DNA of 64,000 nucleotides from Amphiscolops sp. MND2022 (Eukaryota): assembly GCA_964187785.1 (NCBI GenBank), contig OZ076409.1, forward strand, positions 23,314,001 through 23,378,000, given 5' to 3'. The notes under the pieces are model-generated. The model ran no database searches. It saw only the letters and a program-made list of their open reading frames with translations, and was not told the DNA's origin. The position numbers and the translations under genes are program-made. Shown piece by piece: positions 1 through 64,000 of this stretch (its first letter is position 1; every line of letters starts with the position of its first letter).

Positions 1-3000
1 CGATTTTTTTTTCGTAGTTTTCAGTCTGTTTTCCGCTGATACATTTGAAAGCTCAGATTTTTTTCGTAGTTTTCAGTCTGTGTTTCGCTGTTATATTTGA
101 AAGTTCAGATTTGTTTTCGTGGTTTTCACTCTGTTTTCCGCTCATATTTTCGAAAGTTCAAATTTTTTACGTAGTTTTCAGTCTGTTTTCCGCTGATATA
201 TTTGAAATATCAGATTTTTTCGTGGTTTTCATTCTGTTTTCCGCTGATACATTTGAAAGTTCAGTTTTTTTGTGATTTTCAGTCTGTTTTCCTCTGATAT
301 ATTTGAAAGTTCAGATTTTTTTCGTAGTTTTCAGTTTGTTTTCCGCTGATATAATTGAAAGTTCAGATTTTTTTTGTGGTTTTCGGTCTAATATATTTGA
401 AAATTCAGGTTTGTTTTCGTGGTTTTCAGTCTGTTTTCCGCTGAGATATTTGAAAGTTCAGATATTTTTTGTAGTTTTCAGTCTGTTTTTCGCTGATGAA
501 TTTGAAAGTTCAGATTTGTTTTGTGGTTTTGGGTCAAATATATTTGAAAGTTCAGGTTTGATTTCGTGGTTTTCATTCTGTTTTCCGCTGATATATTTGA
601 AAGTTCAGATTTTTTTCGTAGTTTTCATTCTGTTTTCCGCTGATATATTTGAAAGTTCAGATTTTTTTGTCGTTTTCGGTCTAATATATTTGAAACTTCA
701 GATTTGTTTTCGTGGTTTTCAGTCTGTTTTCCACTGATATATATGAAAGTTCAGATTTGATTTCGTGGTTTTCAATCTGTTTTCCGCTGATATATTTGAA
801 AGTTCAGATTTTTTTCGTAGTTTTCATTCTGTTTTCCGCTGATATATTTGAAAGTTCAGATTTTTTTTGTCGTTTTCGGTCTAATATATTTGAAACTTCA
901 GATTTGTTTTCGTGGTTTTCAGTCTGTTTTGCACTGATATATATGAAAGTTCAGTTTTTTTGTGATTTTCAGTCTGTTTTCCGCTGATATATTTGAAAGT
1001 TCAGATTTTTTGGTGGTTTTCGGTCTAATATATTCGAAAGTTCAGATTTGTTTTCGTGGTTTTCAGTCTGTTTTCCGCTGATATATTTGAAAGTTCAGAT
1101 TTTTTTCGTAGTTTTCAGTCTGTTTTCCGCTGATATATTTGAAAGTTCAGATTTTTTTCGTAATTTTCAGTCTGTTTTCCGCTGATATATTTGAAAGTTC
1201 AGATTTTTTTGTGGTTTTTGGTCTAATATATTTGAAAGTTCAGATTTGTTTTCGTGGTTTTCAGTCTGTTTTCCGCTGATATCTTTGAAAGTTCAGATTT
1301 TTTTTCGTAGTTTTTAGACTGTTTTCCGCTGATACATTTGAAAACTCAGATTTTTTTCGTAGTTTTCAGTCTGTGTTCCGCTGTTATATTTGAAAGTTCA
1401 GATTAGTTTTCGTTGTTTTCAGTCTGTTTTCCGCTTATATTTTTGAAAGTTCAGATTTTTTTCGTAGTTTTCAGTCTGTTTTCTGCTGATATATTTGAAA
1501 GTTCAGATTTTTTCGTGGTTTTCAGTCTGTTTTCCGCTGATATATTTGAAATTTCAGATTTATTTTGTGATTTTCAGTCTGTTTTCCTCTGATATATTTG
1601 AAAGTTCAGATTTTTTTTCGTAGTTTTTAGTCTGTTTTCCGCTGATATATTTGAAAGTTCAGATATTTTTGTAGTTTTCAGTCTGTTTTTGGCTGATGAG
1701 TTTGAAAGTTCAGATTTGTTTTGTGGTTTTCGGTAAAATATATTTGAAAGTTCAGATTTGATTTCGTGGTTTTCAATCTGTTTTCCGCTGATATATTTGA
1801 AAGTTCAGATTTTTTTCGTAGTTTTCATTCTGTTTTCCGCTGATATATTTGAAAGTTCAGATTTTTTTTGTCGTTTTCGGTCTAATATATTTGAAACTTC
1901 AGATTTGTTTTCGTGGTTTTCAGTCTGTTTTCCACTGATATATATGAAAGTTCAGTTTTTTTGTGATTTTCAGTCTGTTTTCCGCTGATATATTTGAAAG
2001 TTCAGATTTCTTTTCGTAGTTTTTAGTCTGTTTTCCGCTGATATATTTGAAAGTTCAGATTTTTTGGTGGTTTTCGGTCTAATATATTCGAAAGTTCAGA
2101 TTTGTTGTCGTGGTTTTCAGTCTGTTTTCCGCTGATATATTTGAAAGTTCAGATTTTTTTTCGTAGTTTTCAGTCTGTTTTCCGCTGATACATTTGAAAG
2201 CTCAGATTTTTTTCGTAGTTTTCAGTCTGTGTTCCGCTGTTATATTTGAAAGTTCAGATTAGTTTTCGTTGTTTTCAGTCTGTTTTCCGCTGATATTTTT
2301 GAAAGTTCAGATTTTTTTCGTAGTTTTCAGTCTGTTTTCCGCTGATATATTTGAAAGTTCAGATTTTTTTCGTAATTTTCAGTCTGTTTTCCGCTGATAT
2401 ATTTGAAAGTTCAGATTTTTTTTCGTAGTTTTCAGTCTGTTTTCCGCTGATACATTTGAAAGCTCAGATTTTTTTCGTAGTTTTCAGTCTGTGTTCCGCT
2501 GTTATATTTGAAAGTTCAGATTAGTTTTCGTTGTTTTCAGTCTGTTTTCCGCTGATATTTTTGAAAGTTCAGATTTTTTTCGTAGTTTTCAGTCTGTTTT
2601 CCGCTGATATATTTGAAAGTTCAGATTTTTTCGTGGTTTTCAGTCTGTTTTCCGCTGATATATTTGAAAGTTCAGATTTTTTTTGTGATTTTCAGTCTGT
2701 TTTCCTCTGATATATTTGAAAGTTCAGGTTTTTTTTCGTAGTTTTCAGTTTGTTTTCCGCTGATATATTTGATAGTTCAGATTTTTTTGTGATTTTCGGT
2801 CTAATATATTTGAACATTCAGATTTGTTTTCGTGGTTTTCAGTCAGTTTTCCGCTGATGAAATTGGAAGTTCAGATTTGTTTTGTGGTTTTCGGTCAAAT
2901 ATATTTGAAAATTCAGATTTGATTTCGTGGTTTTCAATCTGTTTTCCGCTGATATATTTGAAAGTTCAGATTTTTTTCGTAGTTTTCAGTCTGTTTTCCG

Positions 3001-3913
3001 CTGATATATTTGAAAGTTCAGATTTTTTGGTGGTTTTCGGTCTAATATATTCGAAAGTTCAGATTTGTTTTCGTGGTTTTCAGTCTGTTTTCCGCTGATA
3101 TATTTGAAAGTTCAGATTTTTTTTCGTAGTTTTCAGTCTGTTTTCCGCTGATATATTTGAAAGTTCAGATTTTTTCCGTAGTTTTCAGTCTGTTTTCCGC
3201 TGATATATTTGAAAGTTCAGATTTTTTTGTGGTTTTCGGTCTAATATATTTGAAAGTTCAGATTTGTTTTCGTGGTTTTCAGTCTGTTTTCCGCTGATAT
3301 CTTTGAAAGTTCAGATTTTTTTTCGTAGTTTTCAGTCTGTTTTCCGCTGATACATTTGAAAGCTCAGATTTTTTTCGTAGTTTTCAGTCTGTGTTCCGCT
3401 GTTATATTTGAAAGTTCAGATTTGTTTTCGTGGTTTTCAGTCTGTTTTCCGCTGATGTTTTTGAAAGTTCAGATTTTTTTCGTAGTTTTCAGTCTGTTTT
3501 CTGCTGATATATTTGAAAGTTCAGATTTTTTCGTGGTTTTCAGTCTGTTTTCCGCTGATATGTTTGAAAGTTCAGATTTTTTTTGTGATTTTCAGTCTGT
3601 TTTCCTCTGATATATTTGAAAGTTCAGATTTTTTTTTCGTAGTTTTCAGTTTGTTTTCCGCTGACATATTTGAAAGTTCAGATTTTTTTTGTGATTTTCG
3701 GTCTATTATATTTGAAAACTCAGATTTGTTTTCGTGGTTTTCAGTCTGTTTTCCGCTGATGAATTTGGAAGTTCAGGTTTGTTTTGTGGTTTTCGGTCAA
3801 ATATATTTGAAAATTCAGATTTGATTTCGTGGTTTTCAATCTGTTTTCCGCTGATATATTTGAAAGTTCAGATTTTTTTCGTAGTTTTCAGTCTGTTTTC
3901 CGCTGATATATTT

Positions 3914-4023
3914 CAAATATATATATTTCAGATATATATTTTCAGATATATATTTCAGATTATATTATTTCAGATATATATTTTCAGATATATATTTGAT
4001 ATATTTCAAATAACTTTCAAGTT
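3914..4023. other. ~110-bp low-complexity insertion into a monomer, made of (TTTCAGATATATA)-like iterations and inverted monomer fragments (copy 1)
   Basis: The normal GATATATTT|GAAAG junction is interrupted by CAAATATATATATTTCAGATATATATTTTCAGATATATATTTCAGATTATATTATTTCAGATATATATTTTCAGATATATATTTGATATATTTCAAATAACTTTCAAGTT. Confidence 0.95.
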
Positions 4024-6439
4024 GAAAGTTCAGATTTTTTTGTGGTTTTCGGTCTAATATATTTGAAACTTCAGATTTGTTTTCGTGGTTTTCAGTCTGT
4101 TTTCCGCTGATATATTTGAAAGTTCAGATTTTTTCGTAGTTTTCAGTCTGTTTTCCGCTGATATATTTGAAAGTTCGGATTTGTTTTCGTGGTTTTCAGT
4201 CTGTTTTCCGCTGATATTTTTGAAAAATCAGATTTCTTTCGTAGTTTTCAGTCTATTTTCCGCTGATATATTTGAAAGTTCAGATTTTTTTAGTAGTTTT
4301 CAGTCTGTTTTCCGCTGATATATTTGAAAGTTCAAATTTTTTTGTGATTTTCAGTCTGTGTTCCGCTGATATATTTGAAAGTTCAGATTTTTTTTCGTAG
4401 TTTTCAGTTTGTTTTCCGCTGATGAATTTGAAAGTTCAGATTTTTTTGGGGTTTTCGGTCTAATATATTTGAAAATTCAGATATGTTTTCGTGGTTTTCA
4501 GTCTGTTTTCCGCTGATATATTTGAAAGTTCAGATTTTTTTCGTAGTTTTCAGTCTGTTTTCCGCTGATGAATTTGAAAGTTCAGATTTGTTTTGTGGTT
4601 TTCGGTCTAATATATATGAAAGTTCAGATTTGTTTTCGTGGTTTTCAATCTGTTTCCGCTGATATATTTGACAGTTCAGATTTGTTTTCGTGGTTTTCAG
4701 TCTGTTTTCCGCTGATATATTTGAAAGTTCAGATTTTTTTCGTAGTTTTCAGTCTGTTTTCCGCTGATATATTTGAAAGTTCAGATTTGTTTTCGTAGTT
4801 TTCAGTCTGTTTTCCGCTGATATATTTGAAAGTTCGGATTTGTTTTCGTGGTTTTCAGTCTGTTTTCCGCTGATATTTTTGAAAAATCAGATTTCTTTCG
4901 TAGTTTTCAGTCTATTTTCCGCTGATATATTTGAAAGTTCAGATTTTTTTAGTAGTTTTCAGTCTGTTTTCCGCTGATATATTTGAAAGTTCAAATTTTT
5001 TTGTGATTTTCAGTCTGTGTTCCGCTGATATATTTGAAAGTTCAGATTTTTTTTCGTAGTTTTCAGTTTGTTTTCCGCTGATGAATTTGAAAGTTCAGAT
5101 TTTTTTGTGGTTTTCGGTCTAATATATTTGAAAATTCAGATATGTTTTCGTGGTTTTCAGTCTGTTTTCCGCTGATATATTTGAAAGTTCAGATTTTTTT
5201 CGTAGTTTTCAGTCTGTTTTCCGCTGATGAATTTGAAAGTTCAGATTTGTTTTGTGGTTTTCGGTCTAATATATATGAAAGTTCAGATTTGTTTTCGTGG
5301 TTTTCAATCTGTTTCCGCTGATATATTTGACAGTTCAGATTTGTTTTCGTGGTTTTCAGTCTGTTTTCCGCTGATATATTTGAAAGTTCAGATTTTTTTC
5401 GTAGTTTTCAGTCTGTTTTCCGCTGATATATTTGAAAGTTCAGATTTGTTTTCGTGGTTTTCAGTCTGTTTTCCGCTGATATTTTTGAAAAATCAGATTT
5501 CTTTCGTAGTTTTCAGTCTGTTTTCCGCTGATATATTTGAAAGTTCAGATTTTTTTTAGTAGTTTTCAGTCTGTTTTCCGCTGATATAATTGAAAGTTCA
5601 GATTTTTTTCGTAGTTTTCAGTCTGTTTTCCGCTGATATATTTGAAAGTTCAGATTTTTTTGTGGTTTTCGGTCTAATATATTTGAAACTTCAGATTTGT
5701 TTTCGTAGTTTTCAGTCTGTTTTCCGCTGATATATTTGAAAGTTCAGATTTGTTTTCGTGGTTTTCAGTCTGTTTTCCGCTGATATTTTTGAAAAATCAG
5801 ATTTCTTTCGTAGTTTTCAGTCTGTTTTCCGCTGATATATTTGAAAGTTCAGATTTTTTTCGTAGTTTTCAGTCTGTTTTCCGCTAATATATTTGAAAGT
5901 TCAGATTTTTTTGTGGTTTTCGGTCTAATATATTTGAAACTTCAGATTTGTTTTCGTGGTTTTCAGTCTGTTTTCCGCTGATATATTTGAAAGTTGAGAT
6001 TTTTTTCGTAGTTTTCAGTCTGTTTTCCGCTGATATATTTGAAAGTTCAGATTTGTTTTCGTGGTTTTCAGTCTGTTTTCCGCTGATATTTTTGAAAAAT
6101 CAGATTTCTTTCGTAGTTTTCAGTCTGTTTTCCGCTGATATATTTGAAAGTTCAGATTTTTTTAATAGTTTTCAGTTTGTTTTCCGCTGACATATTTGAA
6201 AGTTCAGATTTTTTTTGTGATTTTCGGTCTATTATATTTGAAAACTCAGATTTGTTTTCGTGGTTTTCAGTCTGTTTTCCGCTGATGAATTTGGAAGTTC
6301 AGGTTTGTTTTGTGGTTTTCGGTCAAATATATTTGAAAATTCAGATTTGATTTCGTGGTTTTCAATCTGTTTTCCGCTGATATATTTGAAAGTTCAGATT
6401 TTTTTCGTAGTTTTCAGTCTGTTTTCCGCTGATATATTT

Positions 6440-6549
6440 CAAATATATATATTTCAGATATATATTTTCAGATATATATTTCAGATTATATTATTTCAGA
6501 TATATATTTTCAGATATATATTTGATATATTTCAAATAACTTTCAAGTT
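6440..6549. other. ~110-bp low-complexity insertion (copy 2, identical to 3914-4023)
   Basis: Same sequence at offset 2526. ORF-track entries 3734..4057 and 6260..6583 translate identically. Confidence 0.95.
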
Positions 6550-8914
6550 GAAAGTTCAGATTTTTTTGTGGTTTTCGGTCTAATATATTTGAAACTTCAG
6601 ATTTGTTTTCGTGGTTTTCAGTCTGTTTTCCGCTGATATATTTGAAAGTTCAGATTTTTTTCGTAGTTTTCAGTCTGTTTTCCGCTGATATATTTGAAAG
6701 TTCGGATTTGTTTTCGTGGTTTTCAGTCTGTTTTCCGCTGATATTTTTGAAAAATCAGATTTCTTTCGTAGTTTTCAGTCTATTTTCCGCTGATATATTT
6801 GAAAGTTCAGATTTTTTTAGTAGTTTTCAGTCTGTTTTCCGCTGATATATTTGAAAGTTCAAATTTTTTTGTGATTTTCAGTCTGTGTTCCGCTGATATA
6901 TTTGAAAGTTCAGATTTTTTTTCGTAGTTTTCAGTTTGTTTTCCGCTGATGAATTTGAAAGTTCAGATTTTTTTGTGGTTTTCGGTCTAATATATTTGAA
7001 AATTCAGATATGTTTTCGTGGTTTTCAGTCTGTTTTCCGCTGATATATTTGAAAGTTCAGATTTTTTTCGTAGTTTTCAGTCTGTTTTCCGCTGATGAAT
7101 TTGAAAGTTCAGATTTGTTTTGTGGTTTTCGGTCTAATATATATGAAAGTTCAGATTTGTTTTCGTGGTTTTCAATCTGTTTCCGCTGATATATTTGACA
7201 GTTCAGATTTGTTTTCGTGGTTTTCAGTCTGTTTTCCGCTGATATATTTGAAAGTTCAGATTTTTTTCGTAGTTTTCAGTCTGTTTTCCGCTGATATATT
7301 TGAAAGTTCAGATTTGTTTTCGTGGTTTTCAGTCTGTTTTCCGCTGATATTTTTGAAAAATCAGATTTCTTTCGTAGTTTTCAGTCTGTTTTCCGCTGAT
7401 ATATTTGAAAGTTCAGATTTTTTTTAGTAGTTTTCAGTCTGTTTTCCGCTGATATAATTGAAAGTTCAGATTTTTTTCGTAGTTTTCAGTCTGTTTTCCG
7501 CTGATATATTTGAAAGTTCAGATTTTTTTGTGGTTTTCGGTCTAATATATTTGAAACTTCAGATTTGTTTTCGTAGTTTTCAGTCTGTTTTCCGCTGATA
7601 TATTTGAAAGTTCAGATTTGTTTTCGTGGTTTTCAGTCTGTTTTCCGCTGATATTTTTGAAAAATCAGATTTCTTTCGTAGTTTTTAGTCTGTTTTCCGC
7701 TGATATATTTGAAAGTTCAGATTTTTTTCGTAGTTTTCAGTCTGTTTTCCGCTAATATATTTGAAAGTTCAGATTTTTTTGTGGTTTTCGGTCTAATATA
7801 TTTGAAACTTCAGATTTGTTTTCGTGGTTTTCAGTCTGTTTTCCGCTGATATATTTGAAAGTTGAGATTTTTTTCGTAGTTTTCAGTCTGTTTTCCGCTG
7901 ATATATTTGAAAGTTCAGATTTGTTTTCGTGGTTTTCAGTCTGTTTTCCGCTGATATTTTTGAAAAATCAGATTTCTTTCGTAGTTTTCAGTCTGTTTTC
8001 CGCTGATATATTTGAAAGTTCAGATTTTTTTAATAGTTTTCAGTCTGTTTTCCGCTGATATATTTGAAAGTTCAAATTTTTTTGTGATTTTCAGTCTGTG
8101 TTCCGCTGATATATTTGAAAGTTCAGATTTTTTTTCGTAGTTTTCAGTTTGTTTTCCGCTGATGAATTTGAAAGTTCAGATTTTTTTGTGGTTTTCGGTC
8201 TAATATATTTGAAAATTCAGATATGTTTTCGTGGTTTTCAGTCTGTTTTCCGCTGATATATTTGAAAGTTCAGATTTTTTTCGTAGTTTTCAGTCTGTTT
8301 TCCGCTGATGAATTTGAAAGTTCAGATTTGTTTTGTGGTTTTCGGTCTAATATATTTGAAAGTTCAGATTTGTTTTTGTGGTTTTCAATCTGTTTCCGCT
8401 GATATATTTGACAGTTCAGATTTGTTTTCGTGGTTTTCAGTCTGTTTTCCGCTGATATATTTGAAAGTTCAGATTTTTTTCGTAGTTTTCAGTCTGTTTT
8501 CCGCTGATATATTCGAAAGTTCAGATTTGTTTTCGTGGTTTTCAGTCTGTTTTCCGCTGTTATTTTTGAAAAATCAGATTTCTTTCGTAGTTTTCAGTCT
8601 GTTTTCCGCTGATATATTTGAAAGTTCAGATTTTTTTTAGTAGTTTTCAGTCTGTTTTCCGCTGATATATTTGAAAGTTCAAATTTTTTTGTGATTTTCA
8701 GTCTGTGATCCGCTGATATATTTGAAAGTTCAGATTTTTTTTTCGTAGTTTTCAGTTTGTCTTCCGCTGATGAATTTGAAAGTTCAGATTTTTTTGTGGT
8801 TTTCGGTCTAATATTATTGAAAATTCAGATATGTTTTCGTGGTTTTCAGTCTGTTTTCCGCTGATATATTTGAAAGTTCAGATTTTTTTCGTAGTTTTCA
8901 GTCTGTTTTCCGCT

Positions 8915-9352
8915 GATGAATTTGAAAGTTCAGATTTGTTTTGTGGTTTTCGGTCTAATATATTTGAAAGTTCAGATTTGTTTTCGTGGTTTTCAATCTG
9001 TTTCCGCTGATATATTTGACAGTTCAGATTTTTTTCGTAGTTTTCAGTCTGTTTTCCGCTGATGAATTTGAAAGTTCAGATTTGTTTTGTGGTTTTCGGT
9101 CTAATATATTTGAAAGTTCAGATTTGTTTTCGTGGTTTTCAATCTGTTTCCGCTGATATATTTGACAGTTCAGATTTTTTTCGTAGTTTTCAGTCTGTTT
9201 TCCGCTGATGAATTTGAAAGTTCAGATTTGTTTTGTGGTTTTCGGTCTAATATATTTGAAAGTTCAGATTTGTTTTCGTGGTTTTCAATCTGTTTCCGCT
9301 GATATATTTGACAGTTCAGATTTGTTTTCGTGGTTTTCAGTCTGTTTTCCGC
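8915..9352 (+). repeat. 146-bp three-monomer higher-order repeat (42+52+52), about three tandem copies
   Basis: GATGAATTT marker at 8915, 9061 and 9207, each followed by an S monomer, a CAATCTGTTTCC monomer and a GACAGTTC monomer. Confidence 0.9.
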
Positions 9353-10364
9353 TGATATATTTGAAAGTTCAGATTTTTTTCGTAGTTTTCAGTCTGTTTT
9401 CCGCTGATATATTTGAAAGTTCAGATTTGTTTTCGTGGTTTTCAGTCTGTTTTCCGCTGATATTTTTGAAAAATCAGATTTCTTTCGTAGTTTTCAGTCT
9501 GTTTTCCGCTGATATATTTGAAAGTTTAGATTTTTTTAGTAGTTTTCAGTCTGTTTTCCGCTGATATATTTGAAAGTTCAAATTTTTTTGTGATTTTCAG
9601 TCTGTGTTCCGCTGATATATTTGAAAGTTCAGATTTTTTTTCGTAGTTTTCAGTTTGGTTTCCGCTGATGAATTTGAAAGTTCAGATTTTTTGTGGTTTT
9701 CGGTCTAATATATTTGAAAATTCAGATATGTTTTCGTGGTTTTCAGTCTGTTTTCCGCTGATATATTTGAAAGTTCAGATTTTTTTCGTAGTTTTCAGTC
9801 TGTTTTCCGCTGATGAATTTGAAAGTTCAGATTTGTTTTGTGGTTTTCGGTCTAATATATTTGAAAGTTCAGATTTGTTTTCGTGGTTTTCAATCTGTTT
9901 CCGCTGATATATTTGACAGTTCAGATTTTTTTCGTAGTTTTCAGTCTGTTTTCCGCTGATGAATTTGAAAGTTCAGATTTGTTTTCGTGGTTTTCAGTCT
10001 GTTTTCCGCTGATATTTTTGAAAAATCAGATTTCTTTCGTAGTTTTCAGTCTGTTTTCCGCTGATATATTTGAAAGTTCAGATTTTTTTAGTAGTTTTCA
10101 GTCTGTTTTCCGCTGATATATTTGAAAGTTCAAATTTTTTTGTGATTTTCAGTCTGTGTTCCGCTGATATATTTGAAAGTTCAGATTTTTTTTCGTAGTT
10201 TTCAGTTTGTTTTCCGCTGATGAATTTGAAAGTTCAGATTTTTTTGTGGTTTTCGGTCTAAAATATTTGAAAATTCAGATATGTTTTCGTGGTTTTCAGT
10301 CTGTTTTCCGCTGATATATTTGAAAGTTCAGATTTTTTTCGTAGTTTTCAGTCTGTTTTCCGCT

Positions 10365-10802
10365 GATGAATTTGAAAGTTCAGATTTGTTTTGTGGTTTT
10401 CGGTCTAATATATTTGAAAGTTCAGATTTGTTTTCGTGGTTTTCAATCTGTTTCCGCTGATATATTTGACAGTTCAGATTTTTTTCGTAGTTTTCAGTCT
10501 GTTTTCCGCTGATGAATTTGAAAGTTCAGGTTTGTTTTGTGGTTTTCGGTCTAATATATTTGAAAGTTCAGATTTGTTTTCGTGGTTTTCAATCTGTTTC
10601 CGCTGATATATTTGACAGTTCAGATTTTTTTCGTAGTTTTCAGTCTGTTTTCCGCTGATGAATTTGAAAGTTCAGATTTGTTTTGTGGTTTTCGGTCTAA
10701 TATATTTGAAAGTTCAGGTTTGTTTTCGTGGTTTTCAATCTGTTTCCGCTGATATATTTGACAGTTCAGATTTGTTTTCGTGGTTTTCAGTCTGTTTTCC
10801 GC
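10365..10802 (+). repeat. 146-bp three-monomer higher-order repeat, about three tandem copies
   Basis: GATGAATTT marker at 10365, 10511 and 10657 with the same monomer order. Confidence 0.9.
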
Positions 10803-11989
10803 TGATATATTTAAAAGTTCAGATTTTTTCGTAGTTTTCAGTCTGTTTTCCGCTGATATATTTGAAAATTCAGATTTGTTTTTGTGGTTTTCAGTCTGTT
10901 TTCCGCTGATATTTTTGAAAAATCAGATTTCTTTCGTAATTTTCAGTCTGTTTTCCGCTGATATATTTGAAAGTTCAGATTTTTTTTAGTAGTTTTCAGT
11001 CTGTTTTCCGCTGATATATTTAAAAGTTCAAATTTTTTTGTGATTTTCAGTCTGTGTTCCGCTGATATATTTGAAAGTTCAGATTTTTTTTCGTAGTTTT
11101 CAGTTTGTTTTCCGCTGATGAATTTGAAAGTTCAGATTTTTTTGTGGTTTTTGGTCTAATATATTTGAAAATTCAGATATGTTTTCGTGGTTTTCAGTCT
11201 GTTTTCCGCTGATATATTTGAAAGTTCAGATTTTTTTCGTAGTTTTCAGTCTGCTTTCCGCTGATGAATTTGAAAGTTCAGATTTGTTTTGTGGTTTTCG
11301 GTCTAATATATTTGAAAGTTCAGATTTGTTTTCGTGGTTTTCAATCTGTTTCCGCTGATATATTTGTCAGTTCAGATTTTTTTCGTAGTTTTCAGTCTGT
11401 TTTCCGCTGATGAATTTGAAAGTTAAGATTTGTTTTGTGGTTTTCGGTCTAATATATTTGAAAGTTCAGATTTGTTTTCGTGGTTTTCAATCTGTTTCCG
11501 CTGATATATTTGACAGTTCAGATTTTTTTTGTAGTTTTCAGTCTGTTTTCCTCTGATATATTTGACAGTTCAGATTTTTTTCGTAGTTTTCAGTCTGTTT
11601 TCCGCTGATATATTTGAAAGTTCAGATTTGTTTTCGTGGTTTTCAGTCTGTTTTCCGCTGATATTTTTGAAAAATCAGATTTCTTTCGTAGTTTTCAGTC
11701 TGTTTTCCGCTGATATATTTGAAAGTTCAGATTTTGTTTAGTAGTTTTCAGTCTGTTTTCCGCTGATATATTTGAAAGTTCAAATTTTTTTGTGATTTTC
11801 AGTCTGTGTTCCGCTGATATATTTGAAAGTTCAGATTTGTTTTCGTGGTTTTCAGTCTGTTTTCCGCTGATATTTTTGAAAAATCAGATTTCTTTCGTAG
11901 TTTTCAGTCTGTTTTCCGCTGATACATTTGAAAGTTCAGATTTTTTTAGTAGTTTTCAGTCTGTTTTCCGCTGATATATTTGAAAGTTC

Positions 11990-14900
11990 AATTTTTTTTG
12001 TGAATTTCAGTCTGTGTTCCGCTGATATATTTGAAAGTTCAGATTTTTTTCGTAGTTTTCAGTTTGTTTTCCGCTGATATATTTGAAAGTTCAGATTTTT
12101 TTGTGGTTTTTGGTCTAATATATTTGAAAATTCAGATATGTTTTTGTGGTTTTCAGTCTGTTTTCCGCTGATATATTTGAAAGTTCAGATTTTTTCGTAG
12201 TTTTCAGTCTGTTTTCCGCTGATGAATTTGAAAGTTCAGATTTGTTTTGTGGTTTTCGGTCTAATATATTTGAAAGTTCAGATTTGTTTTCGTGGTTTTC
12301 AATCTGTTTCCGCTGATATATTTGACAGTTCAGATTTTTTTCGTAGTTTTCAGTCTGTTTTCCTCTGATATATTTGAAAGTTCAGATTTTTTTTGTGGTT
12401 TTCGGTCTATTATATTTGAAACTTCAGATTTGTTTTCGTGGTTTTCAGTCTGTTTTCCGCTGATATATTTGAAAGTTCAGATTTGTTTTCGTGGTTTTCA
12501 GTCTGTTTTCCGCTGATATTTTTGAAAGTTCAGATTTTTTTCGTGGTTTTCAGTCTGTTTTCCGCTGATATATTTGAAAGTTCAGACTTTTTTTGTGATT
12601 TTCAGTCTGTTTTCCGCTGATATATTTGAAAGTTCAGATTTTTTTTAGTAGTTTTCAGTCTGTTTTCCGCTGACATATTTGAAAGTTCAGATTTTTTTGT
12701 GATTTTCAGTCTGTGTTCCGCTGATATATTTGAAAGTTCAGATTTTTTTTCGTAGTTTTCAGTTTGTTTTCCGCTGATATATTTGAAAGTTCAGATTTTT
12801 TTGTGGTTTTCGGTCTAATATATTTGAAAATTCAGATATGTTTTCGTGGTTTTCAGTCTGTTTTCCGCTGATATATTTGAAAGTTCAGATTTTTTCGTAG
12901 TTTTCAGTCTGTTTTCCGCTGATGAATTTGAAAGTTCAGATTTGTTTTGTGGTTTTCGGTCTAATATATTTGAAAGTTCAGATTTGTTTTCGTGGTTTTC
13001 AATCTGTTTCCGCTGATATATTTGACAGTTCAGATTTTTTTCGTGGTTTTCAGTCTGTTTTCCTCTGATATATTTGAAAGTTCAGATTTTTTTTGTGGTT
13101 TTCGGTCTATTATATTTGAAACTTCAGATTTGTTTTCGTGGTTTTCAGTCTGTTTTCCGCTGATATATTTGAAAGTTCAGATTTGTTTTCGTGGTTTTCA
13201 GTCTGTTTTCCGCTGATATTTTTGAAAGTTCAGATTTTTTTCGTGGTTTTCAGTCTGTTTTCCGCTGATATATTTGAAAGTTCAGACTTTTTTTGTGATT
13301 TTCAGTCTGTTTTCCGCTGATATATTTGAAAGTTCAGATTTTTTTTAGTAGTTTTCAGTCTGTTTTCCGCTGACATATTTGAAAGTTCAGATTTTTTTGT
13401 GATTTTCAGTCTGTGTTCCGCTGATATATTTGAAAGATCAGATTTTTTTTCGTAGTTTTCAGTTTGTTTTCCGCTGATATATTTGAAAGTTCAGATTTGT
13501 TTTGTGGTTTTCGGTCTAATATATTTGAAAGTTCAGATTTGTTTTCGTGGTTTTCAATCTGTTTCCGCTGATATATTTGACATTTCAGATTTTTTTTGCG
13601 GTTTTCAGTCTGTTTTCCGCTGATATGTTTGAAAGTTCAGACTTTTTTTGTAGTTTTCAGTCTGTTTTCCGCTGATATATTTGAAAGTTCAGATTTTTTT
13701 AGTAGTTTTCAGTCTGTTTTCCGCTGATATATTTGAAAGTTCAAATTTTTTTGTGATTTTCAGTCTGTGTTCCGCTGATATATTTGAAAGTTCAGATTTT
13801 TTTTCGTAGTTTTCAGTTTGTTTTCCGCTGATGAATTTGAAAGTTCAGATTTTTTTGTGGTTTTCGGTCTAATATATTTGAAAACTCAGATATGTTTTCG
13901 TGGTTTTCAGTCTGTTTTCCGCTGATATATTTGAAAGTTCAGATTTTTTTCGTAGTTTTCAGTCTGTTTTCCGCTGATGAATTTGAAAGATCAGATTTGT
14001 TTTGTGGTTTTCGGTCTAATATATTTGAAAGTTCAGATTTGTTTTCGTGGTTTTCAATCTGTTTCCGCTGATATATTTGACATTTCAGATTTTTTTCGTG
14101 GTTTTCAGTCTGATTTCCGCTGATATGTTTGAAAGTTCAGACTTTTTTTGTAGTTTTCAGTCTGTTTTCCGCTGATGAATTTGAAAGATCAGATTTGTTT
14201 TGTGGTTTTCGGTCTAATATATTTGAAAGTTCAGATTTGTTTTCGTGGTTTTCAATCTGTTTCCGCTGATATATTTGACAGTTCAGATTTTTTTTGTAGT
14301 TTTCAGTCTGTTTTCCTCTGATATATTTGTAAGTTCAGATTTTTTTGTGGTTTTCGTTCTATTATATTTGAAACTTCAAGTTTGTTTTCGTGGTTTTCAG
14401 TCTGTTTTCCGCTGATATATTTGAAAGTTCAGATTTTTTTCGTAGTTTTCAGTTTGTTTTCCGCTGATATATTTGAAAGTTCAGAGTTTTTTGTGGTTTT
14501 CGGTCTAATATATTTGAAAATTCAGATATGTTTTTGTGGTTTTCAGTCTGTTTTCCGCTGATATATTTGAAAGTTCAGATTTTTTCGTAGTTTTCAGTCT
14601 GTTTTCCGCTGATGAATTTGAAAGTTCAGATTTGTTTTGTGGTTTTCGGTCGAATATATTTGAAAGTTCAGATTTGTTTTCGTGGTTTTCAATCTGTTTC
14701 CGCTGATATATTTGACAGTTCAGATTTTTTTCGTAGTTTTCAGTCTGTTTTCCTCTGATATATTTGAAAGTTCAGATTTTTTTTGTGGTTTTCGGTCTGT
14801 TATATTTGAAACTTCAGATTTGTTTTCGTGGTTTTCAGTCTGTTTTCCGCTGATATATTTGAAAGTTCAGATTTGTTTTCGTGGTTTTCAGTCTGTTTTC

Positions 14901-16550
14901 CGCTGATATTTTTGAAAGTTCAGATTTTTTTCGTGGTTTTCAGTCTGTTTTCCGCTGATATATTTGAAAGTTCAGACTTTTTTTGTGATTTTCAGTCTGT
15001 TTTCCGCTGATATATTTGAAAGTTCAGATTTTTTTTAGTAGTTTTCAGTCTGTTTTCCGCTGACATATTTGAAAGTTCAGATTTTTTTGTGATTTTCAGT
15101 CTGTGTTCCGCTGATATATTTGAAAGTTCAGATTTTTTTTGTAGTTTTCAGTTTGTTTTCCGCTGATATATTTGAAAGTTCAGATTTTTTTGTGGTTTTC
15201 GGTCTAATATATTTGAAAATTCAGATATGTTTTCGTGGTTTTCAGTCTGTTTTCCGCTGATATATTTGAAAGTTCAGATTTTTTCGTAGTTTTCAGTCTG
15301 TTTTCCGCTGATGAATTTGAAAGTTCAGATTTGTTTTGTGGTTTTCGGTCTAATATATTTGAAAGTTCAGATTTGTTTTCGTGGTTTTCAATCTGTTTCC
15401 GCTGATATATTTGACAGTTCAGATTTTTTTCGTGGTTTTCAGTCTGTTTTCCTCTGATATATTTGAAAGTTCAGATTTTTTTTGTGGTTTTTGGTCTATT
15501 ATATTTGAAACTTCAGATTTGTTTTCGTGGTTTTCAGTCTGTTTTCCGCTGATATATTTGAAAGTTCAGATTTGTTTTCGTGGTTTTCAGTCTGTTTTCC
15601 GCTGATATTTTTGAAAGTTCAGATTTTTTTCGTGGTTTTCAGTCTGTTTTCCGCTGATATATTTGAAAGTTCAGACTTTTTTTGTGATTTTCAGTCTGTT
15701 TTCCGCTGATATATTTGAAAGTTCAGATTTTTTTTAGTAGTTTTCAGTCTGTTTTCCGCTGACATATTTGAAACTTCAGATTTTTTTGTGATTTTCAGTC
15801 TGTGTTCCGCTGATATATTTGAAAGATCAGATTTTTTTTCGTAGTTTTCAGTTTGTTTTCCGCTGATATATTTAAAAGTTCAGATTTGTTTTGTGGTTTT
15901 CGGTCTAATATATTTGAAAGTTCAGATTTGTTTTCGTAGTTTTCAATCTGTTTCCGCTGATATATTTGACATTTCAGATTTTTTTCGCGGTTTTCAGTCT
16001 GTTTTCCGCTGATATGTTTGAAAGTTCAGACTTTTTTTGTAGTTTTCAGTCTGTTTTCCGCTGATATATTTGAAAGTTCAGATTTTTTTTAGTAGTTTTC
16101 AGTCTGTTTTCCGCTGATATATTTGAAAGTTCAAATTTTTTTTGTGATTTTCAGTCTGTGTTCCGCTGGTATATTTGAAAGTTCAGATTTTTTTTCGTAG
16201 TTTTCAGTTTGTTTTCCGCTGATGAACTTGAAAGTTCAGATTTTTTTGTGGTTTTCGGTCTAATATATTTGAAAATTCAGATATGTTTTCGTGGTTTTCA
16301 GTCTGTTTTCCGCTGATATATTTGAAAGTTCAGATTTTTTTCGTAGTTTTCAGTCTGTTTTCCGCTGATGAATTTGAAAGATCAGATTTGTTTTGTGGTT
16401 TTCGGTCTAATATATTTGAAAGTTCAGATTTGTTTTCGTGGTTTTCAATCTGTTTCCGCTGATATATTTGACATTTCAGATTTTTTTCGTGGTTTTCAGT
16501 CTGATTTCCGCTGATATGTTTGAAAGTTCAGACTTTTTTTGTAGTTTTCA
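11990..16550 (+). repeat. ~700-bp units duplicated in tandem, then re-duplicated at ~2.39-kb offset
   Basis: Near-identical ORF translations at 12292/12992 (700), 14682/15381 (699) and 12292/14682 (2390). Rare GAAAGATCAG and GACATTTCAG variants are shared between the two halves. Confidence 0.75.
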
Positions 16551-19500
16551 GTCTGTTTTCCGCTGATATATTTGAAAGTTCAGATTTTTTTTCGTAGTTT
16601 TCAGTTTGTTTTCCGCTGATGAATTTGAAAGTTCAGATTTTTTTGTGGTTTTCGGTCTAATATATTTGAAAATTCAGATATGTTTTCGTGGTTTTCAGTC
16701 TGTTTTCCGCTGATATATTTGAAAGTTCAGATTTTTTTCGTAGTTTTCAGTCTGTTTTCCGCTGATGAATTTGAAAGTTCAGATTTGTTTTGTGGTTTTC
16801 GGTCTAATATATTTGAAAGTTCAGATTTGTTTTCGTGGTTTTCAATCTGTTTCCGCTGATATATTTGACAGTTCAGATTTTTTTCGTAGTTTTCAGTCTG
16901 TTTTCCGCTGATGAATTTGAAAGTTCAGATTTGTTTTGTGGTTTTCGGTCTAATATATTTGAAAGTTCAGATTTGTTTTCGTGGTTTTCAATCTGTTTCC
17001 GCTGATATTTTTGACAGTTCAGATTTTTTTTGTAGTTTTCAGTCTGTTTTCCTCTGATATATTTGACAGTTCAGATTTTTTTCGTAGTTTTCAGTCTGTT
17101 TTCCGCTGATATATTTGAAAGTTCAGATTTGTTTTCGTGGTTTTCAGTCTGTTTTCCGCTGATATTTTTGAAAAATCAGATTTCTTTCGTAGTTTTCAGT
17201 CTGTTTTCCGCTGATATATTTGAAAGTTCAGATTTTTTTTAGTAGTTTTCAGTCTGTTTTCCGCTGATATATTTGAAAGTTCAAATTTTTTTGTGATTTT
17301 CAGTCTGTGTTCCGCTGATATATTTGAAAGTTCAGATTTTTTTTCGTAGTTTTCAGTTTGTTTTCCGCTGATATATTTGAAAGTTCAGATTTTTTTGTGG
17401 TTTTCGGTCTAATATATTTGAAAATTCAGATATGTTTTCGTGGTTTTCAGTCTGTTTTCCGCTGATATATTTGAAAGTTCAGATTTTTTTCGTAGTTTTC
17501 AGTCTGTTTTCCGCTGATGAATTTGAAAGTTCAGATTTGTTTTGTGGTTTTCGGTCTAATATATTTGAAAGTTCAGATTTGTTTTCGTGGTTTTCAATCT
17601 GTTTCCGCTGATATATTTGACAGTTCAGATTTTTTTCGTAGTTTTCAGTCTGTTTTCCGCTGATGAATTTGAAAGTTCAGATTTGTTTTGTGGTTTTCGG
17701 TCTAATATATTTGAAAGTTCAGACTTGTTTTCGTGGTTTTCAATCTGTTTCCGCTGATATATTTGACAGTTCAGATTTTTTTTTGTAGTTTTCAGTCTGT
17801 TTTCCTCTTATATATTTGAAAGTTCAGATTTTTTTTGTGGTTTCCGTTCTATTATATTTGAAACTTCAAATTTGTTTTCGTGGTTTTCAGTCTGTTTTCC
17901 GCTGATGAACTTGAAAGTTCAGATTTTTTTGTGGTTTTCGGTCTAATATATTTGAAAATTCAGATATGTTTTCGTGGTTTTCAGTCTGTTTTCCGCTGAT
18001 ATATTTGAAAGTTCAGATTTTTTTCGTAGTTTTCAGTCTGTTTTCCGCTGATGAATTTGAAAGATCAGATTTGTTTTGTGGTTTTCGGTCTAATATATTT
18101 GAAAGTTCAGATTTGTTTTCGTGGTTTTCAATCTGTTTCCGCTGATATATTTGACATTTCAGATTTTTTTCGTGGTTTTCAGTCTGATTTCCGCTGATAT
18201 GTTTGAAAGTTCAGACTTTTTTTGTAGTTTTCAGTCTGTTTTCCGCTGATATATTTGAAAGTTCAGATTTTTTTTCGTAGTTTTCAGTTTGTTTTCCGCT
18301 GATGAATTTGAAAGTTCAGATTTTTTTGTGGTTTTCGGTCTAATATATTTGAAAATTCAGATATGTTTTCGTGGTTTTCAGTCTGTTTTCCGCTGATATA
18401 TTTGAAAGTTCAGATTTTTTTCGTAGTTTTCAGTCTGTTTTCCGCTGATGAATTTGAAAGTTCAGATTTGTTTTGTGGTTTTCGGTCTAATATATTTGAA
18501 AGTTCAGATTTGTTTTCGTGGTTTTCAATCTGTTTCCGCTGATATATTTGACAGTTCAGATTTTTTTCGTAGTTTTCAGTCTGTTTTCCGCTGATGAATT
18601 TGAAAGTTCAGATTTGTTTTGTGGTTTTCGGTCTAATATATTTGAAAGTTCAGATTTGTTTTCGTGGTTTTCAATCTGTTTCCGCTGATATTTTTGACAG
18701 TTCAGATTTTTTTTGTAGTTTTCAGTCTGTTTTCCTCTGATATATTTGACAGTTCAGATTTTTTTCGTAGTTTTCAGTCTGTTTTCCGCTGATATATTTG
18801 AAAGTTCAGATTTGTTTTCGTGGTTTTCAGTCTGTTTTCCGCTGATATTTTTGAAAAATCAGATTTCTTTCGTAGTTTTCAGTCTGTTTTCCGCTGATAT
18901 ATTTGAAAGTTCAGATTTTTTTTAGTAGTTTTCAGTCTGTTTTCCGCTGATATATTTGAAAGTTCAAATTTTTTTGTGATTTTCAGTCTGTGTTCCGCTG
19001 ATATATTTGAAAGTTCAGATTTTTTTTCGTAGTTTTCAGTTTGTTTTCCGCTGATATATTTGAAAGTTCAGATTTTTTTGTGGTTTTCGGTCTAATATAT
19101 TTGAAAATTCAGATATGTTTTCGTGGTTTTCAGTCTGTTTTCCGCTGATATATTTGAAAGTTCAGATTTTTTTCGTAGTTTTCAGTCTGTTTTCCGCTGA
19201 TGAATTTGAAAGTTCAGATTTGTTTTGTGGTTTTCGGTCTAATATATTTGAAAGTTCAGATTTGTTTTCGTGGTTTTCAATCTGTTTCCGCTGATATATT
19301 TGACAGTTCAGATTTTTTTCGTAGTTTTCAGTCTGTTTTCCGCTGATGAATTTGAAAGTTCAGATTTGTTTTGTGGTTTTCGGTCTAATATATTTGAAAG
19401 TTCAGACTTGTTTTCGTGGTTTTCAATCTGTTTCCGCTGATATATTTGACAGTTCAGATTTTTTTTTGTAGTTTTCAGTCTGTTTTCCTCTTATATATTT

Positions 19501-19580
19501 GAAAGTTCAGATTTTTTTTGTGGTTTCCGTTCTATTATATTTGAAACTTCAAATTTGTTTTCGTGGTTTTCAGTCTGTTT
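16210..19580 (+). repeat. Tandem duplication, 1683-bp unit
   Basis: GATGAACTTG at 16221 and 17904; CCTCTTATAT at 17804 and 19487. Confidence 0.88.
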
Positions 19581-22500
19581 TCCGCTGATATATTTGAAAG
19601 TTCAGATTTTTTTTCGTAGTTTTCAGTCTGTTTTCCGCTGATATATTTGAAAGTTCAGATTTGTTTTCGTGGTTTTCAGTCTGTTTTCCGCTGATATTTT
19701 TGAAAAATCAGATTTCTTTCGTAGTTTTCAGTCTGTTTTCCGCTGATATATTTGAAAGTTCAGATTTTTTTCGTAGTTTTCAGTTTGTTTTCCGCTGATA
19801 TATTTGAAAGTTCAGATTTTTTTGTGGTTTTCGGTCTAATATATTTGAAAATTCAGATATGTTTTCGTGGTTTTCAGTCTGTTTTCCGCTGATATATTTG
19901 AAAGTTCAGATTTTTTCGTAGTTTTCAGTCTGTTTTCCGCTGATGAATTTGAAAGTTCAGATTTGTTTTGTGGTTTTCGGTCTAATATATTTGAAAGTTC
20001 AGATTTGTTTTCGTGGTTTTCAATCTGTTTCCGCTGATATATTTGACAGTTCAGATTTTTTTCGTGGTTTTCAGTCTGTTTTCCTCTGATATATTTGAAA
20101 GTTCAGATTTTTTTTGTGGTTTTCGGTCTATTATATTTGAAACTTCAGATTTGTTTTCGTGGTTTTCAGTCTGTTTTCCGCTGATATATTTGAAAGTTCA
20201 GATTTGTTTTCGTGGTTTTCAGTCTGTTTTCCGCTGATATATTTGAAAGTTCAGATTTTTTTTGTGATTTTCAGTCTGTTTTCCGCTGATATATTTGAAA
20301 GTTCAGATTTTTATAGTAGTTTTCAGTCTGTTTTCCGCTGACATATTTGAAAGTTCAGATTTTTTTGTGATTTTCAGTCTGTGTTCCGCTGATATATTTG
20401 AAAGTTCAGTTTTTTTTTCGTAGTTTTCAGTTTGTTTTCCGCTGATATATTTGAAAGTTCAGATTTGTTTTGTGGTTTTCGGTCTAATATATTTGAAAGT
20501 TCAGATTTGTTTTCGTGGTTTTCAGTCTGTTTTCCGCTGATATATTTGAAAGTTCAGATTTTTTTTCGTAGTTTTCAGTCTGTTTTCCGCTGATATATTT
20601 GAAAGTTCAGATTTGTTTTCGTGGTTTTCAGTCTGTTTTCCGCTGATATTTTTGAAAAATCAGATTTCTTTCGTAGTTTTCAGTCTGTTTTCCGCTGATA
20701 TATTTGAAAGTTCAGATTTTTTTTAGTAGTTTTCAGTCTGTTTTCCGCTGATATTTTTGAAAGTTCAAATTTTTTTGTGATTTTCAGTCTGTGTTCCGCT
20801 GATATATTTGAAAGTTCAGATTTTTTTTCGTAGTTTTCAGTTTGTTTTCCGCTGATATATTTGAAAGTTCAGATTTTTTTGTGGTTTTCGGTCTAATATA
20901 TTTGAAAATTCAGATATGTTTTCGTGGTTTTCAGTCTGTTTTCCGCTGATATATTTGAAAGTTCAGATTTTTTCGTAGTTTTCAGTCTGTTTTCCGCTGA
21001 TGAATTTGAAAGTTCAGATTTGTTTTGTGGTTTTCGGTCTAATATATTTGAAAGTTCAGATTTGTTTTCGTGGTTTTCAATCTGTTTCCGCTGATATATT
21101 TGACAGTTCAGATTTTTTTCGTGGTTTTCAGTCTGTTTTCCTCTGATATATTTGAAAGTTCAGATTTTTTTTGTGGTTTTCGGTCTATTATATTTGAAAC
21201 TTCAGATTTGTTTTCGTGGTTTTCAGTCTGTTTTCCGCTGATATATTTGAAAGTTCAGATTTGTTTTCGTGGTTTTCAGTCTGTTTTCCGCTGATATTTT
21301 TGAAAGTTCAGATTTTTTTGTGGTTTTCAGTCTGTTTTCCGCTGATATATTTGAAAGTTCAGACTTTTTTTGTGATTTTCAGTCTGTTTTCCGCTGATAT
21401 ATTTGAAAGTTCAGATTTTTATAGTAGTTTTCAGTCTGTTTTCCGCTGACATATTTGAAAGTTCAGATTTTTTTGTGATTTTCAGTCTGTGTTCCGCTGA
21501 TATATTTGAAAGTTCAGTTTTTTTTTCGTAGTTTTCAGTTTGTTTTCCGCTGATATATTTGAAAGTTCAGATTTGTTTTGTGGTTTTCGGTCTAATATAT
21601 TTGAAAGTTCAGATTTGTTTTCGTGGTTTTCAATCTGTTTCCGCTGATATATTTGACATTTCAGATTTTTTTCGTGGTTTTCAGTCTGTTTTCTGCTGAT
21701 ATGTTTGAAAGTTCAGACTTTTTTTGTAGTTTTCAGTCTGTTTTCCGCTGATATATTTGAAAGTTCAGATTTTTTTGTGGTTTTCGGTCTAATATATTTG
21801 AAAGTTCAGATTTGTTTTCGTGGTTTTCAATCTGTTTCCGCTGATATATTTGACAGTTCAGATTTTTTTCGTAGTTTTCAGTCTGTGTTCCTCTGATATA
21901 TTTGAAAGTTCAGATTTTTTTTGTGGTTTCCGGTCTATTATATTTGAAACTTCAGATTTGTTTTCGTGGTTTTCAGTCTGTTTTCCGCTGATATATTTGA
22001 AAGTTCACATTTGTTTTCGTGGTTTTCAGTCTGTTTTCTGCTAATATTTTTGAAAGTTCAGATTTATTTCGTGGTTTTCAGTCTGTTTTCCGCTGATATA
22101 TTTGAAAGTTCAGACTTATTTTGTGATTTTCAGTCTGTTTTCCGCTGATATATTTGAAAGTTCAGATTTTTTTCAGTAGTTTTCAGTCTGTTTTCCGCTG
22201 ACATATTTGAAAGTTCAGATTTTTTGTGATTTTCAGTCTGTGTTCCGCTGATATATTTGAAAATTCAGATTTTTTTTCGTAGTTTTCAGTTTGTTTTCCG
22301 CTGATATATTTGAAAGTTCAGATTTTTTTTGTGGTTTTCGGTCTAATATATTTGAAAATTCAGATTTGTTTTCGTGGTTTTCAGTCTGTTTTCCGCTGAT
22401 ATATTTGAAAGTTCAGATTTGTTTTGTGGTTTTCGGTCTAATATATTTGAAAGTTCAGATTTGTTTTCGTGGTTTTCAATAAGTTTCCGCTGATATATTT

Positions 22501-25500
22501 GACAGTTCAGATATTTTCGTAGTTTTCAGTCTGGTTTCCTCTGATATATTTGAAAGTTCAGATTTTTTTTTGTGGTTTTCGGTCTATTATATTTGAAACT
22601 TCAGATTTGTTTTCGTGGTTTTCAGTTTGGTTTCCGCTGATATATTTGAAAATTCAGATTTGTTTTCGTGGTTTTCAGTCTGTTTTCGCTGATATTTTTG
22701 AAAGTTCAGATTTCTTTCGTAGTTTTCAGTCTGTTTTCCGCTGATATATTTGAAAGTTCAGATTTTTTTTGTGGTTTTCAGTCTGTTTTCCGCTGATATA
22801 TTTGAAAGTTCAGATTTGTTTTCGTGGTTTTCAGTCTGTTTTCCGCTGATATATTTGAAAGTTCAGATTTTTTTCGTAATTTTCAGTCTGTTTTCCGCTG
22901 ATATATTTGAAAGTTCAGATTTTTTTGTGGCTTTCGGTCTAATATACTTGAAAGTTCAGATTTGTTTTCGTGGTTTTCGGTCTAATAAATTTGAAAGTTC
23001 AGATTTGTTTTCGTGGTTTTCAATCTGTTTCCGCTGATATATTTGACAGTTCAGATTTTTTTCGTAGTTTTCAGTCTGTTTTCCTCTGATATATTTGAAA
23101 GTTCAGCTTTTTTTGTGGTTTTTGGTCTATTATATTTGAAACTTCAGATTTGTTTTCGTGGTTTTCGGTCTATTATATTTGAAACTTCAGATTTGTTTTC
23201 GTGGTTTTCAGTTTGTTTTCCGCTGATATATTTGAAAATTCAGATTTGTTTTCGTGGTTTTCAGTCTGTTTTCCGCTGATATTTTTGAAAGTTCAGATTT
23301 TTTTCGTAGTTTTCAGTCTGTTTTCCGCTGATATATTTGAAAGTTCAGATTTTTTTTGTGGTTTTCAGTCTGTTTTCCGCTGATATATTTGAAAGTTCAG
23401 ACTTTTTTTGTGATTTTCAGTTTGTTTTCCGCTGATATATTTGAAAGTTCAGATTTGTTTTCGTGGTTTTCAGTCTGTTTTCCGCTGATATATTTGAAAG
23501 TCCAGATTTTTTTCGTAATTTTCAGTCTGTTTTCCGCTGATATATTTGAAAGTTCAGATTTTTTTTGTGGTTTTCAGTCTGTTTTCCGCTGATATATTTG
23601 AAAGTTCAGACTTTTTTTGTGATTTTCAGTTTGTTTTCCGCTGATATATTTGAAAGTTCAGATTTGTTTTCGTGGTTTTCAGTCTGTTTTCCGCTGATAT
23701 ATTTGAAAGTCCAGATTTTTTTCGTAATTTTCAGTCTGTTTTCCGCTGATATATTTGAAAGTTCAGATTTTTTTGTGGCTTTCGGTCTAATATACTTGAA
23801 AGTTCAGATTTGTTTTCGTGGTTTTCGGTCTAATATATTTGAAAATTCAGATTTGTTTTCGTGGTTTTCAATCTGTTTCCGCTGATATATATGACAGTTC
23901 AGATTTTTTTCGTAGTTTTCAGTCTGTTTTCCTCTGATATATTTGAAAGTTCAGCTTTTTTTGTGGTTTTTGGTCTATTATATTTGAAACTTCAGATTTG
24001 TTTTCGTGGTTTTCAGTCTGTTTTCCGCTGATATTTTTGAAAGTTCAGATTTTTTTCGTAGTTTTCAGTCTGTTTTCCGCTGATATATTTGAAAGTTCAG
24101 ATTTTTTTTGTGGTTTTCAGTCTGTTTTCCGCTGATATATTTGAAAGTTCAGACTTTTTTGTGATTTTCAGTTTGTTTTCCGCTGATATATTTGAAAGTT
24201 CAGATTTGTTTTCGTGGTTTTCAGTCTGTTTTCCGCTGATATATTTGAAAGTCCAGATTTTTTTCGTAATTTTCAGTCTGTTTTCCGCTGATATATTTGA
24301 AAGTTCAGATTTTTTTGTGGCTTTCGGTCTAATATACTTGAAAGTTCAGATTTGTTTTCGTGGTTTTCGGTCTAATATATTTGAAAGTTCAGATTTGTTT
24401 TCGTGGTTTTCAATCTGTTTCCGCTGATATATATGACAGTTCAGATTTTTTTCGTAGTTTTCAGTCTGTTTTCCTCTGATATATTTGAAAGTTCAGCTTT
24501 TTTTGTGGTTTTTGGTCTATTATATTTGAAACTTCAGATTTGTTTTCGTGGTTTTCAGTCTGTTTTCCGCTGATATATTTGAGAGTTCAGATTTGTTTTC
24601 GTGGTTTTCAGTCTGTTTTCCGCTGATTTTTTTGAAAGTTCAGATTTTTTTCGTGATTTTCAGTCTGTTTTCCGCTGATATATTTGAAAGTTCAGACTTT
24701 TTTTGTGATTTTCAGTTTGTTTTCCGCTGATATATTTGAAAGTTCAGATTTGTTTTCGTGGTTTTCAGTCTGTTTTCCGCTGATATATTTGAAAGTTCAG
24801 ATTTTTTTCGTAATTTTCAGTCTGTTTTTCGCTGATATATTTGAAAGTTCAGATTTTTGTGGCTTTCGGTCTAATATATTTGAATGTTCAGATTTGTTTT
24901 CGTGGTTTTCAGTCTGTTTTCCGCTGATATATTTGAAAGGTCAGATTTGTTTTGTGGTTTTCAGTCTGTTTTCCGCTGATATATTTGAAAGTTCAGACTT
25001 TTTTGTGATTTTCAGTTTGTTTTCCGCTGATATATTTGAAAGTTCAGTTTTGTTTTCGTGGTTTTTAGTTTGTTTTCCGCTGATATAATTGAAAGTTCAG
25101 ATTTTTTTCGTAATTTTCAGTCTGTTTTCCGCTGATATATTTGAAAGTTCAGCTTTTTTTGTGGTTTTCGGTCTATTATATTTGAAACTTCAGATTTGTT
25201 TTCGTGGTTTTCAGTCTGTTTTCCGCTGATATATTTGAAAGTTCAGATATGTTTTCGTGGTTTTCAGTCTGTTTTCCGCTGATATTTTTGAAAGTTCAGA
25301 TTTCTTTCGTAGTTTTCAGTCTGTTTTCCGCTGATATATTTGAAAGTTCAGATTTTTTTCGTGGTTTTCAGTCTGTTTTCCGCTGATATATTTGAAAGTT
25401 CAGACTTTTTTTGTGATTTTCAGTTTGTTTTCCGCTGATATATTTGAAAGTTCAGATTTGTTTTCGTGGTTTTCAGTCTGTTTTCCGCTGATATATTTGA

Positions 25501-28500
25501 AAGTTCAGATTTTTTTCGTAATTTTCAGTCTGTTTTTCGCTGATATTTTTGAAAGTTCAGATTTTTTGTGGCTTTCAGTCTAATATATTTGAATGTTCAG
25601 ATTTGTTTTCGTGGTTTTCAGTCTGTTTTCCGCTGATATATTTGAAAGGTCAGATTTGTTTTGTGGTTTTCAGTCTGTTTTCCGCTGATATATTTGAAAG
25701 TTCAGATTTTTTTGTGATTTTCAGTTTGTTTTCCGCTGATATATTTGAAAGTTCAGTTTTGTTTTCGTGGTTTTCAGTCTGTTTTCCGCTGATATATTTG
25801 AAAGTTCAGATTTTTTTCGTAATTTTCAGTCTGTTTTCCGCTGATATATTTGAAAGTTCAGCTTTTTTTGTGGTTTTCGGTCTATTATATTTGAAACTTC
25901 AGATTTGTTTTCGTGGTTTTCAGTCTGTTTTCCGCTGATATATTTGAAAGTTCAGATATGTTTTCGTGGTTTTCAGTCTGTTTTCCGCTGATATTTTTGA
26001 AAGTTCAGACTTCTTTCGTAGTTTTCAGTCTGTTTTCCGCTGATATATTTGAAAGTTCAATTTTTTTTCGTGGTTTTCAGTCTGTTTTCCGCTGATATAT
26101 TTGAAAGTTCAGACTTTTTTTGTGATTTTCAGTTTGTTTTCCGCTGATATATTTGAAACTTCAGATTTTTTTTGTAGTTTTCAGTCTGTTTTCTGCTGAT
26201 GAATTTGAAAGTTCAGATTTGTTTTGTGGTTTTCGGTCTAATATATTTGAAAGTTCAGATTTGTTTTCGTGGTTTTCAATCTGTTTCCGCTGATATATTT
26301 GTCAGTTCAGATTTTTTTCGTAGTTTTCAGTCTGTTTTCTCTGATATATTTGAAAGTTCAGATTTTTTTGTGGTTTTCGGTCTATTATATTTGAAACTTC
26401 AGATTTGTTTTCGTGGTTTTCAGTCTGATTTCCGCTGATATATTTGAAAGTTCAGATTTGTTTTCGTGGTTTTCAGTCTGTTTTCCGCTGATATTTTTGA
26501 AAGTTCAGATTTCTTTTGTAGTTTTCAGTCTGTTTTCCGCCGATATATTTGAAAGTTCAGATTTTTTTTGTGGTTTTCAGTCTGTTTTCTGCTGATATAT
26601 TTGAAAGTTCAGACTTTTTTTGTGATTTTCAGTTTGTTTTCCGCTGATTTATTTGAAAGTTCAGATTTGTTTTCGTGGTTTTCAGTCTGTTTTCCGCTGA
26701 TATATTTGAAAGTTCAGATTTTTTTCGTAATTTTCAGTCTGTTTTCCGCTGATATATTTGAAAGTTCAGATTCTTTTGTGGTTTTCGGTCTAATATACTT
26801 GAAAGTTCAGATTTGTTTTCGTGGTTTTCAGTCTAATATATTTGAAAGTTCAGATTCGTTTTCGTGGTTTTCAATCTGTTTCCGCTGATATATTTGACAG
26901 TTCAGATTTTTTTCGTAGTTTTCAGTCTGTTTTCCTTTGATATATTTGAAAGTTGAGCTTTTTTGTGGTTTTTGGTCTATTTTATTTGAAACTTCAGATT
27001 TGTTTTCGTGGTTTTCAGTCTGTTTTCCGCTGATATATTTGAAAGTTCAGATTTGTTTTCGTGGTTTTCAGTCTGTTTTCCGCTGATATTTTTGAAAGTT
27101 CAGATTTCTTTCGTAGTTTTCAGTCTGTTTTCCGCTGATATATTTGAAAGTTCAGGGTTTTTTTCGTGGTTTTCAGTCTGTTTTCCGCTGATATTATTGA
27201 AAGTTCAGACTTTTTTTGTGATTTTCAGTTTGTTTTCCGCTGATATATTTGAAAGTTCAGATTTGTTTTCGTGGTTTTCAGTCTGTTTTCCGCTGATATA
27301 TTTGAAAGTTCAGATTTTTTTCGTACTTTTCAGTCTGTTTTTCGCTGATATATTTGAAAGTTCAGTTTTTTTTGTGGCTTTCGGTCTAATATATTTGAAA
27401 GTTCAGATTTGTTTTCGTGGTTTTCAGTCTGTTTTCCGCTGATATATTTGAAAGTTCAGACTTGTTTTGTGGTTTTCAGTCTGTTTTCCGCTGATATATT
27501 TGAAAGTTCAGACTTTTTTTGTGATTTTCAGTTTGTTTTCCGCTGATATATTTGAAAGTTCAGATTTGTTTTCGTGGTTTTCAGTCTGTTTTCCGCTGAT
27601 ATATTTGAAAGTTCAGATTTTTTTCGTAATTTTCAGTCTGTTTTCCGCTGATATATTTGAAAGTTCAGCTTTTTTTGTGGTTTTCGGTCTATTATATTTG
27701 AAACTTCAGATTTGTTTTCGTGGTTTTCAGTCTGTTTTCCGCTGATATATTTGAAAGTTCAGATTTGTTTTCGTGGTTTTCAGTCTGTTTTCCGCTGATA
27801 TTTTTGAAAGTTCAGATTTCTTTCGTAGTTTTCAGTCTGTTTTCCGCTGATATATTTGAAAGTTCAGATTTTTTTTCGTGGTTTTCAGTCTGTTTTCCGC
27901 TGATATATTTGAAAGTTCAGACTTTTTTGTGATTTTCAGTTTGTTTTCCGCTGATATATTTGAAAGTTCAGATTTGTTTTTGTGGTTTTCAGTCTGTTTT
28001 CCGCTGATATATTTGAAAGTTCAGATATTTTCGTAATTTTCAGTCTGTTTTCCGCTGATATATTTGAAAGTTCAGATTTTTTTGTGGCTTTCGGTCTAAT
28101 ATATTTGAAAGTTCATATTTGTTTTCGTGGTTTTCAGTCTGTTTTCCGCTGATATATTTGAAAGTTCAGATTTGTTTTGTGGCTTTCGGTCTAATACATT
28201 TGAAAGTTCAGATTTGTTTTTGTGATTTTCAATCTGTTTCTGCTGATATATTTGACAGTTCAGATTTTTTTCGTAGTTTTCAGTCTGTTTTCCCCTGATA
28301 TATTTGAAAGTTCAGATTTTTTTTGTGGTTTTCGGTCTATTATATTTGAAACTTCAGATTTGTTTTCGTGGTTTTCAGTCTGTTTTCCGCTGATATTTTT
28401 GAAAGTTCAGATTTTTTTCGTAGTTTTCAGTCTGTTTTCCGCTGATATATTTGAAAGTTCAGATTTTTTTTGTGGTTTTCGGTCTGTTTTCCGCTGATAT

Positions 28501-28869
28501 ATTTGAAAGTTCAGACTTTTTTTGTGATTTTCAGTTTGTTTTCCGCTGATATATTTGAAAGTTCAGATTTGTTTTCGTGGTTTTCAGTCTGTTTTCCGCT
28601 GATATATTTGAAAGTTCAGATTTGTTTTCGTAGTTTTCAGTCTGTTTTCTGCTGATATTTTTGAAAGTTCAGATTTTTTTCGTAGTTTTCAGTCTGTTTT
28701 CCGCTGATATATTTGAAAGTTCAGATTTGTTTCGTGGTTTTCAGTCTGTTTTCCGCTGATATATTTGAAAGTTCAAATTTTTTGTGATTTTCAGTCTGTT
28801 TTCCGCTGATATATTTGAAAGTTCAGATTTTTTGTGGTTTTCAGTCTGTTTTCCGCTGATACATTTGAA

Positions 28870-30260
28870 AGTTTAGATTTTTTTGTGATTTTCAGTCTGT
28901 GTTCCGCTGATATTTTTGAAAGTTCAGGTTTTTTTGTAGTTTTCAGTCTGTTTTCCGCTGATATATTCGAAAGTTCAGATTTTTTTTCGTAGTTTTCAGT
29001 GTGTTTTCCGCTGATACATTTGAAAGTTCAGATTTTTTTTCGTAGTTTTCAGTTTGTGTTCCGCTGCTATATTTGAAAGTTCAGATTTGTTTTCGTGGTC
29101 TTCAGTATGTTTTCCGCTGATATATTTGAAAGTTCAGATTTTTTTTCGTAGTTTTCAGTTTGTTTTCCGCTGATATATTTGAAAATTCAGATTTGTTTTC
29201 GTGGTTTTCAGTCTGTTGTCCGCTGCTATTTTTGAAATTTCAGATTTTTTGTAGTTTTCAGTCTGTTTTCCGCTGATATATTTGAAAGTTCAGATTTTTT
29301 TCGTGGTTTTCAGTCTGTTTTCCGCTGATATATTTGAAAGTTCAGATTTTTTTGTGATTTTCAGACTGTTTTCCGCTGATATATTTGAAAGTTCAGATTT
29401 TTTTTGTGGTTTTTAGTCTGTTTTCCGCTGATATATATGAAAGTTCAGATTTTTTGTGATTTTCAGTCTGTTTTCTGCTGATATACTTGAAAGTTCAGAT
29501 TTTTTTGTAGTTTTCAGTCTGTTTTTTGCTGATATATTTAAAAGTTTAGATTTTTTTGTGATTTTCAGTCTGTGTTCCGCTGATATTTTTGAAAGTTCAG
29601 ATTTTTTTGTAGTTTTCAGTCTGTTTTCCGCTGATATATTCGAAAGTTCAGATTTTTTTTCGTAGTTTTCAGTGTGTTTTCCGCTGATACATTTGAAAGT
29701 TCAGATTTTTTTTCGTAGTTTTCAGTTTGTGTTCCGCTGCTATATTTGAAAGTTCAGATTTGTTTTCGTGGTCTTCAGTATGTTTTCCGCTGATATATTT
29801 GAAAGTTCAGATTTTTTTTCGTAGTTTTCAGTTTGTTTTCCGCTGATATATTTGAAAATTCAGATTTGTTTTCGTGGTTTTCAGTCTGTTGTCCGCTGCT
29901 ATTTTTGAAATTTCAGATTTTTTTGTAGTTTTCAGTCTGTTTTCCGCTGATATATTTGAAAGTTCAGATTTTTTTCGTGGTTTTCAGTCTGTTTTCCGCT
30001 GATATATTTGAAAGTTCAGATTTTTTTGTGATTTTCAGACTGTTTTCCGCTGATATATTTGAAAGTTCAGATTTTTTTTGTGGTTTTTAGTCTGTTTTCC
30101 GCTGATATATATGAAAGTTCAGATTTTTTGTGATTTTCAGTCTGTTTTCTGCTGATATACTTGAAAGTTCAGATTTTTTTGTAGTTTTCAGTCTGTTTTT
30201 TGCTGATATATTTGAAAGTTTAGATTTTTTTGTGATTTTCAGTCTGTGTTCCGCTGATAT
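28870..30260 (+). repeat. Tandem duplication, 673-bp unit (about 13 L monomers, no S)
   Basis: ATATTCGAAA (C at 28968/29641) and GTGGTCTTCAGTATG (29097/29770) at offset 673. Confidence 0.88.
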
Positions 30261-30289
30261 ATTTGAAAGTTCAGATTTTTTTTAGTTTT

Positions 30290-31850
30290 CAGTCTGTTTT
30301 CCGCTGATATATTTGAAAGTGTAGATTTTTTTGTGGTTTTCGGTCTAATATATTTGAAAATTCAGATTTGTTTTCGTGGTTTTCATCTATTTTCCGCTGA
30401 TATATTTGAAAGTTCAGATTTTTTTCGTAGTTTTCAGTCTGTTTTTCGCTGATATAATTGAAAATTCAGATTTGTTTTGTGGTTTTCGGTCTAATATATT
30501 TGAAAATTCAGATTTGTTTTCGTGGTTTTCAGTCTGTTTTCCGCTGATATATTTGAAAGTTTAGATTTTTTTTCTTAATTTTCAGTCTGTTTTCCGCTGA
30601 TATATTGAAAGTTCAGATTTTTTTTGTGGTTTTCGGTCTAATATATTTGAAATTTCAGATTTGTTTTCGTGGTTTTCAGTCTGTTTTCCGCAGATATAAT
30701 TGAAAGTTCAGATTTGGTTCGTAGTTTTCAGTCTGTTTTCCGGTGAAATATTTGAAAGTGCAGATTTGTTTTCGTGGTTTTCAGTCTGTTTTCCGCTGAT
30801 ATTTTTGAAAGTTCAGATTTTTCCGTCGTTTTCAGTCTGTTTTCCGCTGATATTTTTGAAAGTTCAGATTTTTTCGTAGTTTTCAGTCTGTTTTCCGCTG
30901 ATATATTTGAAAGTTCAGTTTTTTGTGATTTTCACTCTGTTTCCCGCTGATATATTTGAAAGTTCAGATTTTTTTGCGGTTTTCGGTCTAATATTTTTGA
31001 AAGTTCAGATTTGTTTTCGTGGTTTTCAGTCTGTTTTCCGCTGATATATTTGAAAGTTCAGATTTGTTTTCGTGGTTTTCAGTCTGTTTTCCGCTGATAT
31101 ATTTGAAAGTGTAGATTTTTTTGTGGTTTTCGGTCTAATATATTTGAAAATTCAGATTTGTTTTCGTGGTTTTCATCTATTTTCCGCTGATATATTTGAA
31201 AGTTCAGATTTTTTTCGTAGTTTTCAGTCTGTTTTTCGCTGATATAATTGAAAATTCAGATTTGTTTTGTGGTTTTCGGTCTAATATATTTGAAAATTCA
31301 GATTTGTTTTCGTGGTTTTCAGTCTGTTTTCCGCTGATATATTTGAAAGTTTAGATTTTTTTTCTTAATTTTCAGTCTGTTTTCCGCTGATATATTGAAA
31401 GTTCAGATTTTTTTTGTGGTTTTCGGTCTAATATATTTGAAATTTCAGATTTGTTTTCGTGGTTTTCAGTCTGTTTTCCGCAGATATAATTGAAAGTTCA
31501 GATTTGGTTCGTAGTTTTCAGTCTGTTTTCCGGTGAAATATTTGAAAGTGCAGATTTGTTTTCGTGGTTTTCAGTCTGTTTTCCGCTGATATTTTTGAAA
31601 GTTCAGATTTTTCCGTCGTTTTCAGTCTGTTTTCCGCTGATATTTTTGAAAGTTCAGATTTTTTCGTAGTTTTCAGTCTGTTTTCCGCTGATATATTTGA
31701 AAGTTCAGTTTTTTTGTGATTTTCACTCTGTTTCCCGCTGATATATTTGAAAGTTCAGATTTTTTTGCGGTTTTCGGTCTAATATTTTTGAAAGTTCAGA
31801 TTTGTTTTCGTGGTTTTCAGTCTGTTTTCCGCTGATATATTTGAAAGTTC
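30290..31850 (+). repeat. Tandem duplication, 790-bp unit
   Basis: Identical ORFs at 30376/31166. Private variants AGTGTAGA, CATCTATTTT, CCGCAGAT and CGGTGAAAT each occur twice. Confidence 0.9.
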
Positions 31851-32079
31851 AGTTTTGTTTTCGTGGTTTTTAGTCTGTTTTCCGATGATAAATTTGAAAG
31901 TTCAGATTTTTTTCGTTGTTTTCAGTCTGTTTTCTGCTGATATATTTGAAAGTTCAGATTTGTTTTCGTGGTTTTCAGTCTGTTTTCCGCTGACATTTTT
32001 GAAAGTACAGATTTCTTTCGTAGTTTTCAGTCTGTTTTCCGCTGATATATTTGAAAGTTCAGATTTTTTTCGTGGTTTT

Positions 32080-33420
32080 CAGTCTGTTTTCCGCTGATAT
32101 ATTTCAAAGTTCAGACTTTTTTGTGATTTTCAGTCTGTTTTCCGCTGATATATTTGAAAGTTCAGAATTTTTTTGTGGTTTTCAGTCTGTTTTCCGCTGA
32201 TATATTTGAAAGTTCAGATTTTTTTTTGTAGTTTTCAGTCTGTTTTCCGCCGATATGTTTGAAAGTTCAGATTTTTTTGTGGTTTTCGGTCTAACATATT
32301 TGAAAGTTCAGATTTGTTTTCGTGGTTTTCAGTCTGTTTTCCGCTGATATATTTGAAAGTTCTGATTTTTTTTCGTAGTTTTCAGTCTGTTTTCCGCTGA
32401 TATAATTGAAAGTTCAGATTTTTTCGTAGTTTTCAGTCTGTTTTCCGCTGATATATTTGAAAGTTCAGATTTTTCTGTGATTTTCAGTCTGTGTTCCGCT
32501 GCCATATTTGAAAGTTCAGATTTGTTTTCGTGGTTTTCAGTCTGTTTTCCGCTGATATTTTTGAAAGTTCAGATTTTTTTCGTAGTTTTCAGTCTGTTTT
32601 CCGCTGATATATTTGAAAATTCAGATTTGTTTTCGTGGTTTTCAGTCTGTTTTCCGCTGATATTTTTGAAAGTTCAGAATTGTTTTCGTGGTTTTCAGTC
32701 TGTTTTCCGCTAATATTTTTGAAAATTCAGTTTTTTTTCGTAGTTTTCAGTCTGTTTTCCGCTGATATATTTCAAAGTTCAGACTTTTTTGTGATTTTCA
32801 GTCTGTTTTCCGCTGATATATTTGAAAGTTCAGAATTTTTTTGTGGTTTTCAGTCTGTTTTCCGCTGATATATTTGAAAGTTCAGATTTTTTTTTGTAGT
32901 TTTCAGTCTGTTTTCCGCCGATATGTTTGAAAGTTCAGATTTTTTTGTGGTTTTCGGTCTAACATATTTGAAAGTTCAGATTTGTTTTCGTGGTTTTCAG
33001 TCTGTTTTCCGCTGATATATTTGAAAGTTCTGATTTTTTTTCGTAGTTTTCAGTCTGTTTTCCGCTGATATAATTGAAAGTTCAGATTTTTTCGTAGTTT
33101 TCAGTCTGTTTTCCGCTGATATATTTGAAAGTTCAGATTTTTCTGTGATTTTCAGTCTGTGTTCCGCTGCCATATTTGAAAGTTCAGATTTGTTTTCGTG
33201 GTTTTCAGTCTGTTTTCCGCTGATATTTTTGAAAGTTCAGATTTTTTTCGTAGTTTTCAGTCTGTTTTCCGCTGATATATTTGAAAATTCAGATTTGTTT
33301 TCGTGGTTTTCAGTCTGTTTTCCGCTGATATTTTTGAAAGTTCAGAATTGTTTTCGTGGTTTTCAGTCTGTTTTCCGCTAATATTTTTGAAAATTCAGTT
33401 TTTTTTCGTAGTTTTCAGTC
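32080..33420 (+). repeat. Tandem duplication, ~668-bp unit
   Basis: Identical ORFs at 32477/33145. ATTTCAAAGT, GGTCTAACAT and GTTCTGATT variants each occur twice. Confidence 0.88.
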
Positions 33421-35619
33421 TGTTTTCCGCTGATATATTTGAAAGTTCAGATTTTTTTCGTGGTTTTCAGTCTGTTTTCCGCTGATATATTTGAAAGTTC
33501 AGATTTTTTTTGTGATTTTCAGTCTGTTTTCCACTGATATATTTGAAAGTTCAGTTTTTTTCGTGGTTTTCAGTCTGTTTTCCGCTGATATATATAAAAG
33601 TTCAGTTTTTTTGTGATTTTCAGTCTGTATTCCGCTGATATATTTGAAAGTTCAGATTTTTTTGTGATTTTCAGTCTGTTTTCCACTGATATATTTGAAA
33701 GTTCAGATTTTTTTTCGTAGTTTTCAGTCTGTTTTCCGCCGATATAATTGAAAGTTCAGATTTTTTTTCGTAGTTTTCAGTCTGTTTTCCGCTGATATAT
33801 TTGAAAGTTCAGATTTTTCTGTGATTTTCAGTCTTTGTTCCGCTGCCATATTTGAAAGTTCAGATTTGTTTTCCTGGTTTTCAGTCTGTTTTCCGCTGAT
33901 ATTTTTGAAAGTTCAGATTTTTTTCGTAGTTTTCAGTCTGTTTTCCGCTGATAAAACTGAAAGTTCAGGTTTGTTTCCGTGGTTTTCAGTCTGTTTTCCG
34001 CTAATATTTTTGAAAATTCAGTTTTTTTTTTCGTAGTTTTCAGTCTGTTTTCCGATGATATATTTGAAAGTTCAGATTTTTTTCGTGGTTTTCAGTCTGT
34101 TTTCCGCTGATATATTTGAAAGTTCAGATTTTTTTTGTGATTTTCAGTCTGTTTTCCACTAATATATTTGAAAGTTCAGTTTTTTTCGTGGTTTTCAGTC
34201 TGTTTTCCGCTGATATATATAAAAGTTCAGTTTTTTTGTGATTTTCAGTCTGTTTTCCGCTGATATATTTGAAAGTTCAGATTTTTTTGTGATTTTCAGT
34301 CTGTTTTCCACTGATATATTTGAAAGTTCAGATTTTTTTTCGTAGTTTTCAGTCTGTTTCCCGCTGATATAATTGAAAGATCAGATTTTTTTCGTAGTTT
34401 TCAGTCTGTTTTCCGCTGATATATTTGGAAGTTCAGATTTTTCTGTGATTTTCAGTCTGTGTTCCGCTGCCATATTTGAAAGTTCAGATTTGTTTTCGTG
34501 GTTTTCAATCTGTTTTCCGCTGATATTTTTGAAAGTTCAGATTTTTTTTGTAGTTTTCAGTCTGTTTTCCGCTGATATATTTGAAAATTCAGATTTGTTT
34601 TCGTGGTTTTCAGTCTGTTTTCCGCTGATATTTTTGAAAGTTCAGAATTGTTTTCGTGGTTTTCAGTCTGTTTTCCGCTGATATTTTTGAAAATTCAGAA
34701 CTTTTTGTAGTTTTCAGTCTGTTTTCCGCTGATATATTTGAAGGTTCAGGTTTGTTTTAGTGGTTTTCAGTCTGTTTTCCGCTAATATTTTTGAAAATTC
34801 AGTTTTTTTCGTAGTTTTCAGTCTGTTTTCCGCTGATATATTTGAAAGTTCAGATTTTTTTCGTGGTTTTCAGTCTGTTTTCCGCTGATATATTTGAAAG
34901 TTCAGATTTTTTGTGATTTTCAGTCTGTTTTCCACTGATATATTTGAAAGTTCAGTTTTTTTCGTGGTTTTCAGTCTGTTTTCCGCTGATATATATAAAA
35001 GTTCAGTTTTTTTTGTGATTTTCAGTCTGTTTTCCGCTGATATATTTGAAAGTTCAGATTTTTTTGTGATTTTCAGTCTGTTTTCCACTGATATATTTGA
35101 AAGTTCAGTTTTTTTCGTGGTTTTCAGTCTGTTTTCCGCTGATATACATAAAAGTTCAGTTTTTTTGTGATTTTCAGTCTGTTTTCCGCTGATATATTTG
35201 AAAGGTCAGATTTTTTTGTGATTTTCAGTCTGTTTTCCACTGATATATTTGAAAGTTCAGCTTTTTTGTGATTTTCAGTCTGTTTTCCACTGATATATTT
35301 GAAAGTTCAGTTTTTTTCGTGGTTTTCAGTCTGTTTTCCGCTGATATATATAAAAGTTCAGTTTTTTTGTGATTTTCAGTCTGTTTTCCGCTGATATATT
35401 TGAAAGTTCAGATTTTTTTGTGATTTTCAGTCTGTTTTCCACTGATATATTTGAAAGTTCAGTTTTTTTCGTGGTTTTCAGTCTGTTTTCCGCTGATATA
35501 CATAAAAGTTCAGTTTTTTTGTGATTTTCAGTCTGTTTTCCGCTGATATATTTGAAAGGTCAGATTTTTTTGTGATTTTCAGTCTGTTTTCCACTGATAT
35601 ATTTGAAAGTTCAGCTTTT

Positions 35620-38570
35620 TTCGTGGTTTTCAGTCTGTTTTCCGCTGATATATATAAAAGTTCAGTTTTTTGTGATTTTCAGTCTGTTTTCCGCTGATAT
35701 TTTTGAAAATTCAGTTTTTTTTTTGTAGTTTTTAGTCTGTTTTCTGCTGATTTATTTGAAAGTTCAGATTTTTTCGTGGTTTTCAGTCTGTTTTCTGCTG
35801 ATATATTTGAAATTTCAGATTTTTTTTGTAGTTTTTAGTCTGTTTTCCGCTGATATATTTGAAAGTTCAGATTTTTTTGCGATTTTCAGTGTGTGTTCCG
35901 CTGATATATTTGAAAGTTCAGATTTTTTCTGTAGTTTTCAGTCTGTTTTCCGCCGATATGTTTGAAGGTTCAGATTTTTTTGTGGTTTTCGGTCTAATAT
36001 ATTTGAAAGTTCAGATTTGTTTTCGTGGTTTTCAGTCTGCTTTCCGCTGATATATTTGAAAGTTCAGATTTTTTTTCGTAGTTTTCAGTATGTTTTCCGC
36101 TGATATATTTGAAAGTTCAGATTTTTTTCGTGGTTTTCAGTCTGTTTTCCGCTGATATATTTGAAAGTTCAGATTTTTTTGTGATTTTCAGTCTGTTTTC
36201 CACTGATATACTTGAAAGTTCAGTTTTTTTCGTGGTTTTCAGTCTGTTTTCCGCTGATATATATAAAAGTTCAGTTTTTTTGTGATTTTCAGTCTGTTTT
36301 CCGCTGATATATTTGAAAGTTCAGATTTTTTGTGATTTTCAGTCTGTTTTCCACTGATATATTTGAAAGTTCAGTTTTTTTCGTGGTTTTCAGTCTGTTT
36401 TCCGCTGATATACATAAAAGTTCAGTTTTTTTGTGATTTTCAGTCTGTTTTCCGCTGATATATTTGAAAGGTCAGATTTTTTTGTGATTTTCAGTCTGTT
36501 TTCTACTGATATATTTGAACGTTCAGCTTTTTTCGTGGTTTTCAGTCTGTTTTCCGCTGATATATATAAAAGTTCAGTTTTTTCGTGATTTTCAGTCTGT
36601 TTTCCGCTGATATTTTTGAAAATTCAGTTTTTTTTGTAGTTTTCAGTCTGTTTTCTGCTGATATATTTGAAAGTTCAGATTTGTTTTGTGGTTTTCAGTC
36701 TGTTTTCTGCTGATATATTTGAAATTTCAGATTTTTTTTGTAGTTTTCAGTCTGTTTTCCGCTGATATATTTGAAAGTTCAGATTTTTTTCGTGGTTTTC
36801 AGTCTGTTTTCCGCTGATATATTTGAAAGTTCAGATTTTTTTGTGATTTTCAGTCTGTTTTCCACTGATATACTTGAAAGTTCAGTTTTTTTCGTGGTTT
36901 TCAGTCTGTTTTCCGCTGATATATATAAAAGTTCAGTTTTTTTGTGATTTTCAGTCTGTTTTCCGCTGATATATTTGAAAGGTCAGATTTTTTTGTGATT
37001 TTCAGTCTGTTTTCCACTGATATATTTGAAAGTTCAGCTTTTTTCGTGGTTTTCAGTCTGTTTTCCGCTGATATATATAAAAGTTCAGTTTTTTCGTGAT
37101 TTTCAGTCTGTTTTCCGCTGATATTTTTGAAAATTCAGTTTTTTTTGTAGTTTTCAGTCTGTTTTCTGCTGATATATTTGAAAGTTCAGATTTGTTTTGT
37201 GGTTTTCAGTCTGTTTTCTGCTGATATATTTGAAATTTCAGATTTTTTTTGTAGTTTTCAGTCTGTTTTCCGCTGATATATTTGAAAGTTCAGATTTTTT
37301 TCGTGGTTTTCAGTCTGTTTTCCGCTGATATATTTGAAAGTTCAGATTTTTTTGTGATTTTCAGTCTGTTTTCCACTGATATACTTGAAAGTTCAGTTTT
37401 TTTCGTGGTTTTCAGTCTGTTTTCCGCTGATATATATAAAAGTTCAGTTTTTTTGTGATTTTCAGTCTGTTTTCCGCTGATATTTTTGAAAATTCAGTTT
37501 TTTTTGTAGTTTTTAGTCTGTTTTCTGCTGATTTATTTGAAAGTTCAGATTTTTTCGTGGTTTTCAGTCTGTTTTCTGCTGATATATTTGAAATTTCAGA
37601 TTTTTTTTGTAGTTTTTAGTCTGTTTTCCGCTGATATATTTGAAAGTTCAGATTTTTTTGCGATTTTCAGTGTGTGTTCCGCTGATATATTTGAAAGTTC
37701 AGATTTTTTCTGTAGTTTTCAGTCTGTTTTCCGCCGATATGTTTGAAGGTTCAGATTTTTTTGTGGTTTTCGGTCTAATATATTTGAAAGTTCAGATTTG
37801 TTTTCGTGGTTTTCAGTCTGCTTTCCGCTGATATATTTGAAAGTTCAGATTTTTTTTCGTAGTTTTCAGTCTGTTTTCCGCTGATATATTTGAAAGTTCA
37901 GATTTTTTTCGTGGTTTTCAGTCTGTTTTCCGCTGATATATTTGAAAGTTCAGATTTTTTTGTGATTTTCAGTCTGTTTTCCACTGATATACTTGAAAGT
38001 TCAGTTTTTTTCGTGGTTTTCAGTCTGTTTTCCGCTGATATATATAAAAGTTCAGTTTTTTTGTGATTTTCAGTCTGTTTTCCGCTGATATATTTGAAAG
38101 TTCAGATTTTTTGTGATTTTCAGTCTGTTTTTCACTGATATATTTGAAAGTTCAGTTTTTTTCGTGGTTTTCAGTCTGTTTTCCGCTGATATACATAAAA
38201 GTTCAGTTTTTTTGTGATTTTCAGTCTGTTTTCCGCTGATATATTTGAAAGGTCAGATTGTTTTGTGATTTTCAGTCTGTTTTCCACTGATATATTTGAA
38301 AGTTCAGCTTTTTTCGTGGTTTTCAGTCTGTTTTCCGCTGATATATATAAAAGTTCAGTTTTTTCGTGATTTTCAGTCTGTTTTCCGCTGATATTTTTGA
38401 AAATTCAGTTTTTTTTGTAGTTTTCAGTCTGTTTTCTGCTGATATGTTTGAAAGTTCAGATTTGTTTTGTGGTTTTCAGTCTGTTTTCTGCTGATATATT
38501 TGAAATTTCAGATTTTTTTTGTAGTTTTCAGTCTGTTTTCCGCTGATATATTTGAAAGTTCAGATTTTTT
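35620..38570 (+). repeat. Duplication at 1781-bp offset within the CCACT/TATAAAAG domain
   Basis: Identical ORFs at 35756/37537 and 35859/37640. TACATAAAAG at 36411 and 38192. Confidence 0.8.
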
Positions 38571-40599
38571 TGCGATTTTCAGTGTGTGTTCCGCTGATAT
38601 ATTTGAAAGTTCAGATTTTTTCTGTAGTTTTCAGTCTGTTTTCCGCCGATATGTTTGAAGGTTCAGATTTTTTTTGTGGTTTTCGGTCTAATATATTTGA
38701 AAGTTCAGATTTGTTTTCGTGGTTTTCAGTCTGCTTTCCGCTGATATATTTGAAAGTTCAATTTTTTTTCGTAGTTTTCAGTCTGTTTTCCGCTGATATA
38801 TTTGAAAGTTCAGATTTTTTTGTAGTTTTCAGTCTGTTTTCCGCTGATATATTTGAAAGTTCAGATTTTTTTGTGATTTTCAGTCTCTGTTCCGCTGCTA
38901 TATTTGAAAGTTCAGAGTTGTTTTTGTGGTTTTCAGTCTGTTTTTCGCTGATATTTTTGAAAGTTCAGATTTTTTCGTAGTTTTCAGTCTGTTTTCCGCT
39001 GATGTAATTGAAAATTTAGATTTGTTTTTGTGGTTTTCAGTCTGTTTCCCGCTGATAGTTTTGAAAATTCAGATTTTTTTTGTAGTTTTCAGTCTGTTTT
39101 CCGCTGCTATATTTGAAAGTTCAGAATTGTTTTCGTGGTTTTCAGTCTGTTTTCCGCTGATATTTTTGAAAGTTCAGAACTTTTTATAGCTTTCAGTCCG
39201 TTTTCCGCTGATATATTTGAAAGTTCAGGTTTGTTTTCGTGGTTTTCATTCTGTTTTCCGCTAATATTTTTGAAAATTCAGTTTTTTTTTCGTAGTTTTC
39301 AGTCTGTTTTCCGCTGATATATTTGAAAGTTCAGATTTTTTTCGTGGTTTTCAGTCTGCTTTCTGCTGATATATTTGAAAGTTCAGATTTTTTTGTGATT
39401 TTCAATCTGTTTTCCACTGATATATATTCGAAAGTTCAGTTTTTTTCGTGGTTTTCAGTCTGTTTTCCGCTGATATATATAAAAGTTCAGTTTTTTTGTG
39501 ATTTTCAGTCTGTTTTCCGCTGATATTTTTGAAAATTCAGTTTTTTTCGTAGTTTTCAGTCTGTTTTCTGCTGATATATTTGAAAGTTCAGATTTTTTTT
39601 GTGGTTTTCAGTCTGTTTTCCGCTGATATATTTGAAAGTTCAGATATTTTCTGTAGTTTTCAGTCTGTTTTCCGCTGATATATTTGAAAGTTCAGATTTT
39701 TTTGTGATTTTCAGTCTCTGTTCCGCTGCTATATTTGAAAGTTCAGAATTGTTTTTGTGGTTTTCAGTCTGTTTTCCGCTGATATATTTGAAAGTTCAGA
39801 TTTTTTTTGCGATTTTTAGTCTGTGTTCCGCTGATATATTTGAAAGTTCAGATTTTTTCTGTAGTTTTCAGTCTGTTTTCCGCCGATATGTTTGAAGGTT
39901 CAGATTTTTTTGTGGTTTTCGGTCTAATATATTTGAAAGTTCAGATTTGTTTTCGTGGTTTTCAGTCTGTTTTCCGCTGATATATTTGAAAGTTCAGATT
40001 TTTTTTCGTAGTTTTCAGTCTGTTTTCCGCTGATATATTTGAAAGTTCAGATTTTTTTTGTAGTTTTCAGTCTGTTTTCCGCTGATATGTTTGAAAGTTC
40101 AGATTTTTTTGTGATTTTCAGTCTCTGTTCCGCTGCTATATTTGAAAGTTCAGAATTGTTTTTGTGGTTTTCAGTCTGTTTTCCGCTGATATTTTTGAAA
40201 GTTCAGATTTTTTTCGTAGTTTTCAGTCTGTTTTCCGCCGATATGTTTGAAGGTTCAGATTTTTTTTTGTAGTTTTCAGTCTGTTTTCCGCTGATATATT
40301 TGAAAGTTCAGATTTTTTTCGTGGTTTTCAGTCTGTTTTCCGCTGATATATTTGAAAGTTCAGATTTTTTTGTGATTTTCAGTCTGTTTTCCACTGATAT
40401 ATTTGAAAGTTCAGTTTTTTTCGTGGTTTTTGGTCTGTTTTCCGCTGATATATACAAAAGTTCAGTTTTTTTAGGATTTTCAGTCTGTTTTCCGCTGATA
40501 TAATTGAAAGTTCAGATTTTTTTTGTGGTTTTCGGTCTAATATATTTGAAAGTTCAGATTTGTTTTCGTGGTTTTCAGTCTGTTTTCCGCTGATATATT

Positions 40600-43500
40600 T
40601 GAAAGTTCAGATTTTTTCGTGGTTTTCGGTCTAATATATTTGAATGTTCAGATTTGTTTTCGTGGTTTTCAGTCTGTTCTCCGCTGATATATTTGAAAGT
40701 TCAGATTTTTTTCGTAGTTTTCAGTCTGTTTCCCGCTGATATATTTGAAAGTTCAGATTTTTTTTGTAGTTTTCAGTCTGTTTTCCGCTGATATATTTGA
40801 AAGTTCAGATTTTTTTGCGATTTTCAGTCTGTGTTCCGCTGATATATTTGAAAGTTCAAATTTTTTTCGTAGTTTTCAGTCTGTTTTCCGCTGATATATT
40901 TGAAGGTTCAGATTTTTTTGTGGTTTTCGGTCTAATATATTTGAAAAATCAGAATTGTTTTCGTGGTTCTCAGTCTGTTTTCCGCTGATATATTTGAAAG
41001 TTCACATTTTTTCCGTAGTTTTCAGTGTTTTTTCCGCTGATATGTTTGAAAGATCAGATTTGTTTTGTGGTTTTCGGTCTAATATATTTGAAAGTTCAGA
41101 TTTGCTTTCGTGGTTCTCAGTCTGTTTTCCGCTGATATATTTGAAAGTTCAGATTTTTTTCTTAGTTTTCAGTCTGTTTTCCGCTGATATATTTGAAAGT
41201 TCAGATTTTTTTTGTGGTTTTCGGTCTAATATATTTGAAACTTCAGATTTGTTCTCGTGAGATTCAGTCTGTTTTCCGCTGATATAGTTGAAAGTTCAGA
41301 TTTTTTTTGCGATTTTCAGTCTGTGTTCCGCTGATATATTTGAAAGTTCAAATTTTTTCGTAGTTTTCAGTCTGTTTTCCGCTGATATATTTGAAGGTTC
41401 AGATTTTTTTGTGGTTTTCGGTCTAATATATTTGAAAATTCAGAATTGTTTTCGTGGTTCTCAGTCTGTTTTCCGCTGATATATTTGAAAGTTCAGATTT
41501 TTTTGTGATTTTCAGTCTGTTTTCCGCTGATATCTTTGAAAGTTCAGATTTTTTCCGTAGCTTTCAGTCTGTTTTCCGCTGATATATTTGAAAGTTCAGA
41601 TTTTTTTGTGGTTTTCGGTCTAATATATTTGAATGTTCAGATTTGTTTTCGTGGTTTTCAGTCTGTTCTCCGCTGATATATTTGAAAGTTCAGATTTTTT
41701 TCGTAGTTTTCAGTCTGTTTCCCGCTGATATATTTGAAAGTTCAGATTTTTTTTGTAGTTTTCAGTCTGTTTTCCGCTGATATATTTGAAAGTTCAGATT
41801 TTTTTGCGATTTTCAGTCTGTGTTCCGCTGATATATTTGAAAGTTCAAATTTTTTTCGTAGTTTTCAGTCTGTTTTCCGCTGATATATTTGAAGGTTCAG
41901 ATTTTTTTGTGGTTTTCGGTCTAATATATTTGAAAAATCAGAATTGTTTTCGTGGTTCTCAGTCTGTTTTCCGCTGATATATTTGAAAGTTCACATTTTT
42001 TCCGTAGTTTTCAGTCTTTTTTCCGCTGATATGTTTGAAAGATCAGATTTGTTTTGTGGTTTTCGGTCTAATATATTTGAAAGTTCAGATTTGCTTTCGT
42101 GGTTCTCAGTCTGTTTTCCGCTGATATATTTGAAAGTTCAGATTTTTTTCTTAGTTTTCAGTCTGTTTTCCGCTGATATATTTGAAAGTTCAGATTTTTT
42201 TTGTGGTTTTCGGTCTAATATATTTGAAACTTCAGATTTGTTCTCGTGAGATTCAGTCTGTTTTCCGCTGATATAGTTGAAAGTTCAGATTTTTTTGCGA
42301 TTTTCAGTCTGTGTTCCGCTGATATATTTGAAAGTTCAAATTTTTTCGTAGTTTTCAGTCTGTTTTCCGCTGATATATTTGAAGGTTCAGATTTTTTTGT
42401 GGTTTTCGGTCTAATATATTTGAAAATTCAGAATTGTTTTCGTGGTTCTCAGTCTGTTTTCCGCTGATATATTTGAAAGTTCACATTTTTTTCCGTAGTT
42501 TTCAGTCTTTTTTCCGCTGATATGTTTGAAAGATCAGATTTGTTTTGTGGTTTTCGGTCTAATATATTTGAAAGTTCAGATTTGCTTTCGTGGTTCTCAG
42601 TCTGTTTTCCGCTGATATATTTGAAAGTTCAGATTTTTTTCTTAGTTTTCAGTCTGTTTTCCGCTGATATATTTGAAAGTTCAGATTTTTTTTGTGGTTT
42701 TCGGTCTAATATGTTTGAAACTTCAGATTTGTTCTCGTGAGATTCAGTCTGTTTTCCGCTGATATATTTGAAAGTTCAGATTTTTTTTCGTAGTTTTCAG
42801 TCTGTTTTCCGCTGATATATTTGAAAGTTCAGATTTGTTTTCGTGGTTTTCTGTCTGTTTTCCGCTGATATTTTTGAAAGTTCAGATTTTTTTGAAGTTT
42901 TCAGTCTGTTTTCCGCTAATTTATTTGGAAGTTCAGATTTTTTTGTAGTTTTCAGTCTGTTTTCCGCTAGTATATTTGAAAGTTCAGATTTTTTGTGGTT
43001 TTCGGTCTAATATTTTTGAAAATTCAGATTTGTTTTTGTGGTTTTCAGTCTGTTTTCCGCTGATATATTTGAAAGTTCAGACTTTTGTCGTAGTTTTCAG
43101 TCTGTTTTCCGCTGATATAATTGAAAGTTCAGATTTTTTTTGTGGTTTTCGGTCTAATATATTTGAAAGTTCAGATTTGTTTTCGTGGTTTTCAGTCTGT
43201 TTTCCGCTGATATATTTAAAAGTTCAGATTTTTTTGTAGTTTTCAGTCTGTTTTCCGCTGATATGTTTGAAAGTTCAGATTTTTTTGTGGTTTTCGGTCT
43301 AAAGCATTTGAAAGTTTAGATTTTTTTCGTAGTTTTCAGTCTGTTTTCCGCTGATATATTTGAAAGTTCAGATTTATTTCGTGGTTTTCAGTCTGTTTTC
43401 CGCTGATAAATTTGAAAGTTCAGGTTTTTTTGTGGTTTTCGGTCTAATATATTTGAAAATTCAGAATTGTTTTCGTGGTTCTCAGTCTGTTTTCCGCTGA

Positions 43501-46500
43501 TATATTTGAAAGTTCACATTTTTTTCCGTAATTTTCAGTCTTTTTTCCGCTGATATGTTTGAAAGATCAGATTTGTTTTGTGGTTTTTGGTCTAATATAT
43601 TTGAAAGTTCAGATTTGCTTTCGTGGTTCTCAGTCTGTTTTCCGCTGATATATTTGAAAGTTCAGATTTTTTTCTTAGTTTTCAGTCTGTTTTCCGCTGA
43701 TATATTTGAAAGTTCAGATTTTTTTTGTGGTTTTCGGTCTAATATATTTGAAACTTCAGATTTGTTCTCGTGAGATTCAGTCTGTTTTCCGCTGATATAT
43801 TTGAAAGTTCAGATTTTTTTCGTAGTTTTCAGTCTGTTTTCCGCTGATATATTTGAAAGTTCAGATTTGTTTTCGTGGTTTTCTGTCTGTTTTCCGCTGA
43901 TATTTTTGAAAGTTCAGATTTTTTTGTAGTTTTCAGTCTGTTTTCCGCTGATTTATTTGAAAGTTCAGATTTTTTTGTAGTTTTCAGTCTGTTTTCCGCT
44001 GATATAATTGAAAGTTCAGATTTTTTTTGTGGTTTTCGGTCTAATATATTTGAAAGTTCAGATTTGTTTTCGTGGTTTTCAGTCTGTTTTCCGCTGATAT
44101 ATTTAAAAGTTCAGATTTTTTTGTAGTTTTCAGTCTGTTTTCCGCTGATATGTTTGAAAGTTCAGATTTTTTTGTGGTTTTCGGTCCAAAACATTTGAAA
44201 GTTCAGATTTTTTTTCGTAGTTTTCAGTCTGTTTTCCGCTGATATATCTGAAAGTTCAGATTTATTTCGTGGTTTTCAGTCTGTTTTCCGCTGATAAATT
44301 TGAAAGTTCAGATTTTTTTGTGGTTTTCGGTCTAATATATTTGAAAATTCAGAATTGTTTTCGTGGTTCTCAGTCTGTTTTCCGCTGATATATTTGAAAG
44401 TTCACATTTTTTTCCGTAGTTTTCAGTCTTTTTTCCGCTGATATGTTTGAAAGATCAGATTTGTTTTGTGGTTTTCGGTCTAATATATTTGAAAGTTCAG
44501 ATTTGCTTTCGTGGTTCTCAGTCTGTTTTCCGCTGATATATTTGAAAGTTCAGATTTTTTTCTTAGTTTTCAGTCTGTTTTCCGCTGATATATTTGAAAG
44601 TTCAGATTTTTTTTGTGGTTTTCGGTCTAATATATTTGAAACTTCAGATTTGTTCACGTGAGATTCAGTCTGTTTTCCGCTGATATATTTGAAAGTTCAG
44701 ATTTTTTTCGTAGTTTCAGTCTGTTTTCCGCTGATATATTTGAAAGTTCAGATTTGTTTTCGTGGTTTTCTGTCTGTTTTCCGCTGATATTTTTGAAAGT
44801 TCAGATTTTTTCGTAGTTTTCAGTCTGTTTTCCGCTGATTTATTTGAAAGTTCAGATTTTTTTGTAGTTTTCAGTCTGTTTTCCGCTAATATATTTGAAA
44901 GTTCAGATTTTTTTGTGGTTTTCGGTCTAATATTTTTGAAAATTCAGATTTGTTTTCGTGGTTTTCAGTCTGTTTTCTGCTGATATAGTTGAAAGTTCAG
45001 ACTCTTGTCGTAGTTTTCAGTCTGTTTTCCGCTGATATAATTGAAAGTTCAGATTTTTTTTGTGGTTTTCGGTCTAATATAATTGAAAGTTCAGATTTGT
45101 TTTCGTGGTTTTCAGTCTGTTTTCCGCTGATATATTTAAAAGTTCAGATTTTTTTGTAGTTTTCAGTCTGTTTTCCGCTGATATGTTTGAAAGTTCAGAT
45201 TTTTTTGTGGTTTTCGGTCTAAAACATTTCAAAGTTCAGATTTTTTTTCGTAGTTTTCAGTCTGTTTTCCGCTGATATATTTGAAAGTTCAGATTTATTA
45301 CGTGGTTTTCAGTCTGTTTTCCGCTGATAAATTTGGAAGTTCAGATTTGTTCTCGTGGTTTTCAGTCTGTTTTCCGCTGATATATTTGAAAATTCAGGAT
45401 TTTCTTCGAAGTTTTCAGTCTGTTTTCCGCTGATATATTTGAAAGTTCAGATATTTTTTTGTGGTTTTCGGTCTAATATATTTGAAAGTTCAGATTTGTT
45501 TTTGTGGTTTTCAGTCTGTTTTCCGCTGATGTATTTGAAAATTCAGATTTTTTTCGTAGTTTTCCGTCTGTTTTCCGCTGAAATAGTTGAAAGTTCAGAT
45601 ATTTTTGTTGTTTTCGGTCTAGTGTATTTGAAAGTTCAGATTTGTTTTCGTGGTTTTCAGTCTGTTTTCCGCTGATATATTTGAAAGTTCAGATTTTTTT
45701 CATAATTTTCAGTCTGTTTTCCGCTGATATATTTGAAAGTTCAGATTTTTTTCTTAGTTTTCAGTCTGTTTTCCGCTGATATATTTGAAAGTTCAGATTT
45801 TTTTTGTGGTTTTCGGTCTAATATATTTGAAACTTCAGATTTGTTCACGTGAGATTCAGTCTGTTTTCCGCTGATATATTTGAAAGTTCAGATTTTTTTC
45901 GTAGTTTCAGTCTGTTTTCCGCTGATATATTTGAAAGTTCAGATTTGTTTTCGTGGTTTTCTGTCTGTTTTCCGCTGATATTTTTGAAAGTTCAAATTTT
46001 TTCGTAGTTTTCACTCTGTTTTCCGCTGATTTATTTGAAAGTTCAGATTTTTTTGTAGTTTTCAGTCTGTTTTCCGCTAATATATTTGAAAGTTCAGATT
46101 TTTTTGTGGTTTTCGGTCTAATATTTTTGAAAATTCAGATTTGTTTTCGTGGTTTTCAGTCTGTTTTCTGCTGATATAGTTGAAAGTTCAGACTCTTGTC
46201 GTAGTTTTCAGTCTGTTTTCCGCTGATATAATTGAAAGTTCAGATTTTTTTTGTGGTTTTCGGTCTAATATAATTGAAAGTTCAGATTTGTTTTCGTGGT
46301 TTTCAGTCTGTTTTCCGCTGATATATTTAAAAGTTCAGATTTTTTTGTAGTTTTCAGTCTGTTTTCCGCTGATATGTTTGAAAGTTCAGATTTTTTTGTG
46401 GTTTTCGGTCTAAAACATTTCAAAGTTCAGATTTTTTTTCGTAGTTTTCAGTCTGTTTTCCGCTGATATATTTGAAAGTTCAGATTTATTACGTGGTTTT

Positions 46501-46790
46501 CAGTCTGTTTTCCGCTGATAAATTTGGAAGTTCAGATTTGTTCTCGTGGTTTTCAGTCTGTTTTCCGCTGATATATTTGAAAGTTCAGGATTTTCTTCGA
46601 AGTTTTCAGTCTGTTTTCCGCTGATATATTTGAAAGTTCAGATTTTTTTTTGTGGTTTTCGGTCTAATATATTTGAAAGTTCAGATTTGTTTTTGTGGTT
46701 TTCAGTCTGTTTTCTGCTGATGTATTTGAAAATTCAGATTTTTTTCGTAGTTTTCCGTCTGTTTTCCGCTGAAATGTTGAAAGTTCAGAT
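40600..46790 (+). repeat. Series of related ~0.5-1.2-kb blocks marked by GTTCTCGTGAGATTCAG / GTTCACGTGAGATTCAG
   Basis: Marker near 41251, 42240, 42731, 43763, 44652 and 45843. ORF pairs 40797/41786 (989), 44762/45953 and 45355/46546 (1191). Confidence 0.82.
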
Positions 46791-49069
46791 ATTTTTTTGT
46801 GGTTTTCGGTCTAATATATTTGAAAGTTCAGATTTGTTTTTGTGGTTTTCAGTCTGTTTTCCGCTGATGTATTTGAAAATTCAGATTTTTTTCGTAGTTT
46901 TCCGTCTGTTTTCCGCTGAAATAGTTGAAAGTTCAGATATTTTTGTTGTTTTCGGTCTAGTGTATTTGAAAGTTCAGATTTGTTTTCGTGGTTTTCAGTC
47001 TGTTTTCCGCTGATATATTTGAAAGTTCAGATTTTTTTCATAATTTTCAGTCTGTTTTCCGCTGGTATATTTGAAAGTTCAGATTTTTTTTTGTGGTTTT
47101 TGGTCTAATATATTTGAAAGTTCAGATTTGTTTTTGTGGTTTTCAGTCTGTTTTCCGCTGATGTATTTGAAAGTTCAGATTTTTTTCGTAGTTTTCCGTC
47201 TGTTTTCCGCTGAAATAGTTGAAAGTTCAGATATTTTTGTTGTTTTCGGTCTAATGTATTTGAAAGTTCAGATTTGTTTTCATGGTTTTCAGTCTGTTTT
47301 CCGCTGACAACTTTGAAAGTTCTTATTTTTTTTCGTAGTTTTCAGTTTGTTTGCCGCTGATAAATTTGAAAGTTCAGATTTTTTTCGGAGTTTTCAGTCT
47401 GTTTCACGCTGATATATTTGAAAGTTCAGATTTTTTTTGTGATTTTCAGTCTGTTTTCCGCTGATATGTTTGAAAGTTCAGATTTTTTTCGTAGTTTTCA
47501 GTCTGTTTTCCGCTGATATATTTGAAAGTTCAGATTTTTTTTGGTGGTTTTCGGTCTAATATATTTGAAAGTTCAGATTTGTTTTTGTGGTTTTCAGTCT
47601 GTTTTCCGCTGATGTATTTGAAAGTTCAGATTTTTTTCGTAGTTTTCCGTCTGTTTTCCGCTGAAATAGTTGAAAGTTCAGATATTTTTGTTGTTTTCGG
47701 TCTAATGTATTTGAAAGTTCAGATTTGTTTTCGTGGTTTTCAGTCTGTTTTCCGCTGATATATTTGAAAGTTCAGATTTTTTTCATAATTTTCAGTCTGT
47801 TTTCCGCTGATATATTTGAAAGTTCAGATTTTTTTTGTGGTTTTCGGTCTAATATATTTGAAAGTTCAGATTTGTTTTTGTGGTTTTCAGTCTGTTTTCC
47901 GCTGATGTATTTGAAAGTTCAGATTTTTTTCGTAGTTTTCCGTCCGTTTTCCGCTGAAATAGTTGAAAGTTCAGATATTTTTGTTGTTTTCGGTCTAATG
48001 TATTTGAAAGTTCAGATTTGTTTTCGTGGTTTTCAGTCTGTTTTCCGCTGACAACTTTGAAAGTTCTTTTTTTTTTTCATAGTTTTCAGTTTGTTTTCCG
48101 CTGATAAATTTGAAAGTTCAGATTTTTTCGGAGTTTTCAGTCTGTTTTCCGCTGATATATTTGAAAGTTCAGATTTTTTTTGTGATTTTCAGTCTGTTTT
48201 CCGCTGATATGTTTGAAAGTTCAGATTTTTTTCGTAGTTTTCAGTCTGTTTTCCGCTGATATATTTGAAAGTTCAGATTTTTTTTGTGGTTTTCGGTCTA
48301 ATATATTTGAAAGTTCAGATTTGTTTTTGTGGTTTTCAGTCTGTTTTCCGCTGATGTATTTGAAAGTTCAGATTTTTTTCGTAGTTTTCCGTCTGTTTTC
48401 CGCTGAAATAGTTGAAAGTTCAGATGTTTTTGTTGTTTTCGGTCTAATGTATTTGAAAGTTCAGATTTGTTTTCGTGGTTTTCAGTCTGTTTTCCGCTGA
48501 TATATTTGAAAGTTCAGATTTTTTTCATAATTTTCAGTCTGTTTTCCGCTGATATATTTGAAAGTTCAGATTTTTTTGTGATTTTCAGTCTGTTTTCCGC
48601 TGATATCTTTGAAAGTTCAGATTTTTTCCGTAGCTTTCAGTCTGTTTTCCGCTGATATATTTGAAAGTTCAGATTTTTTTGTGGTTTTCGGTCTAATGTA
48701 TTTGAAAGTTCAGATTTGTTTTCGTGGTTTTCAGTCTGTTTTCCGCTGATATGTTTGAAAGTTCAGATTTTTTTCGTAGTTTTCAGTCTGTTTTCCGCTG
48801 ATATATTTGAAAGTTCAGATTTTTTTTGTGGTTTTCGGTCTAATATATTTGAAAGTTCAGATTTGTTTTCGTGGTTTTCAGTCTGTTTTCCGCTGATATA
48901 TTTGAAAGTTCAGATTTTTTTTGTAGTTTTCCGTCTGTTTTCTGCTGATATAGTTGAAAGTTCAGTTTTTTTTGTGGTTTTCGGTCTAATATATTTGAAA
49001 GTTCAGATTTGTTTTCGTGGTTTTCAAACTGGTTTCCGCTGATATATTTGAAAGTTCAGATTTTTTTCA

Positions 49070-52000
49070 TAGTTTTCAGTCTGTTTTCCGCTGATATAAT
49101 TAAAAGTTCAGATTTTTTGTGATTTTCAGTCTGTTTCCCGCTGATATATTCGAAAGTTCAGATTTTTTCCGTAGCTTTCAGTCTGTTTTCCGCTGATATA
49201 TTTGAAAGTTCAGATTTTTTTTCTGGTTTTCGATCTATTATATTTGAAAGTTCAGATTTGTTTTCGTGGTTTTCAGTCTGTTTTCCGCTGATATATTTGA
49301 CAGTTCAGATTTTCTTCGTAGTTTTCAGTCTGTTTTCCTCTGATATATTTGAAATTTCAGATTCTTTTTGTGGTTTTCGGTCTAATATATTTGAAAGTTC
49401 AGATTTGTTTTCGTGGTTTTCAGTCTGTTTTCCGCTGATATATTTGAAAGTTCAGATTGTTTTCTTGGTTTTCAGTCTGTTTTCCGCTGATATATTTAAA
49501 AGTTCAGTTTTTTTCGTGGTTCTCAGTCTGTTTTCCGCTGATATATTTGAAAGTTCAGATTTTTTTGTGGTTTTCGGTCTAATATTTTTGAAAGTTCAGA
49601 TTTGTTTTCGTGGTTTTCAGTCTGTTTTCCGCTGATATATTTGAAAGTTCAGACTTTTGTCGTAGTTTTCAGTCTGTTTTCCGCTGATATATTTAAAAGT
49701 TCAGATTTTTTTGTAGTTTTCAGTCTGTTTTCCGCTGATATGTTTGAAAATTCAGATTTTTTCGTGGTTTTCGGTCTAAAACATTTGAAAGTTCAGATTT
49801 TTTTTCGCAGTTTTCAGTCTGTTTTCCGCTGATATAATTAAAAGTTCAGATTTTTTGTGATTTTCAGTCTGTTTCCCGCTGATATATTCGAAAGTTCAGA
49901 TTTTTTCCGTAGCTTTCAGTCTGTTTTCCGCTGATATATTTGAAAGTTCAGATTTTTTTTCTGGTTTTCGATCTATTATATTTGAAAGTTCAGATTTGTT
50001 TTCGTGGTTTTCAGTCTGTTTTCCGCTGATATATTTGACAGTTCAGATTTTCTTCGTAGTTTTCAGTCTGTTTTCCTCTGATATATTTGAAATTTCAGAT
50101 TCTTTTTGTGGTTTTCGGTCTAATATATTTGAAAGTTCAGATTTGTTTTCGTGGTTTTCAGTCTGTTTTCCGCTGATATATTTGAAAGTTCAGATTGTTT
50201 TCTTGGTTTTCAGTCTGTTTTCCGCTGATATATTTAAAAGTTCAGTTTTTTTCGTGGTTCTCAGTCTGTTTTCCGCTGATATATTTGAAAGTTCAGATTT
50301 TTTTGTGGTTTTCGGTCTAATATTTTTGAAAGTTCAGATTTGTTTTCGTGGTTTTCAGTCTGTTTTCCGCTGATATATTTGAAAGTTCAGACTTTTGTCG
50401 TAGTTTTCAGTCTGTTTTCCGCTGATATATTTAAAAGTTCAGATTTTTTTGTAGTTTTCAGTCTGTTTTCCGCTGATATGTTTGAAAGTTCAGATTTTTT
50501 CGTGGTTTTCGGTCTAAAACATTTGAAAGTTCAGATTTTTTTTCGCAGTTTTCAGTCTGTTTTCCGCTGATATAGTTGAAAGTTCAGATTTTTTTGCGAT
50601 TTTCAGTCTGTTTTCCGCTGATATATTTGAAAGTTCAAGCTTTTTCCGTAGCTTTCAGTCTGTTTTCCGCTGATATATTTGAAAGTTCAGATTTTTTTGT
50701 GGTTTTTGATCTAATCTATTTGAAAGTTCAGATTTGTTTTCGTGGTTTTCAGTCTGATTTCCGCTGATATATTTGACAGTTCAGATATTTTTCGTAGTTT
50801 TCAGTCTGTTTTCCTCTGATATATTTGAAAGTTCAGATTTTTTTGTGGTTTTCGGTCTAATATATTTGAAAGTTCAGATTTGTTTTCGTGGTTTTCAGTC
50901 TGTTTTCCGCTGATATATTTGAAAGTTCAGATTTTTTTTCATAGTTTTCAGTCTGTTTTCCGCTGATATATTTAAAAGTTCAGATTTTTTTGCGATTTTC
51001 AGTCTGTTTTCCGCTGATATATTTGAAAGTTCAGGTTTTTTCCGTAGCTTTCAGTCTGTTTTCCGCTGATATATTTGAAAGTTCAGATTTTTTTGTGATT
51101 TTTGATCTAATATATTTGAAAGTTCAGATTTGTTTTCGTGGTTTTCAGTCTGATTTCCGCTGATATATTTGACAGTTCAGATGTTTTTCGTAGTTTTCAG
51201 TCTGTTTTCCTCTGATATATTTGAAAGTTCAGATTTTTTTGTGGTTTTCGGTCTAATTTATTTGAAAGTTCAGATTTGTTTTCGTGGTTTTCAGTCTGTT
51301 TTCTGCTGATATATTTGAATGTTCAGATTTTTTTCTTGGTTTTCAGTCTGTTTTCCGCTGATATATTTAAAAGTTCAGTTTTTTTTTCGTAGATTTCAGT
51401 CTGTTTTCCGCTGATATATTTGAAAGTTCAGATTTTTTTGTGGTTTTCGGTCTAATATATTTGAAAGTTCAGATTTTTTTTCGTGGTTTTCAGTCTGTTT
51501 TCCGCTGATATATTTAAAAGTTCAGATTTTTTTGTAGTTTTCAGTCTGTTTTCCGCTGATATGTTTGAAAGTTCAGATTTTTTCGTGGTTTTCGGTCTAA
51601 AACATTTGAAAGTTCAGATTTTTTTTCGCAGTTTTCAGTCTGTTTTCCGCTGATATAGTTGAAAGTTCAGATTTTTTTGCGATTTTCAGTCTGTTTTCCG
51701 CTGATATATTTGAAAGTTCAAGCTTTTTCCGTAGCTTTCAGTCTGTTTTCCGCTGATATATTTGAAAGTTCAGATTTTTTTGTGGTTTTTGATCTAATCT
51801 ATTTGAAAGTTCAGATTTGTTTTCGTGGTTTTCAGTCTGATTTCCGCTGATATATTTGACAGTTCAGATATTTTTCGTAGTTTTCAGTCTGTTTTCCTCT
51901 GATATATTTGAAAGTTCAGATTTTTTTGTGGTTTTCGGTCTAATATATTTGAAAGTTCAGATTTGTTTTCGTGGTTTTCAGTCTGTTTTCCGCTGATATA

Positions 52001-52550
52001 TTTGAAAGTTCAGATTTTTTTTCATAGTTTTCAGTCTGTTTTCCGCTGATATATTTAAAAGTTCAGATTTTTTTGCGATTTTCAGTCTGTTTTCCGCTGA
52101 TATATTTGAAAGTTCAGGTTTTTTCCGTAGCTTTCAGTCTGTTTTCCGCTGATATATTTGAAAGTTCAGATTTTTTTGTGATTTTTGATCTAATATATTT
52201 GAAAGTTCAGATTTGTTTTCGTGGTTTTCAGTCTGATTTCCGCTGATATATTTGACAGTTCAGATGTTTTTCGTAGTTTTCAGTCTGTTTTCCTCTGATA
52301 TATTTGAAAGTTCAGATTTTTTTGTGGTTTTCGGTCTAATTTATTTGAAAGTTCAGATTTGTTTTCGTGGTTTTCAGTCTGTTTTCTGCTGATATATTTG
52401 AATGTTCAGATTTTTTTCTTGGTTTTCAGTCTGTTTTCCGCTGATATATTTAAAAGTTCAGTTTTTTTTCGTAGATTTCAGTCTGTTTTCCGCTGATATA
52501 TTTGAAAGTTCAGATTTTTTTGTGGTTTTCGGTCTAATATATTTGAAAGT
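49070..52550 (+). repeat. Adjacent tandem duplications with 738-bp and 1083-bp units
   Basis: Identical ORFs at 49258/49996 (738) and 50576/51659 (1083). Related blocks recur near 52954 and 55020. Confidence 0.85.
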
Positions 52551-55500
52551 TCAGATTTGTTTTCGTGGTTTTCAATCTGTTTTCCGCTGATATATTTGAA
52601 AGTTCAGATTTTTTTTTTCGTAGTTTTCCGTCTGTTTTCCGCTGATATAGTTGAAAGTTCAGTTTTTTTTGTGGTTTTCGGTCTAATATATTTGAAAGTT
52701 CAGATTTGTTTTCGTGGTTTTCAAACTGGTTTCCGCTGATATATTTGAAAGTTCAGATTTTTTTCATAGTTTTCAGTCTGTTTTCCGCTGATATAATTAA
52801 AAGTTCAGATTTTTTGTGATTTTCAGTCTGTTTCCCGCTGATATATTCGAAAGTTCAGATTTTTTCCGTAGCTTTCAGTCTGTTTTCCGCTGATATATTT
52901 GAAAGTTCAGATTTTTTTCTGGTTTTCGATCTATTATATTTGAAAATTCACATTTGTTTTCGTGGTTTTCAGTCTGTTTTCCGCTGATATATTTGACAGT
53001 TCAGATTTTCTTCGTAGTTTTCAGTCTGTTTTCCTCTGATATATTTGAAATTTCAGATTCTTTTTGTGGTTTTCGGTCTAATATATTTGAAAGTTCAGAT
53101 TTGTTTTCGTGGTTTTCAGTCTGTTTTCCGCTGATATATTTGAAAGTTCAGATTGTTTTCTTGGTTTTCAGTCTGTTTTCCGCTGATATATTTAAAAGTT
53201 CAGTTTTTTTTCGTGGTTCTCAGTCTGTTTTCCGCTGATATATTTGAAAGTTCAGATTTTTTTGTGGTTTTCGATCTAATATTTTTGAAAGTTCAGATTT
53301 GTTTTCGTGGTTTTCAGTCTGTTTTCCGCTGATATATTTGAAAGTTCAGACTTTTGTCGTAGTTTTCAGTCTGTTTTCCGCTGATGTATTTAAAAGTTCA
53401 GATTTTTTTGTAGTTTTCAGTCTGTTTTCCGCTGATATGTTTGAAAGTTCAGATTTTTTGTGGTTTTCGGTCTAAAACATTTGAAAGTTCAGATTTTTTT
53501 CGCAGTTTTCAGTCTGTTTTCCGCTGATATAGTTGAAAGTTCAATTTTTTTTGTGGTTTTCGGTCTAATATATTTGAAAGTTCAGATTTGTTTTCGTGGT
53601 TTTCAGTCTGTTTTCCGCTGATATATTTAAAAGTTCAGATTTTTTTTCATAGTTTTCAGTCTGTTTTCCGCTGATATATTTAAAAGTTCAGATTTTTTTG
53701 CGATTTTCAGTCTGTTTTCCGCTGATATATTTGAAAGTTCAGGTTTTTTCCGTAGCTTTCAGTCTGTTTTCCGCTGATATATTTGAAAGTTCAGATTTTT
53801 TTGTGGTTTTTGATCTAATATATTTGAAAGTTCAGATTTGTTTTCGTGGTTTTCAGTCTGATTTCCGCTGATATATTTGACAGTTCAGATATTTTTCGTA
53901 GTTTTCAGTCTGTTTTCCTCTGATATATTTGAAAGTTCAGATTTTTTTGTGGTTTTCGGTCTAATTTATTTGAAAGTTCAGCTTTGTTTTCGTGGTTTTC
54001 AGTCTGTTTTCTGCTGATATATTTGAATGTTCAGATTTTTTTCTTGGTTTTCAGTCTGTTTTCCGCTGATATATTTAAAAGTTCAGTTTTTTTTCGTAGT
54101 TTTCAGTCTGTTTTCCGCTGATATATTTGAAAGTTCAGATTTTTTGTGGTTTTCGGTCTAATATATTTGAAAGTTCAGTTTTGTTTTCGTGGTTTTCAGT
54201 CTGTTTTCCGCTGATATATTTGAAAGTTCAGACTTTTGTCGTAGTTTTCAGTCTGTTTTCCGCTGATATATTTAAAAGTTCAGATTTTTTTGTAGTTTTC
54301 AGTCTGTTTTCCGCTGATAAATTTGAAAGTTCAGATTTTTTTGTGATTTTCAGTCTGTTTTCCGCTGATATCTTTGAAAGTTCAGATTTTTTCCGTAGCT
54401 TTCAGTCTGTTTTCCGCTGATATATTTGAAAGTTCAGATTTTTTTTGTGGTTTTCGGTCTAATGTATTTGAAAGTTCAGATTTGTTTTCGTGGTTTTCAG
54501 TCTGTTTTCCGCGGATATGTTTGAAAGTTCAGATTTTTTTCGTAGTTTTCAGTCTGTTTTCCGCTGATATATTTGAAATTTCAGATTTTTTTTGTGGTTT
54601 TCGGTCTAATATATTTGAAAGTTCAGATTTGTTTTCGTGGTTTTCAGTCTGTTTTCCGCTGATATATTTGAAAGTTCAGATTTTTTTTCGTAGTTTTCCG
54701 TCTGTTTTCTGCTGATATAGTTGAAAGTTCAGTTTTTTTGTGGTTTTCGGTCTAATATATTTGAAAGTTCAGATTTGTTTTCGTGGTTTTCAAACTGTTT
54801 TCCGCTGATATATTTGAAAGTTCAGATTTTTTTCATAGTTTTCAGTCTGTTTTCCGCTGATATAATTAAAAGTTCAGATTTTTTTGTGATTTTCAGTCTG
54901 TTTTCCGCTGATATATTCGAAAGTTCAGATTTTTTCCGTAGCTTTCAGTCTGTTTTCCGCTGATATATTTGAAAGTTCAGATTTTTTTTTGTGGTTTTCG
55001 ATCTATTATATTTGAAAGTTCAGATTTGTTTTCGTGGTTTTCAGTCTGTTTTCCGCTGATATATTTGACAGTTCAGATTTTCTTCGTAGTTTTCAGTCTG
55101 TTTTCCTCTGATATATTTGAAATTTCAGATTCTTTTTGTGGTTTTCGGTCTAATATATTTGAAAGTTCAGATTTGTTTTCGTGGTTTTCAGTCTGTTTTC
55201 CGCTGATATATTTGAAAGTTCAGATTTTTTTCTTGGTTTTCAGTCTGTTTTCCGCTGATATATTTAAAAGTTCAGTTTTTTTCGTGGTTCTCAGTCTGTT
55301 TTCCGCTGATATATTTGAAAGTTCAGATTTTTTTGTGGTTTTCGGTCTAAAACATTTGAAAGTTCAGATTTTTTTCGCAGTTTTCAGTCTGTTTTCCGCT
55401 GATATAGTTGAAAGTTCAATTTTTTTTGTGGTTTTCGGTCTATTATATTTGAAAGTTCAGATTTGTTTTCGTGGTTTTCAGTCTGTTTTCCGCTGATATA

Positions 55501-58259
55501 TTTGAAAGTTTAGATTTTTTTCTTAGTTTTCAGTCTGTTTTCCGCTGATATATTTAAAAGTTCAGATTTTTTTGCGATTTTAAGTCTGTTTTCCGCTGAT
55601 ATATTTGAAAGTTCAGGTTTTTCCGTAGTTTTCTGTCTGTTTTCCGCTGATATATTTGAAAGTTCAGATTTTTTTGTGGTTTTTGATCTAATATATTTGA
55701 AAGTTCAGATTTGTTTTCGTGGTTTTCAGTCTGATTTCCGCTGATATATTTGACAGTTCAGATATTTTTCGTAGTTTTCAGTCTGTTTTCCTCTGATATA
55801 TTTGAAAGTTCAGATTTTTTTGTGGTTTTCGGTCTAATTTATTTGAAAGTTTAGATTTTTTTCGCAGTTTTCAGTCTGTTTTCCGCTGATATAGTTGAAA
55901 GTTCAGTTTTTTTTGTGGTTTTCGGTCTAATATATTTGAAAGTTCAGCTTTGTTTTCGTGGTTTTCAGTCTGTTTTCCGCTGATATATTTGAAAGTTCAG
56001 ATTTTTTTTTCATAGTTTTCAGTCTGTTTTCCGCTGATATATTTAAAAGTTCAGATTTTTTTGCGATTTTCAGTCTGTTTTCCGCTGATATATTTGAAAG
56101 TTCAGGTTTTTTCCGTAGCTTTCAGTCTGTTTTCCGCTGATATATTTGAAAGTTCAGATTTTTTGTGGTCTTCGATCTAATATATTTGAAAGTTCAGATT
56201 TGTTTTCGTGGTTTTCAGTCTGTTTTCCGCTGATAAATTTGACAGTTCAGATATTTTTCGTAGTTTTCAGTCTGTTTTCCTCTGATATATTTGAAAGTTC
56301 AGATTTTTTTTGTGGTTTTCGGTCTAATATATTTGAAAGTTCAGATTTGTTTTCGTGGTTTTCAGTCTGTTTTCTGCTGATATATTTGAATGATCAGATT
56401 TTTTTCTTGGTTTTCAGTCTGTTTTCCGCTGATATATTTAAAAGTTCAGTTTTTTTTCGTAGTTTTCAGTCTGTTTTCCGCTGATATATTTGAAAGTTCA
56501 GATTTTTTTGTGGTTTTCGGTCTAATATTTTTGAACGTTCAGATTTGTTTTCGTGGTTTTCAGTCTGTTTTCCGCTGATATATTTGAAAGTTCAGACTTT
56601 TGTCGTAGTTTTCAGTCTGTTTTCCGCTGATATATTTGAAAGTTCAGATTTTTTTTGTGGTTTTCGGTCTAATATATTTGAAAGTTCAGATTTGTTTTCG
56701 TGGTTTTCAGTCTTTTTTCCGCTGATATGTTTAAATGTTCAGATTTTTTCGTAGTTTTCAGTCTGTTTTCCGCTGATATATTTGAAAGTTCAGATTTTTT
56801 TTGTGGTTTTCGGTCTAATATATTTGAAAGTTCAGATTTTTTTGTCGTAGTTTTCAGTCTGTTTTCCGCTGATAAATTTGAAAGTTCAGATTTGTTTTCG
56901 TGCTTTTCAGTCTGTTTTCCGCTGATATATTTGAAAGTTCAGACTTTTGTCGTAGTTTTCAGTCTGTTTTCCGCTGATATATTTGAAAGTTCAGATTTTT
57001 TTGTGGTTTTCGGTCTAACATCTTTGAAAGTTCAGATTTGTTTTCGTGGTTTTCAGTCTGTTTTCCGCTGATATATTTAAAAGTTCAGATTTTTTTGTAG
57101 TTTTCAGTCTGTTTTCCGCTGATATGTTTGAGAATTCAGATTTTTTTGTGGTTTTCGGTCTAAAACATTTGAAAGTTCAGATTTTTTTTCGTAGTTTTCA
57201 GTCTGTCTGTTTTCCGCTGATATATTTGAAAGTTCAGATTTTTTCGTAGTTTTCAGTCTGTTTTCCGCTGATATATTTGAGAGTTCAGATTTGTTTTCGT
57301 GGTTTTCAGTCTGTTTTTCGCTGATATATTTGAAAGTTCAGACTTTTTTTCGTAGTTTTCAGTCTGTTTTCCGCTGATATATTTGAAAGTTCAGATTTTT
57401 TTTGTGGTTTTCGGTTTAATATATTTGAAAGTTCAGATTTTTTTTCGTAGTTTTCAGTCTGTTTTCCGCTGATAAATTTGAAAGTTCAGATTTTTTTCGT
57501 AGTTTTCAGTCTGTTTTCCGCTGATATATTTGAAAGTTCAGATTTTTTTGTAGTTTTCAGTCTGTTTTCCGCTGATATGTTTGAAAGTTCAGATTTTTTT
57601 GTGGTTTTCGGTCTAATATATTTGAAAGTTCAGATTTTTTTTCGTGGTTTTCAGTCTGTTTTCCGCTGATATATTTAAAAGTTCAGATTTTTTTGTAGTT
57701 TTCAGTCTGTTTTCCGCTGATATGTTTGAGAATTCAGATTTTTTTGTGGTTTTCGGTCTAAAACATTTGAAAGTTCAGATTTTTTTTCGTAGTTTTCAGT
57801 CTGTCTGTTTTCCGCTGATATATTCGAAAGTTCAGACTTTTTTTCGTAGTTTTCAGTCTGTTTTCCGCTGATATATTTGAAAGTTCATATTTTTTTGTGG
57901 TTTTCGGTCTAAAAAATTTGAAAGTTCAGATTTTTTTTCGTAGTTTTCAGTCTGTTTTCCGCTGATATATTTGAAAGTTCAGACTTTTTTTGTAGTTTTC
58001 AGTCTGTTTTCCGCTGATATATTTGAAAGTTCAGATTTTTTTGTGGTTTTCGGTCTAATATATTTGAAAGTTCAGATTTTTTTTCGTAGTTTTCAGTCTG
58101 TTTTCCGCTGATAAATTTGAAAGTTCAGATTTTTTTTCGTAGTTTTCAGTCTGTTTTCCGCTGATATATTTGAAAGTTCAGACTTTTTTTCGTAGTTTTC
58201 AGTCTGTTTTCCGCTGATATATTTGAAAGTTCAGATTTTTTTTGTGGTTTTCGGTCTAA

Positions 58260-61200
58260 TATATTTGAAAGTTCAGATTTTTTTTTCGTAGTTTTCAGCC
58301 TGTTTTCCGCTGATAAATTTGAAAGTTCAGATTTTTTTCGTAGTTTTCAGTCTGTTTTCCGCTGATATAATTGAAAGTTCAGATTTTTTTGTAGTTTTCA
58401 GTCTGTTTTCCGCTGATATATTTGAAGTTCAGATTTTTTTTGTGGTTTTCGGTCTAATATATTTGAAAGTTCAGATTTTTTTGTCGTAGTTTTCAGTCTG
58501 TTTTCCGCTGATAAATTTGAAAGTTCAGATTTGTTTTCGTGGTTTTCAGTCTGTCTGTTTTCCGCTGATATATTTGAAAGTTCAGATTTTTTCGTAGTTT
58601 TCAGTCTGTTTTCCGCTGATATATTTGAGAGTTCAGATTTGTTTTCGTGGTTTTCAGTCTGTTTTCCGCTGATATATTTGAAAGTTCAGACTTTTTTCGT
58701 GGTTTTCAGTCTGTTTTCCGCTGATATATTTGAAAGTTCAGATTTTTTTGTGGTTTTCGGTCTAATATTTTTGAAAGTTCAGATTTTTTTTTCGTAGTTT
58801 TCAGTCTGTTTTCCGCTGATAAATTTGAAAGTTCAGATTTTTTTCGTAGTTTTCAGTCTGTTTTCCGCTGATATATTTGAAAGTTCAGATTTTTTTGTAG
58901 TTTTCAGTCTGTTTTCCGCTGATATGTTTGAAAGTTCAGATTTTTTTGTGGTTTTCGGTCTAAAAAATTTGAAAGTTCAGATTTTTTTTCGTAGTTTTCA
59001 GTCTGTTTTCCGCTGATATATTTGAAAGTTCAGACTTTTTTTCGTAGTTTTCAGTCTGTTTTCCGCTGATATATTTGAAAGTTCAGATTTTTTTGTGGTT
59101 TTCGGTCTAATATATTTGAAAGTTCAGATTTTTTTTTCGTAGTTTTCAGTCTGTTTTCCGCTGATAAATTTGAAAGTTCAGATTTTTTTCGTAGTTTTCA
59201 GTCTGTTTTCCGCTGATATATTTGAAAGTTCAGATTTTTTTGTAGTTTTCAGTCTGTTTTCCGCTGATATGTTTGAAAGTTCAGATTTTTTTGTGGTTTT
59301 CGGTCTAAAAAATTTGAAAGTTCAGATTTTTTTTCGTAGTTTTCAGTCTGTTTTCCGCTGATAAATTTAAAAGTTCAGATTTTTTTCGTAGTTTTCAGTC
59401 TGTTTTCCGCTGATATATTTGAAAGTTCAGATTTTTTTGTGATTTTCAGTCTGTTTTCCGCTGATATGTTTGAAATTTCAGATTTTTTTGTTGTTTTCAG
59501 TCTGTTTTCCGCTGATGTATTTGAAAGTTCAGATTTTTTTGGTTTTCGGTCTAAAATATTTGAAAGTTCAGATTTGTTTTCGTGGTTTTCAGTCTGTTTT
59601 CCGCTGATATATTTGAAATTTCAGATTTTTTTCGTAGTTTTCAGTCTGTTTTCCGCTGATATAGTTGAAAGTTCAGATTTTTTTGTGGTTTTCGGTCTAA
59701 TATATTTGAAAGTTCAGATTTGTTTTCGTGGTTTTCAGTCTGTTTTCCGCTGATATATTTGAAAGTTCAGATTTTTTTCGTAGTTTTCAGTCTGTTTTCC
59801 GCTGATATATTTGAAAGTTCAGATTTTTTTGTGATTTTCAGTCTGTTTTCCGCTGATAAATTTAAAAGTTCAGATTTTTTTCGTAGTTTTCAGTCTGTTT
59901 TCCGCTGATATATTTGAAAGTTCAGACTTTTTTTCGTAGTTTTCAGTCTGTTTTCCGCTGATATATTTGAAAGTTCATATTTTTTTTGTGGTTTTCGGTC
60001 TAAAAAATTTGAAAGTTCAGATTTTTTTTCGTAGTTTTCAGTCTGTTTTCCGCTGATATATTTGAAAGTTCAGATTTTTTTTTCGTAGTTTTCAGCCTGT
60101 TTTCCGCTGATAAATTTGAAAGTTCAGATTTTTTTCGTAGTTTTCAGTCTGTTTTCCGCTGATATAATTGAAAGTTCAGATTTTTTTGTAGTTTTCAGTC
60201 TGTTTTCCGCTGATATATTTGAAAGTTCAGATTTTTTTTGTGGTTTTCGGTCTAATATATTTGAAAGTTCAGATTTTTTTGTCGTAGTTTTCAGTCTGTT
60301 TTCCGCTGATAAATTTGAAAGTTCAGATTTGTTTTCGTGGTTTTCAGTCTGTCTGTTTTCCGCTGATATATTTGAAAGTTCAGATTTTTTCGTAGTTTTC
60401 AGTCTGTTTTCCGCTGATATATTTGAGAGTTCAGATTTGTTTTCGTGGTTTTCAGTCTGTTTTCCGCTGATATATTTGAAAGTTCAGACTTTTTTCGTGG
60501 TTTTCAGTCTGTTTTCCGCTGATATATTTGAAAGTTCAGATTTTTTTTGTGGTTTTCGGTCTAATATTTTTGAAAGTTCAGATTTTTTTTTCGTAGTTTT
60601 CAGTCTGTTTTCCGCTGATAAATTTGAAAGTTCAGATTTTTTTCGTAGTTTTCAGTCTGTTTTCCGCTGATATATTTGAAAGTTCAGATTTTTTTGTAGT
60701 TTTCAGTCTGTTTTCCGCTGATATGTTTGAAAGTTCAGATTTTTTTTGTGGTTTTCGGTCTAAAAAATTTGAAAGTTCAGATTTTTTTTCGTAGTTTTCA
60801 GTCTGTTTTCCGCTGATATATTTGAAAGTTCAGACTTTTTTTCGTAGTTTTCAGTCTGTTTTCCGCTGATATATTTGAAAGTTCAGATTTTTTTGTGGTT
60901 TTCGGTCTAATATATTTGAAAGTTCAGATTTTTTTTTTCGTAGTTTTCAGTCTGTTTTCCGCTGATAAATTTGAAAGTTCAGATTTTTTTCGTAGTTTTC
61001 AGTCTGTTTTCCGCTGATATATTTGAAAGTTCAGATTTTTTTGTAGTTTTCAGTCTGTTTTCCGCTGATATGTTTGAAAGTTCAGATTTTTTTGTGGTTT
61101 TCGGTCTAAAAAATTTGAAAGTTCAGATTTTTTTTCGTAGTTTTCAGTCTGTTTTCCGCTGATAAATTTAAAAGTTCAGATTTTTTTCGTAGTTTTCAGT

Positions 61201-62800
61201 CTGTTTTCCGCTGATATATTTGAAAGTTCAGATTTTTTTGTGATTTTCAGTCTGTTTTCCGCTGATATGTTTGAAATTTCAGATTTTTTCGTTGTTTTCA
61301 GTCTGTTTTCCGCTGATGTATTTGAAAGTTCAGATTTTTTTTGGTTTTCGGTCTAAAATATTTGAAAGTTCAGATTTGTTTTCGTGGTTTTCAGTCTGTT
61401 TTCCGCTGATATATTTGAAATTTCAGATTTTTTTCGTAGTTTTCAGTCTGTTTTCCGCTGATATAGTTGAAAGGTCAGATTTTTTTGTGGTTTTCGGTCT
61501 AATATATTTGAAAGTTCAGATTTGTTTTCGTGGTTTTCAGTCTGTTTTCCGCTGATATATTTGAAAGTTCAGATTTTTTTCGTAGTTTTCAGTCTGTTTT
61601 CCGCTGATATATTTGAAAGTTCAGATTTTTTTGTGATTTTCAGTCTGTTTTCCGCTGATATATTTGAGAGTTCAGATTTTTTCCGTAGCTTTCAGTCTGT
61701 TTTCGTTGATATATTTGAAAGTTCAGATTTTTTTTGTGGTTTTCTGTCTAATATATTTGAAAGTTCAGATTTTTTTTTCGTAGTTTTCAGTCTGTTTTCC
61801 GCTGATAAATTTGAAAGTTCAGATTTTTTTCGTAGTTTTCAGTCTGTTTTCCGCTGATATATTTGAAAGTTCAGATTTTTTTGTAGTTTTCAGTCTGTTT
61901 TCCGCTGATATGTTTGAAAGTTCAGATTTTTTTGTGGTTTTCGGTCTAAAAAATTTGAAAGTTCAGATTTTTTTTTCGTAGTTTTCAGTCTGTTTTCCGC
62001 TGATAAATTTAAAAGTTCAGATTTTTTTCGTAGTTTTCAGTCTGTTTTCCGCTGATATATTTGAAAGTTCAGATTTTTTTGTGATTTTCAGTCTGTTTTC
62101 CGCTGATATGTTTGAAATTTCAGATTTTTTCGTTGTTTTCAGTCTGTTTTCCGCTGATGTATTTGAAAGTTCAGATTTTTTTTGGTTTTCGGTCTAAAAT
62201 ATTTGAAAGTTCAGATTTGTTTTCGTGGTTTTCAGTCTGTTTTCCGCTGATATATTTGAAATTTCAGATTTTTTTCGTAGTTTTCAGTCTGTTTTCCGCT
62301 GATATAGTTGAAAGTTCAGATTTTCTTGTGGTTTTCGGTCTAATATATTTGAAAGTTCAGATTTGTTTTCGTGGTTTTCAGTCTGTTTTCCGCTGATATA
62401 TTTGAAAGTTCAGATTTTTTTCGTAGTTTTCAGTCTGTTTTCCGCTGATATATTTGAAAGTTCAGATTTTTTTGTGATTTTCAGTCTGTTTTCCGCTGAT
62501 ATATTTGAAAGTTCAGATTTTTTCCGTAGCTTTCAGTCTGTTTTCGTTGATATATTTGAAAGTTCAGATTTTTTTTGTGGTTTTCGGTCTAATATATTTG
62601 AAAGTTCAGATTTTTTTTCGTAGTTTTCAGTCTGTTTTCCGCTGATAAATTTGAAAGTTCAGATTTTTTTCGTAGTTTTCAGTCTGTTTTCCGCTGATAT
62701 ATTTGAAAGCTCAGATTTTTTTGTAGTTTTCAGTCTGTTTTCCGCTGATATGTTTGAAAGTTCAAATTTTTTTGTGGTTTTCGGTCTAAAAAATTTGAAA
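58260..62800 (+). repeat. ~1.8-kb duplication followed by an 841-bp tandem duplication
   Basis: CAGCCTG at 58296/60093; GTCTGTCTG at 58549/60347; ORF pairs 59170/60971, 59720/61522, 61271/62112 and 61522/62363. Confidence 0.82.
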
Positions 62801-64000
62801 GTTCAGATTTTTTTTCGTAGTTTTCAGTCTGTTTTCCGCTGATATATTTGAAAGTTCAGACTTTTTTTCGTAGTTTTCAGTCTGTTTTCCGCTGATATAT
62901 TTGAAAGTTCAGATTTTTTTTGTGGTTTTCGGTCTAATATATTTGAAAGTTCAGATTTTTTTTTCGTAGTTTTCAGTCTGTTTTCCGCTGATAAATTTGA
63001 AAGTTCAGATTTTTTTCGTAGTTTTCAGTCTGTTTTCGGCTGATATATTTGAAAGTTCAGATTTTTTTGTAGTTTTCAGTCTGTTTTCCGCTGATATGTT
63101 TGAAAGTTCAGATTTTTTTTGTGGTTTTCGGTCTAAAAAATTTGAAAGTTCAGATTTTTTTTCGTAGTTTTCAGTCTGTTTTCCGCTGATAAATTTAAAA
63201 GTTCAGATTTTTTTCGTAGTTTTCAGTCTGTTTTCCGCTGATATATTTGAAAGTTCAGATTTTTTTGTGATTTTCAGTCTGTTTTCCGCTGATATGTTTG
63301 AAAGTTCAGATTTTTTTGTGGTTTTCGGTCTAAAAAATTTGAAAGTTCAGATTTTTTTCGTAGTTTTCAGATTATTTTCCGCTAATATATTTGAAAGTTC
63401 AGTTTTTTTTTCGTAGTTTTCAGTCTGTTTTCCGGTGATATATTTGAAAGTTCAGATTTGTTTTTGTGGTTTTCAGTCTGTTTTCCGCTGAAATATTTGA
63501 AAGTTCAGGTTTTTTTGTAGTTTTCAGTCTGTTTTCCGCTGATATGTTTGAAAGTTCAGATTTTTTTGTGGTTTCCGGTCTAAAAAATTTGAAAGTTCAG
63601 ATTTTTTTTCGTAGTTTTCAGTCTGTTTTCCGCTGATAAATTTGAAAGTTCAGATTTTTTTCGTAGTTTTCAGTCTGTTTTCCGCTGATATATTCGAAAG
63701 TTCTGATTTTTTGTGATTTTCAGTCTGTTTTCCGCTGATATGTTGAAAGTTTAGATTTTTTTCGTAGTTTTCAGTCTGTTTTCCGCTGATATATTTGAAA
63801 GTTCAGATTTTTTTGTGGTTTTCGGTCTAATATATTTGAAAGTTCAGATTTGTTTTTGTGGTTTTCAGTCTGTTTTCCGCTGATATATTTGAAAGTTCAG
63901 ATTTTTTTGTGGTTTTCGGTCTAATATGTTTGAAAGTTCAGATTTGTTTTCGTGGTTTTCAGTCTGCTTTCCGCTGATATATTTGAAAATTCAGATTTTT

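Follow-up and report, generated by a model that had tools for sequence, protein, structure and literature searches.

Our analysis of a 64,000-nucleotide stretch of DNA (hereafter, the window) suggests, with a probability that we put at roughly 0.6, that a 110-bp insertion within a satellite array is the heritable scar of iterative, microhomology-primed end joining of the TMEJ/SD-MMEJ type. The insertion is templated locally, in both orientations and in many pieces, is enriched in A and T, and was later duplicated together with the surrounding array, while the break, the polymerase, the order of the steps and the strand that was extended are what we infer. We regard the insertion as a neutral scar and propose no function for it.

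The setting in which the insertion lies is the following:

1..64000, + strand: satellite array, delimited by monomer splitting, in which 52/53-bp monomers are mixed with 41/42-bp monomers in a single orientation

This tandem array fills the entire 64 kb (period 52, 1,279 copies according to TRF run on the window), with a GC content of 30–32% along the window and a constant strand skew. When monomers were delimited by a 13-nt anchor, 1,274 anchors yielded 1,273 intervals, 1,270 of which measure 39–57 bp, one 101 bp and two 162 bp; the 101-bp interval consists of two monomers between which the anchor has diverged, and both 162-bp intervals (at 3860 and 6386) are made of a 52-bp monomer plus the same 110 bp. 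These intervals bear out an earlier note on this DNA, made from the sequence alone, according to which the insertion and its duplicate are the sole non-monomer DNA in the 64 kb. Long monomers (50–54 bp, n = 1,005) are irregularly interspersed with short ones (39–43 bp, n = 256), no reverse-oriented monomer occurs in window positions 1–64000, and 10-mers reverse-complementary to common array words are found in the window only at four palindrome variants, described below, and at the two insertions. Such a structure points to a eukaryote-type satellite; a 15-nt monomer motif and its reverse complement had no match in the literature text searched.

Several features of the array deserve mention in their own right. 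Within the 52/53-bp monomer, a segment of about 11 bp that is single in the 41/42-bp monomer is nearly duplicated, so that a short duplication or deletion derived one class from the other, and four 57-bp monomers (57169, 57767, 58517, and 60315) contain a tandem duplication of 4 bp, on two different backgrounds. The window contains 125 exact repeat pairs of at least 200 bp, the longest being 1,697 bp at an offset of 1,683, and recent local duplications (e.g., 16210–17906, 32075–32772, and 50403–51386) make the array a patchwork devoid of any fixed higher-order period. The last monomer base is G in 23 monomers beyond 41 kb (41287–63742) and C in 16 monomers between 16 and 39 kb (16227–38194), and these regional variants mark sub-domains of the array. 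Finally, at four places (centers 541, 2902, 3804, and 6330) a single-base change, rare among the short monomers, makes the monomer junction a perfect 14-bp palindrome, the expected product of template switching at a quasi-palindrome; each insertion copy has one such variant about 110 bp upstream.

The two copies of the insertion and the duplications that surround them are:

3912..4021, no strand assigned: locally templated insertion of 110 bp at a monomer junction (left end at 3912 or 3914, a 2-nt ambiguity due to two T)
6438..6547, no strand assigned: second, identical copy of the insertion
3640..8044, + strand: tandem duplication carrying the scar, with a unit of 1,868 bp (about 3640–6176 and 6166–8044)
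4167–4825 and 4826–5484: inner duplication of 658/659 bp in copy 1

The insertion announced at 3914–4030 is thus real, with an extent of 3912–4021, positions 4022–4030 being ordinary monomer. The two blocks of the large duplication differ by the 658-bp inner duplication in copy 1, by one substitution (5818/7686) and by the length of one T run, and one further substitution (4449) lies inside the inner duplication. The second insertion copy stems from this young 1,868-bp tandem duplication. As the scar is present in both blocks, it predates this duplication, and the order of events runs from the scar to the 1,868-bp duplication and then to the 658-bp duplication.

To trace the origin of the inserted bases, we rejoined the flanks in silico and matched the insertion to 60 bp on each side, on both strands, with 5,000 dinucleotide shuffles of the insertion and 5,000 shuffles of the monomer flank as nulls. 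Matches of at least 8 nt cover 78 of the 110 bases, a value that none of 5,000 shuffles attained (15.5 ± 10.0 with the insertion shuffled, 3.6 ± 9.3 with the flank shuffled). Matches of at least 7 nt cover 108 of 110, again with 0 of 5,000 shuffles as high (29.6 ± 11.6 and 10.3 ± 14.7, respectively), in agreement with the proposal that the insertion is built almost wholly from its own flanks; since the insertion repeats itself, these covered bases are not independent of one another. Weaker evidence, when taken alone, comes from the longest inverted match, which has 11 nt inside the insertion and was reached by 95 of 5,000 insertion shuffles and 4 of 5,000 flank shuffles. As little as 15 bp per side suffices to account for 102 of the 110 bases with matches of at least 7 nt and for 109 with 5-mers, and all the templates of at least 7 nt within 26 bp fall into a 23-nt core that spans −8 to +15 around the junction:

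3904..3911, + strand: template core, left part (−8 to −1)
4022..4036, + strand: template core, right part (+1 to +15), which supplies the opening piece of each repeat unit

A 30-nt window placed at the insertion's own monomer phase covers 107 of 110 bases with 6-mers, against 32 at the opposite phase, but 107 is reached at 11 of the 52 phases, so that this result is consistent with local templating and is no proof of it. More generally, any monomer of a periodic array is a possible template, which makes the notion of flank partly definitional here. Both orientations contribute, with 84 forward and 73 reverse bases covered at 7-mers and 55 and 28 at 8-mers.

Parsed from the flanks only, the insertion resolves at a minimum into 17 pieces of 1–11 nt; if it may also template itself, 11 pieces suffice on the top strand and 13 on the bottom strand, and pieces of 14, 15, and 31 nt appear. 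Consecutive pieces overlap mostly by 0–3 nt, with 0–1 untemplated bases; in the flank-only parse of the top strand, 4 of the 16 templated pieces have no overlap, and AT-rich pieces also overlap by chance. The AT content of the insertion is 85% versus 71% in the 100 flanking bases, a contrast drawn from a single event. In the literature, templated insertions are defined by tracts of at least 5 nt, direct or inverted, typically taken from within 30 bp and AT-enriched; a round rarely exceeds 10 nt, and long inserts amount to several rounds (PMC7165422). With 10–17 templated pieces, and with flank-only pieces of 1–11 nt that agree with such short rounds, the insertion agrees in sequence with this operational definition of a templated insertion. 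The theta-type or template-switch signature put forward in the earlier note is therefore present (tracts of at least 5 nt, direct and inverted, near the site, AT-enriched), while a double-strand break healed by polymerase theta itself would be a step beyond that signature, with which the marks of MMBIR-type template switching (MMB-TI) overlap (PMC8421209).

Under the reading that we favor, a break, either two-ended or arising from a collapsed fork, would have occurred at the AT-rich TTT-G-AAA junction of two monomers and left 3′ tails able to pair by only 0–3 bases. A polymerase of low processivity would then have extended a tail by 3–11 nt on a template within about 15 bp, fallen off and primed again, the direct pieces being copied from the other end and the inverted ones from the same strand or from a fold-back. 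Cycling between right-flank and left-flank templates over at least 10 rounds would have generated five repeat units, until a stable join restored the monomer phase, and the repaired array would later have been copied by the 1,868-bp tandem duplication. Some points weigh against end joining: 110 bp is far above the typical 3–30 bp, the 31-nt self-copy is long for one round, and neither broken end would hold the intact junction that is spanned by one inverted piece of 12 nt. Moreover, complex inserts are also described in flies carrying the polymerase-theta mutant allele D5, the role of the enzyme being important but "not exclusive" (PMC2895639). Plain slippage was rejected as the sole cause, for it cannot yield inverted pieces.

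The inside of the insertion is dominated by two direct elements:

3926..3997, + strand: five imperfect units of 13–15 bp, read from the sequence
3997..4012, + strand: direct copy, 16 nt long, of the left junction just created (3905–3920), read from the sequence

About five units had been announced, and they are indeed found, starting at 3926, 3940, 3953, 3968, and 3982, the third being a variant. Their parse as TTTCAG fused with GATATAT fares less well: it is less economical, with a 1-nt overlap and a template some 20 nt upstream, than one in which each unit opens with TTCAGAT, matching 7 nt of the right flank (+8 to +14), and continues by a 3-nt overlap into GATATAT, which matches the end of the left flank. 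In unit 3, one further, eighth base of the right-flank template is matched. On the strength of these matches, the units would be better read as a priming cycle between the right and left flanks; it is also possible that the unit is a once-mutated copy of the first inverted piece. Positions 3924–3955 recur exactly at 3966–3997 (32 bp, period 42) with a 10-nt patchwork spacer in between, and this repeat may reflect either one long self-templated round or a later duplication. Downstream, 3990–3999 matches 10 nt across the intact junction, as though a correct join had been started and given up, and the new left junction is then copied again at 3997–4012. The recurrence of the junction stretch was seen in the earlier note (3998–4012 repeats 3906–3920), and it can be explained either by the scar being templated on itself or by two flank pieces with 3-nt overlaps.

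Do these units amount to a minisatellite in the making, as was claimed? Minisatellites have tandem units of 10–60 bp, and the tract agrees with this description (period 14, 6.6 copies, 86% matches). What such a claim further calls for is a later change in copy number, and here the two genomic copies are identical, so that no growth is seen; imperfect repeats are, besides, a known by-product inside such scars (PMC2895639). We hence do not retain the claim that the event seeded a nascent minisatellite. The only sense in which a minisatellite would have begun to grow is a two-stage history, compatible with iterative end joining, in which a scar of about 40–70 bp was later lengthened by slippage or by microhomology-mediated tandem duplication that made part of the units. 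The exact 32-bp repeat of period 42 and the 14-nt self-copy, which together cut the parse from 17 to 11 pieces, speak for it, and microhomology-mediated duplication is described as a common start of tandem repeats (bioRxiv 10.64898/2026.02.28.708716). Yet the 42-bp period is no full tandem copy (32 bp plus the patchwork spacer), the difference in unit 3 is explained by fresh priming on the right flank, and the two copies have stayed unchanged; we view this second stage as possible, if on the unlikely side.

A second family of explanations dispenses with end joining and invokes replicative template switching (MMBIR-type, or fork stalling and switching, with a polymerase zeta-like enzyme). A nascent strand would stall at the TTT-G-AAA quasi-palindrome, copy the opposite strand, switch repeatedly and resume in phase, possibly elsewhere in the array. 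Templated insertions usually, though not always, come with a loss of flanking DNA. No base is lost within the monomer at the insertion site, and the three uninterrupted paralogs of the upstream monomer (743, 1744, and 2905) are all followed by a 52-bp and a 41/42-bp monomer, the same diagnostic variant also lying downstream in two of the three, from which a clean insertion without loss was our first reading. That reading is weakened by a switch between sub-arrays: the paralog that best fits the left side (2958) keeps matching over offsets −11 to +3, and the one that best fits the right side (7709) over 0 to +12, which places the switch within three monomers (0 to +3) of the scar and makes a hidden deletion possible. 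These paralog alignments would allow for either a clean insertion or an in-phase deletion–insertion at the site. As a join of two sub-arrays, the scar stays below significance by similarity rank, switch score and cut position. The similarity rank across the insertion is 75 of 1,250 for copy 1 and 590 for copy 2; the switch score has a local peak at the insertion, yet it is matched by 176 of 1,262 boundaries when computed over 5 monomers and by 355 and 743 of 1,256 over 8; and the best cut falls exactly at the insertion for two of four paralogs, by a margin of one edit, these two being copies of each other.

Template switching draws support from this nearby change of sub-array, within monomers 0 to +3 of the site, even if a switch signal as high as this one is common in the array. 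It also has the advantage that intact parental strands directly supply the inverted 12-mer that spans the junction, and this inverted piece of 11–12 nt (3911–3922) agrees with the definition of MMB-TIs, inverted copies of at least 10 nt from within 100 bp that are ascribed in yeast to polymerase zeta (PMC8421209). According to the same source, MMB-TIs occur as germline variants with up to five templates, and its authors set long complex inserts apart from TMEJ. Against this, 10–17 pieces of 3–11 nt drawn from a 23-nt core exceed the five templates reported, and most bases are direct rather than inverted at both word lengths, which leads us to consider template switching without end joining unlikely.

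Both ends of the insertion carry a further signature, absent from the earlier note:

3906..3922, no strand assigned: left junction palindrome with 8-bp arms, centered on the single base 3914, in which 3911–3922 is a 12-nt inverted copy of the intact monomer junction
4012..4030, no strand assigned: right junction palindrome with 9-bp arms, centered on the single base 4021

Both junctions are perfect palindromes centered on one base, and among the 63,960 centers tested in the 64 kb, only four have arms of at least 8, all at the two insertion copies. The inverted pieces within them had been correctly spotted: the 12-nt copy of the junction, starting at 3911, occurs elsewhere in the window only at 6437, and the inverted piece of 9 nt is confined to 4012 and 6538. 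Inverted copying primed at the monomer's TTT-G-AAA automatically yields the left palindrome. Because its 12-nt template spans the intact junction, which neither broken end holds, a neighboring monomer (41–52 nt away), the sister strand or a tight fold-back is needed; the first part of the piece also has a 10-nt direct match at 3797–3806, in a rare variant. The right palindrome was not copied from the next downstream monomer (4063), as the base there differs. The region 3895–4040 has a more stable fold than all of 200 shuffles (z = −6.1), as expected from its composition, and the junction stretches folded alone are not significant (z = −0.7 and −1.6).

These palindromes raise the possibility that the broken ends were capped by hairpins, through excision by a hAT/RAG-type transposase or a nuclease acting at a fold-back, and that off-center opening left 8–9-nt P nucleotides with the gap filled by templated synthesis, a scenario that would replace only the first and last steps of iterative end joining. 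Palindromes with arms of at least 8 are confined to the insertions, and patchworks assembled at random from 6–12-nt pieces of the same 30 bp show both in 218 of 200,000 trials, although this null is crude and was devised after the pattern had been seen. Footprints of Ac/Ds are palindromes whose center is complementary to the base adjoining the element, and palindrome arms of up to 20 nt occur in yeast (PMC5873905). The left center obeys this footprint rule, 3914 being complementary to the base that follows in the monomer, which is G in 1,213 of 1,274 cases. The right one does not: 4021 is a G and would need a C before the right flank, where 1,200 of 1,274 monomers have a T and 16 a C, these 16 all lying from position 16,000 onward. 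The target-site duplication of hAT elements is 8 bp long. No remnant of such a duplication was found at the insertion, whose flanks overlap by 2–3 nt only (trimming could have removed it), nor any transposon remnant in the window. Polymerase theta, finally, performs snap-back synthesis that makes such tracts (PMC4912351), so that a transposase is not required, and inverted copying at TTT-G-AAA is enough for the left palindrome. Hairpin-capped ends are for these reasons a doubtful alternative.

A bolder synthesis, which we offer as speculative and rather improbable, is that the TTT-G-AAA quasi-palindrome, present in every monomer, is a built-in site of breakage and fold-back, and that both ends were capped by hairpins and opened, two different sub-arrays then being joined by a theta-type filler whose priming cycle between left and right wrote the five-unit repeat of 13–15 bp in one event. 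If this were true, end joining would take part, besides homologous exchange, in building the patchwork of satellites, and one repair event could found a new repeat that then spreads by array duplication.

Two further explanations carry much less weight. Palindromic ends are typical of fold-back chimeras, and those of the insertion fit a sequencing or assembly artefact of that kind (a chimeric or fold-back read). Such an artefact is very improbable, for the identical copies sit in blocks that differ by the 658-bp duplication, one substitution and one T-run length, and are thus not one read written twice; two falsely joined haplotypes would both carry the insertion, which would still be real; and the array has the same orientation on either side. 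That the insertion is a fragment of an independent repeat, a transposon or a telomere-type addition is scarcely credible, since 109 of its 110 bases are explained locally at 5–6 nt and its units contain little G on either strand, in contrast to telomerase repeats.

A scan of a metagenome collection with a 26-nt piece of the unit tract returned three loci, none of them with the satellite: L001 and L002, which are identical (19% GC), and L003 (48% GC), with two-unit matches to the insertion repeat at 301–326. They share only a low-complexity match of 26–29 nt with the tract and at most 9 nt with the monomer, and reflect either chance or small duplications that arose independently in these unrelated contigs.

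Templated insertions are well known, and another one is in itself unsurprising. Theta-type end joining marks natural genomes (PMC4490562; PMC11724358), with one natural case of 182 bp (PMC11707537), and POLQ acts at satellites (PMC9241439). Genome-wide tools for repair signatures are described as discarding repetitive variants (PMC11724358), however, and centromeric repeats are said to hide the repair mechanism (PMC11707537). The interest of the present scar is that it can be read base by base in repeat DNA, where such scars seldom are, and that it provides a unique marker to order the events of the array. Parsing non-monomer inserts in long-read satellite arrays could similarly give the frequency of end joining and that of two-sided palindromes. 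In the literature searched, with most subscription journals outside its scope, we found, judging by titles and the opening of abstracts, neither a parsed templated insertion within a satellite array nor the birth of a minisatellite by end joining.

With regard to known systems, the insertion looks like a clean new example of a known process, resembling a TMEJ/SD-MMEJ scar and agreeing with its sequence definition. Like the TINS of TMEJ (PMC7165422; PMC4490562; PMC4912351), it combines local pieces in both orientations, AT enrichment and multiple short rounds, the 0–3-nt overlaps between its pieces being possible counterparts of the 0–3-nt priming of TINS; it departs from typical ones by its 110 bp (scars are typically 3–30 bp, with insertions of up to 157 bp; PMC7165422), its at least 10 rounds, its satellite setting and its palindromes at both ends. 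In Drosophila, snap-back, loop-out and trans priming are described within 30 nt (PMC5728401), and junctions contain AT-rich inserts of 42–49 nt with imperfect repeats of flank pieces in both orientations (PMC2895639). The present insertion shares with these SD-MMEJ inserts its AT richness, its many imperfect repeats of 5–8 nt and a "minisatellite" look (PMC5728401; PMC2895639), while being natural, inherited, longer, and since copied by array duplication. An inverted copy of at least 10 nt within 100 bp likens it to MMB-TIs, which are germline and multi-template (PMC8421209), but its pieces are two to three times more numerous, each shorter, and mostly direct. The likeness to Ac/Ds (hAT) footprints (PMC5873905) concerns the left junction palindrome only, given that the rule fails at the right end, that the 8-bp duplication is missing and that about 90 bp of filler separate the two palindromes. 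The closest satellite parallel is maize CentC, for which alternative end joining has been proposed to explain array deletions and duplications, and in which one monomer carries a 40-nt insertion; that insertion is left unparsed in the text we draw on (PMC4806543), whereas the one described here can be traced piece by piece to the monomer junction.
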